From: a phage
DNA: 64,000 bases
NCBI GenBank assembly: GCA_019326865.1
Contig: GCA_019326865.1_4101.1
Direction: 5' to 3' (one strand)
Part shown: piece after piece, positions 1 through 64,000 of the stretch
Layout: the number at the start of each line of letters is the position of its first letter
How positions within the stretch are numbered: position 1 is the stretch's first letter
Program-made: the position numbers and the translations under genes
The notes under the pieces: model-generated
Seen by the model: only the letters and a program-made list of their open reading frames with translations
The model's database searches: none
What the model was told of the DNA's origin: nothing

Positions 1-36
1 AAAAAAAAACACTGAAATAAAATTAAGGAGAAATAT

Positions 37-396
37 ATGTTAGAAGCTAAACAGGTAATGTCAGGTGAACATCGTGGAACTATTTTTCTAAAAGAAGATG
101 ATGTTGTAAAAATTGTAGTATCTAAAACTTTTTCCGAAGATGATGAAGTACTATTGAGTACTTTTGATGGTGAGGTTCTACGTGATGTACAGATCAAACA
201 TGAACCAGTAATTGAAGGTGGTCAGCATTTGAATGTAAATGTCTTATCTAAAGAACAACTTATTGATGCACAAAATAATCCAGAAAAATATCCGCAACTT
301 ACCATTCGTGTTAGTGGTTATGCTGTTCGTTTCAATTCACTAACAAAAGAACAACAAGATGATGTAATTTCTCGTACCTTTACAAAGGAAATTTGA
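37..396 (+). CDS. grcA: autonomous glycyl radical cofactor (GrcA/YfiD-like)
   Basis: 119 aa; C-terminus [29 protein letters not shown] matches the glycyl-radical loop (RVSGY) of GrcA and the PFL C-terminus; AAGGAG RBS upstream of ATG. Confidence 0.85.
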
Positions 397-722
397 TGGA
401 TTTAAAGCCAATCGTGGTTAACAAATACAAAGAACCGTATGATGTGTACATTGGTCGTGGGTCTAAATGGGGTAACCCATTTACCCATATCAATGATAAA
501 CAGACGAAAGCCGAGTTCATTGTTGCTACAAGGGAAGAATCAATCGAAAAGTTCAGAGAATACATATTTGAACGTATTTCTAATGGCGAAGTTAAAATTG
601 ATGATTTACTTGAATTAGCAGGGAAACGTCTTGGTTGTTTCTGTAAACCAAAATCATGTCATGGTGATGTTCTCGTTGAAATAGTGAGTGCAATACTAGA
701 TGAATTACCAGACGATAATTAA
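393..722 (+). CDS. DUF4326-family protein
   Basis: 109 aa; [15 protein letters not shown] and [13 protein letters not shown] motifs as remembered for DUF4326; start overlaps upstream stop. Confidence 0.55.
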
Positions 723-1179
723 AGATGACCTTATTAATGGTGAGGGGGTGAGATGTTCTCTTTTTGTTAGTGGGTGTAGTCATGGGTGTGCCGAATGCTT
801 TAACGAAGTTGCATGGGACTACCGAAGTGGACAAGAGTTCAGTACTGAAACAATTGATACAATTTTAGCTGAACTCAGTAAGCCGTACATCAGTGGGTTA
901 TCACTCCTTGGTGGAGATCCTCTAATGAAAAAGAACATCGAAACAATTTTAGAATTATGTAAAATTGTAAAAGATACTTATCCAAATAAAACTATTTGGT
1001 GCTGGAGTGGGTATACTTTAGAAGAGATTATGGATAATCATGCCTCTCCAATACTGGAGTACATTGATGTATTAGTTGATGGTAAATTTATTCTTGAAGA
1101 AAAGAATTTAAAATTACCATTTAGAGGCTCTAATAATCAACGTATTCTTCGCAAAGGCGTAGATTATGCATTATCTTGA
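700..1179 (+). CDS. nrdG: anaerobic ribonucleotide reductase activating protein (radical SAM)
   Basis: N-terminus [33 protein letters not shown] closely parallels E. coli NrdG including the Cys cluster. Confidence 0.9.
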   Translation: MNYQTIIKDDLINGEGVRCSLFVSGCSHGCAECFNEVAWDYRSGQEFSTETIDTILAELSKPYISGLSLLGGDPLMKKNIETILELCKIVKDTYPNKTIWCWSGYTLEEIMDNHASPILEYIDVLVDGKFILEEKNLKLPFRGSNNQRILRKGVDYALS

Positions 1180-1208
1180 TATTACAGAAACGTGGAAATA
1201 TATGAAGA

Positions 1209-1231
1209 AGCACCCTTTGGGTGCTTTTTTT
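1209..1231 (+). terminator. intrinsic terminator after nrdG
   Basis: stem AGCACCC/GGGTGCT, 3-nt loop, T7 run. Confidence 0.6.
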
Positions 1232-1279
1232 ATACTATAATAAATACACTATGGATATCTATATAAAAGGGATATATAT

Positions 1280-3979
1280 ATGGCAAATAAAATATATGGT
1301 GGCATTGATGTTACACACAATGTCACAGTAAAAGGTAAGAGAAGTGCTCAGAGCATTAATGATGACGTATTTGATGAAAACGGTAATCTCACAATAGATG
1401 CATATACACAAGATGATATGTTAGAAATGGTTGGTATGTTACCAATTTCTCGTTATGGTACACAAAACTATCTACCTGCTGGTGTTAATGGTACAACAGT
1501 TGGTTCTTCAGAAAATGTGAATTCCAGAAATACAAAATTATTTTTAGAAGATGATAACACTTTAGTAATGTTACGTCCAGGTACTAATGGTAGTACTCAA
1601 GGTGTTTATTATAGTTATATGACCCAAGCAGTAGGTACAACAAATACAAGTCGTATGGTTAATACTACTCGTGCATATAAACCCAATTACTTTGGTGCAG
1701 CATACGCAGTTTATTTGTACCCAAGTAGTAATGATATTACTTGCGGTTTAGTGAGAATGGAGAATACCGATGGTACATATGTTGATAAAGTTTTTGTGTC
1801 AGATAATAATGGTACATTGAATGATGCAATGCACACTGGTATTATTCTATCAGATCATACAGCAGTACAACCTTTTGGTGCAATACAATTTGTTATTCGT
1901 GCAGAAGATGGTGCATTATATTTTTTTAGTTTAGATACACCAAATAATACTCTTAAAATATCCGTTACTAAAGTTACTTTTAATCCAAGTAATAACCCAG
2001 GTGGTGGTACTTATAGTATTACTAGAATTACTGGTTGGACTACAAGAACTTTTTATAATGCAATGATAGCTGATGAGAACATTGTTCCTACGATGAAAAT
2101 AAATTCAACAAATGCCAATGATACTCCATACGTTTTAATCCCAAGCGGTATTATTGGGTTTGGTGTTTATATGACAGATCCAGATTTATATGTTGCACAG
2201 AAATCAGGTACATCTACATTCAAATTTAGATTATGTGGTGATATGTGGATGAGTAATGGTAGATATGACACACGACCACAACATAGTTTTAGTATGACTT
2301 TTGATGTTGCAACGAAGCAATGTGCACTCGATAATATGACAACGACTGCACCTGTTGCTGTTTATGACAATGGTTCTAGCATGAATGCAACTGGACCTTG
2401 CTTGACAACTGACCCATTTTATCTTCATGCAGGTGCACGTAATATTTTCAGTAATTATTGCTATGTTCCATCAACAGGGGATGCGTTTTGTTCATTTTCA
2501 CCAAACCTAGCAGAACCATTGAATGTATCATATGCAAAATACCCACCAAAATCTTTATTTGATTTGATGGATGTTAGAAGTGTGTCAGCAACTAATTTTA
2601 TTAATGGTGTAGTATCACCAAGATTTGGTTCAGCAGTTGGTTCATACCAAGTAGGTGTAGAGTTATTACCAAATAACAGTACTAAACAATATTCAAGACG
2701 TTCTGGTGATGGTCGTTTTTTTCCATCCTATGCTGTTCATAAATCTACACCAAACTTTACATTCAAGTCATTGAGTTATGGTACAGTTCCTGGTTATGAA
2801 CCAACACCTGACCGAAATTTCATAACAACACCAGAATCACGAATTTTTATAAGTTCAATATCTGGTTCAAACGTCACTACTAATGGTGGTGTTTTGGTTG
2901 CTGACATTAGAACATCAACACCAATTAGTTTTGATTATAAAGGTAATGTACTGAATAATGGTACAATCAGTATGTCTCAAGATATAATGAATGCTATTAG
3001 GAATTCAGAATTTGCTAAAGTTGCTGGTTCTTGGGATATATCCCCAGCATCAGTAAAAACATTATCAGTTTTCGTTCCACAACAAACTGATATTCCTGTT
3101 TTCGCCGTTCTTGCTGCAACAACTAATTCCAGAGGACTATATATTCGTATGATTGAATTAGGTGTTAATACAAGAACAGGAGATATTACAACGTGGGCAT
3201 TTAAACGTTTAGTACATGAAAGTGTTCAAGCCCTGGATTACAAAACTGATGCCGGATATTATCTTGATAGTGGAAGTATTGGTATTACTATATATGATGC
3301 TGGTTCTTTTTACTTCATTGGTGGTGGTATTCCAGGTTTCTTTCCTACAGTTGGTAATACAGCTTCACCTTTTTTTCGTGCTACTGTAGATAAAGCAAGT
3401 AAGCAATTTAATAATTTCCATATAGCTGGTTATCGTCCCATCTATGCATTAGACGGTCAACCGTTCGCTTTACCTGGTATTGGATTTGGTATTCTTCAAA
3501 GTATAGATCTTCAAAACAAAACCATTTTTAGAACATATGGTACTACATTAGAAGATTATAATGCATGGACTGATAAAGGGAATCCATTCATTTGCGTTGT
3601 TTCACAAGACGTTGCTCAAGGTTTTATTATATACTTCACCGAAGAGACACCAGTACTGATATCTGGTAAGCACTATACGTTACCAATATCAAATATTGAT
3701 TTAACAAAAGTGAAAGCAAATCCTGCGAATACTACATTTTATGTGTATATTAAATTAGTGCAGGGTATTGCAAAGTATCATATATCAACAACTGAATTAG
3801 CTGAAACTCAGTCAATATTCTGGATTGGTACAGTGAAAACTAATGATTTACAAATAACCGAAATTAATATCGTTAAACGTTCGCGTTTAGATCTGTTTGG
3901 TGCATCCTATGACGCTGCCGGAAGTTCATTCCCAGTTAGTTCTGGTTTTCCTTCAGGTTCTGGCAATGTGAATTGGTAA
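1280..3979 (+). CDS. tail fibre protein, paralog A
   Basis: 899 aa, S/T/N/G-rich; N-terminal LPISRYGTQNYLP module and C-terminal module shared with ORFs at 3990 and 4595. Confidence 0.6.
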   Translation: MANKIYGGIDVTHNVTVKGKRSAQSINDDVFDENGNLTIDAYTQDDMLEMVGMLPISRYGTQNYLPAGVNGTTVGSSENVNSRNTKLFLEDDNTLVMLRPGTNGSTQGVYYSYMTQAVGTTNTSRMVNTTRAYKPNYFGAAYAVYLYPSSNDITCGLVRMENTDGTYVDKVFVSDNNGTLNDAMHTGIILSDHTAVQPFGAIQFVIRAEDGALYFFSLDTPNNTLKISVTKVTFNPSNNPGGGTYSITRITGWTTRTFYNAMIADENIVPTMKINSTNANDTPYVLIPSGIIGFGVYMTDPDLYVAQKSGTSTFKFRLCGDMWMSNGRYDTRPQHSFSMTFDVATKQCALDNMTTTAPVAVYDNGSSMNATGPCLTTDPFYLHAGARNIFSNYCYVPSTGDAFCSFSPNLAEPLNVSYAKYPPKSLFDLMDVRSVSATNFINGVVSPRFGSAVGSYQVGVELLPNNSTKQYSRRSGDGRFFPSYAVHKSTPNFTFKSLSYGTVPGYEPTPDRNFITTPESRIFISSISGSNVTTNGGVLVADIRTSTPISFDYKGNVLNNGTISMSQDIMNAIRNSEFAKVAGSWDISPASVKTLSVFVPQQTDIPVFAVLAATTNSRGLYIRMIELGVNTRTGDITTWAFKRLVHESVQALDYKTDAGYYLDSGSIGITIYDAGSFYFIGGGIPGFFPTVGNTASPFFRATVDKASKQFNNFHIAGYRPIYALDGQPFALPGIGFGILQSIDLQNKTIFRTYGTTLEDYNAWTDKGNPFICVVSQDVAQGFIIYFTEETPVLISGKHYTLPISNIDLTKVKANPANTTFYVYIKLVQGIAKYHISTTELAETQSIFWIGTVKTNDLQITEINIVKRSRLDLFGASYDAAGSSFPVSSGFPSGSGNVNW

Positions 3980-3989
3980 TGGAGAGAAT

Positions 3990-4580
3990 ATGTCTTATAA
4001 ATTTAGAGCAGATGTGGAAGCTTATGCTTCCGTTAAATCACAAGGAAAAAATACTGGGACCACGATAACTGTTCGTTCTGGTAATGTGTATCAAGCTGAT
4101 GCAAATGGGAATGTTGATATACCAGTCATGAGTACAGATGATGTGAATTACATTACCAGTTCGTTTCCGTTATCACAATTTGGACCACTTTACAGTGATG
4201 AACCATTAGGTATTACTTCTGCGGGTTTCAATTTAACTTTCAGCAAAGAATTACCGTTATTCATGGCGGGAGCGGCGTATACCCTCCCAGCAAAAACAAT
4301 AACAGATCCTGGTGTTTCTGGTACTAATATTGAAACACATTATGTATATGTTATATTAGATGTTGGGGTAGCTGACTACCTCATTTCTAAAACTCAACGA
4401 CCTGAAAGTAGTGTTAATATGTACATCGGAAAACTAACAGTTTTCCCAGATGGCATTACAGGGGTCAGTATAAATAAAGTGTCAAGATTTGACAACTTCA
4501 GAGTAAGTTCTACAAAAATTGGTTCAGCTATCCCTATCAGTTCTGGTTCACCAGATGTGAATGGTATGATAGAATGGTAA
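3990..4580 (+). CDS. tail fibre-associated protein sharing the C-terminal module of the flanking fibres
   Basis: 196 aa; C-terminus VSRFDNFRVSSTKIGSAIPISSGSP resembles the C-termini of both neighbours. Confidence 0.5.
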   Translation: MSYKFRADVEAYASVKSQGKNTGTTITVRSGNVYQADANGNVDIPVMSTDDVNYITSSFPLSQFGPLYSDEPLGITSAGFNLTFSKELPLFMAGAAYTLPAKTITDPGVSGTNIETHYVYVILDVGVADYLISKTQRPESSVNMYIGKLTVFPDGITGVSINKVSRFDNFRVSSTKIGSAIPISSGSPDVNGMIEW

Positions 4581-4594
4581 AGGAATATATATAT

Positions 4595-7336
4595 ATGGCT
4601 TCTAGACGAATTATAGGAAACGCAGATATACTAGGGAATTTAAAAATTAATGGAAAGTATGCATTACGTTCCCTTAATGGTGTTCCTGCTGACTCTGCTG
4701 GTAAAATCACTTATCAATATTATGACAAAGCGGAAGTAAATCAGATGTTTGATATGCTTCCAGTTTCAAGGGTAGGTGATCAAGATTACCTACCAATGAG
4801 TATTAACGGAACTTTTGAAGGTGCTTCTTCCTTTTCATTTGCAAAAATAATGCAACCTTGTATCATTGAAAATGATGGTACTGGTGTAATTTTACGTGCA
4901 GGTACAAATGGAAGTTCTTATGGTTACTATTATACTTATATTAAAAATATAAGAGATATAGAAACACTAACTCAAGATAATATAATTACAACCAATACGA
5001 TGTATAGACCGTCTGTGCTACCAAGTACTGATTACATTTATGAATTTTATGGGTCAAATGCATATGAATTACTATTTTGGGAATCAACTGATAGAACATC
5101 ATATTACCTTACATTAACAAATGAAACATTGAATGAATCAGCACACAAGCATTGCAGAATTCCAAAAACAGCAATAACAAATAAACCAATATATGCACAC
5201 ATCGTAAATGATTCAGTTTATATATGGTGTATGGATTCAAGTGTATTGAGTAGTGTTCGCGGGTGTGCATTTATTATATACACAGTACCTTTAACTGCAT
5301 TTAATACTGGTTCAGTTTCTACCGTAACACAGATTGGTGGTTATTCAGGAAGAACTATAAGAGATGCAACATATACTGCATCTAATAATATTCGCGTTTA
5401 TGATAGCTATTCTATTTTAGGTTCAGGTGGTGATGCACTAATAGTATATGATAATGGTGTTTCCAGAATAGATTATTGGGAAAATAACGTATTTAATACC
5501 CAAGCAGTTCTTAGCCCAGATGGTACAAAAATAAGAGTTGCGATCTATCCAGGGTTTCGTGTCTTTACCAAAACAAAAACATCTAGTGTATATGCACTTG
5601 GTATTAGCTTTACATATGATATCAGTACTAAAACAATGACACTTGATGGTTCTGAACGTGGTCCAATCAGAGTATCAGCTAATACATCAACTGGTAGTAT
5701 AACAGTAAGAAACCCGTTTTCAATCAATATGGAAAACTTTACAGGGTTTTATGACGGTGCACTTGGCAACTATGGTTCAATCTGTCAAACTTCTGATGGT
5801 TTTGTTTTCACTACCAAAGCAAGATGGACATCCACACCAACATATGCAGTACAAACATACAAAGTTTCTGGTACACCTTATGATAGTTGGGTCGCTAAAA
5901 CACGTACTGCTAGTAATTTAAAACGTGTCGAAGTAATGCCAGTTTATGGCTCCCCTGTCGGTGAAAACTTAATAGGTGTTCGTTTCGTAGATAAACGTAA
6001 GATACTTGTTGCATGTTCTGGCACTGCTGATGGAATTTCTTATGGTTATGATAGTACAGTTTTTACTGAAATAGGTGAGAATCCGACTTATGTTTATAAA
6101 AACTTGGAACAAAATACCACAATGAATGGTTTTGCACCATCAAGTAATAGACACTATTTAAGTACTGATTACAAATATGCAGGTATGATAACATTGGTTG
6201 ATGCAAATGGAAATGTCAGCACTTATGGTTCTTCGTTAATAGAAGACATCGATAAACCAGCGTATGGAAAATTCGACCCAGTTACAATGGACTTCGACAG
6301 TAATAGATATGAAATTTCAGGAACAACATTATCAAGTATAGGTGATAATGCAATTGCTAAAGCTGGATTGTCTGGAATAACTGATCATAAAACTGTTTTT
6401 TATTATGTACCTGATACTACATATTCTAAATCGATTGCAGTCACTTCTGCATTAAACGGTACTACCAATGTGTGTTATATTATTTTTTCCGAAATATCAT
6501 GTAGTGCAGTTGGTACAAGTGGTACTATAATTTTACGTGGTATTAATGTTGATACAGCAAGATATACATCAATGACGAATACATACCAAATTTCACCAAA
6601 TGAAATGGTCAAACGTTGGGCTGGTATGACGGTTTCTAAGTTTAATGGTTTTAACTACTTAGGCGTGAACATTTTATATGGCATTGATACCCCAGGTTGG
6701 ACTCGTTATCCTAACATGATTGCTAAAGTGAAAAATGGTATTATTTCAAGTCAACGATATATGGAAACAACTTATATTTCAAACGCACAATTTGATATAG
6801 GTACAATTCCAGGGATTGGGTTTGGATATTACCAAATGAACAAAAACGATTATCAAACTAAATCAGTTTTTGCTGTATGTGGTACTACTGAAGCAGATAT
6901 GGATAAACTAATATCTGGTAATGAAACGATATCACAGTACTTAGTTGTTGCTTCACAGGATGTGGCACAAGGGTTTCACGTATACTTTTCACAAGAAGTA
7001 CCAGTTTTCTTGGGTGGAAAGTTTGCAAAGATACCACCGACTATGATAGACTTATCTACCATAAGTACTACACCAGAGAATTCAACATTCTACATATATG
7101 CGGTGATGGATAGAGATACATCCACAGCATCGTATCAGATATCACTACATCAATTATCAGAAACTATGACATCAACATACATTGGTAAGATAGTAACTAA
7201 TAATAATGGTATTGCATCAATCGAGTCTGAAAAAGTTTCCAGATTCTTGCTATACCGTCCAAGTACCCACAGTCGTGGATCTGCTATCCCAGCTAGTTCT
7301 GGGTTACCATCACAATCTGGCTCCCGTTGGAAATAA
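4595..7336 (+). CDS. tail fibre protein, paralog B
   Basis: start moved to second ATG (MASRR...), which carries the same AAAGGRATATATAT-ATG initiation region as the gene at 1280; N-terminal LPVSRVGDQDYLP module. Confidence 0.6.
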   Translation: MASRRIIGNADILGNLKINGKYALRSLNGVPADSAGKITYQYYDKAEVNQMFDMLPVSRVGDQDYLPMSINGTFEGASSFSFAKIMQPCIIENDGTGVILRAGTNGSSYGYYYTYIKNIRDIETLTQDNIITTNTMYRPSVLPSTDYIYEFYGSNAYELLFWESTDRTSYYLTLTNETLNESAHKHCRIPKTAITNKPIYAHIVNDSVYIWCMDSSVLSSVRGCAFIIYTVPLTAFNTGSVSTVTQIGGYSGRTIRDATYTASNNIRVYDSYSILGSGGDALIVYDNGVSRIDYWENNVFNTQAVLSPDGTKIRVAIYPGFRVFTKTKTSSVYALGISFTYDISTKTMTLDGSERGPIRVSANTSTGSITVRNPFSINMENFTGFYDGALGNYGSICQTSDGFVFTTKARWTSTPTYAVQTYKVSGTPYDSWVAKTRTASNLKRVEVMPVYGSPVGENLIGVRFVDKRKILVACSGTADGISYGYDSTVFTEIGENPTYVYKNLEQNTTMNGFAPSSNRHYLSTDYKYAGMITLVDANGNVSTYGSSLIEDIDKPAYGKFDPVTMDFDSNRYEISGTTLSSIGDNAIAKAGLSGITDHKTVFYYVPDTTYSKSIAVTSALNGTTNVCYIIFSEISCSAVGTSGTIILRGINVDTARYTSMTNTYQISPNEMVKRWAGMTVSKFNGFNYLGVNILYGIDTPGWTRYPNMIAKVKNGIISSQRYMETTYISNAQFDIGTIPGIGFGYYQMNKNDYQTKSVFAVCGTTEADMDKLISGNETISQYLVVASQDVAQGFHVYFSQEVPVFLGGKFAKIPPTMIDLSTISTTPENSTFYIYAVMDRDTSTASYQISLHQLSETMTSTYIGKIVTNNNGIASIESEKVSRFLLYRPSTHSRGSAIPASSGLPSQSGSRWK

Positions 7337-7342
7337 TTTTAA

Positions 7343-7370
7343 AGCTCGTCTATTGACGGGCTTTTCTTTT
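7343..7370 (+). terminator. intrinsic terminator after tail fibre gene
   Basis: 8-bp stem (one G-U), loop TATT, T-rich run. Confidence 0.55.
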
Positions 7371-7404
7371 GTGTGTATAATACAAAGAAATATAGGAGGA
7401 AATT

Positions 7405-7968
7405 ATGGTCAAATCATTACTACCACCACCAAAACGACATAAAATCAAAGAAATGAAAGAACAACGCACATTAAAGATGTACAACAACTTAGTTAAGTTA
7501 CTTTGCAAAAGCCCATCACTCAAAGAAGTATTCACAACAGATGATGATCGTAACGCACTTATTGAGATGAAGTATATGCTCAGTAAAACGTCGTTTTATA
7601 AATTTGTTAAAGAATACTCATCTGATCCATTTAGTCCTCGTTGGCGAGTTAAACCAAGAGAATATTTCTTTGGTGGTGCATATACTGATACAATTCAAGA
7701 TACTGTCATTGGTGTTGAGTTTGAAATAGATTATGAACCTAATGGTGAAAATGTATACAATGATAAAAAAATGCCGAGTGAAGATGAAATTTATGTTTAT
7801 GCAAGAAAACAGACAACCTTCAGTTCGAGAATTGCTCTTAATAATTTAGATTCATTTATTATTTTCTATACACGTGTAGGTGTAGATAAAATGGTAACTA
7901 AGCTCAATGAATTATCATTACAACAAAAACAGATTAATGCATACAAAGACATTACAGATTTATACTAA
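7405..7968 (+). CDS. hypothetical protein, tandem paralog family member 1
   Basis: 187 aa; AGGAGG RBS; shares a D-[DH]-[DN]-R...E-x-KY-x-LSK motif block with the next two ORFs. Confidence 0.7.
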   Translation: MVKSLLPPPKRHKIKEMKEQRTLKMYNNLVKLLCKSPSLKEVFTTDDDRNALIEMKYMLSKTSFYKFVKEYSSDPFSPRWRVKPREYFFGGAYTDTIQDTVIGVEFEIDYEPNGENVYNDKKMPSEDEIYVYARKQTTFSSRIALNNLDSFIIFYTRVGVDKMVTKLNELSLQQKQINAYKDITDLY

Positions 7969-7974
7969 TGAGGA

Positions 7975-8496
7975 TTGGATATGTTTTTTGGACAGTTAAA
8001 AAAACCTAACAGTACTTTAATTTGGCATGAAATCATCTTTAAAATTATATCTAAAAGCTACTCACTAAAAGATATTATCAAAACAGATCATGATCGACGT
8101 GTTCTGTTAGAAGCAAAATATAAATTGAGCAAACACCCGTTACTTTCGTTAATCATTGATTACGTTAATGATTATGAATCCAGTCGTTGGAAGTGGGAAG
8201 ACGGAGGTTTATTTCGTGGAAAAACATTCTACGGTGCTGAACGATATGTATTCAGTGATACAGCAAATGATGTTAAGTTTGCTATTAGAAACTTTAACTC
8301 CAAAGAAAATGATTATCTTGAAAGTGGAGTTAAGGTGTATATAGATAATAATAGCAATGTACTTACATATGACGAATCACTAATTATGTTACAAATAATG
8401 CGTGGAGTTGAAAGTGTAAGACACAATCTTACTAAGTTGAAAATCCAGCAAAATGATATACATAATAGACAGAAAATTAAGGGTTTATATAAATGA
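7975..8496 (+). CDS. hypothetical protein, tandem paralog family member 2
   Basis: 173 aa; KTDHDRRVLLEAKYKLSK matches the motif in members 1 and 3. Confidence 0.7.
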   Translation: MDMFFGQLKKPNSTLIWHEIIFKIISKSYSLKDIIKTDHDRRVLLEAKYKLSKHPLLSLIIDYVNDYESSRWKWEDGGLFRGKTFYGAERYVFSDTANDVKFAIRNFNSKENDYLESGVKVYIDNNSNVLTYDESLIMLQIMRGVESVRHNLTKLKIQQNDIHNRQKIKGLYK

Positions 8497-9002
8497 TTTC
8501 ATTTTTCAAAAAGAAAGAAAAAGTTGATGAAACTGGATTAGAATCGTTTCTATGGACTCTTATCATTAAAAAAAGTCCATTGATGAAAGAATATGCTATC
8601 AATGATGCTAATAGAAAAACTATCATTGAATACAAATATGAATTATCAAAATGTGATCCAATTGTTTATCACTTTGCGAAGTACTGTTCTAACAATTTAT
8701 CGGATATCACTATTGAACACGAGTCAGTACCAATGAGTTTTCCTTATGGTGATTGGGTAGATACTTTTGATATTTTTGATGGTTCAAATGGTTTCAGTTT
8801 CTTTTACTCGTCAAATAAAGCAAATGTTCGTATTAAAACAGAGATAGGTTGGACACAGCATAGCTCAAATAAAGAAGATTATAATTTACTAGCTGACGTA
8901 TACCGAAGTGTGAAGAATTCAAAGGATATTGATGAAAGAATTAAAAAGCAAAATCGTATTTCTTTATCACTTGAAACATACAAGTCAAAGTATGGTGGTT
9001 AA
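8493..9002 (+). CDS. hypothetical protein, tandem paralog family member 3
   Basis: 169 aa; NDANRKTIIEYKYELSK motif; 4-nt overlap with the preceding gene. Confidence 0.7.
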   Translation: MISFFKKKEKVDETGLESFLWTLIIKKSPLMKEYAINDANRKTIIEYKYELSKCDPIVYHFAKYCSNNLSDITIEHESVPMSFPYGDWVDTFDIFDGSNGFSFFYSSNKANVRIKTEIGWTQHSSNKEDYNLLADVYRSVKNSKDIDERIKKQNRISLSLETYKSKYGG

Positions 9003-9004
9003 CT

Positions 9005-9406
9005 ATGACTACAGTTGATGATATCTATAGTACTATACGAAATATGAGTACAGATAGAAAAGTATTTGGTGATAAAGAAAAATCTAAGTGTTATGGTATT
9101 GATTCTTTTGATATAATTTCGTATGAGTACAACACGAATGGAAATAGTTCACTGAATATCGTCTGCCCTCGTGACCCAGAAAATAATTTTATGTATGTTG
9201 AAATTAATAATGATGGGATGTTTTTTACAAAAGTTTTCAAAGGTGGTATTAATTACGAACCTATTGAATGTATGAATGAAGAAACTTTCTTTCAAGAAGA
9301 TACAATTATCAATTTAGGTTTTAGTTTTGCGGATTATAAAACATTAGAACATGACTTTAATCGTTATTATAACGGTTTCTTAAAGGAGTTAACAATTTAT
9401 CTATGA
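9005..9406 (+). CDS. hypothetical protein
   Basis: 133 aa ORF in a co-directional packed array. Confidence 0.6.
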   Translation: MTTVDDIYSTIRNMSTDRKVFGDKEKSKCYGIDSFDIISYEYNTNGNSSLNIVCPRDPENNFMYVEINNDGMFFTKVFKGGINYEPIECMNEETFFQEDTIINLGFSFADYKTLEHDFNRYYNGFLKELTIYL

Positions 9407-10635
9407 ATAACCAATATGTTGAACAAACAATAGTGAAACACTTGGCTGGGTCACAAGCCTACGGAACCAGTACACCTGAAAGTGATACTGATTATCGTGG
9501 TATTTTTCTTGCTAATAAAGAATTTATTCTTACGCCATTCTATAAGGTTAAAGAAGTAGCTGATAAAAATGAAGAAGATACCAAATTCTATGAGTTAAAT
9601 CAGTATTTAAAATTATACACTGATGCTAACCCTAATATTCTGGAATCACTATGGGTTGAACCAGAACACATTGTAGAAAGTACTGAGATTTATGACTATC
9701 TTCGTTCATTTAACCAAAAACTTCTTAGTTCTAAGATTGCATTTTCATATACTGGGTATGCATACAACCAGCTTAAGCGTATGTCAAATCATCATGGTTG
9801 GATGGATAAAGAGCGTATTGCTGAAAAACGATTAAATGAGATTTTAGAAGAACACCCAGTCGATGAGGTTATTGCATGGATGTATGATACATTCCCACAA
9901 TATCTTGTTGAACGTTTAGATACATCTAACTTACATCCATTTAATGCTAAAAAGATCGATTTTGAAAAATATATGCGTGATACGTCATTGCAGTTAGTTT
10001 CGAAAAATCCATTAAAGCAATATCATTTTGTAAGATTAGTGCATAACTACACTACTGACAAAATTCTAGATCGTGATTTCAATTTATTGAATTTTAATAA
10101 TGGCTATGAACTAATTCATTACGGAGAAAACATTTTTGCGATTATTAAAAATCCGAATGAAAGCACTATCAACGGTGATGGTTCATTGCGTTATTTTTCT
10201 AAAGAGCGTAGTTCTGAAGAGTTGAAAACCCAACCAGAACTAATTGTAAAATTTAACGAAAAAGAATATCAGGAGAATAGTGAGAATAGAAAAAGTTATC
10301 ATAAATGGAAAGAAAATCGTAATGCAAAACGTGCTATTTTAGAATCAAAACACGGTTACGATTGCAAAAGTGCAATGCATACAATTAGACTTTTAAATAG
10401 TGCAGAAGATGCATTACAAAGTGGTATTATTCAAGTCAAACGTCCAGATGCACAAATGTTGATGGATATTCGTAATGGTAAATGGAAGTATGAAGAAGTC
10501 TTAGAATATTTCGATGATAAAGTACAATACATTCGTGATGTTCTATATAAGAAATCAGTACTTCCCAAAAAACCTAACATCAAGTTAGCATCGAAAATTA
10601 TAATTGATATTCGAGAAATGCAATGGTATAAGTAA
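9403..10635 (+). CDS. predicted Pol-beta-superfamily nucleotidyltransferase
   Basis: N-terminal GSQAYGTSTPESDTDYRGIF fits the [GS]-x(9-13)-D-x-[DE] NTase signature; 410 aa. Confidence 0.5.
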   Translation: MNNQYVEQTIVKHLAGSQAYGTSTPESDTDYRGIFLANKEFILTPFYKVKEVADKNEEDTKFYELNQYLKLYTDANPNILESLWVEPEHIVESTEIYDYLRSFNQKLLSSKIAFSYTGYAYNQLKRMSNHHGWMDKERIAEKRLNEILEEHPVDEVIAWMYDTFPQYLVERLDTSNLHPFNAKKIDFEKYMRDTSLQLVSKNPLKQYHFVRLVHNYTTDKILDRDFNLLNFNNGYELIHYGENIFAIIKNPNESTINGDGSLRYFSKERSSEELKTQPELIVKFNEKEYQENSENRKSYHKWKENRNAKRAILESKHGYDCKSAMHTIRLLNSAEDALQSGIIQVKRPDAQMLMDIRNGKWKYEEVLEYFDDKVQYIRDVLYKKSVLPKKPNIKLASKIIIDIREMQWYK

Positions 10636-10697
10636 TATATGGGTGTAATAGTTATAAAAATTCCATTACACACCAAATCACTTCAGTGATTTATAAC

Positions 10698-10725
10698 TTG
10701 ACATTGAAAAATAATTATGTATAAT
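10698..10725 (+). promoter_or_regulatory. sigma70-like promoter (TTGACA, 16-nt spacer, TATAAT)
   Basis: consensus hexamers read directly; followed at 10727-10756 by a hairpin plus T6 run upstream of the ACP-like gene. Confidence 0.5.
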
Positions 10726-10769
10726 TAGAGAACTTCATATGGAATTCTCTTTTTTATAAGGGTGATAAA

Positions 10770-11171
10770 ATGTTAAATGAACGTATTAAAAATGCACTAT
10801 ATGTATTGAACCAAGAAGTTAATTCTATTCATAAAAGTACTGAGCGATATAAAGTATTACATGAAATTAGACAAGAATTGGAATCTATTAATAAGGGAAA
10901 ATGGGTTCTTGAACGCGAACGAACTATTGTTGAAAAAGCAATTGCAAAATTCATCTCGGAACGTTATGGTAAAATTTCAGAGGAAGATGTACTAATGAAC
11001 TTACATCTTTCACAAACGGAAGTGATGGAGAAATTTCATTTTGATTCATTAGACTGGTTAGAAATGATCATGGAATTGGAAGAAGAATTCAATGTAGAAG
11101 TAGATTTATATTATGAAAAACAAGAAACCAAACTATATGAACTAGCAGAACACATTAAACTAATGATGTAA
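10770..11171 (+). CDS. acyl carrier protein-like protein with N-terminal extension
   Basis: FHFDSLDWLEMIMELEEEFNVEVD parallels the ACP phosphopantetheine-site helix (DSLDTVELVMALEEEF). Confidence 0.6.
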   Translation: MLNERIKNALYVLNQEVNSIHKSTERYKVLHEIRQELESINKGKWVLERERTIVEKAIAKFISERYGKISEEDVLMNLHLSQTEVMEKFHFDSLDWLEMIMELEEEFNVEVDLYYEKQETKLYELAEHIKLMM

Positions 11172-11224
11172 ACATATACCATTATATACTCTAAATAATA
11201 TCATCAACCACAGGAGATATTATT

Positions 11225-11599
11225 ATGAGTATACTAGAAATAATAGTTTCAAACATTCTTATTCCATATTGGAAACCAATTTCTTTTGCATTATTAATTA
11301 GTGGTTCAGCAATTGCGGGTTGGAAAGCTAATACTTATTATACTGGTTATCAAGAAAGTATAGAGCAACAAATAGCCAAAAAAGTTGATATAGCACTTGA
11401 TAAAATGCAACAAGAAAATACAAAAAGCTATCTTGAAACAAAAAAAATTATGGAAGATAATACAAAAGTCATTGAAACAAAGGTTCCTTATATAGTAGAA
11501 CGTGAAGTTTATAAAAATGTTTGTTTAGATGAAGATGGTGTAAAAGTACTGAATGAACTTAAACAAAATTCTAAAGCGGCAAGGAATAAATTCAAATGA
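11225..11599 (+). CDS. putative i-spanin (Rz-like)
   Basis: 124 aa; N-terminal hydrophobic TM segment then charged helical region; overlaps the next gene by 4 nt. Confidence 0.5.
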   Translation: MSILEIIVSNILIPYWKPISFALLISGSAIAGWKANTYYTGYQESIEQQIAKKVDIALDKMQQENTKSYLETKKIMEDNTKVIETKVPYIVEREVYKNVCLDEDGVKVLNELKQNSKAARNKFK

Positions 11600-11904
11600 A
11601 AAAAATGTTAGTACCGTTTATTTCTTTTTTAATTATAAGTGGATGTGCAGAACAAGTAAAAGTACAATCCCCTGCACCAATTAAACAAGAAATTCTGTTA
11701 GAAAGATGTGATGATGACACACCACTACCACAAAAAATTATGATTGACCAAAACGGATTTAAAGGGTATAGTGGGAGTGAAATTCTCAAAGTTCTTACCC
11801 GTTGGGATGCAATCTATAACGAATGTGCATTGAAACATGATGCATTGATCAAAACCATTCGTGATTTACAAGGTAAAGATATTAAAATAAATATCAAGGA
11901 TTAA
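11596..11904 (+). CDS. putative o-spanin lipoprotein (Rz1-like)
   Basis: 102 aa; signal peptide with lipobox LIISGC; further Cys residues; Pro-rich. Confidence 0.55.
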   Translation: MKKMLVPFISFLIISGCAEQVKVQSPAPIKQEILLERCDDDTPLPQKIMIDQNGFKGYSGSEILKVLTRWDAIYNECALKHDALIKTIRDLQGKDIKINIKD

Positions 11905-11905
11905 A

Positions 11906-12517
11906 ATGAACAAATATCATGTTTATTATACAACAAAGTTATCCCTTCTTGATGAATTAAATCACCGAAGTACTAAGATGAAACGTTATACTTTAAATGG
12001 TATTACTTTTCGATATTTCCCACAAAAAGTCCTTACTTTTGTCAAGAATCCAAAATGCGTGGCATGTGGGATTGAAGCCACTGAAGTACGCATTGAACGT
12101 ACATTTAGTTCTGATCCAGTTTATGGTAAACCACATTTAAATGTATATGCGGTATGTGGTCTTTATGAAGTGTTGATGACAGTTGATCACAACCATCTGG
12201 CATCGAAGGGTGGTTGTGATTTAGAGTCAAACTTTAATACTATGTGCTCCAAATGCAATCAACTACGTTCTAATAAAACCGAAACAGTTGATGAGTTTCT
12301 TGAGAAAGTTAAAGATCGTAATCTTCTCCAAGAACATATGAATAAATTCTTTAACGTACAAAAAAAGAAAAATAACATTGACAAGTCGAAACTACTAGAA
12401 GAACGTAGGTTACGTCAAGAATTATGGGAAACAGACCATCTATGGCATGTTCGAGAATTTGGTCGTCATATGAAAGCTTTGAAAAAAGAACAGAAGAAAT
12501 TGAATAAACATGATTGA
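11906..12517 (+). CDS. HNH endonuclease
   Basis: VDHNHLASKGGCDLESNFNTMCSKCNQLRSNK fits the HNH motif (DH...N...C-x-x-C-N). Confidence 0.6.
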   Translation: MNKYHVYYTTKLSLLDELNHRSTKMKRYTLNGITFRYFPQKVLTFVKNPKCVACGIEATEVRIERTFSSDPVYGKPHLNVYAVCGLYEVLMTVDHNHLASKGGCDLESNFNTMCSKCNQLRSNKTETVDEFLEKVKDRNLLQEHMNKFFNVQKKKNNIDKSKLLEERRLRQELWETDHLWHVREFGRHMKALKKEQKKLNKHD

Positions 12518-12530
12518 TATGATATTATAG

Positions 12531-12558
12531 GGACTTGAGTATTCAAGTCCTTTTTTTT
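12531..12558 (+). terminator. intrinsic terminator
   Basis: stem GGACTTGA/TCAAGTCC, loop GTAT, T8 run. Confidence 0.7.
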
Positions 12559-12569
12559 GGAGAAGATAA

Positions 12570-12926
12570 ATGAAATCTAAAATATTTTTACCACAATTAA
12601 TGTGGCATCTAGCAGAGTTAGATGAAGATGATGAATATACTGACTATGGTGCATGGGATGACAGTACTGAAACTTTTAAATCAGATGTAAAATATAAAAT
12701 CATCTGCAATGAAAGCAAAGGGCACAGAAGGTGGACTGAAGAATTTGATCTCGTATTTCTTGACATGAGTACAAATAAGTTTTATCATTGTACTTATGAA
12801 CGAGGTTTAACAGAAGATAGACCAGTACAACCATTCAGTAATGAAACTGATGGTGTTAAGTGCAATGAAGTTTCTGTAACCAGAGAAGAAATTATCACTT
12901 ATCGAACTTTGTGGAAATATTTGTAA
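12570..12926 (+). CDS. hypothetical protein
   Basis: 118 aa ORF. Confidence 0.6.
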   Translation: MKSKIFLPQLMWHLAELDEDDEYTDYGAWDDSTETFKSDVKYKIICNESKGHRRWTEEFDLVFLDMSTNKFYHCTYERGLTEDRPVQPFSNETDGVKCNEVSVTREEIITYRTLWKYL

Positions 12927-12927
12927 A

Positions 12928-13326
12928 ATGCTTAAAGAATTAGATTTTTCAAACTTAGAAATTATCAGTGCTGTAAAAAACATTTCCGATATGGGTGATG
13001 AGAAAGCAGTTCTTGTTACTATTACTTTTGTAAAAGAAAAAGATAGCTATAGCCATTTAACGGGTATTGAAGAACTAATTCATAAAACCAATCTTGAGAA
13101 TGATGGTAAACTCATCAAGCTTCAGGCTTCCTATACGCAAAAAACGTCAAATTTTATAGACCTAAATAATGTAGTCAAGGTGGTATACAATCATCCTGAA
13201 CACACATATAGGAATACGTCAAGAAATGAAAATGTTGCTAACGATTCGAATATTATCGAAGATGTTGAATTCATAAACACAATTTTTGATCGTTGTTCTA
13301 AGGATTTAAAAAAAGTATACATGTAA
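12928..13326 (+). CDS. hypothetical protein
   Basis: 132 aa ORF. Confidence 0.6.
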   Translation: MLKELDFSNLEIISAVKNISDMGDEKAVLVTITFVKEKDSYSHLTGIEELIHKTNLENDGKLIKLQASYTQKTSNFIDLNNVVKVVYNHPEHTYRNTSRNENVANDSNIIEDVEFINTIFDRCSKDLKKVYM

Positions 13327-13329
13327 TGG

Positions 13330-13355
13330 GACATTATATGTTCCAATGATATAAT
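13330..13355 (+). promoter_or_regulatory. extended -10 promoter element (TGATATAAT)
   Basis: TGaTATAAT at 13347-13355; weak -35; same 9-mer recurs at five other sites. Confidence 0.4.
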
Positions 13356-13632
13356 GTATATAGAAAATGACAACGGACATTGAAAAATGGACACTGAGAA
13401 CCTACTTCTCTTGAAAATGTAAAGGATAGATGAGCTTTACCGTTGTAGCGAACAGCAGAAGAAACCTGTTAGAGTACTGGCATTCAAACAAACACGATAT
13501 AAGACCACGAATCACGGCGACACGGCTGTATAAAGAACTCCGATAAGCATACAGAGAGTTCCTAGATAGATGTATAAGGTTCGCACCTTACCAGATTTGC
13601 TAAGGGAGTTCAAGGATTGCGGACGCATTTTT

Positions 13633-13662
13633 TACAAGAAAGTTGCGTCCAAAATTTGAGAA
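13633..13662 (+). repeat. direct repeat copy 1 (TACAAGAAAGTTGCGTCCAAAATTTGAGAA)
   Basis: 28/30 identical to copy at 13785-13814; both preceded by a T-run. Confidence 0.8.
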
Positions 13663-13784
13663 CAAGTACTACTTTGATCGAATAGAGTTAGTACTGAGTG
13701 CTGTTGATGAAAAGACCAGCGACCGTTGCATATGACTGCGATAGAGAGAAACCGAGCAACCCGCTTTCGCTCTCTAATTTTTGG

Positions 13785-13814
13785 TACAAGAAAGATCCGT
13801 CCAAAATTTGAGAA
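13785..13814 (+). repeat. direct repeat copy 2
   Basis: TACAAGAAAGATCCGTCCAAAATTTGAGAA. Confidence 0.8.
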
Positions 13815-13850
13815 ATTCGCAATTCGATAATATCCGATGCCATCATCGTC

Positions 13851-13878
13851 AAGAGAGACTTAATTGTCTCTTTTTTAT
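13851..13878 (+). terminator. intrinsic terminator closing the ORF-free island
   Basis: stem AAGAGAGAC/GTCTCTTTT (up to 9 bp), loop TTAATT, T6 run. Confidence 0.65.
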
Positions 13879-14016
13879 TACCTTCATTCCCCTGCGGGGG
13901 GATGTAATAGTCCTCAACAAATCCCGTCAAGTCTTTAAAGTACATTATCATTTTTAGAAGGAACTAGTTTACGAAGTAAACGCAGTGACTTCTTGAGTTA
14001 CGAGAGAACGAAGTGA

Positions 14017-14445
14017 ATGAGTAACACAACGAAAATATCCGATAAATCTGAATTAACACAAATGTTATTCAAAGAATATTTTGAGTTTCAGATAAAAGAC
14101 GAACATCAATTACCACAGCAATATTTGAAAAGAATTAAAGATCCGTCAATAATTACTAAAGAAACAAATTTTTATAATAGTATTTTGGATTTCGTTAAAT
14201 CAGTTCATACAACAAGACCTATTGTAGTTTTGTTTTTTGATAAATCTATTCCTTTAGTAGTTCCTGAAAATGTAGTTTTTATTTCAGAAACTGATTTAAA
14301 TAACCAAAGTACTGTAAGTAGACTAAGAAATTGCTTACTTGTAGTATGTGATTCTTCGTTGTATAATAACAGAATACTATGGGATAGAAGTAAACGCAAT
14401 GCAATTGCAGAAATGAATCCTGAAGTTACATTTATTATTAACTAA
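14017..14445 (+). CDS. hypothetical protein
   Basis: 142 aa ORF. Confidence 0.6.
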   Translation: MSNTTKISDKSELTQMLFKEYFEFQIKDEHQLPQQYLKRIKDPSIITKETNFYNSILDFVKSVHTTRPIVVLFFDKSIPLVVPENVVFISETDLNNQSTVSRLRNCLLVVCDSSLYNNRILWDRSKRNAIAEMNPEVTFIIN

Positions 14446-14476
14446 ATACCATATAATAACTCTAAGGAGAGATTTT

Positions 14477-14917
14477 ATGGAAAATATTGAAAATTTAAGA
14501 CATGTTATGGATTTTATCATTGATACTGAAGAAGATAATGCTTATGATGAAATCTTACTAACTTTTATTGAAAATAGTTTGTTTTTAAGTTCTGCTGCAC
14601 ATAGCTGGCATTTACAAAGCCGTTTCTACACAAAGCATCTTCAATTGGATGAACTATACAAAGAGTTACCAGAGTACGTTGATGCATTTGTTGAGGGTAT
14701 AATGAATACTCGTGGGGCATTACAGGTAGGTACTGGTAACAGTTATCGATTTACCCACATTGAGGATTGTGTTCCAATTCTTGAAGAGTATTCTAGCCAA
14801 TGTAAAGCAATTCATGCTATGCTCGAAGAGGCAGAAGACTATGGCAGTACTAACACACTAGAAGATATTATGAGTTTTGTCGATGGTGTGCTTTACAAAC
14901 TTAAAGTGTTACAATAA
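14477..14917 (+). CDS. Dps/ferritin-like protein
   Basis: AAHSWHLQSRFYTKHLQLDELYKELPEYVDAFVE parallels Dps HWN...HEMLD...; AAGGAG RBS. Confidence 0.5.
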   Translation: MENIENLRHVMDFIIDTEEDNAYDEILLTFIENSLFLSSAAHSWHLQSRFYTKHLQLDELYKELPEYVDAFVEGIMNTRGALQVGTGNSYRFTHIEDCVPILEEYSSQCKAIHAMLEEAEDYGSTNTLEDIMSFVDGVLYKLKVLQ

Positions 14918-14924
14918 ACTACAT

Positions 14925-14954
14925 GGAGAGCCGTAACGACTCTCCTTTTCTTTT
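14925..14954 (+). terminator. intrinsic terminator
   Basis: stem GGAGAG/CTCTCC, 9-nt loop, TTTTCTTTT. Confidence 0.6.
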
Positions 14955-14965
14955 GGAGAAATAAA

Positions 14966-15583
14966 ATGAAATCTCATGATTTAGCAAAATTACTACTATC
15001 TCAACCAAATCTAGACATTTATCATTATGATGTGGATAGTGAATTGCATTATCAGAATTTTGATAATAAATTAATGGTCACCCCATCTGGTATTTTCACA
15101 ACGGTAAAACCTACATCAGTTTCTGAAAATGTACTTACACCATACGAAACCCCCCTCTTGGGTCATGTACAAATTTTCTTTAAGGATGGTACTATTACTC
15201 CAAAATTGGAGGGTTCATATATTCAAACTGTTCTTAACTTAGAATCTGGGTTGATATTTAACATTCCTTATGAAAAACCAATTGTTTTATTAGGTAAAAA
15301 TCAATCAGCACTATCAGGGAATCAAAATGCTGTTTGGTATACACCCGATGATATTGATTTCATTTCTGTACTGACAGAATATGAACCTAGCACTTGGCAT
15401 GGAACATGGGAAACTATGTCGTATGATGAAGCAATTGAATGTGGTAAAAATTTAGTTAAAATGTTATTTCCACAAAAAGAAGAACTTTCACAAGAACAAA
15501 TTGATTCATTTTCTAAAGATTTTCCTGATTCTGAATTCAATGTAAAAGTATCACCTTCTATGATTGATAAAATTGAAAAATAA
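14966..15583 (+). CDS. hypothetical protein (paralog of ORF at 16319)
   Basis: 205 aa; N-terminus MKSHDLAKLLLSQPNLDIYH resembles MKAKDLAALLMQNPEMEVYH. Confidence 0.65.
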   Translation: MKSHDLAKLLLSQPNLDIYHYDVDSELHYQNFDNKLMVTPSGIFTTVKPTSVSENVLTPYETPLLGHVQIFFKDGTITPKLEGSYIQTVLNLESGLIFNIPYEKPIVLLGKNQSALSGNQNAVWYTPDDIDFISVLTEYEPSTWHGTWETMSYDEAIECGKNLVKMLFPQKEELSQEQIDSFSKDFPDSEFNVKVSPSMIDKIEK

Positions 15584-15589
15584 AAGAGG

Positions 15590-15949
15590 TTGAACATGAG
15601 TGATTATCGCGTAACATCTGGACTAATGGCACGTCTTATTGAAGCAGTTCCTGAAGATGATTATGAAGCTATTTCAGATCGTCTTTTTGAAGCAGATTCT
15701 AAGCTCCATATTACATATGATGGTACATTAATTTACAGTACTGATATTGATATTCCTAGCTATGAATTTGAGATTTCTTTTGGTAGCAAACTAACTACTG
15801 AAGAATTCGCTCGAAAATGTGAGCGTGAAGGGTTGTGTATTGATATTAGTTCAGTTCAGCCATATACATCACTGTGGTATGATGGTACTGATAGTCCAAT
15901 GTCTACTACATCTTTAAAGGATTTTCTAAATGCAAATCAAAAAGATTAA
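15590..15949 (+). CDS. hypothetical protein
   Basis: 119 aa ORF. Confidence 0.6.
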   Translation: MNMSDYRVTSGLMARLIEAVPEDDYEAISDRLFEADSKLHITYDGTLIYSTDIDIPSYEFEISFGSKLTTEEFARKCEREGLCIDISSVQPYTSLWYDGTDSPMSTTSLKDFLNANQKD

Positions 15950-16322
15950 ATTCCACCAGCATTGTTCTATACATGAATGTGATGATTGTGGTATGAACAT
16001 GAGTAACATTTATACAGTTTCCTGTAAAGGATTTAAATTCACTCACGGTGAACCTGCTTATTGTTATGGCACAGAAGAAGGTGATATCGAGGTAGTTCTG
16101 AAAGAATTATTCCAATACTTGCAAAGTTCTGGACATGATGTTACAATGCCCACATATTACGAAGATGATTATGACTCACATATAGAAGAAAATACATATT
16201 ATAATCAATTCGTTCATGGTAATGGTTTTATCACATACCTTCATGTGAATGGTATTGAGGTAAAAACCAAGTACACTAGTGATGATTACGAAAGTGATGA
16301 CTCTATGGAGATTGAAGATTGA
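15930..16322 (+). CDS. hypothetical protein
   Basis: 130 aa ORF, Cys/His-containing N-terminus. Confidence 0.55.
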   Translation: MQIKKIKFHQHCSIHECDDCGMNMSNIYTVSCKGFKFTHGEPAYCYGTEEGDIEVVLKELFQYLQSSGHDVTMPTYYEDDYDSHIEENTYYNQFVHGNGFITYLHVNGIEVKTKYTSDDYESDDSMEIED

Positions 16323-16900
16323 AAGCAAAAGACCTAGCAGCACTGTTGATGCAGAACCCAGAAATGGAAGTGTATCATGAGCACATGCATATTAATGATA
16401 TGTGTGAATCGTACTATTCACCAGAAAATGTGTCTGGAATTGAAATCACACCAAGTGGTGTATTCATCAGTACTGAATATATTGATTTCGATGACCGTCA
16501 AGAAATCAAAACTCCACACAATAAGCCCAGAATCGGAACTATCGATCTGGTATTCCATCAGGAACGTTTAGTTGAGTACGATGAAGACGATGGTTCTATG
16601 GTAACTGATGTTGAAAATGTCGTTTTTCCTTTTTATAACGCATATGAAGACCCAACTACTGGAGAAGATTTCTTCCGTGAGCTATTCGAGGATGGTCAAG
16701 TTTATGGTCAGGATGGTACTGTTTTTGTACTGGACCCTAACTATGTGCCAGATCACAATACATGGCAATTCTATACACCACAAGATGTAATGGAAGTTAA
16801 AGTACTTACGGACATTGACGAAAAATGGAATCCGGTATATACTACAATGACATATGAAGAGGCTAAAAAATACTTCATTTCTAAATTAAACATTACATAA
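16319..16900 (+). CDS. hypothetical protein (paralog of ORF at 14966)
   Basis: 193 aa; shared N-terminal and C-terminal blocks with ORF 14966. Confidence 0.65.
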   Translation: MKAKDLAALLMQNPEMEVYHEHMHINDMCESYYSPENVSGIEITPSGVFISTEYIDFDDRQEIKTPHNKPRIGTIDLVFHQERLVEYDEDDGSMVTDVENVVFPFYNAYEDPTTGEDFFRELFEDGQVYGQDGTVFVLDPNYVPDHNTWQFYTPQDVMEVKVLTDIDEKWNPVYTTMTYEEAKKYFISKLNIT

Positions 16901-16920
16901 TAGTAAGGATTCATAAATTT

Positions 16921-17202
16921 ATGAAAATTGTTGCAAGTGCATGGATGAAACTGACAGATGGTACAACTGCTTTTGAAGATTATGGTTTTGTTGAAAGTGT
17001 TGATGATTTAAAGCGTTTTAAACGTGATAACAGTGATAATGTATTTGAAATTGTATTTACATATCATCACATTTCAAACGATACTGATTATGAACATTAT
17101 TACTATCATCCTGAGTTATTGGAAATCCTTGTATGTGATAATCATCATGAAATTGATGAAAATACAGCTTTGATTATGTTGAGTACCGTATCTCCGGTAT
17201 AA
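16921..17202 (+). CDS. hypothetical protein
   Basis: 93 aa ORF. Confidence 0.55.
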   Translation: MKIVASAWMKLTDGTTAFEDYGFVESVDDLKRFKRDNSDNVFEIVFTYHHISNDTDYEHYYYHPELLEILVCDNHHEIDENTALIMLSTVSPV

Positions 17203-17210
17203 GGAGTAAT

Positions 17211-17690
17211 ATGTATAATCTTATAATTATCCGAGAGCCACATTATAGTGGTGATGAATCAGTAGAGGGTGAGGTTTTAGTATATCAAAGTTATGAATAC
17301 AGTGGGATTGAAACTGAATTAATGGTTTATTTACGTGAGCATTTGTATCTGTATCGCACAGAACCCCATAAACAGTATGGGGATATAATGTTTATCGTAA
17401 CGCATAATGGTACAGTTATTGAACATGTTAATATGACAAATAACATGGATTTTCATAATTACACACAACCTACTAAACCCATAAGTAATAAATTCATTGA
17501 TGTTTATAATGAATTACGTAAGAATGTTTCCAAAAATGATGCATTCTGTACTAATATTAGGATAGAAGAAAGTAAAACAAAAAGGAATCTTATTAAAAAG
17601 TATGAGGAAGAACGTAAAAAAGATCAGGAGATTAAACGTTTACATGAGTTAATGAAGAAATATCCAGATGAGGTTAAAAGTGGCACTTAG
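17211..17690 (+). CDS. hypothetical protein
   Basis: 159 aa ORF. Confidence 0.6.
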   Translation: MYNLIIIREPHYSGDESVEGEVLVYQSYEYSGIETELMVYLREHLYLYRTEPHKQYGDIMFIVTHNGTVIEHVNMTNNMDFHNYTQPTKPISNKFIDVYNELRKNVSKNDAFCTNIRIEESKTKRNLIKKYEEERKKDQEIKRLHELMKKYPDEVKSGT

Positions 17691-18018
17691 AGGTTCAACT
17701 CAATATAAATGCATTACTGAGATCAGGAAGAAAGACGGAACACTAATTGACAGGCAATTAAAACAGGAGTATAAAGACCTAATAGATGTTCTACGAAATG
17801 AAAGTTTTGGTGGTAAGCGTAGACAGAAGATTTATGAATTCATGAAGAATGGTTTGGAAATTCAAGTTAATGGTATTCATTGTACACAAACCAAAAATGA
17901 TCCAGATATTTTACGTCTTTTAAAAGAGGGTAAAATAGAAATGTTTAATGTCCCTATTTCATCCTACGGCAATAGACTAAAATGTAAGCACACATACTTA
18001 AGGATGAAAAATGGGTAA
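17668..18018 (+). CDS. hypothetical protein
   Basis: 116 aa ORF, basic. Confidence 0.55.
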   Translation: MRLKVALRGSTQYKCITEIRKKDGTLIDRQLKQEYKDLIDVLRNESFGGKRRQKIYEFMKNGLEIQVNGIHCTQTKNDPDILRLLKEGKIEMFNVPISSYGNRLKCKHTYLRMKNG

Positions 18019-18595
18019 ATTAGTATATTACTATGGTAGTATGTCCAGTGGTAAAAGCACTCATCTTTTACAAAACGCATATAACCATAAGAAAAATGGA
18101 ATGAAGGTAATTTACTTAACCAGTGCACTTGATGATCGTTATGGAACCGGAAAGATCACTTCAAGAATTGGTATTGAAGCTGATGCTGAAGTAATTCCAA
18201 AAAATGACATTAGTGTTCTTCTTAAAGTTAAAGAAACACTCAATAATGATGTTGACATTAACAGCATTTATGTTGATGAATGTCAATTTTTAAACAGAGA
18301 GCAGATTGACCATTTGGCTGATATTGCCGATAATTATGGTGTTGATGTTTCCTGTTATGGTATTCGAACAGATTTTGAATCTAATCTATTTGAAGGTTCC
18401 CACCGACTTTTTGAAATAGCTGATGATATACATGAACTTAAGAATGTGTGTGAGAATCAGAAGTGTGGGAAAGAAGCTACCATGAATGCACGTATTGTAG
18501 ACAGTACTGAAAAAGTTTTCATTGGTGGTAACGAATCCTATAAAAGTTTGTGTAGAAAATGTTATAAAGAATATATGAGGAATAAAAATGGCTGA
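18011..18595 (+). CDS. tk: thymidine kinase
   Basis: P-loop YYGSMSSGKST and overall type II thymidine kinase layout with C-terminal Cys pairs. Confidence 0.9.
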   Translation: MGKLVYYYGSMSSGKSTHLLQNAYNHKKNGMKVIYLTSALDDRYGTGKITSRIGIEADAEVIPKNDISVLLKVKETLNNDVDINSIYVDECQFLNREQIDHLADIADNYGVDVSCYGIRTDFESNLFEGSHRLFEIADDIHELKNVCENQKCGKEATMNARIVDSTEKVFIGGNESYKSLCRKCYKEYMRNKNG

Positions 18596-18809
18596 TTCAT
18601 TCATGAAACGAGTTTTAACAGATGTTCTATCTGGATTTAAAAAAGCAACTAATATTATTTTCAGTTCAATTGTGATGGTTATTACTGTATTGACATTTTC
18701 TCTAGTGTTACATTTTGTGCCATTCTGGTTAATCTTTATTGTATTAATTGGTCTTCTATGTGCACATGTTTATCATGTTTACAGTGAAATGTTGGATAAT
18801 GACGATTAA
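18588..18809 (+). CDS. small membrane protein (two predicted TM helices)
   Basis: 73 aa, two long hydrophobic stretches. Confidence 0.55.
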   Translation: MADSFMKRVLTDVLSGFKKATNIIFSSIVMVITVLTFSLVLHFVPFWLIFIVLIGLLCAHVYHVYSEMLDNDD

Positions 18810-18817
18810 ATATATTT

Positions 18818-18841
18818 GACCCCACTATGTGGGGTCTTTTT
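18818..18841 (+). terminator. intrinsic terminator
   Basis: stem GACCCCA/TGGGGTC, loop CTATG, T5 run. Confidence 0.65.
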
Positions 18842-18854
18842 GAAGGTAAATTTT

Positions 18855-19298
18855 ATGTACATTGAAGTTGAAACATTCAAACGATTTATTGACATTTGTC
18901 GTCATACTAATCTTATATATTTGGGTCCAGGAGCAAACTTCAGAACTTTATCTTCAATTTTAGGATATACTGAACCATCATGCTTATATTGCGATGGGAA
19001 CATGATTCATCTCACTGATGGTGATTACAATGTTCAGTACATTTCTCAATGTGATTTGTATGTATTAAATACTCCAGAATATAATATTATTATTGAAGAA
19101 CGTACTAAAGATAATTACCCAACCCAATATGTAAGTTGGGATAGAACAGATTGCGTATATGCCACTGGTCCAGTACAGAAACCTATGAACTATCCTACTA
19201 TTCATTTGAATGTTATCCATGATGAATTGAAAGATTACTGTAACAGTATTTCAGATTCGGAAACAAAATACTTTCCTATTATATTTTATAAGGTTTAA
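18855..19298 (+). CDS. hypothetical protein
   Basis: start moved to internal ATG (MYIEV...) because the first ATG lies inside the terminator hairpin. Confidence 0.55.
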   Translation: MYIEVETFKRFIDICRHTNLIYLGPGANFRTLSSILGYTEPSCLYCDGNMIHLTDGDYNVQYISQCDLYVLNTPEYNIIIEERTKDNYPTQYVSWDRTDCVYATGPVQKPMNYPTIHLNVIHDELKDYCNSISDSETKYFPIIFYKV

Positions 19299-19300
19299 TT

Positions 19301-19690
19301 ATGAGATGGCGTAAACGACATACTAAAAGATTTAATACTATAATTAAGAAATATTATTCCCATAAGTTGGATTCAATGATTCTTCAATTAAGAAGTAGTA
19401 TTTTTGACAGGCGTTATCCACAGTGCCTAGAGTCGTACAGTAGGAGGCGTTCCAAGAATGAGTATCAAGTATATCGTTATGATCTATCCGAATTATTTTT
19501 GAATACCCGTGTTTCTGTACCAATCAGACTGTATTCAAGGTCTAAACGAAGTAGAATTCAAGATATTACCTATGGATATCTTATGCTTGATATTGACGAA
19601 TTGAATGAAAAAATTGGTAGAAACTTCAGCACTTTATGTCTGGAAAACCATAATACCATTAAACATATTATAAAAAATTTGGATAAGTAG
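19301..19690 (+). CDS. hypothetical basic protein
   Basis: 129 aa, Arg/Lys-rich. Confidence 0.55.
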   Translation: MRWRKRHTKRFNTIIKKYYSHKLDSMILQLRSSIFDRRYPQCLESYSRRRSKNEYQVYRYDLSELFLNTRVSVPIRLYSRSKRSRIQDITYGYLMLDIDELNEKIGRNFSTLCLENHNTIKHIIKNLDK

Positions 19691-19713
19691 AAGTTTTAGT
19701 GATATAATTGGAG

Positions 19714-20064
19714 ATGAGTATGAAATATATAGATAAAGGTACAGTGGAGACACAGTACTGGAATATTCATATTGCTGGCGATATTAACACAGCAAGAGAG
19801 TATACAAGAAAGTTTGCGTTTAAGTTTGGATTTTGTGTACAATTGATTCCATGTGAATATATCTACACTGGTGGTCTTGAAAGTGGAATTTGTGCTCGTA
19901 TTATTCAATATCCACGCTTTCCTAAAGAAGAAGTGTACCTAAATCGAGATGTACTAAATTACGCTAAGGGATTGGCTGAAGAGTTGTGTCAGAAGAGCTT
20001 CACTATTGAGAGAAATAATGATACAATCTATTACGAAAGTGATAACCCTTTACACAAGAAATAA
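19714..20064 (+). CDS. hypothetical protein
   Basis: ORF with alternative starts TTG 19708 / ATG 19714 / ATG 19720; TGATATAAT element at 19700-19708 immediately upstream. Confidence 0.5.
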   Translation: MSMKYIDKGTVETQYWNIHIAGDINTAREYTRKFAFKFGFCVQLIPCEYIYTGGLESGICARIIQYPRFPKEEVYLNRDVLNYAKGLAEELCQKSFTIERNNDTIYYESDNPLHKK

Positions 20065-20075
20065 AAGGAAACTAT

Positions 20076-20207
20076 ATGAATGGACTAAAAAAGTTTGGTA
20101 AAGATTTTCTACAGTGCATCAAATATACATATGATGCAAATCCAGAAATGACTGCGATTGTAGGTGTATTTATTGTTCTAGTTGTATTAAGTTTCATTAT
20201 GGGGTAA
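20076..20207 (+). CDS. small membrane protein (43 aa)
   Basis: AAGGA RBS; C-terminal hydrophobic helix; fills the gap between neighbours; below the ORF-track size cutoff. Confidence 0.4.
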   Translation: MNGLKKFGKDFLQCIKYTYDANPEMTAIVGVFIVLVVLSFIMG

Positions 20208-20210
20208 CAT

Positions 20211-20414
20211 ATGATTGAAATTAATGCTGATATCTACTGTAGTGCTTTTCCAAATTACTTCATTTATGCATTAAGTACATTTGGTGAAACTGAAGGCGAG
20301 ACGTTTGTTTTAGTAGATAATACTACTTGGTATAAAACATCTAATAAAATTCCTGAAGATGTATTAAACACATATACTCGTATTGAAAATAAGAATCTGT
20401 ACGTAAATTTATAG
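20211..20414 (+). CDS. hypothetical protein
   Basis: 67 aa ORF. Confidence 0.5.
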   Translation: MIEINADIYCSAFPNYFIYALSTFGETEGETFVLVDNTTWYKTSNKIPEDVLNTYTRIENKNLYVNL

Positions 20415-20421
20415 GTAAAAT

Positions 20422-20832
20422 ATGATTGAAATGGAAGGCATTCTGGTGTATGATCCAGACCGTGGAGCTATGAAAAAGAAGAAGGATTTCTGGTTAGTCC
20501 TACAACTTCCATTACAGTTGGTTAGATACTACCAGTACTTCATTCGAACTGACTTACATATTGACATTAAAGACCCACAATGGGGGGCACATGTCAGTAT
20601 TGTTCGTGGGGAAGTGCCACCGAATCCAGAGTACTGGAAAAAGTACCATGGTAAAAAAATCAAAATAAAATTTAATCCTGATATCATACAAGTGAAAGAT
20701 AAAAAGAACCCTGGTTCGTTCTTTATTATAGAGTTTGATGATGAATTTATTGGTCATATTCGAAATGAATTGGGATTACAATCAAAGTTCTTACGTTATC
20801 ACATTACAGTAGGTAGAACTTACTACGATTAG
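20422..20832 (+). CDS. hypothetical protein
   Basis: 136 aa ORF. Confidence 0.55.
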   Translation: MIEMEGILVYDPDRGAMKKKKDFWLVLQLPLQLVRYYQYFIRTDLHIDIKDPQWGAHVSIVRGEVPPNPEYWKKYHGKKIKIKFNPDIIQVKDKKNPGSFFIIEFDDEFIGHIRNELGLQSKFLRYHITVGRTYYD

Positions 20833-20850
20833 TTTTGTGGTAAATATGTC

Positions 20851-20878
20851 TTGACTGACAACAAAAATATGCTATAAT
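20851..20878 (+). promoter_or_regulatory. strong sigma70-like promoter (TTGACT, 16 nt, TGcTATAAT)
   Basis: near-consensus -35 and extended -10; about 120-nt leader before the lysozyme gene. Confidence 0.6.
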
Positions 20879-20998
20879 ACTTAAACACTTGAAAAGAGAA
20901 CGTTTAAGTACTGTAGAAAGTCCGATGAGGCTTTTGCAAAATGGCCTCTTTGCCATCTTTGTGATTGCCCCGTCTTAACAATCAACAAAGGAGGCGTT

Positions 20999-21925
20999 TT
21001 GAAACAAGCGAAAAAAGCACTGAAAACTAAAATTGCCGTAGGCGTATTAGTTTCATCAGCCCTATTCGCTGCTATTGGATTTTATGGTTTTTCACGACAT
21101 GATCATGTACCATCATTAGACGAAAGTCAGGTGCATAATTTAAAACCACAGTTTACTCAAATTCAAAAGCAGGAACTTCCAGTGGTATCAGCACCGAAAG
21201 AAGTTCCAAGCAGCGAGAAACATTATACGGTTCAACCTGGTGATAGTTATTATTCTATTGCTAAAAAGTTTAAGCCTAAAAATGTGCAACTTGAAGAGTA
21301 TGTTATTTTGTTGAAAAATATCAATTTAAATGCTACGCTTCATACTTCTCAGGGTATCTTTATCCCAACAAAAGAGGATTTGAAAAACATATTATTACCA
21401 GATGTGACTGTACTTTTTGATTATACTGATCCAGAAATTGTCAATCACATCAAAGAAGCTGAAGGTTCAATTGAATTTCAGTCAAAGAATAAACGTCGTT
21501 TACTTGGTGGACAAGTTGGTGTATCATATCGTAATTCTAAATTTTATCCATATCGTGATGTAAAAGGTAACTACACAATTGGATACGGACATTACCTTGG
21601 TAGGAATGCTTCTGATGCAAGTAAATATCGCAATGGAATTACTAAATCGCAAGCACATGAACTTTTATTGGCTGATATGGAACGAATTAACAATGATTTA
21701 ATTTTATTATTGAAGAAAAGAAATGCAACAAACCTTACGGTTGAACAACAAAGAATTTTATTTGAGATGGCATTTACTTTAGGTGTTGATAAGTTAAACA
21801 CTTTCAACAAACTATGGAAAAGTGTTGAAAATCAAAATTACAACAAGTTCAAAAAAGAAATTAAGAATTCTCTATGGTATCGACAAGTTGGTAACCGTGC
21901 AGAATTGTTGTTAAGTTCACTCTAA
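20999..21925 (+). CDS. membrane-anchored LysM-domain lysozyme (GH24-like)
   Basis: TTG start after AGGAGG; N-terminal Gly/Ala-rich hydrophobic segment; LysM-like YTVQPGDSYYSIAKKF; YRDVKGNYTIGYGH parallels T4 lysozyme YKDTEGYYTIGIGH. Confidence 0.65.
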   Translation: MKQAKKALKTKIAVGVLVSSALFAAIGFYGFSRHDHVPSLDESQVHNLKPQFTQIQKQELPVVSAPKEVPSSEKHYTVQPGDSYYSIAKKFKPKNVQLEEYVILLKNINLNATLHTSQGIFIPTKEDLKNILLPDVTVLFDYTDPEIVNHIKEAEGSIEFQSKNKRRLLGGQVGVSYRNSKFYPYRDVKGNYTIGYGHYLGRNASDASKYRNGITKSQAHELLLADMERINNDLILLLKKRNATNLTVEQQRILFEMAFTLGVDKLNTFNKLWKSVENQNYNKFKKEIKNSLWYRQVGNRAELLLSSL

Positions 21926-21942
21926 AAAAAGGTAGGTAAATT

Positions 21943-22275
21943 ATGCTAAATCTAAATATTCAAGGCAACGTTGATATCACTCCAGCAATCCAAGATGCTA
22001 TTTACAATGAAGCAAAAAGTCTGGATAAGTACCGTACTTCTTCAGTACTAGACATTGGTGTTCATGTTAAGAAAGAGCATAAAACTCAATATGCTGTAAC
22101 TTTAACTGCTGGTAGTAAATCAGTAACTGCTGATGATGCTGATTTGTATAAAGCAATTGTTGAATCTTTTGATAAGATGGAAACTGTATTCAGTAAAGAC
22201 AAAAGCATTAAATTACACCGCCGAAACCATCCAGAACACCCCGTTCTTGATGATTTGACAGAAAACGAAGAGTAA
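21943..22275 (+). CDS. hpf: ribosome hibernation promoting factor (HPF/YfiA family)
   Basis: MLNLNIQGNVDITPAIQDAI...YAVTLTAGSKSVTADDADLYKAI aligns along its length with E. coli HPF (MQLNITGNNVEITEALREFV...). Confidence 0.8.
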   Translation: MLNLNIQGNVDITPAIQDAIYNEAKSLDKYRTSSVLDIGVHVKKEHKTQYAVTLTAGSKSVTADDADLYKAIVESFDKMETVFSKDKSIKLHRRNHPEHPVLDDLTENEE

Positions 22276-22285
22276 TATATACTAA

Positions 22286-22314
22286 AGGGACAGATTAATT
22301 CTGTCCCTTTTCTT
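22286..22314 (+). terminator. intrinsic terminator
   Basis: stem AGGGACAGA/TCTGTCCCT, T-run. Confidence 0.7.
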
Positions 22315-22328
22315 ATGGAGTTTTAATT

Positions 22329-22724
22329 ATGAATTATTCCTGGATGGAAATTGTAAAATCTATAATATCAACACATGATATGGACTTACCTGAACACCTA
22401 GTTATTAATAGATGGTTCTATCCATATCCAGATAACCGTTGTGTTGGGATTGGATTTTTTATTAATGAAAAATCTCAATATATTGGATTAATTGAAGATT
22501 ATACAAAACCCAACATTGCGTTCTCTATTGAGTTGAATGTAGATCACATAAAATACTACACTAATAAAATGGACGAAGACGATGGTGATGTTATAATTCC
22601 AGCAGAAATAGACGAAGCTTCATTTTTTCAGTTATCATTAATCCATGATGTATCTGATATTACTTATGATAATGTGAAAGACCTTTTTATATTGTACAAT
22701 AAACTGTATAATTACTTTTTATAA
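22329..22724 (+). CDS. hypothetical protein
   Basis: 131 aa ORF. Confidence 0.55.
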   Translation: MNYSWMEIVKSIISTHDMDLPEHLVINRWFYPYPDNRCVGIGFFINEKSQYIGLIEDYTKPNIAFSIELNVDHIKYYTNKMDEDDGDVIIPAEIDEASFFQLSLIHDVSDITYDNVKDLFILYNKLYNYFL

Positions 22725-22737
22725 TGGAGATAAATTT

Positions 22738-22923
22738 ATGGAATATACAATATGTATAGTTATATGTATCATATCCTTACTAGTCGGGGTTGGTGTGATG
22801 ATTTATTGTGATGCAGAACCAAGTACAGAAGCAGGAACAACTATTGAACTTAAGCCTGGTATTAAGGTAAATGATTCATATTGTTACGATCCACATAGTA
22901 ATAAGTATGCGATTTGTCTATGA
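22738..22923 (+). CDS. small membrane protein
   Basis: 61 aa; N-terminal TM helix ICIVICIISLLVGVGVMIY. Confidence 0.5.
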   Translation: MEYTICIVICIISLLVGVGVMIYCDAEPSTEAGTTIELKPGIKVNDSYCYDPHSNKYAICL

Positions 22924-23330
22924 AAAAGTTTGATATTAAACCTATGATTGATGCTATCGAAATTAAATTAAAAAATACTAAAAAGCCAGATAGTACAGGT
23001 TTGTTCTTTAGTTTAGATAAAATGTATTATGAAACACACGTGTCAAGTTATGATAGAACAGGAAATCTCTTCATCCGTACATATAACTTATTTTATAGTG
23101 AAGATGTTTTTATGATAGATATAAATCTGGATGAAAGTATAGTGTTGATGTATATTGAGGATGTTCAATCCACAGAACAACGAAACGGGACTCTTCCTAT
23201 TGCTGCTACAGAGGAAGAGTTTTTGCAATATCAGTTCATTGAGGATACCTTTGGTATTGACTTTGATACATATCAGAGTATAATGAGGGTATACGAACTT
23301 TATGAGGATTATGTGATTGGACGTTACTAA
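22914..23330 (+). CDS. hypothetical protein (paralog pair with ORF at 23317)
   Basis: C-terminal block QYQFIEDTFGIDFDTYQSIMRVYELYEDY resembles QYMFIDDTFSIDYPSFQCILDIHAKYYDR. Confidence 0.6.
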   Translation: MSMKKFDIKPMIDAIEIKLKNTKKPDSTGLFFSLDKMYYETHVSSYDRTGNLFIRTYNLFYSEDVFMIDINLDESIVLMYIEDVQSTEQRNGTLPIAATEEEFLQYQFIEDTFGIDFDTYQSIMRVYELYEDYVIGRY

Positions 23331-23739
23331 AATTCCAAAATTTAATGAAACGTTAAAGTACTTTGCTGAACACGAAATCAGTACTGAAAGACGTGGTTTA
23401 ATTACATATAATCAACATCGTGTTATGTACACTAATAATTTTCAGGGTACTGTTCGTATTAAATATCGTAATGCACTCGAAGACAATGATGAATTGTTAA
23501 TTTTACTAAGAAAAAGTAAGATTGAATTGACATACGTAACTCACCATATTGAAAGTGAGTTGATGTGGCACACCCTATCAAAAAAAGAAGGTTCATTACC
23601 AGTTGTTGATAATGGTCCTGAAACACTTGATCAGTACATGTTCATTGATGATACATTTAGTATTGACTATCCTTCATTTCAGTGTATACTAGATATACAT
23701 GCAAAATATTACGACCGTCTACGTGACAGATTAATTTAA
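23317..23739 (+). CDS. hypothetical protein (paralog pair with ORF at 22914)
   Basis: 140 aa; see paralog. Confidence 0.6.
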   Translation: MDVTKIPKFNETLKYFAEHEISTERRGLITYNQHRVMYTNNFQGTVRIKYRNALEDNDELLILLRKSKIELTYVTHHIESELMWHTLSKKEGSLPVVDNGPETLDQYMFIDDTFSIDYPSFQCILDIHAKYYDRLRDRLI

Positions 23740-23874
23740 TTGGAGGCATTGTGATTACGGTATTAGAAGAAGATTGGGGTGTTTCCGAACAAGGAACTGA
23801 TGAATATGAATACCCAGAATATAAGCCTAAAGGATTCTGGGAACGTCTACGTGATTGGTTGATGGGGGAATAAT

Positions 23875-24987
23875 ATGAAAAAGTATTTGGTTGGAGGTTA
23901 TACGAGAGATCGTTTAATGGGCATCCGTGCAAAAGACAAAGATTATGTCATTGTTGGTGCAACTGAATCCGATATTAAGTACTTGCAAAGTATTGGTTAT
24001 AAGCAAGTAGGCAAGGACTTCCCTGTGTACTTGAGTCCAGAGGGTAATGAACACGCATTGGCTCGTACCGAGCGTAAGACTGGTACTGGATATGGTGGCT
24101 TCGAAGTGAATACAAAAGGTGTAACACTAGAACAAGATCTATATCGCCGTGATCTCACAATCAATAGTATTGCGTATGATCCAGTACTACAGATTCACAT
24201 CGACCCTTATGGTGGGAAAGCTGATATCAAGAACAAAGTACTTCGTCATGTATCAGAACACTTTAAAGAAGATCCATTGCGTGTTCTACGTTTGGCCCGT
24301 TTCGCTACACGTTACTCAGACTTTTCTATCCATGAAAGTACAGAGGAACTTGCTATTGGTATGGTCAATAGTGGTGAATTAGATCATCTTGTTCCAGACC
24401 GTGTTTTTGTAGAATTTGAAAAAGCATTTTCTGAAGAAAAACCTGCAAAGTTCCTTAAGACGCTAAGTAAATTTGGTTATTATGAGAAAGTTTTCAAAAC
24501 ATCTCTAACTAAAAAGAATTTAGACCTAATTGATTATATTTCTGAAAACTGTACTGATGTATATAAGCCATATTTTTTATGGTCAGTACTTCTTGAAAAT
24601 GAAGAAGTAAATAATGATTCAGTACTTAACGGTGCTATTAAAGTTCCAGTTAAGTATGTTAAATTTAGCAATTATATCAAACGTTTCCGTGATGATATCA
24701 AAACATTTCGTAAAAAGACCCCAAATGAAATGGGACAGTTATTACTGGAAATGAATATCAAGAATAACGGTGGTGAAGAATTTCTTTACAAAGTACTGGA
24801 ATATTTCATTCTAAGTAAAGAAATTGATTTAGAACTTGAAGATCTAATTATTAAAGTTTATGATCGATATACTGATGTTGAATTACCTGATATTCAGCAA
24901 TTGGTTAAAGATGGTGAACTAGAAACGTCAGAAATTCGTGATTTTGTTTGTGAACTTCGTTACGAAGCAATCAAACAAATGTTCTAA
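23875..24987 (+). CDS. cca: tRNA nucleotidyltransferase (CCA-adding enzyme, class II)
   Basis: LVGGYTRDRLMG...KDKDYVIVGAT...DFPVYLSPEGNEHALARTERKTGTGYGGFEV...RRDLTINSIAYD parallels the E. coli Cca head domain; 370 aa, no obvious HD domain. Confidence 0.8.
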   Translation: MKKYLVGGYTRDRLMGIRAKDKDYVIVGATESDIKYLQSIGYKQVGKDFPVYLSPEGNEHALARTERKTGTGYGGFEVNTKGVTLEQDLYRRDLTINSIAYDPVLQIHIDPYGGKADIKNKVLRHVSEHFKEDPLRVLRLARFATRYSDFSIHESTEELAIGMVNSGELDHLVPDRVFVEFEKAFSEEKPAKFLKTLSKFGYYEKVFKTSLTKKNLDLIDYISENCTDVYKPYFLWSVLLENEEVNNDSVLNGAIKVPVKYVKFSNYIKRFRDDIKTFRKKTPNEMGQLLLEMNIKNNGGEEFLYKVLEYFILSKEIDLELEDLIIKVYDRYTDVELPDIQQLVKDGELETSEIRDFVCELRYEAIKQMF

Positions 24988-25094
24988 AAATAGTGAGACA
25001 AAAAACCAATAACTGATATAATTATTAGTATCTGAACATCGATTGATGAAAAAGAGATAAGATATGCGTTATAGTTGTGGTATAATATTTTATC

Positions 25095-25496
25095 GTGATG
25101 GTCAGATACTTATCGGACATACAACACGGACAGAAACATTGGGATTTACCTAAAGGAAAAGCAGAGGGCGATGAAACGTTCAAAGAAGCTGCTGTGCGTG
25201 AATGTTTTGAAGAGACAGGATATAAAATCGATGAAGATGATCTTCTGTTTCTTGGTGATGTATCCTATAGAAAGGGAAAAAGGTTGGTTCTTTTCTTTTA
25301 TACTGCTAAAGACAAGCCTGTACCAGATGAATTAGTATGTAAAAGCACTTATACTAATAGATATGGTAAGAGTCATCCAGAATTGGATAAGTTCATGTAT
25401 ATTGATGTACGAGAATGTCAAAAGTATTTGACTGAACGAATGTGTAACAGTATTATAAAAGCTGTTAAAGCTTTTCAAAGAAATAAAAGGAAATAA
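25095..25496 (+). CDS. Nudix hydrolase (N-terminal strand encoded in another frame at 25064-25153)
   Basis: Nudix box GKAEGDETFKEAAVRECFEETGY; GTG start; upstream frame encodes MRYSCGIIFYRDGQILIGHT. Confidence 0.7.
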   Translation: MMVRYLSDIQHGQKHWDLPKGKAEGDETFKEAAVRECFEETGYKIDEDDLLFLGDVSYRKGKRLVLFFYTAKDKPVPDELVCKSTYTNRYGKSHPELDKFMYIDVRECQKYLTERMCNSIIKAVKAFQRNKRK

Positions 25497-25497
25497 T

Positions 25498-25746
25498 ATG
25501 AAAGTTAAAATTTATGGTCGCACGACTGGATGTAAATTTTGTGATACTGCAAAAGCTGTGTGTGAACAAAATAATTTTGATATGGAGTTCATTGATATTG
25601 TTGCTGAAGGTATTGATGGTGCTAAACTATCAGAAATTTGTGGTGAACCAGTTCGTCAAGTTCCACAGATTTTCGTGAATGATGTTTATGTACCAGGTGG
25701 TTGTACTGGATTTATCGAAGGACTTAAAGAAGGTCGTTGGAAATAA
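25498..25746 (+). CDS. nrdC: glutaredoxin (NrdC-like)
   Basis: 82 aa; CKFC redox motif near N-terminus; overall similarity to T4 NrdC layout. Confidence 0.75.
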   Translation: MKVKIYGRTTGCKFCDTAKAVCEQNNFDMEFIDIVAEGIDGAKLSEICGEPVRQVPQIFVNDVYVPGGCTGFIEGLKEGRWK

Positions 25747-25988
25747 TGGATATTGAAAAAGTATCATCTCGTGCAAAACAACTAGCAGATACGTTGGGAG
25801 TAGAGTTTAAAATTCCTGATATCACTATCGCTAAAGAAAAAGCACAGAATAGAATTAATAAGATGAAAGAATATCTATCTAAACAGGAACAATATGATTC
25901 TGCCGTTGAATTTATTGTAAAATCGTTTAGTAAAGATGATATTTTGGCATTCATCAAATATGTGAAGGTTTCTAGTAACCCTAAATAA
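25737..25988 (+). CDS. hypothetical protein
   Basis: 83 aa ORF. Confidence 0.5.
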   Translation: MEIMDIEKVSSRAKQLADTLGVEFKIPDITIAKEKAQNRINKMKEYLSKQEQYDSAVEFIVKSFSKDDILAFIKYVKVSSNPK

Positions 25989-26018
25989 TAATGAAGAACA
26001 AAAGTTCTTCTTAACAAT

Positions 26019-26273
26019 TTGGGAGATACTATTATGCTCAGTTTTCGTGAACAATTAGCAAAAGGTCAAATTAAGACTCAAGCTCAAACTAATATTCCTA
26101 AAAAATCTGCATTTTTGGGAACAATTACGGAAGATGGATATTGTGACTATGATGCACCAGAAGATTCATGGTATATTACAAAAGACACAAAACGCAGTAA
26201 TAGACTTCACAAAAGTACAATAGCCAGAAAGCATCGAAAAGAATTGAAAAAAATTCGTTTCGGTGAAGAATAA
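26019..26273 (+). CDS. hypothetical protein
   Basis: 84 aa ORF. Confidence 0.5.
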   Translation: MGDTIMLSFREQLAKGQIKTQAQTNIPKKSAFLGTITEDGYCDYDAPEDSWYITKDTKRSNRLHKSTIARKHRKELKKIRFGEE

Positions 26274-26286
26274 TAAAATACAAATT

Positions 26287-26316
26287 AAGGACTCTGTAAT
26301 TGGAGTCCTTTCTTTT
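26287..26316 (+). terminator. intrinsic terminator
   Basis: stem AAGGACTC/GAGTCCTT, T-run. Confidence 0.65.
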
Positions 26317-26327
26317 CGGAGAATATA

Positions 26328-26804
26328 ATGATTCATGAACACCGAGGTAATCTGTTTGAATTATTCAGTACTGTTACCGATGATCAAAATGCATTACATA
26401 TTATTGCTCACGGATGTAATGCTCAAGGTAAGATGGGTTCCGGTTTCGCAAAGGAACTAAGGAATCGCTACCCAATGGCATATGATGATTATAAAGCATA
26501 TGAAAAGGAAATGGGATTTCTTAGAATTGGACAAATTGCATATTCAGCAATTAACGATAATTTGATTATTGCAAACTGTATTACCCAAAAAATGTACGGT
26601 AATGACGGTGCTAAATATGTCAGTTATGATGCAATTGACGATGTGTTCAAACATCTAAATTATTTTTGTAAAGTTGATCAAGATGTTCATGTACATTTCC
26701 CGAAAATTGGAGCCGATTTGGGTGGCGGTAACTGGAACGTTATCAAAGAAATCATTGATCACCGACTGGTCAATGCAGAAAAACACTTATACATTCTAAA
26801 ATAA
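26328..26804 (+). CDS. macro domain protein (ADP-ribose binding/processing)
   Basis: HIIAHGCNAQGKMGSGFAKEL and FPKIGADLGGGNW match the macro-domain N-x(6)-G-x-G and hydrophobic-P-x-I-G-x-G signatures. Confidence 0.65.
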   Translation: MIHEHRGNLFELFSTVTDDQNALHIIAHGCNAQGKMGSGFAKELRNRYPMAYDDYKAYEKEMGFLRIGQIAYSAINDNLIIANCITQKMYGNDGAKYVSYDAIDDVFKHLNYFCKVDQDVHVHFPKIGADLGGGNWNVIKEIIDHRLVNAEKHLYILK

Positions 26805-26817
26805 ACAAAAAAAGGAC

Positions 26818-27135
26818 TTGACAAAAATGACTATGACCGTTAAACTACTAAACATCAATAACATTGGCCCAGTACTAGCAGTTCTTCAAACTGATTCTGC
26901 TGAAGCAGTGGTAGTTAACTACCCAGCACAACTAGGTACTGATGAAAATGGTGAAATCATTCTTCGTGATTATCTAGAGTTTGTTAGTATGGAGAAAAAT
27001 GTTATTTTTTATAAATCCAACATTATTAGTGTTAGTGATGCAAACCCTGCATTGGTTGATGCTTATGTTGATGCTATTAAAGCAATCGAAGATACTCCAA
27101 AAGTTTTTGTTCCTGAGAATAAAATTATTCTATAA
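26818..27135 (+). CDS. hypothetical protein
   Basis: 105 aa ORF. Confidence 0.55.
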   Translation: MTKMTMTVKLLNINNIGPVLAVLQTDSAEAVVVNYPAQLGTDENGEIILRDYLEFVSMEKNVIFYKSNIISVSDANPALVDAYVDAIKAIEDTPKVFVPENKIIL

Positions 27136-27149
27136 TAGAGGTATATAAA

Positions 27150-27527
27150 ATGGCTGCTAATGACGTTAAAGTAAAAACTATTCAAGCTATCGTAGTACTG
27201 AAAGATTCAACTCCATCTCCTAAAGAATTGGTAATGGCTGGGATGACAATGCTTCATCAATACAATCCTGAATCACCAAATTATGTTCAAGAATACGAAG
27301 CAAAGCAGTTTAAAGAACATTGGCAGTCATGGATTAAAGATAATGAAATGGAGCAAGTTGTTTATGCTGCTGATGACATTTTCGAATTAGAACAAATTGA
27401 ATATCTAGCAGGTCAACAATCTGTGCCGTTGAGTATCTTCGGTAATGGTGAAGAAGTCTTAGTTCTAGGACCATTCACTGCCGATGTAATTACACACTTA
27501 CTAAGTAATTGTGAAAAAATTGGCTAA
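27150..27527 (+). CDS. hypothetical protein
   Basis: 125 aa ORF. Confidence 0.55.
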   Translation: MAANDVKVKTIQAIVVLKDSTPSPKELVMAGMTMLHQYNPESPNYVQEYEAKQFKEHWQSWIKDNEMEQVVYAADDIFELEQIEYLAGQQSVPLSIFGNGEEVLVLGPFTADVITHLLSNCEKIG

Positions 27528-27790
27528 ATGCTTAAAATTATCAGGATACCGAAACAATACATTGATGTTAAATAATATAAAGTATTGGGTTGATCCATAC
27601 TTTAATAATTCATTGTTAATGTACAGAGATAAAAGTCGAGATTTATACGGAATATATGTTACACAGTTAATATATGCTATAGATTCAGAACATTTTACTC
27701 CGTTGGTATACCTGTACTGTTTGTATAATTCAGAATAAGTATTAGCACCTCTAAATAATGTATATATAAACATTAATGAGGTGCTTTTTT

Positions 27791-28582
27791 ATGTCTTACA
27801 ATTATATGGGTGGAAATCCAGATGCTCCTAACTTTGATCATCGTGAAAAACTGAAAGATGTTATCACTCAAATGTTGGGAGCAGGTGCAGTTGAGGTAGA
27901 AATTACTGATGGTCAATTAGAAATTGCAATTGATAATGCTGTATCAAATTACAGAGCGTGGAGTTCTGCTTCTAAAGAAGAAGCTTTTTTAAATATGAAA
28001 TTTTATGATTCACAATCTGTATATATGCTCCCAACTGAAGTTGAAATAGTTAAAAAGATTTACCGCTATGGTAATGGTTATTTAAGTTCTGGGTCAGGTA
28101 ACAGCGTAGACCCATTCTCATTGGCATTCACGAATACATATCTATTGACGTCGGCTAGGAATGCAGGTGGATATGATCTAACAACTTATGATTTCAGCTT
28201 TCAATTTCAAGAATTGGTTGGTCGTATGTTTGGACGTGAAATTATATTCCAATTTAACCCAATGACTAAGAAACTTATTATTGATCGTGATATTCGCGGT
28301 ACAGAAGAAGTATTACTACATGTGTATCATAATATTCCAGAACCATTATTGTTCCAACGTCAGCAAAGCTACCCGTGGCTTCGTGATTGGGCATTGTCTG
28401 AAGCAATGATTATGCTTGGTCGTAACCGTGCTAAGTTTGCTAGTTTGCCTGGACCACAAGGGACATTTTCAATGGATGGTGATACATTAAGAAATGAAGG
28501 TATCCAATTACAAGAACAACTTAAAGAACAGTTGAAGCGATATAAAGATGGTGGAGAACCACTTGGAATGATTATCGGGTAA
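27791..28582 (+). CDS. putative virion structural protein
   Basis: start at second ATG (MSYNY...) with GAGGTG RBS; position at the head of the structural block; no family recognised. Confidence 0.5.
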   Translation: MSYNYMGGNPDAPNFDHREKLKDVITQMLGAGAVEVEITDGQLEIAIDNAVSNYRAWSSASKEEAFLNMKFYDSQSVYMLPTEVEIVKKIYRYGNGYLSSGSGNSVDPFSLAFTNTYLLTSARNAGGYDLTTYDFSFQFQELVGRMFGREIIFQFNPMTKKLIIDRDIRGTEEVLLHVYHNIPEPLLFQRQQSYPWLRDWALSEAMIMLGRNRAKFASLPGPQGTFSMDGDTLRNEGIQLQEQLKEQLKRYKDGGEPLGMIIG

Positions 28583-28609
28583 ATTTTAAACATTAAAAAA
28601 GAGTACTAT

Positions 28610-30604
28610 ATGAATAATGAAGAATTGAAAAAACTTTTGTTGTCAAAACATATTAATTCATGGGTACATTTATACAAAGGGGACTCTCATGTGAGGGATC
28701 TCCTTTCTGTTTTTGGAATAGAACCAAAAACTGATTTCGAAATATATAAAATTCTATATATGTTCATGAATGATATAACAACAGTTCCAACTGCATATTG
28801 TGGAAAAAAAGCAAGATACAAAAATTATCAAAAAGGATTTTATAAATTTTGTGATGATTATGTAATTAATAAGAAAAATACGTGTAATGTATGCCATGAG
28901 ATGTATTATAAAAATCGAACTAATAAAACAAAATCAACATTAATGAATATGTATGGTGTATCTAATGTATCCCAGATCCAAGAAGTAAAACAAAAGAAAG
29001 AAAAAACTAACATTGAACGTTATGGTGTCTCTACTAATTTACAGACAACAGAATCTAAAGAGAAAATCAAACAAACTAATATAGAGCGATATGGATGTGA
29101 ATATCCAAATCAAAACCCTGAAATATTCAATAAAGTAAAAGAAACAAATTTAAAAAAGTACGGTGTTGAATTCCAAAGTAAAAGAAATGAAGTAAAAGAG
29201 AAAGCCAAAAATACAAATATATTAAGATACGGAACTGAGTATTCTTTATCATCACCGACTATTCGTGAAAAAATCAATAAAACAAATCTTGAACGATATG
29301 GTGGAAACCCACTATCAAATAAATTTATCCAAGATAAAATAAAAAACACCAACACATTGAAGTATAATTCATTTTACCCAATGAGCAATATGAGTGTTCA
29401 GGAAAAAGTTCATAATACCAATGTGGAGAGATATGGTGTAAAACACCCAGCCCAAAATAATTCTATTATTGAAAAAATGAAAGAAACCACAAAAAATAGA
29501 TATGGTTCAGAACATTACTCACAAACTGATGAGTATAAAGAAAAAATGTCATTTGCTCGTCTAGATGAAAGATATAATATAATTGTTGCAAATATTGATA
29601 AAAACTATATTCCATTATTTGAAAACACCGACCTGATGATGAAAGTTAATACAGACGAATACCCATTTTGGTGTGAGTATTGTGATGATTTGTTTTATAG
29701 TAAGTATAAAAATCATAAAGTGAAATGTAAGTGTCAGAAAAATAATGGTCATTCATTGAAAGAGAAAGATTTAGTTGATTATATAAAATCATTAATACCA
29801 AATATGCAAATTATAGAAAATGACCGTTCAGTACTGAAACCTAAAGAGTTGGATGTGTATATCCCTGACCGAAATCTAGCTATTGAATTTAATGGTGTGT
29901 ATTGGCATAATGATGAAAATGTCAATTCCACTAAACATCAAGATAAGGTATTGGATTGTTTAAAACATGGGGTAAATCTTATTCACATTTATGAAGATGA
30001 ATGGGATAACCCATTAACAAATAAAATTATCAAGGAACGTTTAAAGAATAAACTTCTAGTGTCAAATAGAATTTATGCTAGAAAATGTACTGTTAGAAAT
30101 ATAGACAAACAAGTAAGTAATATGTTTACTAAATCACACCATATTCAAGGTGTTGCACAAGCAAGTATTCACATTGGTCTTTATTATGGAAGTGATTTAG
30201 TTGCAGTTATGACCTTTGGTAAATCAAGGTTTGATAAAAACTATGAATATGAATTAATCAGATACTGTTCATCCGGTACAGTTGTTGGTGGTGCATCAAA
30301 ATTACTAAAATATTTTGAAACAGTATATAATCCACAATCATTATTGACATATGCTGATATGGATTGGAGTAGTGGTGATCTTTATACAGTTCTTGGCTTT
30401 GAGTTTGATAGCTATACAGAACCTGGATATTTTTATTATGACCCACAAACACATGAGAGGATTTCACGTCAGAAATGTCAAAAACATAAATTGGTCAAGA
30501 AAGGTCATGATATCAACTTAACCGAGAGACAAATTTGCTGTGAGGTATTGGGATATTATAAGATTTACAACTCTGGTAATATAAAATACACAAAAAAATA
30601 TTAA
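28610..30604 (+). CDS. multidomain protein: Cys-rich N-terminus, nine tandem repeats of about 23 aa, PD-(D/E)XK nuclease-like domain, C-terminal domain of unknown function
   Basis: repeat core K-x-T-N-x-E-R-Y-G occurs nine times; ELDVYIPDRNLAIEFNGVYWH resembles the DUF559/Vsr-like nuclease core. Confidence 0.6.
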   Translation: MNNEELKKLLLSKHINSWVHLYKGDSHVRDLLSVFGIEPKTDFEIYKILYMFMNDITTVPTAYCGKKARYKNYQKGFYKFCDDYVINKKNTCNVCHEMYYKNRTNKTKSTLMNMYGVSNVSQIQEVKQKKEKTNIERYGVSTNLQTTESKEKIKQTNIERYGCEYPNQNPEIFNKVKETNLKKYGVEFQSKRNEVKEKAKNTNILRYGTEYSLSSPTIREKINKTNLERYGGNPLSNKFIQDKIKNTNTLKYNSFYPMSNMSVQEKVHNTNVERYGVKHPAQNNSIIEKMKETTKNRYGSEHYSQTDEYKEKMSFARLDERYNIIVANIDKNYIPLFENTDLMMKVNTDEYPFWCEYCDDLFYSKYKNHKVKCKCQKNNGHSLKEKDLVDYIKSLIPNMQIIENDRSVLKPKELDVYIPDRNLAIEFNGVYWHNDENVNSTKHQDKVLDCLKHGVNLIHIYEDEWDNPLTNKIIKERLKNKLLVSNRIYARKCTVRNIDKQVSNMFTKSHHIQGVAQASIHIGLYYGSDLVAVMTFGKSRFDKNYEYELIRYCSSGTVVGGASKLLKYFETVYNPQSLLTYADMDWSSGDLYTVLGFEFDSYTEPGYFYYDPQTHERISRQKCQKHKLVKKGHDINLTERQICCEVLGYYKIYNSGNIKYTKKY

Positions 30605-30610
30605 TAAAAA

Positions 30611-30639
30611 GACTCCTACATGGGGTCTTTTTTCTTTTT
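30611..30639 (+). terminator. intrinsic terminator
   Basis: stem GACTCC/GGGGTC (one G-U), long T-run. Confidence 0.6.
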
Positions 30640-30642
30640 CTG

Positions 30643-30651
30643 TGATATAAT
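30643..30651 (+). promoter_or_regulatory. extended -10 element TGATATAAT
   Basis: exact 9-mer; directly after the terminator and upstream of ORF 30679 and the dNMP kinase gene. Confidence 0.4.
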
Positions 30652-30678
30652 GTTAATATTAATAGAAGAGAATATATC

Positions 30679-30948
30679 ATGAATGATAATATAAATGTAA
30701 TGTATAACAGATATCGTTGTGGGAAACCAACGCTTGATTATGAATCCACGGAAAAGTACTGGAAATTTATAAAAGATTCAATAGTAGATGTCTTCGGTAG
30801 AGATCGTATAAATGCGTGGGCCAGTATATATCGTGATGAGCACGGAGAAACATTTTTCATTACTTATGTTTCTGTTTATAATAGTAACGAATCAATAGTT
30901 AAATTGCTTCAATGTTTGGTGGGGAAGGATTTGATTGTATTGGAATAA
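30679..30948 (+). CDS. hypothetical protein
   Basis: 89 aa ORF. Confidence 0.5.
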   Translation: MNDNINVMYNRYRCGKPTLDYESTEKYWKFIKDSIVDVFGRDRINAWASIYRDEHGETFFITYVSVYNSNESIVKLLQCLVGKDLIVLE

Positions 30949-30965
30949 TTTCATGGAGAAATATT

Positions 30966-31592
30966 ATGGAAAGACAAATAATCGCAATTAATGGAACAAT
31001 AGGAAGTGGAAAAGATACTTTTGCACAAACATTTATTGAAAATGGATATACAAAAATGTCATTTGCCACTAATTTAAAAGACTCAGTATCTTCTATTTTT
31101 GGGTGGGATCGTGAAATGCTTGAGGGAACGACTAAGGAAAGTCGCATGATTCGTGAAAAACCGGATAAGTACTGGTGTGAAAAATTGGGGCGTGATGATG
31201 TATCTCCTAGATGGGTATTACAAAATTACGGTACTAATATACTACGTAAGTATTTTCATAATGATATTTGGGTATTCAGTTTAGAAAAATCTATGCAAGA
31301 AGTAAATGGAAATATCATCATCACTGATTGTCGTTTTCCTAATGAATTAAAAATGATTAGATCTCAACATGGTACTATTATTGAAGTGCAACGTGTACTT
31401 CCACATTGGTATGGATTGGCGGCATCTTATAATAAAGGAAATATTAAAATTAAACCAGTAGAACTTGAATCAGTACATGAATCTGAGTGGGCGTGGATTG
31501 GAATAAACAAACCTGATATAATTATTCATAATAGCAGCACACTAGATGACTTACATCAAAAAGCAATGGCGATTATTTATTCTAATATGTAA
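30966..31592 (+). CDS. deoxynucleoside monophosphate kinase (T4 gp1-like)
   Basis: start moved to MERQ with GGAG RBS; P-loop INGTIGSGKDT parallels T4 gp1 LSGVKRSGKDT. Confidence 0.7.
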   Translation: MERQIIAINGTIGSGKDTFAQTFIENGYTKMSFATNLKDSVSSIFGWDREMLEGTTKESRMIREKPDKYWCEKLGRDDVSPRWVLQNYGTNILRKYFHNDIWVFSLEKSMQEVNGNIIITDCRFPNELKMIRSQHGTIIEVQRVLPHWYGLAASYNKGNIKIKPVELESVHESEWAWIGINKPDIIIHNSSTLDDLHQKAMAIIYSNM

Positions 31593-31689
31593 AATATAAA
31601 CAATAAAGACTTGTCATTTAGATCCTTCAATAAATAAGATTATACGAATATATAATTCGAACAACCAATTATTTTTGGAGGATTTTAAT

Positions 31690-34353
31690 ATGGCAGGAGA
31701 TCTACTCTCACCTGGCGTGTCTATCTCAGTAACTGATAACAGTATGAGTACTGCTGCTGCTCCAGGCACAGTACCACTATTTGTAATTGCTACTGCTGAA
31801 GACAAACTTGTTCCTGGTAGCAATGCAATTGCTGTAGGGACTACTAAAGCAAATGCAGGAAAACTACAGCTTTTGACATCACAGAAAAGCTCACTTGATA
31901 CCTATGGTACACCAATTTTCCAAACGAATAACGGTTCTGTTGTTCAGGGAGATGAACTAAACGAATATGGTCTACATGCAGTATATTCTTATCTAGGTAT
32001 TACTAATCGTGCGTATGTGATTCGTGCTGATATTGATCTAGCACAACTAGCACCAAGTGCACAAGCCCCAACAGGTCCAGTATCTAATGGCACGTTGTGG
32101 TTGGATACAGCACAATCACAAGTTGAGGCATATGTAGCTAAGAAAGACAACCCTAGTAGTTTTTATGATTGGCAACTTAAACCAGTTACTATTGTAAGTG
32201 CAGAAGAAATTGAGGATGTAAGTTTAGTAGGTTTGAATGTTGATGATTTGGTTCTACGTTATAAACCAAGTAATGGTCAGATGCTAATGTATAAACGTTC
32301 TGCTTCTGGTTTGGTGCAAATGGAAACTTACCTATCACCAATCAACAAAGTTCCAGTAGGCTCCACTGTGGAGAAAGGTAACATTTGGATTCGTGATGGA
32401 TATACCCAAAATGGCTCAAACTATTTTGGTACTCGTTTTGTTATTAAACGTTATGCATCTTTAACTCAAGTTTGGAATATTGTACCAGCATTTACTGGTA
32501 ATTCATTCCAAGAAATTGAAGCGAAAAGTGGTGTTCTAAACAATAGTTATATCGCATCTCGCTTTGATGATGATAGCAAAAGTTTCACTTTTTATATTCA
32601 AAGTGCAAAACTATCAACAATTAGTGCTCCTGCTTTGCCATTAGGTGAAACCATTATTGAACAAGCAGGTGATGATAGTTATATGATTTTTACTTATTTG
32701 AACAAATCTGTTAAAGTTCTAGCAGTACCGAACGGTGGTGTTATCAATACACAAACTATCATCAATAATCTAAATTCCAATGCTGAAGTAATTAACGATG
32801 GTTTTAAATTCAAACGTGAAACTAATGGTGGTTTGGTTATTACCAACACTAAAGGGTACAGTTTCAAAATTACCCAAAGTGGTGATGATATTTTTGCAGC
32901 AGATGAGCTACAAAAACTAACTGTAAACAGTAACAACTACTCCCAAATCAATCTTAAAAACTTCCGTGTTAGTTATGAAGTACCACGTAATATCGCAAAA
33001 GATGGTACATTATGGTATAATTTTGGAAACTCTGATAATTTAAATGTTACTTTGTATGTAGCTGATGTAGCAAACGACAAATGGGAACTTGTTCAAGACG
33101 AAAACAAATATGTACAAGTCGATGAGCCAGCAGCAGATCGTACAATTTGGGTATGCCCTCTTTCACAAGGTATCGATGGATACGAATTCTATCGTAATGT
33201 CGATGGTGAATGGGTTAAACTTGACAATACAGATCAAAGCACATTAAATGGTATGGTTTTCCATGACTTTAATACTCCATCAAAAGTTCCCGCTGCTGCA
33301 TTGTATCAAAATGGTATGTTGGCAGTAGACTTAGGCAATACTGAAGGTGTTGTTAAGAAAATGGTTAATGGAAAATGGGAAGTTGTTAGTGGTGTAAGTA
33401 TTGATGGTGCTGGTTTGTTTGGTCGTGCTGCACAACGTCAACTTGTCGTCGAAGCACTGGCAGCAGTTATTGTTGGTAATGATGAAATTCGTTCCGAATT
33501 TATTGATTTCAATCTAATTTGTGTACCTGGTTATGTTGAAACTCTAGCTGAATGTGTAACTTTAAATACAGATCGTAAAGAAACTGCATTTATCGTAACT
33601 GACGTTCCTGCACGATTGGACCCAACTGGTAATGGTAGTGCTGTTCAGAAATGGGCTACTAATGCTAATAATGCACCAAGTAATGGCCCAGTTGGTAGAA
33701 CAACTGCATATGATTATGCAGCCCAGTACATGGGGTGGTGTCTAAGTACAAACGTAGATGGTATGGAAGTTGCTGTACCAGGAAGCACTATTGCAATGCG
33801 TACTTATGCATATAGTGATAGCGTTAGTTATGTGTGGTATCCACCTGCTGGTACAACTCGTGGCGTTGTGACTAATGCTGCAAGTACTGGTTTCATTAAT
33901 AGTGAAGGTGAATATCAACCAGTTGTATACAATCAAGGCCAACGTGATGTTATGTATACAAACAACATTAACCCAATTGCAATGCGTCCGAATCGTGGTT
34001 TACTTGTGTATGGAGATAAAACGCTATCTGCTAATCAAACATCAGCACTAAGCCGCGTTAACGTCGCACGTTTAGTTGTTTATATTCGTCGTCAACTTGA
34101 AATTATTTCTGAACCATTCCTATTCCGTTTGAATACCCCAAGTACTCGTCAGGAATTCAGTGGTGTAGTTAATAGTTTCTTGGCAGAAATTGTTCAACAA
34201 CAAGGTCTATATAATTTCGCAGTAGTTTGTGACGAAAGTAACAACACTTCTGAACGTATTGACCGTAATGAACTTTGGATGGATATTGCAATCCAACCAA
34301 CCAAGTCTATTAACTTCATATACGTACCAATTCGTATTGAAAAGACTCAATAA
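31690..34353 (+). CDS. tail sheath protein (T4 gp18-like)
   Basis: start at MAGDLLSPG with GGAGG RBS; LLSPGV N-terminal signature and about 890 aa as in contractile sheath proteins. Confidence 0.8.
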   Translation: MAGDLLSPGVSISVTDNSMSTAAAPGTVPLFVIATAEDKLVPGSNAIAVGTTKANAGKLQLLTSQKSSLDTYGTPIFQTNNGSVVQGDELNEYGLHAVYSYLGITNRAYVIRADIDLAQLAPSAQAPTGPVSNGTLWLDTAQSQVEAYVAKKDNPSSFYDWQLKPVTIVSAEEIEDVSLVGLNVDDLVLRYKPSNGQMLMYKRSASGLVQMETYLSPINKVPVGSTVEKGNIWIRDGYTQNGSNYFGTRFVIKRYASLTQVWNIVPAFTGNSFQEIEAKSGVLNNSYIASRFDDDSKSFTFYIQSAKLSTISAPALPLGETIIEQAGDDSYMIFTYLNKSVKVLAVPNGGVINTQTIINNLNSNAEVINDGFKFKRETNGGLVITNTKGYSFKITQSGDDIFAADELQKLTVNSNNYSQINLKNFRVSYEVPRNIAKDGTLWYNFGNSDNLNVTLYVADVANDKWELVQDENKYVQVDEPAADRTIWVCPLSQGIDGYEFYRNVDGEWVKLDNTDQSTLNGMVFHDFNTPSKVPAAALYQNGMLAVDLGNTEGVVKKMVNGKWEVVSGVSIDGAGLFGRAAQRQLVVEALAAVIVGNDEIRSEFIDFNLICVPGYVETLAECVTLNTDRKETAFIVTDVPARLDPTGNGSAVQKWATNANNAPSNGPVGRTTAYDYAAQYMGWCLSTNVDGMEVAVPGSTIAMRTYAYSDSVSYVWYPPAGTTRGVVTNAASTGFINSEGEYQPVVYNQGQRDVMYTNNINPIAMRPNRGLLVYGDKTLSANQTSALSRVNVARLVVYIRRQLEIISEPFLFRLNTPSTRQEFSGVVNSFLAEIVQQQGLYNFAVVCDESNNTSERIDRNELWMDIAIQPTKSINFIYVPIRIEKTQ

Positions 34354-34360
34354 AACACAA

Positions 34361-34387
34361 AGGGAACCTCGTGGTTCCCTTTTTTAT
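34361..34387 (+). terminator. intrinsic terminator after sheath gene
   Basis: stem AGGGAACC/GGTTCCCT, loop TCGT, T7 run. Confidence 0.75.
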
Positions 34388-34741
34388 TATTTAAAATTAA
34401 ATATATTATCTATTAATCACACTTTTTGGATATATTATGGAAGAAATACTCAAAAAAACATTACAAGAAGTTAGTAACACCGTATCAACACAGGCTGAAT
34501 CATTATTAATATTAAAAGCATTTATGGAGAATTTAGAACATTGTCGGTATTATTTGTGGTTATACTGTATACACAAATGGTAAATGGTCTATTGGAATAA
34601 ATTATATAGATTATAAACAAACTAAAAAATACTTGTATTGTGTTAATATAGATTGGTTCCCATGTTAATGACATACTTGAATAAAAGTATAAGTAATCGA
34701 TAAATAAAATAAAGATGTCATTCCATGATAGGAGAATATAA

Positions 34742-35428
34742 ATGGCTACAATGCTTGATCGATATGGCGTGCCGCTGGCAGGTGGTGGTCGTATCTCTAT
34801 GAAACAACCGAAGGCAAAATATAAATTTCGTGTCATTTTCTTTGGTTTCGGTACTAATGATGATGGTAATATGATTACACTAGACACTAATACCGTAGGT
34901 GCAGTATCGGTATCACATGAAAACGTTACTGTTCATAGTTATAACAGTTCTGCACACTATAAAGGTAAGTACACATGGGATACTATTGAAATTGCTTTCC
35001 GTGATTCAGTTGGTAATGCTTCTGCTAAAGCACTATATAACCAAATGCGTAAAGAATTTAACTATTATAGTCAAGAATCACGTATGACCGATTCTCAATT
35101 CAAGTTCGAAATGTGGATTCAAGAACTTGATGGCTCTAATAGTGAAAATACGTCAAACCTGTTTGAAGGTACATTAAGTACTTGGGTATGTCAAGGTTGC
35201 TTTATTGAATCTAGTAACTTTGGTGATTGGGACTATTCTTCAAGTGATGCACAAGTCATTTCTATGACAGTACAACCTGATGGGTGTGCCAAGTTGGGTC
35301 CAAACGGTGAAGCATTTGGTGATGAAGTTAGTGGTTTCGGTAATCCATCAACAGCTACTTCTATTTCTGGTGCACAAACTAATATTAGTAGCACTACACT
35401 ACCAGATAGTAATTTCTATGAAAAATAA
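34742..35428 (+). CDS. putative tail tube protein, paralog 1
   Basis: immediately downstream of the sheath gene; N-terminus YGVPLAGGGRISMKQPKAKYKFRVIFFGFG paralogous to the next ORF. Confidence 0.5.
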   Translation: MATMLDRYGVPLAGGGRISMKQPKAKYKFRVIFFGFGTNDDGNMITLDTNTVGAVSVSHENVTVHSYNSSAHYKGKYTWDTIEIAFRDSVGNASAKALYNQMRKEFNYYSQESRMTDSQFKFEMWIQELDGSNSENTSNLFEGTLSTWVCQGCFIESSNFGDWDYSSSDAQVISMTVQPDGCAKLGPNGEAFGDEVSGFGNPSTATSISGAQTNISSTTLPDSNFYEK

Positions 35429-35447
35429 TTTCATTTAAACTTAATAT

Positions 35448-35476
35448 AGCCTCGAATCATTTCGAGGCTTTTTTTA
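35448..35476 (+). terminator. intrinsic terminator
   Basis: stem AGCCTCGAA/TTCGAGGCT, loop TCAT, T7 run. Confidence 0.75.
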
Positions 35477-35520
35477 TGCTAAATAAAGTATAATACCTTA
35501 TAAAATAAAAAGAGGTTGCT

Positions 35521-36297
35521 ATGGCAAATAACATGATTAATAAATATGGGGTTCCTTTACCATCAGGGCGTAATAGATCTATGCTACAACCAAAAGCAAA
35601 ATACAAGTTTCGTGTTATTGTATATAATTTCGGTACTGAAATAAATGAACGAGATCACATTGCACTTGATGTGGATAAAATAGATAGACCTACTGTCACA
35701 TTTAGTACACATAAACTGTATCAATTTACTACAAATACATCATATATTGGCAGTTATGATTGGGAACCAATCACATTATCGATCCGTGATTCGGTTGGTA
35801 ACGCTTCTGCAAAAGCATTATCTAGACAGTTACAAAAACAACTTGACTTTCAACGTAGAATAACATCAAGAAGAGTTCATGACTATGGTTCATATAAATT
35901 TGGATTAGTTATACAAATGCTTAGTGGACGTAACTCTGATGATACATTAGATAATTTGGGTAGAGATACATTAGTTGATGCATCCACCGCAGCAACAAAT
36001 AATACTGGATTGGTTAATGCTGTCGATCAATTTATAGGTGGTTCGTCTTATAATAGTGCTGGTGTCATGGAATACTTTGTTTTAACGGGATGTGTTATAC
36101 AAAACATAACATATGACTCTCTTGATTATAGTTCAAGTTCACCAGTTGAAATGGTAGTAACAATAAAACCAGATAACTGTATACAATTTGATAACATTGA
36201 AGAAATGTATAGTACCAGAATAAATTCTCTTTTACCTGAAAATGTCAATCAAGGATTAGATATCATTGATCGTGTTTTTGGTAATGTTGGATTTTAA
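35521..36297 (+). CDS. putative tail tube-family protein, paralog 2
   Basis: YGVPLPSGRNRSMLQPKAKYKFRVIVYNFG and SIRDSVGNASAKAL shared with paralog 1. Confidence 0.5.
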   Translation: MANNMINKYGVPLPSGRNRSMLQPKAKYKFRVIVYNFGTEINERDHIALDVDKIDRPTVTFSTHKLYQFTTNTSYIGSYDWEPITLSIRDSVGNASAKALSRQLQKQLDFQRRITSRRVHDYGSYKFGLVIQMLSGRNSDDTLDNLGRDTLVDASTAATNNTGLVNAVDQFIGGSSYNSAGVMEYFVLTGCVIQNITYDSLDYSSSSPVEMVVTIKPDNCIQFDNIEEMYSTRINSLLPENVNQGLDIIDRVFGNVGF

Positions 36298-36308
36298 GGA
36301 GATGATGG

Positions 36309-37403
36309 ATGAGTGATTTTTTTGATTCATTTGTCAGTACTGGCACAAGTATTGTAAATGGGGTTGTTGATAATATAGAAATAGTAAAAGACCCTGCATT
36401 CAAAAACTATAATGCTGCTCAACGTGTTTTTGGAACAGCAGGTGAAATGGGTTTTTCATTTTATAATTTACCTAAATTTAAAAATAGTTTTATAATTGAA
36501 TTTGTGTTAACTCCTTTTGCAAAAAACTTTATTAAAACTCAATTACCAGACACACATACTGGTTTTGACGTTAATAATGTATCATGTTTTGTTAAAGATG
36601 TTACATTACCAAGCTTTTCATTTAATATTGAAACAGTCAATCAATATAATAAAAAACGATTAGTTACTGGAGACATAGTTTATAAACCAAGTAATGTGGT
36701 TTTTTATGATACTGTTGATGGTGCTGGGTACTTATTATTGGATGCATATAGAAAGTTTTATTATGGTGATTTCTTTGATAAAAATCCCCAATCGTACCGT
36801 AATGATGTTCTAAGTACACCTGATAACTTTAATGGTTTGGGGGGTAACTGGGGTCGTTCCGTTATGAACAACGGTAATTATGATAACCAATACTTTTTTA
36901 AATCAATTAATATATATGAAATTGATAATGAAACATACACAGTACATAATATGATAAACGTATTCATCGAAGATGTACAGTTAGAAACTAAATCTATGGA
37001 AAGTGAAGCAGAACCGTCTGTTATTTCTTTAACTATGAGATACGAAGCATGTAACAACTTTGGACCTGATGGATATTTGAGTATTAGTGTACCTTCAATG
37101 GAGATTGCACATTTGATTACAAACACAGAAGGACTTGGTGTTAGTGGTTTCTTCAAATATTTTGGTGAATTGGATGATAAAACAACAGGAATAGAGACAG
37201 TTGGCAAAATTATCCGAGCAGGTACGTCAGTTAGTGATATAATCAGTAGTGTTGATGATATATTGCGTGGGGACACTACACCTGACACTATTAGAAACAT
37301 CGGGGCGGCTGTAACCAGAGGTTCTAATGCTATTGGATTTGGTAGTGTTGTGTCTGAAGCAAGTTCTAAATTTGGACTTGGTAATATACTAGGAGATTTC
37401 TAA
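36309..37403 (+). CDS. putative virion structural protein
   Basis: 364 aa ORF in the structural block. Confidence 0.5.
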   Translation: MSDFFDSFVSTGTSIVNGVVDNIEIVKDPAFKNYNAAQRVFGTAGEMGFSFYNLPKFKNSFIIEFVLTPFAKNFIKTQLPDTHTGFDVNNVSCFVKDVTLPSFSFNIETVNQYNKKRLVTGDIVYKPSNVVFYDTVDGAGYLLLDAYRKFYYGDFFDKNPQSYRNDVLSTPDNFNGLGGNWGRSVMNNGNYDNQYFFKSINIYEIDNETYTVHNMINVFIEDVQLETKSMESEAEPSVISLTMRYEACNNFGPDGYLSISVPSMEIAHLITNTEGLGVSGFFKYFGELDDKTTGIETVGKIIRAGTSVSDIISSVDDILRGDTTPDTIRNIGAAVTRGSNAIGFGSVVSEASSKFGLGNILGDF

Positions 37404-37475
37404 CACACATTTCGTGGAATATTGAAATGTTTAGAATTAAATATTGTTAAATTAATAAAATCAAAAGGTATATAA

Positions 37476-38486
<1,011 letters not shown>

Positions 38487-38515
38487 CTAAAACATCTATT
38501 TAATGGAGTTATTAA

Positions 38516-39052
38516 ATGAACAAGCTACAACAAATTCTAACACAAAATAAGCCTGTATATGAATATCGTGTCAAATTTGCATTTGAGCCTAGTGCTGAAC
38601 AATTGAGTAAAGTAACGCAACGTCTTGTTGATCGTTATGATGCTTTTGAAGTTGGGGCGTTAAAGAAAACAATTTTTATGGAAAAACCACTAGATTTTTA
38701 TGAACTTGATTGTGGTGAAATTTGGATGTTTGATTTTAAATGCAATCGTGGTGTACAGTCTAATGTACTAATGTATGAAATTGGAAATCTTCTATCTGTC
38801 ACCGAAGCACTTATTCGTGTTCGTAATAAAGATGAACCTCGTCAAATTGAAATGACTGATTTGGAAGATGATATTGATTTTGATGATATCGATGAACCAA
38901 TTATCGGGGTGGATTTTGGGAAACCAGAAGACAGTTATGATTTAGCAGGACAAGAACGTGCTGATACAGCAGTTTCTGATGCAATTGATGCATTTACAAA
39001 AGACAATAAATACTCTCAATATATGAGTGCTGGTTTTGGTAAAAAGGATTAA
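38516..39052 (+). CDS. hypothetical protein
   Basis: 178 aa ORF. Confidence 0.55.
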   Translation: MNKLQQILTQNKPVYEYRVKFAFEPSAEQLSKVTQRLVDRYDAFEVGALKKTIFMEKPLDFYELDCGEIWMFDFKCNRGVQSNVLMYEIGNLLSVTEALIRVRNKDEPRQIEMTDLEDDIDFDDIDEPIIGVDFGKPEDSYDLAGQERADTAVSDAIDAFTKDNKYSQYMSAGFGKKD

Positions 39053-39055
39053 CAC

Positions 39056-39607
39056 ATGAGTATACTTAATGAAATGTTAGACTATGATGACAAAGAGTTA
39101 AACGAGGCTCGCCCATATAGTCGTTCACAAAGTGCTATTGATAGTGCTAAAGGTAAAGTGAAAGGTTTTTTTGGTAGTGGGCAAATTGAACAAGGTGCAC
39201 AAGAAGTTGGTGCTGAAGCGAACAAGTTGTGGGCTGAGTTTAAACGATATGTAGGCCGCAAATATGGAAAAGCACAGCCAACAGTACCTTACGCTGATGT
39301 TGCACAGTTTTTTAAAGGGAACAATCTTGATATTAAATACTTGGGTAATAATACACGTCGTTCTTTTACACCAAAAGATGTAGGTACTGCTTTATTAAAC
39401 GCTGCTCGTGATCTAATGAATGACTATCGTGACCAACAAGGCGAGGAAGAACGTTCTGAACCACAACAGTCACAGCGTACTGCACCAGAACAGCAAGAAC
39501 AGCCAGCACAACAAGAACAACCAAAAGCACAAGGTTCCAGTATCCCTGATGCTCTACAAAAATTAAGTCCAGAGCAACGCGACCAACTGTTACGTATGCT
39601 TTCTTAA
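39056..39607 (+). CDS. hypothetical protein with Q/E-rich C-terminal segment
   Basis: 183 aa ORF. Confidence 0.55.
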   Translation: MSILNEMLDYDDKELNEARPYSRSQSAIDSAKGKVKGFFGSGQIEQGAQEVGAEANKLWAEFKRYVGRKYGKAQPTVPYADVAQFFKGNNLDIKYLGNNTRRSFTPKDVGTALLNAARDLMNDYRDQQGEEERSEPQQSQRTAPEQQEQPAQQEQPKAQGSSIPDALQKLSPEQRDQLLRMLS

Positions 39608-39620
39608 GGAGAATCAACGC

Positions 39621-41126
39621 ATGGATAATTTTTTCAGTACTGAAACTGTCACCGTTCCTAATGGTTATGTATATACGTCACATACTGGTGCAAAATATGT
39701 ATTTCTTGAAGGATTCTGGTTTAATGACAGCAACATGTTAATGGTAGACCCTAGAAAATACCCATCCATGTACGCAAGTGCTCGTCAACAAATTGTCGAG
39801 CATAATCTAGCCTCAAATGAATATAAGATTGGTAAAAAATATATTGTTGAAGGTAAAGAGTGTACATTTATTGGTGAAAACCGTTTCAAAACAAAAGATG
39901 GAATTCTGCTGTCTGAAAATGAAATCATCACAGAATTAATGGCAGATGATCATCGTGTATATAACGTTTCAAAAGAAACACTCCAAAAAGAATGGAATGC
40001 ATTAAAATTTTACATTCTTCCTCCCTATGCTGATGATATATCAATTCCAGCAGGTATGGAAATTAGTGGTTTTAAGTTTGTTCCAAAGAATCACCGTTTT
40101 GTCGATATGAAATCAGGCAGACCAGTTGATCCAGCAATGACCCGCAAGCTATCCGATGAAGGCATACGTATTGCTCGTCAGTTAGCTTCAAAAAACAAAC
40201 TAATTCCAATCAAATCAACTTTAGTTCAAGGTAATACACGTTGTGAGTGGAATGGTAAAGACTTTTGCGATAACGATGGTAATGTGGTAATTCCAGAACA
40301 AAATGCACATGCAATTATTAAGGCATATCAGCAATTTGTTAATGATAACCCAAGTGATTTTCCTACATTGACGGGCGAACAAGACCACAGTGAACAACGT
40401 TTTGGTTCAGGTGAAAAGCCACAACAATCAACACAACCTGTTAAACAGCCTGTATTTGCAACCAAAGAATCAATCAATGAAGCAGACGAAGAAATTGAAG
40501 AATTTGAAAGTATTACAGTACCTGATGGTTATAGAATGACTTCTTCTAAAGGAAAAACATACACTAAGAAAAACAACTTGTGGTATGATATTGACAGCAA
40601 AAAGCAACTTAACACTAGTGCTTCTAAAAGTGTTGAAAGAGCAGCCCAACGTGATATTTTCCGTCATAACAACTCTGGTGCTATGAAAATTGGAACAAAA
40701 GTTAAATCCAAACAAGGTAAAGAATATTCTTATGTTGGTGGTGACCGATTCATTAGTGCTGATGGTAAATTTATTCCGAAAGCAACCGCAGCTAAATTAC
40801 TTGCTAAGTACAATGACGAGAAAGAAGATGTAAAACCAGATAATTCTAGTACTGATCAAATTCAATCAAAAGAAGAACCTAGGAAAGAACCAGAATCTGA
40901 ACAAAAACCAGACGAAGTTTCTGGTTCAGAAACTAAATCTGAAACAATTGCTGGTGATGACGTACAATCATTAGCTTCTAAAATCAAAGAGTCACCTTAT
41001 GCTAAAAAAATCACAGTTCTTTTAACTCGTGGTGATGAGGTTTCTCTACTTGCTGCTGATATTCTACTTTCAGGCAAAAAGGATGAAACAGTGCAAATTT
41101 TAAAATCATTAAATAATAATGATTGA
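39621..41126 (+). CDS. hypothetical protein
   Basis: 501 aa ORF. Confidence 0.6.
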   Translation: MDNFFSTETVTVPNGYVYTSHTGAKYVFLEGFWFNDSNMLMVDPRKYPSMYASARQQIVEHNLASNEYKIGKKYIVEGKECTFIGENRFKTKDGILLSENEIITELMADDHRVYNVSKETLQKEWNALKFYILPPYADDISIPAGMEISGFKFVPKNHRFVDMKSGRPVDPAMTRKLSDEGIRIARQLASKNKLIPIKSTLVQGNTRCEWNGKDFCDNDGNVVIPEQNAHAIIKAYQQFVNDNPSDFPTLTGEQDHSEQRFGSGEKPQQSTQPVKQPVFATKESINEADEEIEEFESITVPDGYRMTSSKGKTYTKKNNLWYDIDSKKQLNTSASKSVERAAQRDIFRHNNSGAMKIGTKVKSKQGKEYSYVGGDRFISADGKFIPKATAAKLLAKYNDEKEDVKPDNSSTDQIQSKEEPRKEPESEQKPDEVSGSETKSETIAGDDVQSLASKIKESPYAKKITVLLTRGDEVSLLAADILLSGKKDETVQILKSLNNND

Positions 41127-41148
41127 TAACTAAAAGGATTTATTTAAA

Positions 41149-42129
41149 ATGGCTAAAAAAATTAATGAAGCACAAGTTAAAATCGATATCGCAGGTTTAG
41201 AATCTGATGATTTGGAAACACTATCCCGTATGTTAGCTCTTGCTGGTCAAGCTGAACGTCAAGACCCTGTGGTTGCTGCTCCAGTATCATCTATTGGGTC
41301 TATGGCTCCATCTCTACCACCTATTGCACCACTAGATCTTGATTCTATTAGTGCCGAAAAAGAAATTGGTGGAATTGAAACTTCAGTTGAAGATCCATTG
41401 GCAGCAGCAGTTGATGGTCTTTCCGCTGATGATGGTGATTTTGGTGCTGACACCGATGAAGTTGGTATTGATGCTGAATTTTCAGAACCAGGCGTAGAAG
41501 GTGAAGAAGATTTTTCTCTTGACCTTAGTGGTCAACCTCAACTAGAATCAGTTGAAGAAGACGACGATGAGGAAGAAGAAATCATCGAAGAAGAATTCGA
41601 TTTTAGTCGTATGCTATCTCTTGCTGGTATTAACGAAGAAGAAGACGACGATTTTTCCGTAGAGGGTAATACTGCTACTGATAGAGAAATGAAAGATACT
41701 CAATTTCTACCAGATCTAAGTATCTCTGAAGATGAAGAACCATCTGACAGTACTGATTATGGTCCATATAATACTGAAGTTGATGCAGTTCGTGATGGTC
41801 AACTTAAGACTAATGGTGTTGAAGGTGATCATTTTGTTGTAATTGCGAAAGGGAACCAGTTTTATTGGAGACGTGTTGTAGATGAAGATGTTGACAATCG
41901 TCCAGAACCAGAGTATTATGACAATGAAGGAAACGAAAATCGCGTTCATAAATTTGAACCAAAATCTCCAGGTACTGCATTAGGAGATAACCCACTCAAT
42001 GTTAATGAAAGTGAAGAAGATGATTCACCAGAAGGTAACACTGACTTGGAAGATGACTCTGATGAAGAAGTAGAAGATATTTTCGAAAGTCTCCAAGAAA
42101 AATATAAAAAATTTTTAGGAGACAAATAA
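41149..42129 (+). CDS. highly acidic protein
   Basis: 326 aa with long D/E runs such as SVEEDDDEEEEIIEEEFDF. Confidence 0.6.
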   Translation: MAKKINEAQVKIDIAGLESDDLETLSRMLALAGQAERQDPVVAAPVSSIGSMAPSLPPIAPLDLDSISAEKEIGGIETSVEDPLAAAVDGLSADDGDFGADTDEVGIDAEFSEPGVEGEEDFSLDLSGQPQLESVEEDDDEEEEIIEEEFDFSRMLSLAGINEEEDDDFSVEGNTATDREMKDTQFLPDLSISEDEEPSDSTDYGPYNTEVDAVRDGQLKTNGVEGDHFVVIAKGNQFYWRRVVDEDVDNRPEPEYYDNEGNENRVHKFEPKSPGTALGDNPLNVNESEEDDSPEGNTDLEDDSDEEVEDIFESLQEKYKKFLGDK

Positions 42130-42130
42130 T

Positions 42131-42526
42131 ATGCAATATAATTATCGTGAACTAGTTGAAGCGTTGGACGAAATCACCGGACGAGATGAAGAAGGAAGTT
42201 TTTCCGTTGAAGTTGATTCCGATGTTGTAGCAATTGATGTTCTTAAAGATATTACCAAATGTCTCGTTGATATTGTTGATAAGATTAAATCTGGTGAAGA
42301 TCAAAAAGAAATCGTTGATAAACTACAAAAAGCATGTGACATTTTGTCTGACATTCGATATAATGATGAAAGTACTGAAGTCGATGATGATGAAGTGATG
42401 GAAGCTATTGCTGGATGTTTTGGAACTGAAGGTATGGGTCCAACGATTGACAAAGATGGCGTACAGCACTATAATGAACCAGATGCACCATCTTATGCTG
42501 CACGCCAAGGTTATGTTGGAGACTAA
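42131..42526 (+). CDS. hypothetical acidic protein
   Basis: 131 aa ORF. Confidence 0.55.
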   Translation: MQYNYRELVEALDEITGRDEEGSFSVEVDSDVVAIDVLKDITKCLVDIVDKIKSGEDQKEIVDKLQKACDILSDIRYNDESTEVDDDEVMEAIAGCFGTEGMGPTIDKDGVQHYNEPDAPSYAARQGYVGD

Positions 42527-42531
42527 AATAT

Positions 42532-42912
42532 ATGTTTCCTGTACCATCACATAACAGTACTGAATATCAAAATGATGTACTTTCCAAAGTTAGGGAAGTA
42601 CATGAATCAGATTCAGAAATAACAGACCGTATGCTTCTGATGTCAATTTTTGAAAATTTCAGAACTGGCGGTGGTTTACGTCTTAGCAAGTTTGGGTATG
42701 GAATTTGTAAAGAAAATAATCTTTATGAATTTACAAAAATCCCCTTGCAAAGAGAATTTAAAAGTTCTATAATGTTTACATCACTTGACAGAATATGTAC
42801 TTCACCTTATTATGTTGAAGGTCAGTACATATATCTGACAGATGCAATGATAATAACTGAATTAACATTGTGTTGTGATGATTTTAAACAATTATTTTCT
42901 ATTCATATGTAA
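42532..42912 (+). CDS. hypothetical protein
   Basis: 126 aa ORF. Confidence 0.55.
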   Translation: MFPVPSHNSTEYQNDVLSKVREVHESDSEITDRMLLMSIFENFRTGGGLRLSKFGYGICKENNLYEFTKIPLQREFKSSIMFTSLDRICTSPYYVEGQYIYLTDAMIITELTLCCDDFKQLFSIHM

Positions 42913-42924
42913 GAAAAATAAATG

Positions 42925-42952
42925 TTGACAAGATAGAATGATGTGATATAAT
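42925..42952 (+). promoter_or_regulatory. sigma70-like promoter P1 (TTGACA, 16 nt, TGaTATAAT)
   Basis: consensus -35 and extended -10; duplicated about 100 bp downstream. Confidence 0.6.
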
Positions 42953-43027
42953 AAGCATCAGACATAAAGTTTTCAAGCGACACAAGATGTGAGTTTGAAA
43001 AAAATAAAAAAAAGTGATTGACAAGTT

Positions 43028-43055
43028 GAAACGATGTGATATAATGTTCACATCA
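43028..43055 (+). promoter_or_regulatory. sigma70-like promoter P2 (TTGACA, 16 nt, TGaTATAAT)
   Basis: near-identical copy of P1; A-tract immediately upstream. Confidence 0.6.
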
Positions 43056-43215
43056 AGGCAGCAAAGAGATTTACCTTTTTAAACACACGGATGATTCATG
43101 AAGTAATAAAGGAACTGATAAGTTAAATTATTTTAACACAGTTCCTTTACTTTTGCCCACGGATTGGCTATAATAGAAACTTAAACGATTTTATCCAACA
43201 AAAGGAAATATATAC

Positions 43216-44541
43216 ATGACTACTCAAAACGATATCCTGAATGTTAAACTGACTCCAAAGAAAGCTAAAGAAGCAATGGCACTAGCTGACATGATTCAAG
43301 ATAGCCTGATGATTTGGGGTAGCCCAGGTATCGGTAAGTCTGCAATTGCTCGTCAATACGCTGATGAAAATTACCCTCTGCGTAAAGATAACGAAGCTAA
43401 AATCGAGTTCATGAAACAACAAATTGAAGCTGACCCTGAAAATGCTGATCAGCTACGCCGTGAACTGGCTGCATTTGAAGCTAAACTAATCGACCAAGAT
43501 ACTAACTTCATCGATTTCCGTTTGTCTCAAATTGAACCAAGTGACCTCCGTGGTATCCCTGTACCAGAGAAGCTTTTCCGTAAAACTGACGGTTCTCTTC
43601 TCAAAGAATCTGAGCTTGCTGAAGCAAAAGATTATGTTGCTGAAACTGCTGTAGTTTGGGCTGCACCTAAAGTGCTGAAATTGCCAGAAGATTGGAAAGG
43701 GGTTATTCTGTTTGACGAAATTAACTCTGCAATGCCAATTGTTCAGGCAGCGTCTTATCAGCTAATCCTCGACCGTTGTGTTGGTGAGATGAAGCTACCT
43801 AAAACTGCACTGATTCTTGCAGCAGGTAACCGTGAAACTGATGGCGGTGTAACGTTCTCACTGGCTACACCACTACGTGACCGTATGACACACATTGAGA
43901 TGATTCCTTATCATCAAGATTGGATTAACGATTATGCAATTGGTAAACGTTTGAACCCAGCAACTGTTGCGTTCATCAACAACACAGGTTCTAAGTACTT
44001 TAACACTCTTAGCCCACAAGATCCTTCTCACAGTGGTGGTACTTCTCCACGTTCATGGGAAGCTGTAGCACGCTACGAAGATCTCAAGAAAACTAAGACA
44101 ATTGATAAAGAAGTGTTCCGTGCAATGATTGCTGGGCGTGTAGGTGAAGGTGTAGCAACTGAATACATTGAGTACGTTGATAACGTTGCTAAACTACCAG
44201 ATACTATGTCTATTCTGTCTGGTGAAATCAAAGATATCGATGCAACTCTTGATATTTCTGCGAATTATTTTATTACTTTGAACTTGGTTTATAAAATTAT
44301 CGACCTGTTCAATGAGAAGCAAGAACAACGTCTACCAGTGGAAGAATGGGGTAAACTGTGCAACAACTTCATTACCTTCCTTGACCATAACTTCTCTGCA
44401 ACTCAAGCAGAACTGGCAGTTCTGGCAATTCGCACCATTACGCTTCATAAGGTTGCGATTTCCATTAAAGATGTACCAGCGTTTAAAGATTTTATCGCTA
44501 AGTACTCTGAACTAGTTCGTAAAGCACGCTCTCTTGGGTAA
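43216..44541 (+). CDS. MoxR-like AAA+ ATPase
   Basis: Walker A GSPGIGKS, Walker B ILFDEINSA, single AAA module; 441 aa. Confidence 0.75.
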   Translation: MTTQNDILNVKLTPKKAKEAMALADMIQDSLMIWGSPGIGKSAIARQYADENYPLRKDNEAKIEFMKQQIEADPENADQLRRELAAFEAKLIDQDTNFIDFRLSQIEPSDLRGIPVPEKLFRKTDGSLLKESELAEAKDYVAETAVVWAAPKVLKLPEDWKGVILFDEINSAMPIVQAASYQLILDRCVGEMKLPKTALILAAGNRETDGGVTFSLATPLRDRMTHIEMIPYHQDWINDYAIGKRLNPATVAFINNTGSKYFNTLSPQDPSHSGGTSPRSWEAVARYEDLKKTKTIDKEVFRAMIAGRVGEGVATEYIEYVDNVAKLPDTMSILSGEIKDIDATLDISANYFITLNLVYKIIDLFNEKQEQRLPVEEWGKLCNNFITFLDHNFSATQAELAVLAIRTITLHKVAISIKDVPAFKDFIAKYSELVRKARSLG

Positions 44542-44562
44542 TTAACAAAGAGTGGTTGACAA

Positions 44563-44591
44563 GAAGGATACGATATAGTATCCTTCTTTTA
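44563..44591 (+). terminator. intrinsic terminator
   Basis: perfect 9-bp stem GAAGGATAC/GTATCCTTC, loop GATATA, T-run. Confidence 0.7.
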
Positions 44592-44615
44592 TCTTAACTA
44601 AACGAGGAAATATAC

Positions 44616-46040
44616 ATGTCGGATAACAAATCTTCATCTAAGTTTAATGAAGTATCACCAGAACTCCAAAAGGAATGTCAAGATCGATTGGTTCTGGCTC
44701 GTACATCTTTGATGTTAACTGCTCCGTTCTTTGGTGTTTTGGCTTCGCGTTTACGTCCTGTTCCTAATAATACATGGTGTCGTACACTAGCAGTTGATGG
44801 GAAACATTTATTCTACAATGTAGAATTTGTTATGGGCATCCAAGATCAATCTAAAAAGAAAGAGTACGAAGATGCTATTCGTGAAAAACATCCAGAGGTT
44901 ACTGATGAACAATTAAAAGAAATGACAGAAGGTCTGACAGATGAAAACCTCATTGCAGTGATTTGTCATGAAATTTTGCATTGTGCTTACGACCACTTCC
45001 TTCGTCGTGGAATGCGTGATCCACAACGATACAATCGTGCAGCAGATTATGCAATTAACCAAATTATTGTCCGTGAGAAAATTGGAAAAATCCAAAGCTC
45101 ATGGTTATATGATAAAAAATATGAAGGAATGACCGCTGAAGAGATTTATATTCTTCTGGAAGATGAAGAACAAAAAGAAGAAGGTGAAGGGAACGGTCAA
45201 CCACAAAGCGGTGGTGGTGAAGGTGAAGGTAAAAATCGCGGAACTTTTGGTGATATCAAAGATGGTAAGGGTAAACCAAAAGGTACAACAATTGACCAAC
45301 ATGACGTTCCACAAGAAGGCCAAGACGGTGGTTCAAGTGAACAGCAAAAACGCGATTATATGGATGATTTCAAAACAGCAATGATGAATGCTGCACGTGC
45401 TGGTGGCACACCAGCAGAAATCGCTCGTATGATTAATAACTTCAAAGAACCAAAGATTGATTGGCGTTCTAAACTTCAACGCACTCTTCGTAGCTGGTTG
45501 AAGTCTGATGCAACTTATCAAAATCCAGCACGTCGTTCATGGGGTGCAGGTTTTGGTTCTAATGGTTCATTTTATGGTAATCCAATTTATCCAGGGATGA
45601 AACCAGATGATGATATTGATATTGCAATTGCACTCGATGCTTCTGGTTCTATTTCCGAAGACATGCTTCGTGATTTTATTAGTGAAGTTCTTGGTATCAC
45701 TAAACAATTTAAACAGTTTAAAATTCGTATCATGACATTTGATACTGAAGTTTATACTGTAAAAGATTACAAAACTGGTGAAGAACGTAAGATTCTGGAA
45801 TATCCAGTAAAAGGTGGTGGTGGTACTGACTTTGAAGCAGTATGGGTTCATATGAAGAATGACAACTATAAGCCTAAACAGCTTGTAATGTTTACTGATG
45901 GTGAACCGTGGCAGTCATGGGGTGATCCTAACTACTGTAAAACACTGTTTGTGATTCACAGTAACCCAAATAAAGTTGCACCATTTGGTGAAACAGTACA
46001 CTACGAGTATGAAGCAGACAAAAAACGTCAACGTAGTTAA
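44616..46040 (+). CDS. VWA-domain protein with N-terminal HExxH metallopeptidase-like domain
   Basis: HEILH zinc-binding-type motif; MIDAS motif DASGS in IAIALDASGSISEDM; 474 aa. Confidence 0.7.
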   Translation: MSDNKSSSKFNEVSPELQKECQDRLVLARTSLMLTAPFFGVLASRLRPVPNNTWCRTLAVDGKHLFYNVEFVMGIQDQSKKKEYEDAIREKHPEVTDEQLKEMTEGLTDENLIAVICHEILHCAYDHFLRRGMRDPQRYNRAADYAINQIIVREKIGKIQSSWLYDKKYEGMTAEEIYILLEDEEQKEEGEGNGQPQSGGGEGEGKNRGTFGDIKDGKGKPKGTTIDQHDVPQEGQDGGSSEQQKRDYMDDFKTAMMNAARAGGTPAEIARMINNFKEPKIDWRSKLQRTLRSWLKSDATYQNPARRSWGAGFGSNGSFYGNPIYPGMKPDDDIDIAIALDASGSISEDMLRDFISEVLGITKQFKQFKIRIMTFDTEVYTVKDYKTGEERKILEYPVKGGGGTDFEAVWVHMKNDNYKPKQLVMFTDGEPWQSWGDPNYCKTLFVIHSNPNKVAPFGETVHYEYEADKKRQRS

Positions 46041-46052
46041 GTACTAAATAAT

Positions 46053-46084
46053 GAGAACGGAAATTTTCCGTTCTCTTCTTTTAT
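46053..46084 (+). terminator. intrinsic terminator
   Basis: stem GAGAACGG/CCGTTCTC, T-run. Confidence 0.7.
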
Positions 46085-46087
46085 AAG

Positions 46088-46116
46088 TGAGACAACTCAC
46101 AAAAATATGATATAAT
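46088..46116 (+). promoter_or_regulatory. extended -10 promoter (TGaTATAAT)
   Basis: exact 9-mer at 46108-46116, weak -35. Confidence 0.4.
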
Positions 46117-46151
46117 AGTTATTGTACCAATATACATGGAGAGTATTAAAA

Positions 46152-46397
46152 ATGGAACAAGAAAATAATCAAATTCAACTAACCCTTCTAGACCTAATCA
46201 ATGCAGCAAAAATCATGGAAGCTGCTGTTGCCCGAAATACATTTAAAGTTGAAGAACTCGTGGATGTTTCCCCAGTTGTCGCCAAATTTGTTTCTTTTGC
46301 AAATGAAGCACTTGAAGATATTAAAGCTCAAGAAGACGCTGCTAAAGAAGAATCTGAATCACAAGATATTAAAGCTCAAGAAGATAAAGGAGAATAA
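46152..46397 (+). CDS. hypothetical protein
   Basis: start moved to MEQENNQ with GGAGAG RBS. Confidence 0.55.
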   Translation: MEQENNQIQLTLLDLINAAKIMEAAVARNTFKVEELVDVSPVVAKFVSFANEALEDIKAQEDAAKEESESQDIKAQEDKGE

Positions 46398-46399
46398 TT

Positions 46400-47056
46400 A
46401 TGGCAGCTATTCGTCATGTTGGTGTAATGCGTAATACAGGTTCACGTGTTTTTGTTGTTTGGCGTTCACTACCAGATGATCCTGACCACTGCCTTATTGT
46501 TTATCGTGATTCCTTACCAGAAGCATATGTTCATGCAGTAACTGATATTGTGATGGGTCATGGTCAATCAAACATTGATTTGTGGGAAGTAATGCATAAA
46601 ATTGGTTACCTGGATGGTCGTAAAATGCTAGATGTACTACACAATATGCAACATTTACGTCGAGTTCGCACTTGTGATATTGATATGCATACTGGTGGTA
46701 ATAATAAAATTTCTCTTGATGTTCTAAACAAAGCATTAGATGAAAATCAAGCGAAAGTACAAGAAGATGGTAAAGTAAAAGACTTTAACCCATTTAACCC
46801 ACAAGAAGTAGACACAAAAGTGGAAGAAGCAACTATTGTTGAACAACTTATCTCTGACGCTAAAAAATATGAAAAACTTGCCCAAGAGCACTATGAACGT
46901 GCATACAATTTAGAGCCAAGTTTGCGTCCACAGACACAAGTTGTTGAGCAACCGAAAGACAGTAAGACCATTTATCTAGAAATTCCAGAAGGTATTTCAC
47001 AGACTAAAGCTATTGAGAAAGTAAAACAACTATTTGCAGAACGTAAAGCAAAATAA
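46400..47056 (+). CDS. hypothetical protein
   Basis: 218 aa ORF. Confidence 0.6.
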   Translation: MAAIRHVGVMRNTGSRVFVVWRSLPDDPDHCLIVYRDSLPEAYVHAVTDIVMGHGQSNIDLWEVMHKIGYLDGRKMLDVLHNMQHLRRVRTCDIDMHTGGNNKISLDVLNKALDENQAKVQEDGKVKDFNPFNPQEVDTKVEEATIVEQLISDAKKYEKLAQEHYERAYNLEPSLRPQTQVVEQPKDSKTIYLEIPEGISQTKAIEKVKQLFAERKAK

Positions 47057-47059
47057 AAT

Positions 47060-47653
47060 ATGACAAAGAATGAATTAGATGAAGCAATTAAAGGTTTATC
47101 TAATGTATGTTTTAGTGGCGGGGCAGCAGGTGCTGACCGCCTTTTTTCTATCTATGCAAAAAATAATGGATTTGAAGTTATTAATTTTTCATTCAAAGGT
47201 CATGTGCATAGTGTAGATGAAAGTACTATATTAGAAATACCACCCAATATTCTATCTGATATTTCTATATTAAATCAACTAAATATTGCATGTTACTCGT
47301 TACAGCGAAAAGTTCCAAAGCCTGGCTCCTATGTTTATAATTTACTTGCAAGGAATAGTTATCAGATACTTAATACAGAAAGAATATATTGTATTGCAAA
47401 TATCACATCACCAACTAAGGTAAGTGGTGGTACTGCATGGGCAGTACAGATGTATATGGATTCAGTTGAAAATCCTGAAATTTATTGTTATGATATGAAT
47501 TCACGTTCTGTGTTTTACTTCGACACAGTTCTGAAAGAGTTCAAACAATCATTAGTGGTTCCACCACCACATGGTAACTGGACTGGTATTGGTTCACGCA
47601 ATGCCACAGAAAAACATATGCAACATTTTATTACATTTTTCAAGGAAGTATAA
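47060..47653 (+). CDS. Rossmann-fold protein of SLOG/DprA-like type (tentative)
   Basis: FSGGAAGADRLF glycine-rich motif near the N-terminus and later VSGGTAWA. Confidence 0.35.
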   Translation: MTKNELDEAIKGLSNVCFSGGAAGADRLFSIYAKNNGFEVINFSFKGHVHSVDESTILEIPPNILSDISILNQLNIACYSLQRKVPKPGSYVYNLLARNSYQILNTERIYCIANITSPTKVSGGTAWAVQMYMDSVENPEIYCYDMNSRSVFYFDTVLKEFKQSLVVPPPHGNWTGIGSRNATEKHMQHFITFFKEV

Positions 47654-48582
47654 TGAAACAACTACAAGAACTATATCAAAAAATTCTAGATGAAGGCGTA
47701 GAAAGCGTTGACCGTACTGGTGTTGGAACAATTAAACTTATTGGTCAACAAATGCGTTTTGACCTTAAAGATGGTTTCCCAGCCGTGACGACAAAACGTC
47801 TAGCTTGGAAAGCAATGACTTCAGAATTACTATGGTTTATTGAAGGTTCCCATGATGAACGTCGCCTTTGTGAAATTTTGCATGGAACTCGTGATACAAA
47901 AAAGAAAACTATTTGGACAGATAATTATCTAAATCAAGGTGTTGCTCTTGGTTATACTGATGGTGAGTTGGGTCCAGTGTATGGTAAGCAATGGCGTGAA
48001 TGGGAAGATTATAAATTTAGTTCCAGAACTGAAGAAATTCAAGAATTAAAAGATAAAGGATACAAAGTTATCGATTATACTGGTTCACATGGTGTTGTTA
48101 TGAAACGTACAACTGACCAATTACAGGAACTAATCAAAGGTATAAAGTCCGATCCATATGGTCGTCGCCACATTCTAAGTGCATGGAACGTTGGTGAGCT
48201 TGATGATATGACGTTACCACCTTGTCATAGCTTTGTGCAATTTTGTGTAGTACAAGGGAAACTAAGCTGCATTCTACATCAACGCTCCGCTGATCTTTTT
48301 TTGGGAGTTCCATTTAATATCAGTAGTTACTCACTACTAACTCATATGATTGCACAAATTACTGGTTTAGATGTTGGTGAATTTATTTGGAATGGTGGTG
48401 ATTGTCACATTTATAAAAACCACGTTGAACAAGTAAAAGAACAACTACTGCGAGAACCCCGTGAATTACCTGAATTGTGGCTTGATCCTACAATTACTAA
48501 TATTGAAGATTTCACAATGGATTCTTTCAAATTAGTGAATTACAACCCAATGCCAACAATTAAAGCACCGATGGCTGTATAA
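47653..48582 (+). CDS. td: thymidylate synthase
   Basis: LPPCHSFVQFCVVQGKLSCILHQRSADLFLGVPFNISSYSLLTHMIAQ contains the catalytic Cys region and conserved ThyA blocks; ORF uninterrupted. Confidence 0.9.
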   Translation: MKQLQELYQKILDEGVESVDRTGVGTIKLIGQQMRFDLKDGFPAVTTKRLAWKAMTSELLWFIEGSHDERRLCEILHGTRDTKKKTIWTDNYLNQGVALGYTDGELGPVYGKQWREWEDYKFSSRTEEIQELKDKGYKVIDYTGSHGVVMKRTTDQLQELIKGIKSDPYGRRHILSAWNVGELDDMTLPPCHSFVQFCVVQGKLSCILHQRSADLFLGVPFNISSYSLLTHMIAQITGLDVGEFIWNGGDCHIYKNHVEQVKEQLLREPRELPELWLDPTITNIEDFTMDSFKLVNYNPMPTIKAPMAV

Positions 48583-48584
48583 AC

Positions 48585-48614
48585 GAAAAGGGAGAACATC
48601 AGTTCTCCCTTTTT
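48585..48614. terminator. bidirectional intrinsic terminator between td and the minus-strand fibre gene
   Basis: stem GGGAGAAC/GTTCTCCC flanked by an A-run upstream and T-run downstream. Confidence 0.75.
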
Positions 48615-48615
48615 A

Positions 48616-50886
48616 TTATCTAATTGTTACCAATGTTCTTCCGTCGAAACGTACATCAGGAGTTGAAGGTATACTGAACACTACGTTAGTGCCGTTAAAC
48701 GTCACGCTATCGACCTCAACACGAGTATAGACCCCAGGACTAACCTGTTCCTGTATCTCTGCTGTGACGATGTTTGAGGCTGTTACAGTAAGGGTGTAGT
48801 AATTACCACTTAATACCCAAGATGAAATGGTAAATGCATCGGTTCTTACTGAACCTGAACCAATTGGAACCCATTGACCTTGAACTTTTTGCATTGAAGT
48901 ACGCTCGGTATTGGAGTATGCAATCATACCATCAACACCGACAGAGTTATCAATAGTAGCTAGTACTGGTAATTGAATACCATATCTATTGAAACGTGTT
49001 CTAATAGTTCCATTATCATAGATACTTACATCAGCATAATCACCCATTGAAAGTTTCAAATCTGAATCAACTAATTGCATTGTACTTTGATTAGTAGGGC
49101 TTTCTAACGTAATTATTCCATTTGCCAATAAGCTTAAGTTTTTAAATTTATTCGAAACACCATTAAATGTCGTATTAGCATTGAAAGTACTCGTGCCATT
49201 AACTACTATTGTGTTTTCTGCGGCTGCACCTAATATAGTATTACTTTGAACAATCAAATTACCACTTGTAGTAATATTAGTAGCTGTAGTATCACCATTT
49301 AATTTTGTATTAGCATTGAAAGTACTAGTACTATTAACTACTAATGTGTTTGTAGCGTTGTCACCTAATATAGTATCACTTTGAACATTCAAATTACCAC
49401 TTGCAGTAATATTAGTTGCTGTAGTATCACCATTTAATCTACTTGTACCATCAACTACAATATTACTATTAAATTTTGTATTAGCTTTAAAAGTACTAGT
49501 ACTATTAACTACTAACGTGTTTGCTGCGGTGTCACCTAATATTGTATTGCTTTGAACATTCAAATTACCACTTGCAGTAATGTTACTAGCTGAAGTATCA
49601 CCAATTAATCTACTTGTACCATCAACTACGATATTACCATGAAAATCGCTTTCACCGTTTTTAAATTCAACTTGTACTGAATACATAGAACTAAATGAAA
49701 TTATATTACTACTTGCACTTATACCAACATTAGTATTAGTTGGATTATCGAAGTGTAATATTGGAGTTAATGCTGGTGTTGTTGTTGTTTGATAGAGTGT
49801 TAGTGATGAGTTGTTAATTCTCACACGTTCATTTCCAGCAGTACTAAATCCAATAGCATCATCAGCAGGATGAAAAATACCAGTATTAGTATCAGACCAT
49901 TTATCAGGATCATTTCCAGGATTACTTGTTGGGTCGAATGGCTTATTATTAAATGCAATCGCTGGGGCAGAAGCACTCCCATATATAACACCAAAACGCC
50001 CAGACCCTATTGTACCGTCATCGTACATTGAATCGCCTGTTCTACGTAAACATTCAATTACAACATTATCTATGGAAGTTTGAACTGTACCAGCATTAGT
50101 TCTGAATTGGCGATTATTTGCAATCATAATAGTGTTATCATATAACACAGAAGCTGCTGAAATACTTGTTCTAGATTGGCGAAGGCGTATGTTTTTATCT
50201 TCAGTAATAATAATCCAGTCACCATCAGATAGTGCTGTTTGATTCATTGGTACACCGGAAGCAAACGGCTTAGTTAAATCATCATCAGTTACCAAATTAA
50301 CAAGTCCACTATGTCCCTCACTAGGGATAGAAGTTGAAATAATTCTCGCAAAAGCGTATGTTACTAGCTTTTCACCCGATATATTTGGGTTAGAATCAAC
50401 ATAATATAAAATTTCAACCCAATTCCCTTGCCCAGTTGGGTTGGTTGGAGTAAATGTAACAGGGCTTGTTTTTGGTTTATTCGCTTCAAAATGTGCTTGG
50501 GCGGCATCCATAATACCACGCACAACATAATAATCACCACTAAGTGATGATGATGGTGCAGGTAGTGGGCTTTGGGCTAACGGTGGGTCAATATCATCTG
50601 GAATTGGATTATATGTACCAACAAACTGTAAACCGCTAGTTACTGAGTCTGGTAATTGAGATGTGAGAAGTTTACCATTTGCATCTAAGTTAGCGAAACG
50701 CCTATATGCCATTGAACCATCTTCAAAATCCAGAACGCCCTCAAACGATTTCCATTCTTTATTGTATCTAATCATCCCTGATCTTATTACATCAGCGGTT
50801 TCTTTTGATGGTGCTTTTGGTAATTCTAAAAAAGATTTACTATCAATAATTACACCACCATCACCTCTAATTCGATTTATACTCAT
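48616..50886 (-). CDS. tail fibre protein with internal tandem repeats
   Basis: 756 aa; repeated NANTKFNSNIVVDGTSRLNGDTTATNITASGNLNVQS-type units. Confidence 0.65.
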   Translation of the reverse strand: MSINRIRGDGGVIIDSKSFLELPKAPSKETADVIRSGMIRYNKEWKSFEGVLDFEDGSMAYRRFANLDANGKLLTSQLPDSVTSGLQFVGTYNPIPDDIDPPLAQSPLPAPSSSLSGDYYVVRGIMDAAQAHFEANKPKTSPVTFTPTNPTGQGNWVEILYYVDSNPNISGEKLVTYAFARIISTSIPSEGHSGLVNLVTDDDLTKPFASGVPMNQTALSDGDWIIITEDKNIRLRQSRTSISAASVLYDNTIMIANNRQFRTNAGTVQTSIDNVVIECLRRTGDSMYDDGTIGSGRFGVIYGSASAPAIAFNNKPFDPTSNPGNDPDKWSDTNTGIFHPADDAIGFSTAGNERVRINNSSLTLYQTTTTPALTPILHFDNPTNTNVGISASSNIISFSSMYSVQVEFKNGESDFHGNIVVDGTSRLIGDTSASNITASGNLNVQSNTILGDTAANTLVVNSTSTFKANTKFNSNIVVDGTSRLNGDTTATNITASGNLNVQSDTILGDNATNTLVVNSTSTFNANTKLNGDTTATNITTSGNLIVQSNTILGAAAENTIVVNGTSTFNANTTFNGVSNKFKNLSLLANGIITLESPTNQSTMQLVDSDLKLSMGDYADVSIYDNGTIRTRFNRYGIQLPVLATIDNSVGVDGMIAYSNTERTSMQKVQGQWVPIGSGSVRTDAFTISSWVLSGNYYTLTVTASNIVTAEIQEQVSPGVYTRVEVDSVTFNGTNVVFSIPSTPDVRFDGRTLVTIR

Positions 50887-50929
50887 TTAAATATTTCCTC
50901 AGAATAGATTATATATGATGTATTTATTT

Positions 50930-50965
50930 TAGATAAAAGAAAAGGCCAAGTATAAACTTGACCTT
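50930..50965 (-). terminator. intrinsic terminator (minus strand)
   Basis: imperfect 10-bp inverted repeat AAGGCCAAGT/ACTTGACCTT with A-run on + strand (U-run on minus transcript). Confidence 0.5.
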
Positions 50966-50970
50966 GAAAA

Positions 50971-51750
50971 TTATTTAGTACGTTCAGGTATATCAATATC
51001 TTCATATACCCAACTCGCAGCTTGTTGTGCTTTATAAATTGCGTTAGGGTCAGAATCATCAACTGCATCAATTGCTTCACATTGTTTATCACAATCAGAA
51101 AATAGTTTTTCAACCATTGCAAGTGATTCAGTATATAGTTGTGTCATTTCTTCCGCTGTTAGTTTTACTATAGCATCATCAAGAATAATAGTAACATTTT
51201 CAGCACCAGATACAACTTGTGTATAATAATTAAGAAGCATTTGGCGACCCGCAAGATCTGTATTATAACGATGTTCTTTGAATACATAACCAGCATTAAT
51301 TCGATTAGTACGTTCTGATAAAGTTCGTTCTTTCAAATCTTTTTTCACATCGGAAATTGGTACATCGACATAATTGTATGTTTTAAGTACAGTCAATGCT
51401 TTGTATTCACCAGTTGCATCTTCTAAAAATTCAACGACTGGTTGTTTTTCATCTTTTAATCTAATATATTCCAATGGTTGACCATTCTTGTTTATATTGC
51501 CTACATTTTTATACTCTAACCACCAAAAACCTTCTTCTTTTCTCACCTCATCATTTGGTTCCACTGGAGAACCATCATAACTGGAAATACCATACAAAGT
51601 TCTAATATCGCTATAAAGATAACGATAGGTCTGTGAATCATCTGGAATTGCACCAGGGCGTTCTTTAAGACCTTTAACACCGATTGGGTTTGAGATGATA
51701 CTACCCAATTCATAGTTTTCCTTTGAATTACCTTTCACATATGTGAACAT
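50971..51750 (-). CDS. hypothetical protein (tail fibre-associated?)
   Basis: 259 aa ORF between two fibre genes; GAGGTAG RBS. Confidence 0.6.
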   Translation of the reverse strand: MFTYVKGNSKENYELGSIISNPIGVKGLKERPGAIPDDSQTYRYLYSDIRTLYGISSYDGSPVEPNDEVRKEEGFWWLEYKNVGNINKNGQPLEYIRLKDEKQPVVEFLEDATGEYKALTVLKTYNYVDVPISDVKKDLKERTLSERTNRINAGYVFKEHRYNTDLAGRQMLLNYYTQVVSGAENVTIILDDAIVKLTAEEMTQLYTESLAMVEKLFSDCDKQCEAIDAVDDSDPNAIYKAQQAASWVYEDIDIPERTK

Positions 51751-51815
51751 ATAACTACCTCACTTGTTACGATGGTGTCACCCAAGTAAGGTGACACCTT
51801 TTATTTTAATTATTA

Positions 51816-54800
51816 TTAAGCAGTACGTTGAGCAATAAACATATCTGCTACTGAACTTACACCATCATAAATTACCTGATAGATAGTTACAGAGTTTGCA
51901 GTTTTGTTAAGTGTTCCATCAACTACAGCATATGTACCATCGGTAGTAAAGTTTCTATTACCAGTTGCATCTTGTTTAACATAAATGTATACTGACGATG
52001 CTTTACCACCACCAATTAGACCAGTAATAGGTGCTAGTGTTGTATCTTGATCAAGTGTGATAAAGTATACGTTGCTAGTCCCGTCAGGTGTCCAAGTACC
52101 AGATGGTGCAATAACAGAAGAAGTTACTTGATTTGGGATAACATCATATTTTTTGGTAGTTACTTTTGTCGTAGTGAAGTCTGCGTTGGTTGTAGATAAA
52201 TGTCCTGTTACAGTTACACCTTTGTCAAATACCGCATTTTCTTTGAAAGAAGATGTTGCATTAACAGTTAATGTATCAGAATCAGCATCACCTAACACAA
52301 CACTGCCATTTGCTGTCATTAAACCAGTAACAGTTAGCGTACCACCGATTGTTGCTTCACCAATTACAGATGCACTAGCAAGTGTAGCTGCACTAGATGT
52401 TGTAATAGTGGTAACAGTAGCGTCTTCAAGTGTGATGTTTGATGCTGTTAATTTACCATCAACCGTTAGGCTACCAGTAACATTTGCACCCGCTGACATG
52501 GTTACTGCTCCACCAAATGAACCTGTGGTAGTAACTTCAAGTGTATTACCTTTAAGTAATTTAGTTGCAGTTATATTTTCACCAGCAGTAATACTAGTAC
52601 CAGCAGCAACACCATTGGTTGCAGTTAGGGATTTAACGGATACATCAGAGTTTGATTGGTTAAGTGTAGCGTTTAGAGTGCCTGTTACAGTGAAGTCACC
52701 GTTGTTAACTACGTTACCGTTGATTGTTAAGTTATTATTTTTAGAACCAACATCACCGATGGTTGCAGATTTAGAAATCAATTCTGCACCAGATGTAATG
52801 TTACCTGCGGCACTAATGGTGTTAGCTGCATTAACTGCATAAGGTTCAATAGTTTGTCCACTAACATCGATATCAGCATTAATACCACCATCTACACGCA
52901 AAGAACCAGCAATGTAAGTGTTAGGGAAAATTTGAACAGTTTCTGTGTGTTCACCAACCTGTGTACCAATAATAACATTTGATCCAGTTTTTACTAAACC
53001 TTCAGATGTTATTGCACCCACAGTTGTTGTACCAGTAACGTCTAGTCTGCCACCAACTGTAGCGTTATTAGTTACTTTTAACGCAACATCTTCACCATTG
53101 ATAGTCATTGATGGTACAGATGCGTTTCCAGTAACATCTAGTGTTCCACCAATAGTTGCATTACCATCAGAATGTAAAGTTTTTGTAACAGAAAGACTGT
53201 TTGCAATTACATCCGCACCAGTCAAATCCAATGCACCTGGTGTTAATGTACCAGTAATGTTAACATTATTATCAAAGGTTGCTGCACCAGTAACATCTAG
53301 GGTAGAGCTAAATGTACCAGAAGTTGCAGAGATTGCACCAGATTCAAGTGAACCAACAGTGGTTTTTCCAGTTACACCTAGTGTACCGCCAACTGTTCCA
53401 TTTGTTGTAACTTCTAGTGTTCCAGTACTTAGATCTTTTGCTGTCACTTTGCCAGATGCGTTAATGGTTGTTGTTGTAACACCACCACTTAGAGTGCTTG
53501 CCCCAGTAACACTGAGTGTTTTTGCTGCACTAACGCTGTTTACAGTAAGATCAGCACCTGATAGGTCTAATCCACCTTCAGGAATAAAATTACCCTTAAC
53601 TGTTAGCTGTTGAACAGTACTGTCACCAGTGACATCTAGTGTAGAAGCAGTTAGACCACCATTCAGACTTGTTTCCCCAGTAACATCTAGTGTAGTTGTT
53701 ACAGTTGCACTGTTAAGAGTGGAGATACCGGAAATATTAGCACTTTGTGCAGTGATTGAGCCTTTATCAACTTGTACATCACCAGAAACAACTTTAATAC
53801 CACCAGCACTAACTGTTAGTTTTTCAGCAGTGTTCAAAGTACTTGAAATTGTTGTTGCACCAGTTAAGGTTGTAGTTCCAGCTACACTCATGTTTCCAGA
53901 GATAGATGGATTGCCTGTAATGTCACCAGTAGTGAGAACCAATTCAGTACCTACAGTAGTAGAACCAGTACTTTCTAATGTTACACCGACAATATTTGCA
54001 GATTTAAGGTCAATGGAGCCATCAACAGTCAAGTTGCCATGTACTGTTGCATCACCGAGTGAATTTAATGATTTCACAGAAACATCAGTTTTACTAAGGT
54101 CAATTACACCAGCAGTAAGTGTTCCAGATACTGCCAAATCACCAGTAATTGCTGTATTTTTCGTAATAGATACAGTTTCTGTTCCTGACGTAATTGAGCC
54201 AACAGTAAGTACACCACCAATGGTTGCATTGTTAGTTACAGTTAACGCTGTTTCTTCACCAGATAGTGTTAAAGAAATACCATTCATTTCACCAGTAATA
54301 TTTGCAGATGCCGCAGATATATCGCCAGCAACTACCGCATTTGTTGCGTTTAGAGTTGTTGTAGCAATTTCAGTACTTTTCACTTTAGGAAGTGCGTTGA
54401 TACCATCTTTACTATTAACTGTAATAATACCAGAACTTGTTAGAGATTTAACAGAAACATCTGCACCACTTAAGTTTACTGTTCCAGAAACAACTAGATC
54501 GCCACCAATATTAGCACCTTCTGTTGTAGTGATTGATTTTGCATTAACTTCAGTTTGGCTCAAATCAATTGTACCAGGTGATACAGTTCCAGAAACAGTA
54601 AGATTACCAGTAATGGTGGTATCATTAGAAATAGATACACCATCATCATTGCTAATTGTTGGGGTTTCAATAGTAACAGCTTTAACTTTACCTGAAGAAG
54701 TCATATCAGCAACAGTTGATGTACCAGTAACCTTTAGATTAGTAATATTTGCAGTAGTTGAACCAAGTGTAGTAATCGTACCATCAGTACTTTCTAGTTT

Positions 54801-57317
54801 AGGAAGAACACTGGCAATAGAAGATTCATTACTAACAATTGCACCAGTACTGGTTAGCGATTTTGCAGTTACATCAGCATTAGTAAGATCAACAGTTCCA
54901 TTAACGGTTAGATCTCCCCCGACTGTTGCACCAGCAGTAGTAGTAATTGAATTAGCATTAACATCTGCTTTAGTTAGATCGATTGAACCTGGAGTGATAG
55001 AGCCACTTACTGTTAGATCGCCAGTTACTTTTGTATTATTAGCAATTGTAATTCCATTTTCATTGGAAATATTAGGAGTCACCAATGAAGGTGTAGTAGT
55101 TTCGCCAGATACAGTTAATGTTGTACCAACTAATACACTTGAGCTTGTGTAAACACTTGATAGATTAGATGGTCCAGTTACGTGAAGTTCATCTGCATTA
55201 GCAGTTGTTACAGTTGCAGTTGTACTTTTAAGTACTGGTAGTACGTTTTCGGACACACTATCATTACTTTTAATAACACCAGAAGTAGTAAGTGATTTAA
55301 CATTAAGTTCGGCTTCTGATAAATCAAAAGAACCTTTAACTACTAGGTCACCACCAACTGTTGCACCAGCAGTAGTAGTAATTGAATTAGCATTAAGGTC
55401 GGCAGCACTTAAATCTAGTGAACCAACAGTTAAGCTACCAGTGATATCAACATTTTCTGTAAAGTTTGTATTACCACTAATAGTTGGGGCAGTTAAACTC
55501 GTTGCAGTGATATTAGTACCTTTGATTGTTTCACCACTTAATGTACCACTAGCAGTGATAGTTGGTGCGGTAACTTCGGTAGATGCACTAATTGTTGGTG
55601 CGGAAACCGAAGTTGTACCAGTAATAACACCAGAACTTACTGAACCAGCGGATAATGCACCAGAAAGAGTTGCAGTTGTTCCAGTAATATCACCAGTAAC
55701 AGTTAGTGCTCCACCAACAGTAGTATCACCTGTACTTTCCAAAGTTGCACCTTTGACATGTTCGGCTGCCACAACTGATTTTGGTGTTAAATCTTGTCCA
55801 CTAACGTCAACGGTTAAACCAGTTACTTTACCAGTGAAATCAACATCATTAAGAATTGCCTTACCACCAACTTGTAGGAATGGTGTACTTGGGTCTTGTG
55901 TTTCGTTACCTGTAATTGTTAGATAATCTAATTTGTTTAGACCATTACCAGTAATACCATATGTTGATAGTGATGCATTGCCAAATGTTGCAGTTTTAAG
56001 AACTTTCAATGTAGCTGGAGAAACCAACTCAGATTGAACTTCATTCGGTAAAATAACAGTTGGTCGTTGTTCTGGTGTAGTATATGCAAAACCGAGTTTA
56101 ACCGCTGGGTCTTGACTATTTTTACCTAAACTGATAGATTTGAAAGTTGCAGTACCGTTTAAACCAGTAATATTAGAACCTAGTGTAACACCACCCACCA
56201 ATGAAGTAGTTCCTGATACATTCAATGTGGTTGCATTAATATCATCCAACTGGAATTCGCCACCAAGAAGACCAGAAACATTAATGTTATTAAAATTAGC
56301 TGTGCCAGTACTTTCAATATTTGGGATAGTTGCAGTACCAGTAACTTCAAAATCAGCAACTTTAGTTTTACCTTTTTTTACTTCTAGAAGTGGTGTGTCT
56401 GGTGATTGAGTATCGTTACCAGAAACAGTTAGATAATCTAATTTGTTTAGACCATTACCAGTAATGCCATAGGTTGGCAATGATGCATTACCAAATGTTG
56501 CAGATGTCAAAACAGTCAATTTTGCTGGTGACATTAGTTCAGATTGAATTTCGTTTTGTAGAATTACAGTAGGACGCTTATCAGGAGCACTATAAGGGAA
56601 ACTTAGTCTAAAGGTTTGTGATTCAGAGTTAGATCCAATACGTATGTCTTTAAATGTAGCAGTGCTATTAATACCAGTTACATTAGCACCAAAAGTTACA
56701 GAACCTTTTTGGTTAGATGCACCAGTAACGTTCAATGTTTCAGCATTCAAATCAGAAAGATTAAACTCACCGCCCAGTGTACCATTAATGTTTACATCGT
56801 TGAATTCAGCAGTACCAGTACTAGTAATATCAGTTGCAGACACAGTTGTGATTTCTGCGGAATTAGCAGTAATTTTATCAAAAGCAGCAGTTGTGCCAAC
56901 ATCAGCAGTTAAGTTACCTTTAAGTGTTGTTACTCCATCAACTTCTAAGCTTTTTACTTTAGTTTCTTGTAGTGCTGTTGAACCCGCAGTTTGTGTCAAA
57001 TTACCACCAACTGACATAGTACCGTTGAATGTAGCATTTGCATTGATTGTTGCTGTATCAGAATCACCATCTGCACTACCGATAGTAGTGTTACCTTTAA
57101 CATCAAGACCACCACTTAATGTTGCTTTTCCAGCAACATCTAATGTGGATGTAATATTGGCAGTTTCGGTTTCAATGGCAGTAAAAGTTGCATTTGTGAA
57201 AGATATACTCCCATTTACAGTTAGGTTATTCTTGAATACAGCATTCCCTTTGACTAAAAGATCCTTACCAACCGTACCAGTACCAGTAATATCCAAGTCA
57301 GTTTTTATTGAGTACAT
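51816..57317 (-). CDS. giant tail fibre/adhesin-like protein (1833 aa)
   Basis: T/G/S/N-rich with pervasive short repeats; in fibre cluster. Confidence 0.7.
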   Translation of the reverse strand: MYSIKTDLDITGTGTVGKDLLVKGNAVFKNNLTVNGSISFTNATFTAIETETANITSTLDVAGKATLSGGLDVKGNTTIGSADGDSDTATINANATFNGTMSVGGNLTQTAGSTALQETKVKSLEVDGVTTLKGNLTADVGTTAAFDKITANSAEITTVSATDITSTGTAEFNDVNINGTLGGEFNLSDLNAETLNVTGASNQKGSVTFGANVTGINSTATFKDIRIGSNSESQTFRLSFPYSAPDKRPTVILQNEIQSELMSPAKLTVLTSATFGNASLPTYGITGNGLNKLDYLTVSGNDTQSPDTPLLEVKKGKTKVADFEVTGTATIPNIESTGTANFNNINVSGLLGGEFQLDDINATTLNVSGTTSLVGGVTLGSNITGLNGTATFKSISLGKNSQDPAVKLGFAYTTPEQRPTVILPNEVQSELVSPATLKVLKTATFGNASLSTYGITGNGLNKLDYLTITGNETQDPSTPFLQVGGKAILNDVDFTGKVTGLTVDVSGQDLTPKSVVAAEHVKGATLESTGDTTVGGALTVTGDITGTTATLSGALSAGSVSSGVITGTTSVSAPTISASTEVTAPTITASGTLSGETIKGTNITATSLTAPTISGNTNFTENVDITGSLTVGSLDLSAADLNANSITTTAGATVGGDLVVKGSFDLSEAELNVKSLTTSGVIKSNDSVSENVLPVLKSTTATVTTANADELHVTGPSNLSSVYTSSSVLVGTTLTVSGETTTPSLVTPNISNENGITIANNTKVTGDLTVSGSITPGSIDLTKADVNANSITTTAGATVGGDLTVNGTVDLTNADVTAKSLTSTGAIVSNESSIASVLPKLESTDGTITTLGSTTANITNLKVTGTSTVADMTSSGKVKAVTIETPTISNDDGVSISNDTTITGNLTVSGTVSPGTIDLSQTEVNAKSITTTEGANIGGDLVVSGTVNLSGADVSVKSLTSSGIITVNSKDGINALPKVKSTEIATTTLNATNAVVAGDISAASANITGEMNGISLTLSGEETALTVTNNATIGGVLTVGSITSGTETVSITKNTAITGDLAVSGTLTAGVIDLSKTDVSVKSLNSLGDATVHGNLTVDGSIDLKSANIVGVTLESTGSTTVGTELVLTTGDITGNPSISGNMSVAGTTTLTGATTISSTLNTAEKLTVSAGGIKVVSGDVQVDKGSITAQSANISGISTLNSATVTTTLDVTGETSLNGGLTASTLDVTGDSTVQQLTVKGNFIPEGGLDLSGADLTVNSVSAAKTLSVTGASTLSGGVTTTTINASGKVTAKDLSTGTLEVTTNGTVGGTLGVTGKTTVGSLESGAISATSGTFSSTLDVTGAATFDNNVNITGTLTPGALDLTGADVIANSLSVTKTLHSDGNATIGGTLDVTGNASVPSMTINGEDVALKVTNNATVGGRLDVTGTTTVGAITSEGLVKTGSNVIIGTQVGEHTETVQIFPNTYIAGSLRVDGGINADIDVSGQTIEPYAVNAANTISAAGNITSGAELISKSATIGDVGSKNNNLTINGNVVNNGDFTVTGTLNATLNQSNSDVSVKSLTATNGVAAGTSITAGENITATKLLKGNTLEVTTTGSFGGAVTMSAGANVTGSLTVDGKLTASNITLEDATVTTITTSSAATLASASVIGEATIGGTLTVTGLMTANGSVVLGDADSDTLTVNATSSFKENAVFDKGVTVTGHLSTTNADFTTTKVTTKKYDVIPNQVTSSVIAPSGTWTPDGTSNVYFITLDQDTTLAPITGLIGGGKASSVYIYVKQDATGNRNFTTDGTYAVVDGTLNKTANSVTIYQVIYDGVSSVADMFIAQRTA

Positions 57318-57394
57318 TTATACCCTCCATTATAACCTTGTTAATATGTATATATTTAGTTTTATTCGTTTGTTAACTAATAATTTGTCAAAAT

Positions 57395-57436
57395 AAAAAA
57401 CTGGGCTTATTTAGAATAAGCCCAGTTTCATTTTTC
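57395..57436. terminator. bidirectional intrinsic terminator
   Basis: 11-bp stem CTGGGCTTATT/AATAAGCCCAG flanked by A-run and T-run. Confidence 0.75.
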
Positions 57437-58334
57437 ACTTACCAGAGATAACAATCTTCCCGCTGAATGTAACATCAGAAGTAAAGATCACATCACCAGC
57501 ATTGCTAATTTGTGTACCTGTTATCACCAATTCAAATGGTGATGACGAAACACTACCAGGTATCTTATTTGCATAAATCGAAACATACAAATTTTCTGGT
57601 GATTGTTTATGTTCAGATGCTGGAATTGTGATGGTGAACTCATCTTTATTAGAAATCCAATCAGCTTGGTTTACCAATTTACTATAAGGTGCTGTCATTG
57701 TTGTTGCTCCTATAATGTTTACTATAACATTTTCATAATCCGTAATTTTTCCAATTACATCGATTGTAATATCACCAGTACCGCTTACTACTACAGAGGT
57801 TTGAAATACGGAATCCAATGTTATACTACCAGGAGGATCACCCTGTAGTTGTACCATGATATCAGGCCCACGCCCATGTACAGATGCTGGAAGGGTGTAT
57901 GTGTAATGGTCGGTAGTATCTGAAACTAATGTAAATGAAGATACTGGTATAGTTTCAGTTGTTACATATGGACTATCAGTTTCATGTGAACTACCTTTGA
58001 ATGATTTCCAAATACCAAGATCTTTAATATAAATTTGAAGAACATTAGTTTCATCAACTAAAAAATACACATCACCATCTAACCCAATAGTTTCATCCGG
58101 TGCACTGGTTCCACGCAAAATACCAGAACTCCCACCACCACTATATGCGTTTAGATATCCTAACGTAACCAGGTGTGTGTTAGCGGTCGGTTCACCTGCT
58201 GAAATTGGAAGAAGTTTTGTTCCTGAGTAGTTTTGTATTTGCACAACACTACCATTTGTGGTAATCTGTGCACCATTCTTCCCAAGAATGAAGGACTTCT
58301 TCATGGTTCCTTCTAAATTAGAAAAAACTGCCAT
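57435..58334 (-). CDS. tailspike/tail fibre protein sharing N-terminal module with ORF 58351-60492
   Basis: N-terminus MAVFSNLEGTMKKSFILGKNGAQ resembles MAVFSNFEGTMKPKMILGKNGAS. Confidence 0.6.
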   Translation of the reverse strand: MAVFSNLEGTMKKSFILGKNGAQITTNGSVVQIQNYSGTKLLPISAGEPTANTHLVTLGYLNAYSGGGSSGILRGTSAPDETIGLDGDVYFLVDETNVLQIYIKDLGIWKSFKGSSHETDSPYVTTETIPVSSFTLVSDTTDHYTYTLPASVHGRGPDIMVQLQGDPPGSITLDSVFQTSVVVSGTGDITIDVIGKITDYENVIVNIIGATTMTAPYSKLVNQADWISNKDEFTITIPASEHKQSPENLYVSIYANKIPGSVSSSPFELVITGTQISNAGDVIFTSDVTFSGKIVISGK

Positions 58335-58350
58335 TTTAATTTAATCTCCT

Positions 58351-60492
58351 TTATGGTAGGGTTATGTACGTTACTGGTTGGGCGGCTTTTAATGATGCAC
58401 CAGCGGCAGTTGCTGTTATGATGGGATCTGCAATATCAATTCTATATACGTTATTAACAACATATACTGCACGAGTTATATACGTTTTCAAATCATCACC
58501 ATTTTCTCCAGCACCAGATATGATGATCTCAGTTCCCGCCGCTTTTGCATATTGGTTATCACCCCATGACACACCCAATGCTTCTATGTACGTTTGTCCT
58601 ACTACCGTTTGTCTAATTGTGTCATATTTTCCAAAAAATGAACCACCCACTGTTACAATATATTTTCCACCTGATTTTTTATGTATAATCGTTCCTTCTG
58701 GGAAGTATCTTCCACCAGGGAAAGTATCATATGGAATATAATATTGTTCAACTACAGGTATTAGTACTGGGCCACGATGACCAGTACCGTCAATAGCAGT
58801 TGTTACTTTAAAATTATTAGATGATTGGTCGATTCTATCTACATACATTTTAGAAAAACTATATTTTGAAACATTACAATCATCTTGAACAACACAGTTA
58901 GTCCAATTAGTATAAGTATATTTAGAGCGAGTATACATTCCCCCACCCTCACCTTCAGTGGAAAGGTGTTGTCCTATTACATCTAATTCTTTTGTTCTGA
59001 TATCACTAAACTTAGATGAAGATGGTAGACCACGCCAAAGAATTTTAGAACAAGTGATATTACTTAATTCTGTACTATTCAGCCAATTATCAGAACCAGA
59101 AGTATAAACGAATACGGAAGACTCTGGTATATAGAGATTGGAAATTTTAAAGTTTCTAGGTGGTCCAGCAAATCGACCAGCAGTTACCCCCCAGTTAATA
59201 GATACCATACGGTTTGTGATTGTAGGATCATTAAGTAAATGTCCGGTTAAACCATCAATTACAAACTCTTTTGAGCCATAAGTTATCACACCAGCAGTTG
59301 TTAATCCTGTACCAACAGAAATTAAAGATGATGGGTACACCTCATTGTCAAGTATTTTGAAATCCATCCCCAATTCGACATGGATGCATTGTCTAACATT
59401 ATAAAGTCTATTATTCTTAATAACAAAGTTTCTAACATATTGAGTATCAGGGGCATCCAAATCATAAGGACCAGAACCAGCTACACCGATACCAATACCC
59501 CAGTTTGAAAGCGGGATTGGTGCATCAGAGCCATCAACATTTTCAATTATATTACCTTCGATCACAAAACCATCAGGATAATGTGAGTTAATAACGTTCA
59601 ATTCAATTGCATCCCCGTAGATATCATGAATGTGGTTATATGAATAACGACCAACTTTCATTTTCTCACCAGTACCCTGTTGGAGAACGCCATATTTGCA
59701 TTTAGTCATTTCATTAAAGCAAAAATCAATTGTACCTGGTTGAGTCATACCTTGCATCAAAAACGCAGCAGTACTGGTAATGTTTATAAATTTATTAAAA
59801 TAAAATTTACCATCCCCACCAAAGAATTTCAAATAACATCCAGTAAGTGTGGTGAATTGAATTTGTGAATTAATAACGGATATCATAGTACCACCATTAC
59901 CAGTAATAGTGCCACCAAACCAAGTTACATCTTCCAAATATACTGCTTTTTTGATACGATAATTACCACCTGCTTGAATTTGTATTTTATTTTCTTTGGC
60001 ATAAGTTGCACACAAATTTACAGCTTCAGTGTCATCGGTTTCCCCATCTCCTTTCGCACCAAATTCTTCTGGTGTTATATAGAACTGTGCTTGTTGAACT
60101 GTGCCACCAGTAATAAGGCCAATGAAATCACCACCATTTTTACTTGATAGTACTTTTTTATTAATGTATAGTGATTTAATCCATGTGCCATTTGTTTTTA
60201 CGAAAATATCAACAATACCATCTTCATCAATTTGAAAATAAGTGTTATTGTTTTTTCCAATATCGCCAGACGGTGGTTGAACGCCAAATAAGGCATTTGG
60301 ATTATCTTCAAGGTATCTAACATTAACTGCTGAATCTTGGTCTGATGGTGTTCCTATCTTTAGTGGTAGGAACTTTTCACCGAGATAATCTTTTATCGAT
60401 ACGGAATCATTGACGAAATTTATCGAAGCACCATTTTTACCCAATATCATTTTTGGTTTCATGGTTCCTTCAAAATTAGAAAATACTGCCAT
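58351..60492 (-). CDS. tailspike with pectate-lyase-type beta-helix domain (putative depolymerase)
   Basis: FGAKGDGETDDTEAVNLCATYA is the hallmark start of pectate-lyase-superfamily beta-helix domains. Confidence 0.65.
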   Translation of the reverse strand: MAVFSNFEGTMKPKMILGKNGASINFVNDSVSIKDYLGEKFLPLKIGTPSDQDSAVNVRYLEDNPNALFGVQPPSGDIGKNNNTYFQIDEDGIVDIFVKTNGTWIKSLYINKKVLSSKNGGDFIGLITGGTVQQAQFYITPEEFGAKGDGETDDTEAVNLCATYAKENKIQIQAGGNYRIKKAVYLEDVTWFGGTITGNGGTMISVINSQIQFTTLTGCYLKFFGGDGKFYFNKFINITSTAAFLMQGMTQPGTIDFCFNEMTKCKYGVLQQGTGEKMKVGRYSYNHIHDIYGDAIELNVINSHYPDGFVIEGNIIENVDGSDAPIPLSNWGIGIGVAGSGPYDLDAPDTQYVRNFVIKNNRLYNVRQCIHVELGMDFKILDNEVYPSSLISVGTGLTTAGVITYGSKEFVIDGLTGHLLNDPTITNRMVSINWGVTAGRFAGPPRNFKISNLYIPESSVFVYTSGSDNWLNSTELSNITCSKILWRGLPSSSKFSDIRTKELDVIGQHLSTEGEGGGMYTRSKYTYTNWTNCVVQDDCNVSKYSFSKMYVDRIDQSSNNFKVTTAIDGTGHRGPVLIPVVEQYYIPYDTFPGGRYFPEGTIIHKKSGGKYIVTVGGSFFGKYDTIRQTVVGQTYIEALGVSWGDNQYAKAAGTEIIISGAGENGDDLKTYITRAVYVVNNVYRIDIADPIITATAAGASLKAAQPVTYITLP

Positions 60493-60504
60493 TGTGACAC
60501 CCCC

Positions 60505-61632
60505 TTAAATATTATCTTGAATAGGTTGGACCGGAGCTTGCCACGAAAGAGTACAAATAATTTCCATTTTACCATAAGGACTGTTATTTACTGAATCATT
60601 GAATACACATGAAATAATTTCATCTACATCTGAAACTTCATGATTTGTTTCATTAACGATAAAACGCATCTGGTGATTAATATCAAAGTAGGATGTTGGT
60701 GCAATGACTGTACCACCAATATTTTCGTTGGCTTCACCACCAAAACGAACAAACATATCGGTCACAGGAAGGGAGTAAGGTTGAAGAATATTTACATCAA
60801 TATTTGAAACCACATAACCCGCCGGACAAGTTCCTATAACTAATAGTGCGTTTGTCCATGAACGGTCAATAATATTTCTTATAGAAATTGTATCTTTACC
60901 TGGTGCACCCGGTTCACCTTGCTTACCTTGAATACCTTGTGGACCTTCTTTACCACGGAATAAAATACCACTACTCCATTCTTTTGATGGTGGGGTGGTA
61001 GTTGTTACTTCATCCACATAATAAAGCTTACCATCAGTGTTGTTATAGAAACAATAATCAATTGGGAGGTTTTCAATACTTGGAAATTGATCACCACTAC
61101 CATCAATATGAAAACGACCACGTGGACCTTGCTCACCACGGAAAGGAATACCATCACTCCATGTAGCTGTTACTTTTTGATAAAAATATAGTTTACCATC
61201 TTGTGTATTGTAAAATGTATAGTTATCAAAAAGACCAGAACTTGGAAAAGTAGTCCCTGCACTATCGATATGAAAAGGCTTACCAGCTTCACCAGTATCA
61301 CCTTTACCAAATTCTACACTAATCCATGTACTGGTTTGTTCTTGTGCATCATTTGATTTAAAATACAAAGTACTTGTGTTATTTGCCAAACTAAGGTAGC
61401 ACCAACCAAGTTGTTCACCAACTTTAAATTTGTCAGATGGTACTTCAAAACCAATCTCATTTGGATAAAAGTTCTTACCATTCTCACCATTCTGTCCGAC
61501 CACAAGACCCAAATCTTGAATTGTATTATCTGTATAGGTTACAATTAAATGACCAGCAGCATTAATAACTAGACTTTTGATGCCGGAGTTATTACATGAA
61601 CCACTGGACCCATTGTTAAATGTAATTGTCAT
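60505..61632 (-). CDS. collagen-like repeat-containing tail fibre protein
   Basis: G-X-Y runs: GEQGPRGRF, GKEGPQGIQGKQGEPGAPGKD. Confidence 0.65.
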   Translation of the reverse strand: MTITFNNGSSGSCNNSGIKSLVINAAGHLIVTYTDNTIQDLGLVVGQNGENGKNFYPNEIGFEVPSDKFKVGEQLGWCYLSLANNTSTLYFKSNDAQEQTSTWISVEFGKGDTGEAGKPFHIDSAGTTFPSSGLFDNYTFYNTQDGKLYFYQKVTATWSDGIPFRGEQGPRGRFHIDGSGDQFPSIENLPIDYCFYNNTDGKLYYVDEVTTTTPPSKEWSSGILFRGKEGPQGIQGKQGEPGAPGKDTISIRNIIDRSWTNALLVIGTCPAGYVVSNIDVNILQPYSLPVTDMFVRFGGEANENIGGTVIAPTSYFDINHQMRFIVNETNHEVSDVDEIISCVFNDSVNNSPYGKMEIICTLSWQAPVQPIQDNI

Positions 61633-61741
61633 ATTATTTCCCTTTTATGAGTTAATGTCATATACCAATATTTATCAGTACAAAATACATTTCGCCGCCA
61701 TTAATAAATAAATGAAAGTTCACTACTAAAAGGGCTTAACA

Positions 61742-62239
61742 ATGGCATTAAGATCAAAAAACTTTCTTTTTAAAAGAAAAACAAAAGATGGTTCATGGCA
61801 AGATTTTCCTGAATCCGATAGTTGGTATCCAGCTAATCTGGATTATCTTTGGAATGAACAAACATTACCACTGGCAAGTGGTGGCTACTATGGTAGCACT
61901 ACTGGGTTGCATACCATTTCATTTACACTACGTAATTTTATTGGTAGAATTTATGTATTAGCAACATTAGCTAGTAATCCAACAGACGATGATTGGTTCC
62001 CAATTAAATTCACTGAAAGTTGTAAATATTATCTTGAATTTACTGATATGGTTATTTTAAATCCAAACGGTGGTGATTTAATTAGACAACAAGGAACTAC
62101 TGGAACATTTGCTGAAACAGTAATAGGCAACTTTACATATATTAAAGTTGGTATTGATCGTGATTATATTAGTAAGTACCCGTCTGATGTACAAAAAAGT
62201 TTAGCGGGTAAGTTAGAACAAATTTTAATTAACTACTAA
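61742..62239 (+). CDS. hypothetical protein (structural?)
   Basis: 165 aa ORF after divergent intergenic region. Confidence 0.55.
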   Translation: MALRSKNFLFKRKTKDGSWQDFPESDSWYPANLDYLWNEQTLPLASGGYYGSTTGLHTISFTLRNFIGRIYVLATLASNPTDDDWFPIKFTESCKYYLEFTDMVILNPNGGDLIRQQGTTGTFAETVIGNFTYIKVGIDRDYISKYPSDVQKSLAGKLEQILINY

Positions 62240-62248
62240 GGATTAGAA

Positions 62249-62857
62249 ATGAAATTAGAAGCAGAACAACCAAAACTATTTGTTAAAGGTCATGTCCTAA
62301 TTACCGACGTTACTGATCCATCAAATCAAAAGGTCGTTTTAGATAAATCTAACGCTATTCACCCAGAAAATATGAGTACTGCGATTGCTAATTCTTTAGC
62401 ATATAATCAAGATAGTACCAGTATTCCTATTGGTTCAATTAGCGAGATGCGTTTTGGTAATGGTGGTACTGTAGTGTTAAGTACTGGGCGTGTCACTTAC
62501 AAAAAACCACGTGTAACTTCATTTGGTGGTTTGTATTCACAAACATATTTAAAAAAAATTAACCCTAGAATCACTGCTGGTATTGATTCACAATATAATA
62601 ATATAACAACGGTACATATCCCAGGACAATCATATACTGACATTGTGTGCATTTGTACTCTTGGTTTAGGTGAACCATCAGATCAAGGCGTAAGTTCAGG
62701 TACAAGTATGGATGGTACTTATGTGTTTGATGAATTGGGTCTATATACTGATGGTGATAGCGGTATTCCGTTAACACATATCATTTTTCACCCAGTTGAG
62801 AAAAGTGCAAACCGTGTGTTGCAAATTAAATACACAGTTCGTGTACAACTACAATAA
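62249..62857 (+). CDS. hypothetical protein (structural?)
   Basis: 202 aa ORF. Confidence 0.55.
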   Translation: MKLEAEQPKLFVKGHVLITDVTDPSNQKVVLDKSNAIHPENMSTAIANSLAYNQDSTSIPIGSISEMRFGNGGTVVLSTGRVTYKKPRVTSFGGLYSQTYLKKINPRITAGIDSQYNNITTVHIPGQSYTDIVCICTLGLGEPSDQGVSSGTSMDGTYVFDELGLYTDGDSGIPLTHIIFHPVEKSANRVLQIKYTVRVQLQ

Positions 62858-62869
62858 TGGGGTCAAATA

Positions 62870-63970
62870 ATGAGTATAAGTTATACAATTTATAGAAGTA
62901 ATGGTAGTGTTTATGCTACTATTCCAAATAATGTTATTCTGGGGCCAAACCAACCAGGAAGTAATCCAGTTCCGTTAAATTTCGTTGGCAGGAATAAAGT
63001 AAGTTACGGGCAAGCATGGAATGAAAACTTTTTACATTTAGTTGAGAACTTCAGTTCAGCTTCTGCCCCACGCGGGAACGTTAAAGGACAACTTTGGTAC
63101 AAAAATGCTGGCAGTACTGGTGAATTGTTGATATCATTAGTAGATAATGCCAGACAACCAGTAGATGTTGCAAGTGAAGCTGAGTGGGCTTCTATTCCCA
63201 TGATTACAGTGTTCAATACCGTACCGGATGGTGAAAATAGCGTCATGGGTCGCATGGTATTAACTAGTAATGGTGACTCACTTCGTGTATTAATGAAAAA
63301 CAAAGAATGGCGTGAAATCCAAACATCACGACCAGAGAACAAAGAATATTCATCATTATTGGATATTAATTATGATAATGGAAAAAAATACATCGAGTTC
63401 ACACAAAATGATAGTACCAAGCCCATTGCATATTTTAACTTAGGCGGCACTTCTCAAGTAGATACTAACAACTGGACAACCTTAACTAATGGTACTGGTG
63501 TATTTGAATTCGGTAGTAACTATTTTTATGAATTAAAAATTATGATTAGAGAGGTAAATGATTCATCTGGTGAAATTGTCTCAATTCCATACAACTCCAA
63601 AACATTTTTTATTAAAGGACAATTTTATGTAGATAATCAAGGAACTTTTGTTCCTGGTTCAGTTGGGGCAAGTCAAATGCCAGATCCACGTAGAATTACA
63701 CAGTTAGAATCAATTAAGGACGTTATCACCAGTACTCGCCCGAACTGGGACGTGAATATTGTTATTAATGGGGTTGATCCATCTCTACCTAATCCTAATG
63801 GTACATCCAAAGCAGACTATGAAAGCTGGGTTATCAACTCACTAAACTCAAATAAAAACTTAGGTTTTAGAGTAGATGGAAGTATTGGTAATCTTGCTCC
63901 AGGTGAATCTGTGAAGCTTCAAGCATCAGTTCTATTAAATATTACAGGTATTCCAATTATTGGTGTGTAA
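62870..63970 (+). CDS. hypothetical protein (structural?)
   Basis: 366 aa ORF. Confidence 0.55.
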   Translation: MSISYTIYRSNGSVYATIPNNVILGPNQPGSNPVPLNFVGRNKVSYGQAWNENFLHLVENFSSASAPRGNVKGQLWYKNAGSTGELLISLVDNARQPVDVASEAEWASIPMITVFNTVPDGENSVMGRMVLTSNGDSLRVLMKNKEWREIQTSRPENKEYSSLLDINYDNGKKYIEFTQNDSTKPIAYFNLGGTSQVDTNNWTTLTNGTGVFEFGSNYFYELKIMIREVNDSSGEIVSIPYNSKTFFIKGQFYVDNQGTFVPGSVGASQMPDPRRITQLESIKDVITSTRPNWDVNIVINGVDPSLPNPNGTSKADYESWVINSLNSNKNLGFRVDGSIGNLAPGESVKLQASVLLNITGIPIIGV

Positions 63971-63975
63971 AAAAA

Positions 63976-63998
63976 AGGAGCCACTTGGCTCCTTTTTT
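63976..63998 (+). terminator. intrinsic terminator
   Basis: stem AGGAGCC/GGCTCCT, loop ACTT, T6 run. Confidence 0.7.
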
Positions 63999-64000
63999 AA

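Follow-up and report, generated by a model that had tools for sequence, protein, structure and literature searches.

Hibernation promoting factors (HPFs) encoded by phages were described as a class by Mizuno et al. 2019, in rV5-like coliphages and Cronobacter phage GAP32 (PMC6375957). When the rV5 HPF was expressed in E. coli, the protein was found in the lysate but not with salt-washed 70S or 100S ribosomes, and 100S levels remained unchanged (PMC6375957). HPF/YfiA also ranks among the closest structural relatives of two other phage proteins, namely T7 Gp1.2, an inhibitor of the host dGTPase (PMC9478638), and the cyclic-nucleotide sponge Acb4 (PMC11722364). For the cellular factors, the ribosome-contacting residues are available from recent cryo-EM work (bioRxiv 10.1101/2025.10.07.680626). 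The C-terminal tail of YfiA runs toward the site of RMF and is disordered in cryo-EM maps. For the genus Asteriusvirus, the genome paper of phage Sharanji counts the HPF-like gene as a translation factor, together with an IF3 homolog, a CCA enzyme and tRNAs (PMC11895373).

Here, we analyzed a stretch of 64,000 nucleotides (the window) from an Asteriusvirus, a 121Q/PBECO4-type coliphage with the ~350 kb genome of a jumbo myovirus. The region shares 97% identity with Escherichia phage UE-S1 and 80-92% with 121Q, PBECO4, SP27, slurp01, Sharanji, phAPEC6 and others, all of which are Asteriusvirus. The gene under study (21943..22275, plus strand, ATG start) encodes a protein of 110 aa, which the original prediction took for a phage-encoded HPF homolog. 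The sequence, the predicted fold and the phage origin of the window all bear this out. The homolog was correctly identified but is already known: the class has been published, and a 100% identical protein is present in at least 11 GenBank phage records, with the public labels “HPF/RaiA family ribosome-associated protein” (GenBank/RefSeq) and “Sigma 54 modulation/S30EA,” and the PBECO4 copy is named “Ribosomal subunit interface protein” in UniProt/BFVD. What is added here concerns the architecture, contact-residue conservation, selection and regulation of the Asteriusvirus HPF-like gene.

Family membership, fold and ribosome-contact residues

In an HMM search against the HPF/RaiA family, the means by which the homology was to be checked, the protein matched PF02482 (Ribosomal_S30AE, HPF/YfiA) with E = 3.3e-10 and 41 bits, well over the Pfam gathering cut-off of 23.7. 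The alignment joins protein residues 5-87 to profile positions 2-84 of 88 (83 of the 88 positions), and this is the single Pfam domain of the protein. Dodecin was the one other Pfam family matched even at E ≤ 10, with 19.5 bits against a cut-off of 22.5, and we attribute this weak match to a shared beta-alpha-beta pattern. Among the PHROGs, the protein matches phrog_8990. A phmmer search of all PDB sequences returned almost exclusively hibernation factors, with the HPF of T. thermophilus as the best match (E = 4.9e-7), and every one of the 23 PDB sequences matched by a profile of the phage family is an HPF/YfiA/pY. The N-terminal MxLNIxGNxVxIT block and the central block, on which the homology had been proposed, are both present in the translation, and both align with E. 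coli HPF and YfiA. Scores against the curated NCBIfam models fell under their cut-offs, with 36.3 bits for TIGR00741 (yfiA, the HPF/YfiA equivalog; cut-off 40.9), 23.2 bits for NF007780 (gammaproteobacterial short HPF; equivalog cut-off 125) and 19.3 bits for NF007654 (RaiA/YfiA; equivalog cut-off 158). These scores thus identify a family member that is an ortholog of neither the host HPF nor the host RaiA. As judged by sequence comparison, the phage protein truly belongs to the HPF/YfiA (RaiA, protein Y) family of ribosome-associated factors, from which it has diverged.

The AF2 model of the protein has a core with pLDDT of 83-88, composed of strands 2-8, 36-44, 50-56 and 59-65 and helices 14-30 and 68-86, followed from residue 88 by a tail of ~20 aa that is modeled with low confidence and predicted to be disordered. 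In a Foldseek search of this model against the PDB, the best 38 matches were all hibernation factors (HPF/YfiA/pY), with TM scores of up to 0.81. The superposition on E. coli HPF in the 100S ribosome (6h4n_x) gave an rmsd of 1.7 Å over 90 columns and a TM score of 0.79.

We then mapped the ribosome-contact residues onto the phage protein by alignment, over 13 phage-family clusters and in E. coli numbering, with reference sequences of E. coli HPF and YfiA verified against the PDB; the phage protein is ~24% identical to the former and ~23% to the latter. The equivalents of K29, K80, K87 and K89 are invariant lysines in the 13 clusters, and the equivalent of Y/W30, which stacks on A790 in HPF/YfiA, is Y or F. 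At the YfiA-specific pair R95/R96, the first residue is R (H in one cluster) and the second is R in all clusters. The equivalent of R83, which contacts m4C1402 in both HPF and YfiA, is T in 11 clusters, V in one and K in one; that of K26 is variable, and that of K91 is I or V, with a conserved K next to it. In total, 6-7 of the ~10 main ribosome-contact positions are kept, and R83 is lost. In addition, the motif D-L-Y-x-A-I is invariant in the phage family, as is the phage-specific stretch HVKKEHKTQ, which has no counterpart in cellular HPFs. As to a possible loss of the basic character needed for rRNA binding, the pI of 5.5 (core 6.0) is comparable to those of HPF (6.5) and YfiA (6.2); with net charge and pI in the range of the E. 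coli proteins, this property provides no argument either way on rRNA binding.

The phage tail (KLHRRNHP...DLTENEE) and that of YfiA (KGEARRAA...FVEEVEEE) are of similar length, and both contain an RR pair and end in acidic residues. With HMMER, the alignment to E. coli YfiA runs no further than residue ~88 and leaves out the tail; the resemblance of the tails is therefore architectural, with homology undemonstrated. The core slightly favors HPF, given that the phage-family profile scores E. coli HPF with 30.9 bits vs 24.2 bits for YfiA. Because these score differences are small and all scores lie under the cut-offs, the sequence assigns the protein to neither the HPF nor the RaiA subtype, and it is RaiA-like by architecture only. 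The dimerization domain of long HPFs of the Firmicutes/Thermus type, which occupies ~60 aa after a linker, is absent from the protein, which ends at residue 110 with a single Pfam domain and a tail predicted to be disordered. Given the RaiA-like architecture and the lack of the long-HPF domain, a 100S-promoting factor is not the best guess.

Proposed action on host ribosomes

The gene is a conserved accessory gene of Asteriusvirus-type jumbo coliphages and their Salmonella, Klebsiella and Erwinia relatives, and we consider it moderately probable that the protein is a RaiA-like plug of the 30S decoding site that holds vacant host 70S ribosomes. Beyond the observed homology, fold, residue conservation, selection, synteny and operon structure, ribosome binding, its timing and its benefit are inferred, as follows. 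The protein would plug the 30S decoding channel of vacant host 70S ribosomes, where it would overlap the positions of the A-/P-site tRNA and of the mRNA through the aromatic Y30 and through a stripe of basic residues in helix 2 and the tail (K78, K85, K87, K90, R93 and R94), so that idle ribosomes would be held as inert, protected 70S particles. Since the long-HPF dimerization domain is missing and the tail is RaiA-like, the action expected would be that of RaiA, that is, stabilization of 70S and competition with 100S formation driven by host HPF/RMF, and not promotion of 100S. The probable benefit for the phage would be that, in hosts that grow slowly or have been shut off, the ribosome pool stays intact and can soon be used again. 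The loss of R83, the variable K26 and the change of K91 to Ile/Val, as read from the alignment, count against a plug of the decoding site. By analogy, the absence from ribosomes of the rV5 HPF, the only phage HPF put to a published test, also counts against this model, but that protein belongs to a separate lineage with 43% identity to E. coli HPF. Further points against it are the NCBIfam scores under the cut-offs, the architectural nature of the tail resemblance, the possible share of an overlapping promoter in the conservation of the tail, and the non-ribosomal roles that phages have given to HPF-like folds.

The slight preference of the core for HPF, which recurs in the NCBIfam scores (NF007780, 23.2 bits vs NF007654, 19.3), would suit a true HPF-type factor that, together with host RMF, drives 70S into inactive 100S, for shutdown of host translation or for ribosome storage. 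We regard such a factor as unlikely, since these score differences are small and far under the equivalog cut-offs, and since the ~20-aa tail is absent from the short HPFs of 95 aa. The RR pair of the tail points in the same direction, given that its YfiA equivalent contacts rRNA and uS7 and that the YfiA tail points toward the RMF site. The lack of a long-HPF C-terminal domain in this one-domain protein of 110 aa, and the unchanged 100S levels observed with the rV5 HPF (PMC6375957), also argue against it.

The lost contacts themselves (R83 to T, K26 variable, K91 to I/V) would fit a lower affinity and, with it, an anti-hibernation decoy, an idea that goes back to the work on rV5-like phages (PMC6375957). 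By weak or transient binding, such a decoy would displace host HPF, RaiA and RMF, and the ribosomes of starved or defense-arrested cells would stay free for phage mRNAs. A RaiA-like tail could exclude RMF, and the group invests in translation, as the related Asteriusvirus Sharanji encodes an IF3 homolog, tRNAs and a CCA enzyme (PMC11895373). However, most of the basic and aromatic contacts are kept, and we rate a decoy as improbable, to the same degree as the HPF-type factor. It overlaps with the RaiA-like plug, from which it would differ in affinity and outcome only.

It is less likely still that the fold now serves a target other than the ribosome. For such a switch there are precedents in Gp1.2 (PMC9478638) and Acb4 (PMC11722364); the rV5 HPF was not found on ribosomes (PMC6375957), and the invariant HVKKEHKTQ is specific to phages. 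However, in the Asteriusvirus protein, in contrast to Gp1.2 and Acb4, homology to HPF/YfiA is significant at the sequence level, and the ribosome-contact stripe is retained. Membership in either of these two families was rejected. For the Acb4 anti-CBASS sponge, there was no match to PF13876 at E ≤ 10, and the fold has an extra N-terminal strand relative to the alpha-beta-beta-beta-alpha order. A Gp1.2 homolog (“Inhibitor of dGTPase” of Escherichia phage HZ2R8) came just 42nd in the BFVD search, with a TM score of 0.49 and 8% identity.

The lysozyme-HPF transcription unit and its neighborhood

The HPF gene lies 17 nt downstream of the stop codon of a gene for a LysM and phage-lysozyme protein (20999..21925, plus strand; 308 aa; PF00959 and PF01476) with an N-terminal hydrophobic anchor, and there is no terminator between the two genes. 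The lysozyme gene directly precedes the HPF gene in all relatives examined. Upstream of the pair, a sigma70-type promoter-like site (20851..20878, plus strand) reads TTGACT-16-TGcTATAAT and matches 11 of the 12 consensus positions. Its extended -10 element (TGCTATAMT) is kept in the Asteriusvirus relatives, and TTGACA-17-TAGACT occupies the equivalent place in EJP2 and Hallingskeid. The HPF gene has its own Shine-Dalgarno sequence, AGGTAGG, as read at 21930..21936 (plus strand), and the equivalent position in the relatives is occupied by AAGGAAGGTG or AGAGGTG. The terminator that had been predicted to belong to the HPF gene was confirmed as an intrinsic terminator (22284..22316, plus strand), with an 11-bp stem (22284-22310) and a T-run, a folding energy of -17.2 kcal/mol and z = -5.3 compared with shuffled sequences; it closes the lysozyme-HPF unit and is also annotated in the UE-S1 record. 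In EJP2, Hallingskeid and the Logan contig L002, the stem sequence differs, whereas the hairpin and the T-run are kept. The HPF gene thus has its own terminator, apparently without a promoter of its own, and the arrangement indicates that it is transcribed with the LysM-lysozyme gene from the putative sigma70-type promoter.

Between this promoter and the lysozyme gene there is a conserved 5' leader of ~100 nt (20913..20998, plus strand, within a region noted as 20905-20998). It comprises the invariant element GTAGAAAGTCC (20913-20923), a hairpin GAGGC...GCCTC (20927-20948) and a predicted helix in which CCATCTTTGT (20953-20962) pairs with 20985-20994, which would sequester the lysozyme Shine-Dalgarno sequence AAGGAGG (20988-20994; all on the plus strand). 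The element GTAGAAAGTCC and the hairpin are invariant even where the proteins are just 30-46% identical. For the helix, RNAalifold on an alignment of nine loci found five pairs with compensatory changes, and 95.8% of the cells are paired, compared with 47-65% in controls with slid partners. With ~3 independent lineages in the alignment, this is suggestive, not proof, that the Shine-Dalgarno-sequestering helix is real. An Rfam search of the conserved leader returned nothing above noise. The leader may serve to control translation of the lysozyme. As far as the loci compared here indicate, the whole unit, consisting of the putative promoter, structured leader, LysM-lysozyme, HPF and terminator, is common to jumbo phages of Salmonella, Klebsiella and Erwinia.

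A second sigma70-type promoter-like site (22255..22283, plus strand; TTGACA-17-TATACT) overlaps the 3' end of the HPF gene; its TTGACA encodes the Leu-Thr pair of the conserved C-terminal DLTE, and its TATACT stands just past the stop codon. TTGACA and a -10-like hexamer are kept at the DNA level in nine of 11 loci, distant ones included. The predicted start at ~22290, ~7 nt past the -10 hexamer, falls inside the 5' arm of the terminator, so that transcripts from the embedded promoter would escape termination. The conservation of the tail may accordingly owe something to the overlapping putative promoter and not to the peptide; the acidic residues of the tail, by contrast, are encoded in the promoter spacer, a segment for which no preference for particular bases is expected. 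Across the window, there are 13 near-consensus sigma70 sites (at least 11/12) on the plus strand and none on the minus strand, with ~5 expected for both strands together. This excess is consistent with transcription of the region by a host-type holoenzyme. Seven of the 13 sites crowd into a segment of 1.3 kb (41744-43045). Because an RpoD-like sigma factor is encoded by these phages as well (PMC11895373), the timing of expression is not deducible from the sequence.

The neighbors of the HPF gene suggest upkeep of the translation and RNA machinery. The window encodes an RlaP-family nucleotidyltransferase of an RNA repair pathway (9403-10635), a CCA-adding tRNA nucleotidyltransferase (23875-24987) and a NUDIX hydrolase (25095-25496). 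In Hallingskeid and the Munch-like L002, too, the lysozyme gene immediately precedes the HPF gene, genes for a CCA-adding enzyme and a NUDIX hydrolase follow a few genes further downstream, and an RNA ligase is encoded a few kb upstream (of the lysozyme, as noted for relatives L002 and L011). Upstream of the lysozyme in the window, an ORF of 136 aa (20422-20832) with two H-x-T/S motifs (HVSIV and HITVG) resembles 2H phosphoesterases, with a sub-threshold score of 22.7 bits against the 2H-SAK phosphoesterase domain (cut-off 27), and L002, a distant relative, likewise has a gene with a weak 2H-SAK match upstream of its lysozyme gene; the ORF possibly codes for an RNA-end-healing enzyme. There are no tRNA genes in the window. 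Just downstream of the HPF gene, there are three paralogous tandem ORFs (22329-22724, 22914-23330 and 23317-23739) without a Pfam match, the second and third of which share a C-terminal region (BLASTP E = 9e-10), with the first weakly similar (E = 0.006).

This neighborhood brings up a broader and doubtful scenario, an anti-defense module in which the RaiA-like protein, together with the CCA-adding enzyme, the 2H-phosphoesterase-like protein, RlaP and, in the relatives, the RNA ligase, would protect the translation apparatus. A plug of the decoding center would then shield idle ribosomes from nucleases that target the ribosome or 16S rRNA, from toxins and from RMF/HPF dormancy triggered by abortive infection, and the phage IF3 homolog would re-mobilize the ribosomes.

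Distribution, selection and relation to known systems

A word-indexed homolog search recovered close relatives only, in 14 clusters with 61-100% identity, whose contigs reach 370 kb in length. When 1.84 billion cluster representatives were searched exhaustively with a profile, just 63 proteins were found at E ≤ 1e-3, 6 of them at E ≤ 1e-10. The next relatives (P0016-P0019 and P0021) are 103-116 aa long and 25-29% identical to the phage protein; P0016 is 72.6% identical to proteins of the Salmonella phages Munch, 7t3 and SE_PL and Klebsiella phage fENko-Kae01. The copy of Erwinia phage Hallingskeid is 46% identical. A further match, P0015 (E = 2.6e-34 against the phage HPF profile), was judged to be probably spurious, a sum of weak repeat matches. 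This is a 1605-aa protein of Diplonema papillatum, named “putative kinesin,” with 29 near-identical repeats of 55 aa.

An intact HPF-like ORF is present in more than 30 phages, including distant genera, at the same locus. The shared locus in Hallingskeid and the Munch-like L002 indicates that the gene is old in the enterobacterial jumbo phages of this group. In comparisons with 121Q, PBECO4 and A4, in which synonymous sites are unsaturated, dN/dS is 0.11-0.16 for the HPF-like gene and 0.16-0.18 for the adjacent lysozyme gene, which points to purifying selection on the HPF-like gene. Phage UB (L004) encodes an identical HPF protein in flanks that are just 86% identical, an apparent hyper-conservation that is explained by mosaicism: the HPF genes of UB and the window differ at one synonymous site, compared with a dS of 0.71 for the adjacent lysozyme gene, which places a recombination junction between the two genes. 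The gene is truncated or split in Salmonella phages SD-15_S21 and SD-1_S14 and in phage CMSTMSU (L012, L013 and L014). We did not take these copies as a sign of dispensability, because the neighboring lysozyme is also fragmented and one of the records is flagged UNVERIFIED, which suggests errors of assembly or sequencing and not a loss of the genes. That the gene is a decaying passenger without function, as such broken copies could suggest, is thus very improbable in view of the dN/dS values, the intact ORF at one locus across distant genera and the probable assembly errors. Mass spectrometry of phAPEC6 virions identified neither the ortholog gp292c nor the lysozyme gp293c, which is weak negative evidence on virion association.

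Should the protein prove to bind host ribosomes, the phage would be a rare example of a virus that supplies its own ribosome-parking factor. The protein would also offer a way into the management of the ribosome pool by jumbo phages when their gut bacteria are starved, and into the question of whether hibernation factors are involved in phage-host conflict. With its strong conservation, its RaiA-like tail and a locus common to several phage genera, the Asteriusvirus protein may be a better candidate for such a factor than the rV5 protein that failed. Given that the gene is annotated and the idea published, the remaining value lies in an experiment on ribosome binding by phage HPF/RaiA homologs.

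Among the known systems, E. coli RaiA (YfiA, protein Y; 113 aa) has the same fold, belongs to the same Pfam family and is similar in length to the phage protein. Both carry a flexible C-terminal tail of ~20 aa, with an Arg-Arg pair (R95/R96 in YfiA, R93/R94 in the phage protein) and an acidic terminus (EEVEEE vs DLTENEE), and the aromatic residue 30, K29, K80 and K87 are conserved. The phage protein differs in that R83 and K91 are not kept, with an overall identity of ~23%, and in that its gene is phage-borne and, as far as the locus indicates, co-transcribed with a lysozyme gene. E. coli short HPF (YhbH, 95 aa) has in common with the phage protein the fold, the MxLNIxGNxVxIT block, the D-x-Y-x-A-I motif and the conserved K80, K87 and K89, whereas it is without a tail and needs RMF for 100S formation, and the phage protein extends to 110 aa with its tail of ~20 aa. 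The HPFs of rV5-like Vequintavirinae (for example, ABI79209) likewise belong to PF02482, come from large coliphages and are annotated as RaiA/HPF, but they form a separate lineage of ~130 records with 42-44% identity to E. coli HPF. By tblastn, the Asteriusvirus-type and rV5-type HPFs do not retrieve each other, and a search with E. coli HPF misses the Asteriusvirus type. The HPF-like proteins of related jumbo phages (Munch/7t3/SE_PL, fENko-Kae01, Hallingskeid and GAP32), at 103-111 aa, are of the size found here; the match to the Munch type was made by sequence. Those of Hallingskeid and L002 share the locus and the tail pattern, K-x-L-S/A-K-R followed by an acidic end. Identity to the Asteriusvirus HPF is 27-46% for the Hallingskeid and Munch types and 16%, with a relationship by fold only, for Cronobacter phage GAP32. 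These jumbo-phage proteins are orthologs or older relatives of the Asteriusvirus HPF, and not the same protein.

Follow-up and report, generated by a model that had tools for sequence, protein, structure and literature searches.

CCA-adding enzymes have been recognized in jumbo phages for several years and have been discussed from more than one angle. RaK2 gp031 was proposed in 2013 to be a CCA-adding enzyme that matures the phage's own tRNAs (PMC3622015), a comparative survey in 2021 placed CCA-adding enzymes among the RNA-repair functions of jumbo phages (PMC7824862), and the paper describing phage Sharanji files the orthologue under translation (PMC11895373). The details that underpin specificity come from work on the wider class II family. 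In these enzymes the EDxxR motif acts as an amino-acid template that selects CTP and ATP, and motifs A and B are separated by a flexible loop of 10-12 aa (R65-F74 in E. coli Cca) that is essential if the terminal A is to be added; CC-adding enzymes have this loop deleted, and poly(A) polymerase can dispense with it (PMC2532741). The C-terminal part also sways whether a class II core produces CCA or poly(A), according to chimera work (Betat 2004, as cited in PMC2532741). HD-less class II enzymes carry out full CCA addition without HD activity, a point on which the human enzyme is contrasted with that of E. coli, and since all tRNA genes of E. coli encode CCA the host Cca serves there as a repair enzyme (PMC6961547). 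In the literature searched there was no biochemical or genetic characterization of any phage CCA-adding enzyme, orthologues of the gene described here included.

For coliphage T4, a need for tRNA nucleotidyltransferase in tRNA maturation was reportedly described by Deutscher, Foulds and McClain in 1974. Processing of the CCA-less dimeric precursor of T4 tRNAPro and tRNASer calls for tRNA nucleotidyltransferase alongside RNase P and the host nuclease BN, and a CCA-bearing substrate is the one that RNase P favors (PMC11143913). T4 is in this respect a precedent for CCA-less phage tRNA genes that depend on the enzyme.

Here we examined a putative CCA-adding enzyme gene within a window of 64 kb, by which we mean the whole stretch of DNA that was analyzed (Table 1). 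With a probability of about 80%, and on the strength of sequence and modeled structure, we consider its product to be a template-independent class II tRNA nucleotidyltransferase that would carry out full CCA addition to tRNA 3' ends. A sequence-only reading made beforehand had delimited the ORF, and its coordinates and length proved exact; the ORF begins with ATG and lies on the + strand, and antisense ORFs over the gene each reach at most 55 aa and are without support. The region is approximately 92% identical at the nucleotide level to the Asteriusvirus jumbo coliphages 121Q, PBECO4, Sharanji, G17 and others, with genomes of approximately 350 kb, which bears out the phage origin ascribed to the DNA. 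An identical 370-aa protein is present on 4 contigs in public assemblies, one of them longer than 200 kb, and the nearest phage record shows 95.4% protein identity. The 121Q orthologue, gp539, is annotated 'tRNA nucleotidyltransferase', and the annotations in other records read 'CCA-adding enzyme' or 'multifunctional CCA protein', with 'cca' used in Sharanji. Compared with the 121Q orthologue (89.4% nucleotide and 94.6% protein identity), dN/dS is 0.054 overall, 0.049 in the head and neck and 0.063 in the C-terminal region. The gene is under strong purifying selection, and both of its halves are functional and constrained.

Table 1. Features of the CCA gene and its surroundings; positions are those of the 64 kb window and aa numbers those of the 370-aa protein.
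Feature	Position	Strand	Details
HPF/RaiA-type ribosome hibernation factor homologue	21943-22275		upstream of CCA gene; Pfam E 3.3e-10
three small, tightly packed ORFs	22329-23739		upstream of CCA gene; two in one PHROG, two with a weaker match to another
Shine-Dalgarno-like GGGGGA	23864-23869	+	5 nt upstream of ATG, read from the sequence
putative CCA-adding enzyme gene (class II tRNA nucleotidyltransferase)	23875..24987, including stop codon	+	370 aa, ATG start
motif A	23887..23958	+	aa 5-28, LVGGYTRDRLMGIRAKDKDYVIVG; catalytic carboxylates D21 and D23
flexible loop RKTGTGYGGF	24073..24102	+	aa 67-76; equivalent of E. coli Cca R65-F74
motif B RRDLTIN, ribose recognition	24145..24165	+	aa 91-97; R91, R92, D93, T95 and N97 invariant
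motif C DPYGGKAD	24202..24225	+	aa 110-117; D110, G114 and D117 invariant
motif D EDPLR (EDxxR template)	24268..24282	+	aa 132-136; E132, D133, P134 and R136 invariant
neck region, Pfam PF12627 PolyA_pol_RNAbd	24319..24498	+	aa 149-208; E 6.5e-08
C-terminal all-helical body/tail	24499..24984	+	aa 209-370; histidine-free, presumed tRNA-binding
NUDIX hydrolase	25095-25496		downstream of CCA gene
GrxA-like glutaredoxin	25498-25746		downstream of CCA gene
macro-domain protein	26328-26804		downstream of CCA gene; PDB macro proteins, E 1.5e-15

By profile and database comparison the ORF product is assigned to the class II tRNA nucleotidyltransferases, with similarity far beyond chance. Pfam recognizes the head domain as PF01743 (PolyA_pol; aa 4-124, E 9.7e-18), and a search of the 370-aa protein returned nothing beyond this family and PF12627 even at E<=1. 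The protein matches PHROG 2244, 'tRNA nucleotidyltransferase', over its full length (E 6.9e-115; aa 1-369 against positions 3-387 of a profile of 392), and its best database homologue has an E value of 2e-229. Approximately 76 full-length homologues in the database, at 48-94% identity, sit for the most part on contigs of hundreds of kb (around 350 kb) and include those of RaK2-like phages, GAP32, Erwinia pEa_SNUABM_50 and Salmonella PHA46; lower in the ranking come bacterial-type proteins whose match is confined to the N-terminal half. Across aa 1-207 the identity to the host-type Cca of Salmonella is 50.7%. The top NCBIfam models are CCA-enzyme equivalogs, led by PRK10885 'multifunctional CCA addition/repair protein' with 269.7 bits (aa 1-207 against model positions 1-207). 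None of the NCBIfam equivalog cut-offs is reached, the best being these 269.7 bits against the 451 set for PRK10885; this shortfall arises because the NCBIfam match covers the N-terminal 56% only and divergence is high over the C-terminal 160 aa, and the catalytic core is not its cause. Models of the PcnB poly(A) polymerase score 87.7 bits (TIGR01942, cut-off 305.65) and 46.7 bits (PRK11623, cut-off 702), and the A-adding enzyme model NF041569 scores 63.8 bits against a cut-off of 1440. Query aa 3 aligns with position 32 of the PcnB model, meaning that the N-terminal extension of poly(A) polymerase is absent.

Inspection of alignments of 20 and 85 sequences, which included a control protein (P0118) whose 652 bits lie above the PRK10885 cut-off, indicates that the predicted catalytic core is intact, with motifs A-D and the flexible loop all in place. 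In motif A, G7, G8, R11, D12 and D23 are invariant among the 85 sequences and D21 is at least 90% conserved. The segment around the flexible loop (aa 60-80) is equal in length in 84 of the 85 aligned sequences, the control P0118 among them, and its consensus, ALAR.ERK.G.GY.GF.V.T, is common to the phage family and its bacterial relatives. The four motifs on which the sequence-only reading had based its assignment to the class II head domain are present (GGYTRD at aa 7-12, DxD as DKD at aa 21-23, ARTERK at aa 63-68 and RRDLTIN at aa 91-97), and together with the PF01743 and PHROG 2244 matches they uphold that assignment.

The predicted structure is in keeping with this picture. An AlphaFold2 model built on the 85-sequence alignment (mean pLDDT 94.6, pTM 0.87) presents an alpha/beta head and is helical throughout the rest, the C-terminal region (aa 209-370) being modeled with confidence. 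The flexible loop lies within the block of lowest pLDDT, and low model confidence is as expected for a mobile element at this position. A Foldseek search of the PDB with the full-length model returned the CCA-adding enzyme of T. maritima (3h38; E 4.5e-15, TM 0.73), with further full-length matches to its tRNA complex (5hc9) and to the B. stearothermophilus CCA enzyme (1miv), TM ranging from 0.68 to 0.73 across 3h38, 5hc9 and 1miv. The A-adding enzyme of A. aeolicus (4wc2 and 1vfg), the human mitochondrial CCA enzyme and the poly(A) polymerase of E. coli (3aql, E 2e-11) were matched as well. The modeled fold confirms the head-neck-body-tail (seahorse) architecture of class II enzymes, though taken alone it cannot tell CCA addition, A addition and poly(A) synthesis apart.

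The most marked departure from the host enzyme concerns the HD domain. No Pfam match to PF01966 was obtained in the 370-aa protein at E<=1, the signature blocks HPEIDT..H, HDLGK and HGHE of bacterial relatives that bear PF01966 are deleted or replaced across the phage family in the alignment, and aa 205-370 contain no histidine at all. These three observations agree with the earlier statement that no HD phosphohydrolase domain is evident. A single-sequence search with aa 209-370 gave only 5 hits among 1.84 billion representative proteins, all of them from one family of proteins of approximately 370-377 aa or fragments thereof. To place this region we compared profiles with hhalign using independently aligned sub-regions. 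The phage C-termini matched those of HD-less bacterial relatives with 97.9% probability (E 4e-13), and these relatives, every one of which falls under the equivalog cut-offs, matched HD-bearing enzymes with 98.0% probability (E 2.6e-13); the direct match between phage and HD-bearing C-termini is weak, at 65%, so that homology between the two is drawn transitively through the HD-less relatives. We read the C-terminal half as a strongly diverged, clade-specific and HD-inactivated remnant of the C-terminal region of proteobacterial Cca, a reading that rests on these profile comparisons. The HD domain of E. coli Cca removes 2',3'-cyclic phosphates through phosphodiesterase and phosphatase activity. 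With this domain lost, the phage protein alone could not heal ends that carry 2',3'-cyclic phosphates or were generated by nucleases, and the GenBank labels 'multifunctional CCA protein' and '2',3'-cyclic phosphodiesterase' therefore overstate its function. The sequence-only reading had suggested a minimal, HD-less CCA-adding enzyme; motifs, loop, fold and the NCBIfam ranking (270 versus 88 versus 64 bits) lend this suggestion computational support, with CCA addition as the predicted activity.

A candidate substrate is found among the tRNA genes of the phage clade. ARAGORN detected neither tRNA nor tmRNA genes over the 64 kb of the window; the sequence-only reading had likewise noted no tRNA gene there and had looked to phage tRNAs encoded elsewhere. 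Sharanji is reported to carry seven tRNAs (PMC11895373), and in its record we place all seven genes, confirmed by ARAGORN, at 93.7-98.0 kb. In four of them, for tRNA-Thr(UGU), Asn(GUU), Ser(ACU) and Gly(UCC), the discriminator base is not followed by CCA; in the other three, for Met(CAU), Arg(UCU) and Ser(UGA), it is. The cluster is 100% identical in phage G17. RaK2, which belongs to a different genus, has 8 tRNA genes by ARAGORN, half without CCA (Arg, Ser-GCU, Asn and Thr) and half with it, and its Arg and Ser-GCU genes are missing both C residues. From the approximately 92% genome similarity to its relatives, we infer that the window phage itself carries the same tRNA cluster. The idea that the enzyme services phage tRNAs encoded outside the window thus finds direct support in close relatives, whose 7-8 tRNA genes are without encoded CCA in about half of the cases. 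This holds for two genera of the clade, and set against a host in which all such genes encode CCA it gives the phage gene a concrete rationale. The host already possesses Cca, and a phage copy is not obviously necessary on that account.

The most likely job of the enzyme is twofold, namely full CCA addition to phage tRNAs whose genes do not encode it and general repair of tRNA ends. The proposed mechanism is as follows. The protein would descend from a proteobacterial Cca and would since have lost the HD phosphohydrolase module. Its Pol-beta head, with the DxD carboxylates, RRD, the EDxxR template and the flexible loop, would perform the chemistry, adding C74, C75 and A76 to tRNA 3' ends without a nucleic acid template, while the helical neck, body and tail would grip the acceptor and T-arm of the tRNA. 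During infection the phage enzyme may complete tRNAs transcribed from CCA-less phage genes, supplementing the host Cca, and may also regenerate eroded CCA ends in general.

It is possible, though in our view doubtful, that the same biochemistry mainly serves counter-defense and repair, rebuilding tRNA 3' ends that have been clipped or modified by host toxins or defense systems. The sequence-only reading had offered the countering of host nucleases as its second role, for which the evidence weighs neither way. Several observations lean toward counter-defense. CCA-adding enzymes are grouped with RNA-repair systems in the jumbo-phage survey (PMC7824862), the RaK2 genome includes genes for a polynucleotide kinase and an RNA ligase (PMC3622015), and an RNA ligase lies upstream of the CCA gene in GAP32 and in a metagenomic relative, GAP32 having a 2H phosphoesterase there as well. 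Toxins directed against tRNA 3' ends are known, among them MenT, toxSAS/CapRel-type pyrophosphorylation and CdiA-CT, and maturation of phage tRNAs by the host Cca is conceivable in principle, T4 being a case in point. However, loss of the end-healing HD domain makes a dedicated counter-defense role harder to sustain, as the protein alone cannot heal nuclease-generated ends, and the literature searched contained neither evidence for a counter-defense role of a phage CCA-adding enzyme nor a defense system countered by one. The CCA-less tRNA genes offer the simpler explanation.

A more elaborate form of this idea arises from the neighborhood of the gene. The genes for lysozyme, (HPF), CCA, NUDIX, glutaredoxin, (macro), the gp13-like neck protein, dNMP kinase and sheath follow one another in conserved order in GAP32, a RaK2-like contig and a metagenomic relative with 51% identity. 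From this conserved adjacency one could propose that the CCA-NUDIX-glutaredoxin(-macro) block is a split anti-defense module that heals and rebuilds tRNA 3' ends. Stand-alone NUDIX and/or macro-domain hydrolases would then replace the lost HD domain and strip 3' blocks (CapRel/toxSAS-type pyrophosphate, cyclic phosphate or ADP-ribose), after which the CCA enzyme would rebuild the end. We consider such a module quite improbable. The NUDIX neighbor matches many subfamilies at the level of the Nudix box only, and the conserved adjacency may simply represent a block of auxiliary genes. A scan for promoters and terminators from 21.5 to 27.5 kb gave 36 promoter-like sites where 32 were expected from shuffles, and two extended -10-like elements were seen in the 107-nt gap ahead of the NUDIX gene. 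The tight packing from 22329 to 24987, taken with these elements before the NUDIX gene, conveys a weak impression of where transcription units may be bounded. A Pth2 identity for the ORF at 27150-27527, prompted by a weak match in the RaK2-like locus, was rejected (Pfam E 0.12).

Two further alternatives concern the reaction itself, and both are unlikely. The enzyme might be only partially active, adding A alone or CC alone, given that split CC- and A-adding bacterial enzymes share the same fold, that the A. aeolicus A-adding structures 4wc2 and 1vfg rank among the top matches, and that sequence by itself leaves room for A-only specificity. This is nevertheless improbable. CC-adding enzymes are without the flexible loop (PMC2532741), which the phage protein retains. 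Its head and neck are closest to the full CCA enzymes of Enterobacteria, as the identity to Salmonella Cca over aa 1-207 illustrates, the A-adding model remains at 64 bits against its cut-off of 1440, and an A-only enzyme could not serve the RaK2 Arg and Ser-GCU genes, from which both C residues are missing. Least probable of all is a poly(A) polymerase-like enzyme whose diverged C-terminus has switched its specificity toward tailing non-tRNA RNA, such as host mRNA destined for decay: the Pfam family names derive from poly(A) polymerase, the E. coli structure 3aql appears in the fold search, poly(A) polymerase keeps the same EDxxR template and C-terminal swaps alter specificity (PMC2532741), and the phage C-terminus is highly diverged, yet the PcnB models reach 88 and 47 bits against 270 for Cca, the protein begins directly at motif A without the N-terminal extension, a loop that is dispensable in poly(A) polymerase and essential for CCA synthesis (PMC2532741) is strictly conserved here in length and sequence, and profile comparison still reveals homology between the phage C-terminus and those of Cca.

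In summary, the feature is already known and ordinary. It is not novel because its orthologues in 121Q, PBECO4, RaK2, GAP32 and Sharanji have already been annotated and discussed, and it matters little as a discovery: a homologue of this class II tRNA nucleotidyltransferase is encoded in 410 of 50,697 phage records, 73 of which cover the full length. The yield is modest, in that the HD-less status of the protein corrects existing labels, the CCA-less tRNA genes give the gene a rationale, and a small biochemical gap is marked out. Among known systems, the closest are the Rak2-like orthologues (121Q gp539, PBECO4, Sharanji 'cca', RaK2 gp031 and GAP32; PHROG 2244), which at 367-374 aa have the same length and domain layout and share the HD-less C-terminus and the genomic position over a range of identity from 95% to about 50%; the window gene differs from them by allelic divergence only. 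The Cca of E. coli and Salmonella (PRK10885; P06961) is collinear with the phage protein through head and neck, with the same motifs A-D and a loop of equal length, but has an HD domain, whereas the phage protein is without one, is approximately 40 aa shorter and falls under the equivalog cut-off. The HD-less class II CCA enzymes of known structure, from T. maritima (3h38/5hc9), B. stearothermophilus (1miv) and human (1ou5/4x4w), have the same overall architecture, with TM up to 0.73 over approximately 400 aligned columns, but only 19-25% identity to the phage protein, and profile comparison suggests that the phage tail derives from an HD-type domain and not from these HD-less lineages. T4, finally, likewise infects E. 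coli and has its tRNA genes packed closely in a cluster, some of them CCA-less and dependent on tRNA nucleotidyltransferase; T4 uses the enzyme of its host, whereas the Rak2-like jumbo-phage clade has its own copy.

The putative CCA-adding enzyme gene is followed by a NUDIX hydrolase and a GrxA-like glutaredoxin in an order that is kept throughout the Rak2-like clade of jumbo phages, down to identities as low as ~51%, and of the three distant loci, two or more have a macro-domain gene next in line. The macro protein is similar to BT1257-type and ADP-ribose-1''-phosphate phosphatase macro domains, with weak similarity to DarG. The spacer separating the CCA and NUDIX genes holds two extended -10-like elements, which may represent a separate promoter for NUDIX-glutaredoxin; in the overall promoter scan, sites were no more frequent than the shuffled expectation.

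Features around the putative CCA-adding enzyme gene and in related phage loci (window positions unless a locus is named)
Feature	Position	Strand	Details
HPF/RaiA-type ribosome hibernation factor homologue	21943-22275	+	phage-encoded; Pfam Ribosomal_S30AE, E 3.3e-10
Terminator-like hairpin	22284-22310		11-bp palindrome, 3' of HPF/RaiA homologue
Small ORF 1	22329-22724	+	131 aa; phrog_36582
Small ORF 2	22914-23330	+	138 aa; phrog_20693
Small ORF 3	23317-23739	+	140 aa; phrog_20693
CCA-NUDIX spacer	24988-25094		107 nt
Extended -10-like element TGATATAAT	~25014-25022		within spacer
Extended -10-like element TGGTATAAT	~25076-25084		within spacer
NUDIX hydrolase	25095-25496	+	3' of CCA gene
GrxA-like glutaredoxin	25498-25746	+	3' of NUDIX hydrolase
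Macro-domain protein	26328-26804	+	3' of glutaredoxin
Homing-endonuclease-like ORF	28610-30604	+	664 aa; phrog_3339/559, Pfam DUF7487
GC-skew sign-change region	about 48000-62000
tRNA, anticodon CAU	Sharanji OR545507.1 (L003) 11374-11463		90 nt; tRNA cluster
tRNA-Ser, anticodon ACU (A34)	Sharanji OR545507.1 (L003) 11471-11562		tRNA cluster
RNA ligase (PF09414), DUF2828/DUF7788 protein, 2H-SAK phosphoesterase	GAP32 (L006) 1-2724
RNA ligase (PF09414), DUF2828/DUF7788 protein	metagenomic relative (L007) 474-3350

Directly upstream, the CCA gene is preceded by three close-set small ORFs in the same orientation, with which it may be co-transcribed. Their C-terminal sequences are alike, and the first two also have in common a weak match to phrog_17453. 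The HPF/RaiA homologue, which falls short of the TIGR00741 cut-off, is kept at the same position in 121Q and GAP32.

Further downstream, the homing-endonuclease-like ORF immediately follows a gp13-like neck gene and occupies the same place in a public contig (L004) and a RaK2-like contig (L008). It is missing at the corresponding position of 121Q, which suggests that it is a mobile insertion. Across the window, GC skew is positive over 1-48 kb and negative over 48-62 kb, and this change of sign near 48 kb is consistent with a switch of the predominant coding strand.

Within the Sharanji tRNA cluster, the CAU-anticodon tRNA is unusually long for a tRNA-Met, and the tRNA-Ser carries A34 in its anticodon. 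A tRNA-specific adenosine deaminase is also reported for Sharanji, and A-to-I editing of a phage tRNA is possible.

In the more distant clade members, GAP32 and the metagenomic relative, the genes for the RNA ligase and DUF2828/DUF7788 protein precede the lysozyme-CCA block by a few genes, which hints at a larger RNA-repair neighborhood that is non-contiguous in the lineage of the window; the GAP32 region differs in additionally carrying the 2H-SAK phosphoesterase.

What the first reader, a model, noticed from the sequence alone, without database searches (positions are those of the whole stretch)
25064..25496. Nudix hydrolase gene split by a +1 frame change
The frame beginning at ATG 25064 encodes MRYSCGIIFYRDGQILIGHT, a typical Nudix N-terminal strand, then stops at 25151. 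The Nudix box (GKAEGDETFKEAAVRECFEETGY) is encoded one frame over in the ORF starting GTG 25095. So either a sequencing indel, a recent inactivating frameshift, an N-terminally truncated enzyme from the GTG start, or programmed frameshifting. An extended -10-like TGgTATAAT (25078-25086) lies inside the upstream fragment.
Basis: seen in the sequence. Interest (0 to 1): 0.45.

Follow-up and report, generated by a model that had tools for sequence, protein, structure and literature searches.

The report
Conserved +1 frameshift in phage Nudix gene
A Nudix hydrolase gene of an E. coli jumbo phage carries a one-base insertion shared by every sequenced member of its genus; both halves are still under selection, and the break sits on the phage's rarest codon, so the full enzyme is most likely made by ribosomes skipping one base.

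Summary
ATG 25064 opens a 29-codon frame that encodes the first two strands of a Nudix fold. The Nudix box and the rest of the enzyme continue one base over, to 25496.

It is not a sequencing error or a recent inactivation. All 35 Asteriusvirus (121Q/PBECO4-like) records show the split. In the 15 genomes I fetched and aligned, the block CATACAACACGGACA (25118-25132) is invariant. Every relative outside the genus has one intact ORF reading GHTTGQxHWDLPKG.

Substitutions upstream of the block are synonymous in the ATG 25064 frame. Downstream they are synonymous in the +1 frame, with dN/dS about 0.05 at dS up to about 1.1.

The junction reads ACA-CGG-A. CGG is the rarest codon in the phage (1 of 17,731). 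The +1 codon is GGA. A sister phage encodes tRNA-Thr(UGU) and tRNA-Gly(UCC), but no tRNA for CGG. Skipping C25127 regenerates the near-invariant Thr-Gly-Gln of the orthologs.

Best reading (about 0.55): a fixed insertion compensated by +1 ribosomal frameshifting at a slow codon without tRNA re-pairing. This resembles yeast Ty3 and glass-sponge mitochondrial CGG_A/UGG_A sites. It is unproven. Rivals are a two-piece enzyme, or a truncated enzyme plus a leader peptide. All GenBank records annotate only the truncated ORF.

The parts
24993..25022 (+). Promoter-like site in the cca-nudix intergenic region, with an extended -10 TGATATAAT at 25014-25022.
   Evidence: Scored 10 of 12 with TG before the -10. 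The -10 region is conserved in the Asteriusvirus sequences that cover it. Function not tested.
25052..25057 (+). Weak Shine-Dalgarno-like AAGAGA, 7 nt upstream of ATG 25064.
   Evidence: Duplex energy with the anti-SD is -2.9 kcal/mol, weaker than about 80% of long-ORF starts in the window. ATG 25098 scores -2.8, so this feature does not discriminate between the two starts.
25064..25126 (+). Zero-frame coding part: Met1-Thr21 (MRYSCGIIFYRDGQILIGHTT), which forms strands 1 and 2 of the Nudix sheet.
   Evidence: Identical to intact orthologs except for I/V at residue 17 and S/T at residue 4. Among 16 Asteriusvirus sequences, 5 of 6 variable sites are at third codon positions of this frame and 1 gives Ile to Val. 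Strands 2-8 and 14-20 appear in the AF2 model of ortholog P0002, pLDDT 94.
25118..25132 (+). Invariant 15-nt block CAT ACA ACA CGG ACA, the proposed shift site with its immediate context.
   Evidence: No variation in the 16 aligned Asteriusvirus sequences or in metagenome contig L037. The flanking synonymous sites 25112, 25114, 25117, 25133 and 25136 all vary. In intact orthologs the His, Thr, Thr and Gly codons all vary at the third position.
25127..25129 (+). Zero-frame A-site codon CGG (Arg). C25127 is the extra base relative to intact orthologs and is the base proposed to be skipped.
   Evidence: Orthologs read CAT ACA ACC GGA CAA (L038/L040) or CAT ACT ACC GGA CAA (PHA46), against CAT ACA ACA C GGA CAG here. 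CGG is 1 of 17,731 codons in the window and 2 of 17,592 in 69 kb of phage Sharanji, the rarest sense codon in both.
25128..25496 (+). +1-frame coding part: Gly22-Lys143 plus stop TAA 25494-96. It includes the Nudix box at 25155-25223.
   Evidence: Pfam NUDIX match, E = 8.7e-13. Variable sites by codon position are 20, 10 and 64. dN/dS is about 0.05 at dS 0.3-1.1 within the genus.
25151..25153 (+). Zero-frame stop TAA, where ribosomes that do not shift would terminate and release a 29-residue peptide.
   Evidence: The ORF1 tail after the site (RTETLGFT) varies non-conservatively among genomes: RTESLGLT, RTTALGFT, RTAALGFT.
25098..25100 (+). ATG used as the start of the 132-136-residue 'nudix hydrolase' CDS in GenBank records of related phages. 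It is the start of the rival truncated or second-piece product.
   Evidence: Its duplex energy with the anti-SD is about the same as for ATG 25064, so start-site strength is not informative. The head MVRYLSDIQH varies as MGRYLSGIQH and MVRYLLVIQH.
25078..25086 (+). Probably fortuitous.
   Evidence: Present. Changed to TGGAATAAT in ph0011 by a synonymous change. Not conserved in intact orthologs.

Best explanation
The window comes from an Asteriusvirus, a 121Q/PBECO4-like E. coli jumbo phage. Its T4 NudE-like Nudix hydrolase gene acquired a one-base insertion in the ancestor of the genus (ACC GGA became ACA C GGA).

Proposed mechanism. Translation starts at ATG 25064. With peptidyl-tRNA-Thr on ACA (25124-26), the A site presents CGG. 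This is the codon the phage almost never uses, and in E. coli it is read by a single isoacceptor. A fraction of ribosomes instead accept Gly-tRNA(UCC) on the overlapping +1 codon GGA (25128-30). They skip C25127 and continue in the +1 frame to 25496. The product is a 143-residue enzyme whose junction, GHTT-GQKHW, is exactly that of the intact orthologs. Ribosomes that read CGG normally terminate 8 codons later. The P-site tRNA cannot re-pair in the +1 frame (ACA to CAC). The event would therefore be of the Ty3 / glass-sponge mitochondrial type, not the prfB or Ty1 slippage type.

Shown here: the insertion, its genus-wide fixation, selection on both frames with a switch at the site, the rarity of CGG, and the phage tRNA set.

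Inferred, not shown: that ribosomes actually shift, at this codon, and with what efficiency. The efficiency may be low.
For: 1. The disruption is fixed. All 35 Asteriusvirus records in the phage collection match the fused protein only from residue 13-22 in the +1 frame. Every non-Asteriusvirus relative matches from residue 1 in one piece. The 15 fetched genomes show the same arrangement.

2. Orthologs outside the genus are intact. These include PHA46, phiKp_21, CBB, GAP32, Munch, EJP2 and metagenomic P0001/P0002 at 82-83% identity. All read GHTTGQxHWDLPKG, and the DNA shows a single extra base here.

3. Codon periodicity of substitutions flips at the site.
- Positions 25067-25126: 0 variable sites at position 2, 1 at position 1 and 5 at position 3 of the ATG 25064 frame. 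That is at least 7 changes, of which 1 is nonsynonymous; P = 0.0007 against a random expectation of 78% nonsynonymous.
- Positions 25128-25493: 20, 10 and 64 variable sites in the +1 frame.
- The C-terminal part has dS 0.3-1.1 and dN 0.014-0.063 within the genus.

4. The annotated +1-frame head and the zero-frame tail both change non-conservatively.

5. CGG is the rarest sense codon: 1 of 17,731 codons in the window and 2 of 17,592 in Sharanji.

6. Sharanji encodes tRNA-Thr(UGU) for ACA and tRNA-Gly(UCC) for GGA. Its tRNA-Arg is UCU, which does not read CGG.

7. T21, G22 and Q23 are at least 90% conserved in 39 orthologs. They are regenerated only by skipping C25127.

8. Residues 1-21 form two core strands in a pLDDT 94 model of an 83%-identical ortholog. 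The junction lies in a loop. The N-terminus also aligns to strands of the solved Ap4A hydrolase 3i7u.

9. There is a precedent. [quoted passage not shown]

10. The 15-nt site block is invariant while flanking synonymous sites vary.
Against: - No protein, ribosome-profiling or reporter data exist for this gene.
- There is no slippery P-site codon, no SD-like element in a conserved position upstream (GGN 25115-17 varies), and no significant downstream RNA structure (z = -1.1). Efficiency could therefore be very low.
- In normal E. coli, CGG has an average ribosome pause score of about 1.0 (PMC8384417). It is rare in the phage but is not a strong pause site in the host.
- CGG arises automatically when a base is inserted before GGA after a C, so its presence is partly a by-product of where the insertion fell.
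- Invariance of the four synonymous sites in the block is only suggestive (P about 0.07).
- Start-site strength does not favour ATG 25064 over ATG 25098.
- The selection data fit a non-covalent two-piece enzyme equally well.
Confidence: 0.55

Rival explanations
1. Split enzyme. The insertion turned the gene into two cistrons. A 29-residue peptide (strands 1-2) is made from ATG 25064. A 132-residue protein is made from ATG 25098 by independent or coupled initiation. The two associate non-covalently to rebuild the Nudix fold.
For: Purifying selection on both the ORF1 peptide and the downstream ORF is equally expected under this model. The break lies in a surface loop between strands. ATG 25098 is present in all genomes. 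Its upstream region is AU-rich, and its duplex energy with the anti-SD is no worse than for ATG 25064. Synonymous sites in 25064-25126 are unusually conserved (5 of 20 against 64 of 122 third positions variable, P = 0.03). That could reflect an embedded initiation region.
Against: ATG 25098 is forced by the zero-frame Asp-Gly codons and is also present in intact orthologs, so its conservation is uninformative. The zero-frame stop lies 53 nt downstream of ATG 25098, which is poor geometry for coupling. The coincidence with the rarest codon, and the exact regeneration of the near-invariant T-G-Q, would be unexplained. The model needs a single mutation to produce two working parts at once.
Confidence: 0.17
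2. Truncated enzyme plus leader. The functional product is the annotated 132-residue protein from ATG/GTG 25095-25098. ORF1 survives as a translated upstream ORF or as a nucleotide-level regulatory region, possibly including the internal TGGTATAAT promoter.
For: This is the annotation in all GenBank records. The truncated ORF alone still passes the Pfam NUDIX threshold (48.9 bits). Excess synonymous conservation in 25064-25126 indicates some nucleotide-level constraint. The TGGTATAAT motif is present in 15 of the 16 aligned sequences.
Against: The truncated protein lacks two of the core strands. Its first 10 codons are not conserved as protein. A leader ORF would not need to keep an amino-acid sequence identical to the ancestral Nudix N-terminus (1 nonsynonymous of 7 changes, P = 0.0007). 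The internal -10 is broken in ph0011.
Confidence: 0.12
3. Other recoding route to the +1 frame. Options are a peptidyl-tRNA-His hop from CAT 25118 to CAC 25125 (product GH-GQKHW), quadruplet reading of CGGA by tRNA-Arg (product HTTRQKHW), or transcriptional slippage.
For: CAT and CAC are both His codons, 7 nt apart. tRNA-Arg(CCG) is an m1G37-dependent tRNA (PMC8384417).
Against: Nothing stalls the ribosome after CAT. Both alternative products alter or delete near-invariant residues T21 and G22. There is no homopolymer run that could support RNA polymerase slippage. No tRNA with an unusual anticodon position was reported in the Sharanji tRNA cluster.
Confidence: 0.06
4. Artefact or dead gene: a sequencing error in this window, or a pseudogene in decay.
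For: A single extra base in an otherwise continuous gene is the usual signature of either.
Against: The identical base is present in 35 independent genomes and in a metagenome contig. At neutral rates (dS about 1 in the flanking cca and grx genes and in the C-terminal part), about half of the 63 upstream bases should differ between clades. At most 3 do. dN/dS is about 0.05 downstream. A record with real errors (CMSTMSU, marked UNVERIFIED) shows what artefacts look like: extra homopolymer deletions in addition to the shared insertion.
Confidence: 0.03

Closest known systems
Glass-sponge (Hexactinellida) mitochondrial +1 frameshifts at UGG_A / CGG_A (PMC2267718; reviewed in PMC5009743)
   Same: A single inserted base lies immediately 5' of a GGA glycine codon. 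The zero-frame codon created (NGG) is almost unused in the genome. A conserved Gly is restored in the +1 frame. There is no P-site re-pairing. The case rests on homology in both frames, conservation of the disruption and codon rarity.
   Different: A bacterial 70S ribosome and a phage gene, not a mitochondrial one. The host does have a cognate tRNA-Arg(CCG). The phage itself supplies the tRNAs for the P-site codon and the +1 codon. It is a single gene here, not several.
Yeast Ty3 +1 frameshift (GCG_AGU_U)
   Same: [quoted passage not shown]
   Different: Ty3 has a 14-nt 3' stimulator and a special near-cognate P-site tRNA. No stimulator was found here, and ACA is read by a cognate tRNA. Ty3 makes two useful products (Gag and Gag-Pol). 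Here the unshifted product looks useless.
E. coli prfB (RF2) +1 programmed frameshift, CUU_UGA_C
   Same: A +1 shift on a bacterial ribosome, triggered by a slowly read A-site codon.
   Different: prfB uses a stop codon, a P-site tRNA that re-pairs (CUU to UUU) and an upstream SD-like stimulator. None of the three is present here.
'Corrective' or 'savior-indel' frameshifting, e.g. herpesvirus thymidine kinase G-run (PMC5009743) and an E. coli rpoB +1-nt frameshift mutation suppressed intrinsically (PMC7022156, seen only as title and abstract)
   Same: An indel is fixed in the DNA, low-level ribosomal frameshifting supplies enough full-length product, and the unshifted product is wasted.
   Different: Those cases are recent mutants under drug selection. 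Here the indel has persisted through a whole genus radiation, with synonymous sites close to saturation.
Phage T4 NudE (gene e.1) Nudix hydrolase, PHROG 1185
   Same: Same protein family (35-39% identity to T4-like NudE by tblastn; PHROG 1185 E = 2.4e-53) with a complete Nudix box. Fold neighbours are RppH, Ap4A hydrolase and Dcp2.
   Different: The T4-like and other jumbo-phage genes are single uninterrupted ORFs. Substrate is unknown here.

Membership tests
Nudix hydrolase superfamily (Pfam PF00293) | Nudix box GX5EX7REUXEEXGU with the catalytic Glu residues. | tested here: met
   GKAEGDETFKEAAVRECFEETGY at 25155-25223. G, E, RE and EE are all present.
Nudix hydrolase superfamily (Pfam PF00293) | Profile match above the curated threshold. 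| tested here: met
   48.9 bits for the annotated ORF and 52.7 bits for the fused protein. The cut-off is 21.1.
Nudix hydrolase superfamily (Pfam PF00293) | Complete alpha/beta/alpha fold, including the N-terminal strands, in one polypeptide. | tested here: inconclusive
   Strands 1-2 are encoded only in the zero frame. They are joined to the rest only if frameshifting occurs.
T4 NudE-like phage Nudix (PHROG 1185) | Full-length match to the family profile. | tested here: met
   The fused protein matches residues 1-141 to profile 147-296, at 182.5 bits. The annotated ORF reaches 161.1 bits.
Programmed or compensatory +1 ribosomal frameshift | Zero-frame and +1-frame ORFs that together are collinear with single-ORF homologs. 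| tested here: met
Programmed or compensatory +1 ribosomal frameshift | The frame disruption is conserved across diverged relatives. | tested here: met
   35 of 35 Asteriusvirus records, with dS up to about 1.1.
Programmed or compensatory +1 ribosomal frameshift | Purifying selection in each frame on its own side of the site. | tested here: met
   Codon periodicity flips between 25117 and 25133.
Programmed or compensatory +1 ribosomal frameshift | A slow-to-decode zero-frame codon in the A site. | tested here: inconclusive
   CGG is the rarest phage codon. In E. coli it is read by the single isoacceptor tRNA-Arg(CCG). However, its pause score in normal E. coli is about 1.0 (PMC8384417).
Programmed or compensatory +1 ribosomal frameshift | A well-supplied tRNA for the +1-frame codon. 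| tested here: met
   tRNA-Gly(UCC) is encoded by the sister phage Sharanji. GGA is 216 of 17,731 codons. The tRNA region of the window's own genome was not available.
Programmed or compensatory +1 ribosomal frameshift | A trans-frame protein is demonstrated. | not testable with these tools
   No proteomic or reporter data were found. The literature searches and the Sharanji paper do not mention it.
prfB/Ty1-type slippage +1 frameshift | The P-site tRNA can re-pair in the +1 frame. | tested here: not met
   ACA would have to re-pair on CAC, with no complementary position.
prfB/Ty1-type slippage +1 frameshift | An upstream SD-like stimulator or a conserved 3' stimulator. | tested here: not met
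   The only GG upstream (25115-17) varies as GGA, GGG and GGT. Synonymous sites vary from 25133 on. There is no significant RNA structure.
Transcriptional slippage | A homopolymeric run of A or T at the site. | tested here: not met
   The longest run in 25118-25140 is AAA.
Suppressor-tRNA quadruplet decoding | A phage tRNA with an enlarged anticodon loop. | tested here: not met
   ARAGORN reports seven tRNAs with ordinary three-base anticodons in the Sharanji tRNA cluster and none in the window. The rest of the genome was not scanned.

The most novel reading that the evidence does not exclude
The frameshift is not merely tolerated but used as a regulator. The fraction of ribosomes that read GGA instead of CGG would depend on the ratio of phage-supplied tRNA-Gly(UCC) to the host's single tRNA-Arg(CCG), which is m1G37-dependent. 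The Nudix enzyme would then be made only once phage tRNAs accumulate, or when host tRNA-Arg(CCG) is depleted or undermodified. That would be a tRNA-pool sensor built from a non-slippery +1 site on a bacterial ribosome. The unusually conserved synonymous sites in 25064-25126 would be part of the signal.
Probability: 0.15. Interest if true: 0.75.

Novelty: new variant of a known kind. Interest (0 to 1): 0.55.

Why it matters
Very few +1 frameshifts are known on bacterial ribosomes, and the textbook case (prfB) depends on tRNA slippage, a stop codon and an SD-like stimulator.

A genus-wide, long-maintained +1 site with none of these features would bring the Ty3 / sponge-mitochondria type of shift into E. 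coli. That type is still mechanistically disputed: occlusion of one base, or out-of-frame tRNA binding. In E. coli it could be dissected with standard reporters, tRNA overexpression and in vitro translation.

It also matters practically. All 35 public genomes annotate a truncated 'nudix hydrolase' lacking two core strands, and gene callers will keep doing so.

If the rival two-piece model is right instead, this would be a natural example of a Nudix fold split by one mutation and kept functional. That would also be unusual.

Tried and rejected
- Sequencing error and recent pseudogene: rejected by comparative data.
- Downstream RNA structure as a stimulator: 25100-25220 folds no better than shuffles (z = -1.1). 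I did not pursue an alignment fold because synonymous sites just 3' of the site vary freely.
- SD-strength comparison of the two candidate starts: uninformative, -2.9 against -2.8 kcal/mol.
- tRNAs in the window: none. I fetched the tRNA cluster from the related phage Sharanji instead. The first region fetched missed it; the second contained it.
- Other CGG-associated frame breaks in the window: the candidates at 58404, 59115 and 60402 lie antisense to a 713-residue gene on the minus strand and are spurious. The site at 22785 is just a gene in the other frame.
- Other +1 sites inside the overlap, such as UUU_U at 25088-91: rejected, because the substitution periodicity stays in the zero frame until 25117.
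- Peptidyl-tRNA hop from ACA: the next ACA codons are all in frame, so this gives no rescue.
- The metagenome scan added only one more frameshifted contig (L037). The others were intact relatives.
- Literature searches found no report of this frameshift.
- One search and one lookup failed on term syntax.

Full report
**What is in the sequence**

The window between 23875 and 26804 encodes four plus-strand genes. They are a CCA-adding tRNA nucleotidyltransferase (23875-24987), the Nudix locus (25064-25496), a glutaredoxin (25498-25746) and, further on, a 158-residue ORF (26328-26804).

- ATG 25064 opens MRYSCGIIFYRDGQILIGHTTRTETLGFT and ends at TAA 25151-53.
- The +1 frame is closed by TAA at 25083-85. 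It is then open from 25086 to TAA 25494-96.
- The +1 frame contains GTG 25095, ATG 25098 and the Nudix box GKAEGDETFKEAAVRECFEETGY (25155-25223).

**Where the window comes from, and whether this is an error**

Megablast places the window in Asteriusvirus, the 121Q/PBECO4-like E. coli jumbo phages of about 350 kb. The best hit is UE-S1 at 95.5%.

- In all records inspected, the Nudix CDS is annotated as a 132-136-residue protein starting at the equivalent of ATG 25098.
- I aligned 15 genomes from at least five haplotype groups, down to about 85% nucleotide identity. All have the same two-frame arrangement and an invariant CATACAACACGGACA at 25118-25132.
- A tblastn search with the conceptually fused protein shows the same for all 35 Asteriusvirus records. 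They match only from residue 13-22 onward in one frame (the short N-terminal piece appears as a second fragment).
- One metagenome contig (L037) has the same arrangement.
- A sequencing error in this window, or in any one genome, is therefore excluded.
- The one low-quality record (CMSTMSU, marked UNVERIFIED) carries additional homopolymer deletions on top of the shared insertion. That is what real errors look like.

**Relatives outside the genus are intact**

These include Salmonella phages PHA46, Munch, 7t3 and SE_PL, Escherichia phage EJP2, Pectobacterium CBB and Cronobacter GAP32. They also include Yersinia fHe-Yen9-04, Klebsiella phiKp_21, IMG/VR contigs, and metagenomic proteins P0001/P0002 at 82-83% identity.

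- All have a single ORF of 141-148 residues beginning MRY(S/T)CGIIFYRDGQIL(I/V)GHTTGQxHWDLPKGK.
- At the DNA level they read, for example, CAT ACA ACC GGA CAA (L038/L040) or CAT ACT ACC GGA CAA (PHA46). The window reads CAT ACA ACA C GGA CAG, which is one extra base.
- Reading ACA (25124-26), omitting C25127 and continuing with GGA (25128-30) gives GHTT-GQKHW. T21, G22 and Q23 are each conserved in at least 90% of 39 orthologs.

**Both halves are still coding**

I compared 16 Asteriusvirus sequences.

| Segment | Frame | Variable sites at codon positions 1 / 2 / 3 |
|---|---|---|
| 25067-25126 | ATG 25064 frame | 1 / 0 / 5 |
| 25128-25493 | +1 frame | 20 / 10 / 64 |

- The single first-position change upstream gives Ile to Val, which is also seen among intact orthologs.
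- In the annotated +1 frame, the upstream changes would be Val/Gly, Ser/Leu and Asp/Gly/Val.
- From 25133 on, the variable sites fall on third positions of the +1 frame. The zero-frame tail changes freely: RTETLGFT, RTESLGLT, RTTALGFT, RTAALGFT.
- Counting at least 7 changes in ORF1, only 1 is nonsynonymous, where 78% would be expected at random (P = 0.0007).
- Pairwise, the +1-frame part has dS 0.30-1.14 and dN 0.014-0.063 within the genus.
- The flanking cca and grx genes have dS 0.2-1.95 for the same pairs.
- The insertion has therefore persisted while synonymous sites approached saturation. A decaying remnant would differ at roughly half of its 63 bases between clades. The observed maximum is 3.

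**The N-terminal part matters structurally**

- An AlphaFold2 model of the 83%-identical intact ortholog P0002 (pLDDT 94.3) puts residues 2-8 and 14-20 in two strands of the central sheet. Residues 21-25 form a loop.
- The fused sequence aligns from residue 3 to the first strands of the solved Aquifex Ap4A hydrolase 3i7u.
- Fold neighbours are RppH, Ap4A hydrolases and Dcp2.
- PHROG 1185 scores 182.5 bits for the fused protein against 161.1 for the annotated one.
- The annotated protein would replace two core strands with ten non-homologous, unconserved residues.

**The site itself**

- The zero-frame codon at the junction is CGG.
- In 58 long ORFs of the window, CGG occurs once in 17,731 codons (607 Arg codons). 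It is the rarest sense codon, 20 times rarer than the next, CCC.
- In 69 kb of the related phage Sharanji it occurs twice in 17,592 codons. One of these lies upstream of the annotated start.
- CGG trinucleotides are common in the window, but in the other frames.
- The overlapping +1 codon GGA is an ordinary Gly codon, 216 occurrences.
- Sharanji encodes seven tRNAs, confirmed by ARAGORN. Among them are Thr(UGU), which reads the P-site codon ACA, and Gly(UCC), which reads GGA. Its Arg tRNA is UCU, which does not read CGG.
- CGG is read in E. coli by the single isoacceptor tRNA-Arg(CCG) (PMC8384417). That this tRNA is a minor species is from my own knowledge.
- The site thus has the three ingredients of a 'hungry codon' +1 shift. 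What it lacks is any possibility of P-site re-pairing, since ACA would have to re-pair on CAC.
- This is the geometry described for yeast Ty3. More strikingly, it matches glass-sponge mitochondrial genes, where single inserted T or C bases lie immediately 5' of GGA and create the nearly unused codons UGG or CGG.

**Weak or negative points**

- I found no stimulatory element. The only upstream GG (25115-17) varies at its third position. Synonymous sites vary again from 25133. The local RNA fold is not better than shuffles.
- Normal E. coli does not pause notably at CGG; the pause score is about 1.0. Efficiency may be low unless infection changes the tRNA balance.
- CGG is partly a by-product of inserting a base between AC and C-GGA. 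That may, however, be exactly why this particular insertion could be fixed.
- The invariance of the four synonymous positions in the 15-nt block is only suggestive (P about 0.07).
- Duplex energies with the anti-SD do not separate ATG 25064 from ATG 25098.
- An unexpected observation: synonymous sites across the whole ORF1 segment are more conserved than in the rest of the gene or its neighbours. Third positions are variable at 5 of 20 sites against 64 of 122 (P = 0.03). Pairwise dS is 0-0.27 against 0.3-1.1. This could reflect ordinary constraints on an initiation region, part of a recoding signal, or an embedded initiation region or promoter for the downstream frame. I cannot tell which.

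**Rivals**

- Two-polypeptide enzyme (29-residue peptide plus 132-residue protein). This fits the selection data equally well, and the break is in a loop. It does not explain the coincidence with the rarest codon or the exact restoration of T-G-Q. It would need reinitiation 53 nt upstream of the zero-frame stop, or independent initiation at a start with no clear ribosome-binding site.
- Truncated enzyme with ORF1 as a leader. This does not explain why ORF1 keeps the ancestral amino-acid sequence.
- Hopping from CAT to CAC, quadruplet reading of CGGA, or transcriptional slippage. These are possible in principle, but they alter near-invariant residues or lack the required sequence features.
It is broken in ph0011 and absent from intact orthologs. 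A conserved TGATATAAT in the intergenic region (25014-22) is better placed to drive a transcript that includes ATG 25064.

**Verdict**

The most likely explanation (about 0.55) is a fixed one-base insertion compensated by +1 ribosomal frameshifting at ACA_CGG_A, of the non-slippage type. This type has not, to my knowledge, been described for a phage or for E. coli ribosomes, and my literature searches found no report of it for this gene. It is a new variant of a known kind of recoding, directly testable in E. coli, and it implies that the public annotation of this gene in all Asteriusvirus genomes is incomplete.

Noticed in passing
window, all long ORFs; L046/L047 (phage Sharanji): CGG is almost absent as an in-frame codon: 1 of 17,731 codons in the window and 2 of 17,592 in Sharanji. 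CGG trinucleotides are common in the other frames. This avoidance is far stronger than for AGG (26) or CCC (20).
   Followed up: partly
window 37881-37883, in ORF 37476-37895 (+): This is the only in-frame CGG in a long plus-strand ORF other than the Nudix site. It is also followed by A (AAC CGG ATT GGA) and lies four codons before the stop (...KNNRIGI*). I did not check whether it is conserved or whether a +1 extension is used.
   Followed up: no
window 25064-25126, against 25128-25493 and the flanking cca and grx genes: Synonymous sites in the first 63 nt of the Nudix gene are about 2-5 times more conserved within Asteriusvirus than in the rest of the gene or its neighbours. The same codons vary freely among intact orthologs. 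Cause unknown.
   Followed up: partly
proteins P0010, P0014, P0016, P0017, P0020, P0021; L005 734-1144 and 1134-1382: In several metagenomic relatives, Nudix and the downstream glutaredoxin are one 225-227-residue fusion protein (PF00293 + PF00462). In the fEgEco12 clade the two ORFs overlap by 11 nt. This points to a functional link between the two enzymes.
   Followed up: no
L047 19374-19463 and 19471-19562 (phage Sharanji): The phage tRNA set includes a 90-nt 'tRNA-Met(CAU)' and a tRNA-Ser with the unusual anticodon ACU. Both are long type-II-like tRNAs, and their real identities were not examined.
   Followed up: no
window 23875-26804: The Nudix gene sits in a conserved block of CCA-adding enzyme, Nudix, glutaredoxin, two small ORFs and a 158-residue ORF (26328-26804). 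One related record listed an 'Appr-1-p processing domain protein' (macro domain) among features near this locus (H13). I did not check that it corresponds to this ORF. Upstream in a metagenomic relative lies a ribosome hibernation factor (S30AE) homolog. This looks like a cluster of RNA and nucleotide-metabolism functions.
   Followed up: no
L023 (MH494197, phage CMSTMSU): This UNVERIFIED record has extra single-base deletions in homopolymer runs of the Nudix gene (AGAAA-GGG and AAA-GG), and its ORFs are fragmented in the annotation. These are likely assembly errors.
   Followed up: partly
window 24950-25550: The best public match over these 601 nt is only 95.5% identical (UE-S1). This is a single 601-nt segment, so it shows only that the window is not identical to any deposited Asteriusvirus at this locus.
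   Followed up: no

Follow-up and report, generated by a model that had tools for sequence, protein, structure and literature searches.

What would a jumbo phage gain from a small, stand-alone macrodomain protein, and which ADP-ribosylated substrate would such a protein act on? The question is raised by one gene in a stretch of phage DNA of 64,000 nucleotides, the whole of which is here called the window. The region is 91 to 96% identical to Asteriusvirus jumbo coliphages such as UE-S1, ph0011, G17, Sharanji, slurp01, 121Q, and PBECO4. The orthologue in 121Q, gp544, carries the RefSeq name “macro domain-containing protein” along with the note “Appr-1-p processing domain protein,” and the domain annotation is therefore already public; in other records the gene is labeled “phosphatase” or “hypothetical protein.” The Sharanji genome paper, the RaK2 paper, and the NAD-jumbo-phage paper say nothing about this gene.

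The gene and its upstream signals

The gene and the elements directly upstream of it are as follows.

26328..26804, + strand: stand-alone macrodomain gene encoding 158 aa, orthologous to 121Q gp544 (from the ORF list, the 121Q annotation, and PHROG 335)
26318..26321, + strand: Shine-Dalgarno sequence GGAG, separated from the ATG by 6 nt (read from the sequence)
26287..26317, + strand: intrinsic-terminator-like hairpin with T-tract (from a terminator scan, fold energy, and conservation)

The position given in the sequence-only reading was exact, with the + strand, the ATG start codon, and both of the motifs that it quoted present in a frame of 158 codons; the motifs are HIIAHGCNAQGKMGSGFAKEL, which comprises residues 24 to 44, and FPKIGADLGGGNW, which comprises residues 124 to 136. 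The ORF is a real gene and not a chance ORF. No ORF of at least 158 aa was found in any of 20 shuffles of the window, and of the 19 codons altered between this gene and its 121Q counterpart, 17 differ synonymously and 2 non-synonymously, while the comparison with ph0011 yields 37 synonymous and 20 non-synonymous changes. The mostly synonymous substitutions relative to these phages point to a gene that is under purifying selection.

The ribosome-binding region is near-identical in 121Q and ph0011 and takes the form of the purine-rich CAGGAAAA in a phiKp_21-like relative, with only two columns of the GGAG motif being invariant across all four compared sequences. The terminator-like hairpin abuts this Shine-Dalgarno sequence. 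It consists of a 10-bp stem (26287-26310) followed by TCTTTTC, with the T-tract at 26311-26317, and the corresponding RNA has a minimum free energy of -13.8 kcal/mol (z -1.97). The hairpin is kept in 121Q and ph0011, and in the Klebsiella-phage (phiKp_21-like) relative the inner stem CTCTG/CAGAG is replaced in a compensatory manner by TTCAAA/TTTGAA, with the T-tract kept. Its conservation with compensatory stem changes marks it, therefore, as a real structural element, and the upstream terminator that had been claimed from the letters is thus borne out by its stem, T-tract, folding energy, and conservation; the phage G17 record has a “terminator” feature annotated within the same interval. In a terminator and promoter scan, the stretch from the hairpin to the start codon yielded no sigma-70-like promoter.

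Macrodomain fold and glutamine-type catalytic residues

The protein matches the Pfam Macro profile (PF01661) over 115 of its 118 positions but with a score of 16.5 bits (E 0.0081), which lies below the gathering cut-off of 22; many family members with 40 to 70% identity have precomputed PF01661 matches. As the Pfam match is sub-threshold, the family call rested on PDB, structural, and PHROG evidence. The match to PHROG 335 has an E value of 4.5e-46, and among PDB sequences the matches are to BT1257 (E 1.5e-15), SCO6735 (1.6e-11), Poa1p (2.7e-6), and DarG (about 1e-2). In a library of defense systems, the sole match is to DarG and is confined to its macro part. An AlphaFold2 model built from 45 homologues (pLDDT 94.3, pTM 0.90) displays, as judged by fold matches, the three-layer alpha/beta/alpha macro fold, and a search of BFVD placed a Tk.4 orthologue among the best viral structural matches to the model (TM 0.80). 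Some of the phage homologues in BFVD, such as Tk.4 of Acinetobacter phage 133 and the version from Escherichia phage SUSP2, are far longer, at 230 to 260 aa, and hence some Tk.4-like proteins have an extra C-terminal region.

Conserved residues were placed by aligning the 158-aa protein and its family members with DarG, TARG1, BT1257, SCO6735, T4 Tk.4, and PhiKZ gp104, and later with homologues from eight further phage groups (Lw1, Melville, nt-1, the Felix-O1-like KMM4, Schickermooser, phi92, Pseudomonas VCM, and Streptomyces BillNye). For DarG and TARG1, the aligned sequences agree exactly with the PDB chains, and conservation was counted over 81 viral family members. The following segments, given by their codons, stand out.

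26409..26450, + strand: H28-G-C-N31 and glycine-rich loop 1, G34-K-M-G-S-G39-F-A41 (alignments)
26583..26588, + strand: T86-Q87 (alignments)
26589..26633, + strand: family-specific long “mobile loop,” K88-A102, YGxDGxKYVSYDA (conservation and model)
26700..26735, + strand: diphosphate-binding loop 2, P125-K-I-G128-A-D-L-G-G-G-N-W136 (sequence and alignments)

The ADP-ribose-binding motifs N31, G37-S-G39, and G128...G132-G-G134 are all present and are conserved in 72 to 81 of the 81 members. The macrodomain assignment made in the sequence-only reading is thus upheld by PHROG 335, the PDB matches, and a confident model in which the macro fold was indeed obtained, and the glycine-rich loop and later block that it had singled out as macro-domain motifs both align with ADP-ribose-binding loops. 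H28 aligns with H24 of SCO6735, H32 of TARG1, and H23 of Poa1p, and N31 aligns with N22 of DarG and N27 of SCO6735; each is found in 80 of the 81 members, as is P125, while G128 is found in all of them.

The column that sets the subclass is that of Q87, which is present in 81/81 members. Here DarG (K80, “PTKK”), TARG1 (K84, “ITKK”), and the PhiKZ AdfM (K78, “PTKD”) have their catalytic Lys, whereas SCO6735 has its essential Gln85. The 158-aa protein reads “ITQK,” and Gln is likewise found at this column in BT1257 and SCO6735 (“IGQH”), in T4 Tk.4 (“YTQF”), and in all 8 to 9 further phage groups sampled. G132, in turn, stands at the column of D125, the second catalytic residue of TARG1. The mobile loop that follows Q87 is longer than in DarG and TARG1, as in the Gln-type subclass: the distance from the catalytic Gln or Lys to Tyr is 13 residues in this protein, 14 in SCO6735, and 15 in BT1257, versus 11 in DarG and 9 in TARG1 and T4 Tk.4. 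Within this loop G91 and Y100 are invariant (81/81) and a basic K/R96 is found in 68/81 members; it is also where the model is least confident, with a block mean pLDDT of 79. From these alignments and the model, we regard as near-certain the assignment of the protein to the ALC1/TARG1-like macrodomains and, within these, to the Gln-type subclass of SCO6735 and BT1257; the MacroD/YmdB-type O-acetyl-ADP-ribose deacetylases are not its closest affinity in either structure or sequence.

Candidate substrates and the genomic neighborhood

A member of this subclass, SCO6735, strips thymidine-linked ADP-ribose from DarT-modified ssDNA, outperforming DarG or TARG1, rescues Escherichia coli from DarT, and protects Streptomyces coelicolor (PMC9411070). 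Its activity is abolished in the Q85A and Q85E mutants, nearly abolished in N27S, and lowered in the PB-loop glycine mutant G128E, with data for H24Y also reported (PMC9411070). The mechanism proposed for it is water mediated, with the backbone of residue 25 positioning the water and Gln85, held by Asn27, binding the ring oxygen of the distal ribose, and its authors argue that reversal of thymidine ADP-ribosylation is the unifying function of the class (PMC9411070). SCO6735 also cleaves Glu-linked ADP-ribose on protein (PMC9411070) and uracil-linked ADP-ribose on ssRNA (PMC13036486); the enzyme is thus promiscuous, and class membership, therefore, does not fix the substrate.

Taking these findings together, we propose, with moderate confidence, that the phage protein is most likely an AdfM-type, Gln-dependent ADP-ribosyl-thymidine glycohydrolase, an orphan without a cognate toxin, that counters DarTG2. 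By homology to relatives with 27 to 30% identity, its substrate would be ADP-ribosylated thymidine on ssDNA. The glycine-rich loops 34-41 and 125-136 would hold the ADP-ribose diphosphate, while N31 would lock Q87 in a rotamer able to form a hydrogen bond with the distal-ribose ring oxygen. In single-stranded phage DNA, a water positioned by the backbone could then cleave the N-glycosidic link that joins thymine to C1'' of the ribose, and the release of free ADP-ribose would leave the phage template replicable and transcribable again. The mark so erased would be the one that host DarT2, the toxin of DarTG2 defense systems, had placed on the DNA.

In a pairwise alignment with SCO6735, H24, N27, and Q85 are conserved as H28, N31, and Q87. 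Several features nevertheless count against the anti-DarTG2 role. The identity to characterized relatives is only as high as stated above, and in the same alignment the DNA-holding lysines of SCO6735, K34 and K89, correspond to Ser38 and Met89, with Val25 corresponding to Gly29; other basic residues, K35, K88, and K/R96, lie near the missing lysines. The protein is mildly acidic (pI 6.3), as is T4 Tk.4 (5.9); with Mycobacterium tuberculosis DarG at 6.7, we discarded the isoelectric point as an uninformative indicator of DNA binding. Further, the gene lies just upstream of neck and tail genes, directly after a terminator and without a recognizable promoter, and in this lineage it sits among translation and tRNA-maintenance genes and not among recognizable anti-defense genes.

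If the proposal is correct, Asteriusvirus jumbo coliphages carry a ready antidote to DarTG2, which would bear on forecasting the hosts that therapeutic jumbo phages can infect, as DarTG2, a toxin-antitoxin defense, is found in pathogenic E. coli. Q87 and N31 are identified as the residues to mutate. The main value of the finding would lie in a second Gln-type AdfM subfamily with a longer basic loop and in a host-range predictor against DarTG2-bearing E. coli; otherwise, this is an ordinary accessory gene whose domain is already annotated.

The genes that the sequence-only reading had placed in the same cluster are all present in the window, as listed below.

21943-22275: HPF/S30AE gene
23875-24987: CCA-adding/PolyA_pol-type nucleotidyltransferase gene
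25095-25496: Nudix gene
25498-25746: glutaredoxin (Grx) gene

The syntenic order is lysozyme, HPF, CCA, Nudix, Grx, (YqeY), macro, PTH2-like, gp13 neck, dNMP kinase, and sheath, and the block persists in relatives of the Klebsiella phiKp_21-like and Xanthomonas XaC1-like kinds whose macrodomain identity falls as low as 43 to 45%. Outside these, a Nudix-box gene occurs within 3 kb in 1 of 62 more divergent viral loci, and across 80 viral loci no recurring partner gene of the macrodomain was found. The Nudix-macro adjacency reflects synteny within the lineage and is no demonstration of functional coupling; the macro gene acts like an orphan, “antitoxin-like” gene that stands alone. Among Nudix subtype profiles the best for the neighbor are RNA-pyrophosphohydrolase and MutT, far below their cut-offs, with NudE at only 19 bits. 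A partnership with the Nudix protein as an ADP-ribose pyrophosphatase was rejected, with no subtype model above its cut-off and the adjacency as rare as it is in distant loci.

Several other genes in and around this neighborhood deserve mention in their own right. At 20422-20832 (+) lies a 136-aa ORF corresponding to the “hypothetical” 121Q gp531, with two H-x-S/T motifs (HVSI and HITV) and a 2H-SAK phosphoesterase Pfam score of 22.7 bits, below the cut-off of 27. This ORF probably encodes a 2H phosphoesterase that has escaped annotation and might process RNA 2',3'-cyclic phosphate or Appr>p. The second gene downstream of the macro gene, at 27150-27527 (+), is a 125-aa ORF corresponding to 121Q gp546. 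Its orthologues in three relatives show weak matches to PTH2 (peptidyl-tRNA hydrolase 2), and that of ph0011 is labeled “aminoacyl-tRNA hydrolase”; the window copy itself has no Pfam or NCBIfam match and only one to PHROG 14786, which is of unknown function. A 664-aa DUF7487 gene (28610-30604, +), labeled “endonuclease domain-containing protein” in ph0011, separates the gp13-like neck gene from the dNMP kinase gene. It is present in the query phage, ph0011, and a phiKp_21-like Klebsiella phage and absent from 121Q, and the megablast matches of most relatives end at about position 28585 of the window; by this presence/absence pattern it looks like a mobile, homing-endonuclease-like insertion. 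Upstream of the gene for the CCA-adding enzyme, tandem paralogous small ORFs occupy 22329-23739 (+), in which a common C-terminal motif links the ORF at 22914-23330 to that at 23317-23739 (BLASTP 9e-10), with the ORF at 22329-22724 showing a weak relationship (E 0.006); no Pfam match was found among them. ARAGORN found no tRNA or tmRNA gene in the whole 64-kb window, although a CCA-adding enzyme and further genes related to tRNA and translation are encoded there.

Beyond this lineage, two T5-like metagenomic contigs (L008 and L009) have, at 5001-5465, a macro homologue with 45% identity in an early-region-like island, alongside a cpYpsA/SLOG-domain gene, an HD_4 gene, Gad2 (anti-Gabija), dCMP deaminase, and T5 A2, a context consistent with an anti-defense island. 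In Escherichia phage Schickermooser, the gene upstream of the macro homologue is annotated as PRTase_3 (pfam15610), which is possibly another NAD/ADP-ribose-related association.

Alternatively, the protein might process a small-molecule ADP-ribose derivative, as an Appr-1''-p phosphatase comparable to Poa1p, an O-acetyl-ADP-ribose deacetylase, or a degrader of an ADP-ribose-derived immune signal or toxin; we consider this unlikely. Iyer and colleagues are said to have proposed small-molecule ADP-ribose processing as the main role of phage macro domains, and the probable 2H phosphoesterase at 20422-20832, sub-threshold as it is, together with the Poa1p fold match, lends this some color. Against it, no KptA/Tpt1 homologue is found in any of the Escherichia phage records, the 32 from Asteriusvirus included (kptA is present in the host), while the 2H match falls short of its Pfam threshold. 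An RNA-repair module of KptA, 2H, and macro proteins was accordingly rejected, there being no KptA in the phage lineage and only a sub-threshold 2H candidate. Nor does the Nudix neighbor argue for such chemistry, with no subtype model above cut-off and the adjacency missing in 61 of the 62 divergent family loci. In yeast Poa1p itself (PDB 6LFQ), an ADP-ribose-1''-phosphate phosphatase, the catalytic column is occupied by Ser (“FTSS”) at the Q87 position, and although its H23 aligns with the near-invariant H28, the mutant-probed S30 and F152 align with the variable K35 and with G132. The T4 family member, moreover, was found specifically for DarTG2, and the label “phosphatase” is a historical annotation and was not derived from assaying a phage protein.

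Another possibility, to which we assign a rather small chance, is that the protein reverses ADP-ribosylation of bases in RNA (tRNA, rRNA, or mRNA; e.g., uracil-linked) and not in DNA, as part of a translation-maintenance module. The syntenic block of the Rak2/121Q-like jumbo phages, with its 2H-like, lysozyme, HPF, CCA, Nudix, Grx, (YqeY), macro, and PTH2-like genes, is suggestive in this regard, as is the loss of the DNA-contact lysines of SCO6735; however, synteny within one lineage is no independent evidence, and the neighbors differ outside it. We also know of no bacterial defense that ADP-ribosylates uracil in RNA, which counts against this reading. At the biochemical level, SCO6735, TARG1, and DarG all remove uracil-linked ADP-ribose from ssRNA, SCO6735 efficiently so (PMC13036486). 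RNA-targeting ADP-ribosyltransferase defenses do exist, CmdTAC being one (PMC11618068), but the adenine modification made by CmdT is described as irreversible (PMC13036486). T-even phages are restricted by CmdTAC (PMC11618068) though T4 carries tk.4, which suggests that Tk.4 does not reverse this modification. A still smaller chance attaches to the more specific idea of a translation-protection module in Rak2/121Q-like phages, in which the substrate would be base-ADP-ribosylated RNA, such as tRNA or mRNA bearing uracil-ADPr, produced by an undescribed host defense with an RNA-targeting ADP-ribosyltransferase. If true, this would be the first phage “RNA de-ADP-ribosylase” counter-defense.

About as improbable as the general RNA reading is a mono-ADP-ribosyl hydrolase acting on Glu/Asp or other side chains of proteins, either reversing a host ADP-ribosyltransferase defense or tuning a phage transferase. 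T4-like phages with Tk.4 also carry the ModB transferase. They likewise carry Alt and ModA (T4 Alt and a ModA orthologue; bioRxiv 10.1101/2025.11.20.689424), although an ADP-ribosyltransferase goes unmentioned in the detailed genome analysis of the Asteriusvirus Sharanji. SCO6735 and TARG1 hydrolyze Glu-linked ADP-ribose on PARP1 E988Q (PMC9411070; PMC5087735), and the Q85A mutant of SCO6735 loses this activity too (PMC9411070); however, the Lys84/Asp125 dyad used by TARG1 on ester-linked protein substrates is absent here, being replaced by Q87 and G132, and the T4 genetics point to DarTG2.

Lastly, a non-catalytic binder of ADP-ribose, or a stoichiometric inhibitor that sequesters ADP-ribose ligands or blocks DarT directly, has precedents in catalytically dead SCO6735 Q85A, which still inhibits DarT by interaction (PMC9411070), and in macrodomains that are pure readers (PMC9503650), but it appears highly improbable for a family in which the SCO6735 catalytic residues testable by alignment (H24, N27, Q85, and the PB-loop Gly) are invariant or nearly so across 81 members, the pattern expected of an enzyme.

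Relationship to known ADP-ribose erasers

The proposed anti-DarTG2 glycohydrolase can be set beside several known systems. The DarG antitoxin, whose macrodomain structures from Thermus aquaticus (5M31/5M3E) and M. tuberculosis (5M3I) were compared, differs from the phage protein in having the catalytic Lys80 where the latter has Q87, in its C-terminal DarT-binding domain, and in its adjacent darT. The NCBIfam DarG model (NF048014) gives 33.7 bits against a cut-off of 250, over profile positions 18-139 of 338 only, and against the PADLOC DarG model the score is 40 bits, with the match spanning positions 17-136 of 329. No darT partner is present at the locus, the flanks being small hypothetical ORFs and the Grx, Nudix, and PTH2-like genes. 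Lacking the catalytic Lys, the second domain, and a toxin neighbor, and with scores far below cut-off, the identity of a DarG antitoxin was rejected.

SCO6735 of S. coelicolor (PDB 5E3B) and BT1257 of Bacteroides (PDB 2FG1/2AFC) are cellular proteins, whereas the query is viral, with 27 to 28% identity to them. It has “TQ” where they have “GQ” and “MGSG” where they have “WGKG,” and its pI of 6.3 contrasts with about 9.

A phage enzyme of established activity is gp104 (AdfM) of PhiKZ, which clears DarT2-written ADP-ribose from DNA, protects the phage, relieves DarT2 toxicity, and broadens the range of hosts (Cell Rep 2026, PMC13309987). Like the query, it is a stand-alone jumbo-phage macrodomain matching PHROG 335, but it is DarG-like, with N23/K78 and a “PTK” motif, in contrast to the Gln-type query, and BLASTP aligns only 26 residues of the two. 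The PhiKZ AdfM is imported into the phage nucleus; Asteriusviruses are, to our knowledge, not known to form one.

A further parallel is offered by T4, in which tk.4 was the single gene depleted on a DarTG2 host and its clean deletion sensitized the phage, the gene being named adfM (bioRxiv 10.1101/2025.11.20.689424). Tk.4 and the query are both stand-alone proteins of about 155 to 158 aa from E. coli phages that match PHROG 335, and they align by BLASTP at 3e-12 with 30% identity. The HGCN motif recurs in both, as do the MGSG and PxIGAGxGxGNW loops, each has T-Q at the catalytic column, and they match the same PDB members, with BT1257 best in both; their scores against the PADLOC DarG model are likewise close (40 bits for the query and 36 for Tk.4, versus 132.9 for PhiKZ gp104). 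The loop after the catalytic Gln is, however, 4 residues longer in the query (13 versus 9 to Tyr), and the family-specific YGxDGxKYVSYDA motif in this loop is a feature of the query, unlike T4 Tk.4. Their settings also differ, tk.4 lying in the tk-vs early region and the query gene just upstream of neck and tail genes, and of the two it is Tk.4 whose anti-DarTG2 function has been shown genetically. By their catalytic columns, phage AdfMs appear to be of two mechanistic kinds, a Lys-type that is DarG-like (PhiKZ) and a Gln-type that is SCO6735-like (T4 Tk.4 and the query). With tblastn at E ≤1e-5, relatives of the 158-aa protein were found in 1,797 of 50,697 phage records, and this breadth, together with the Gln found in all of the further phage groups sampled, suggests that the Gln-type is the common phage solution.
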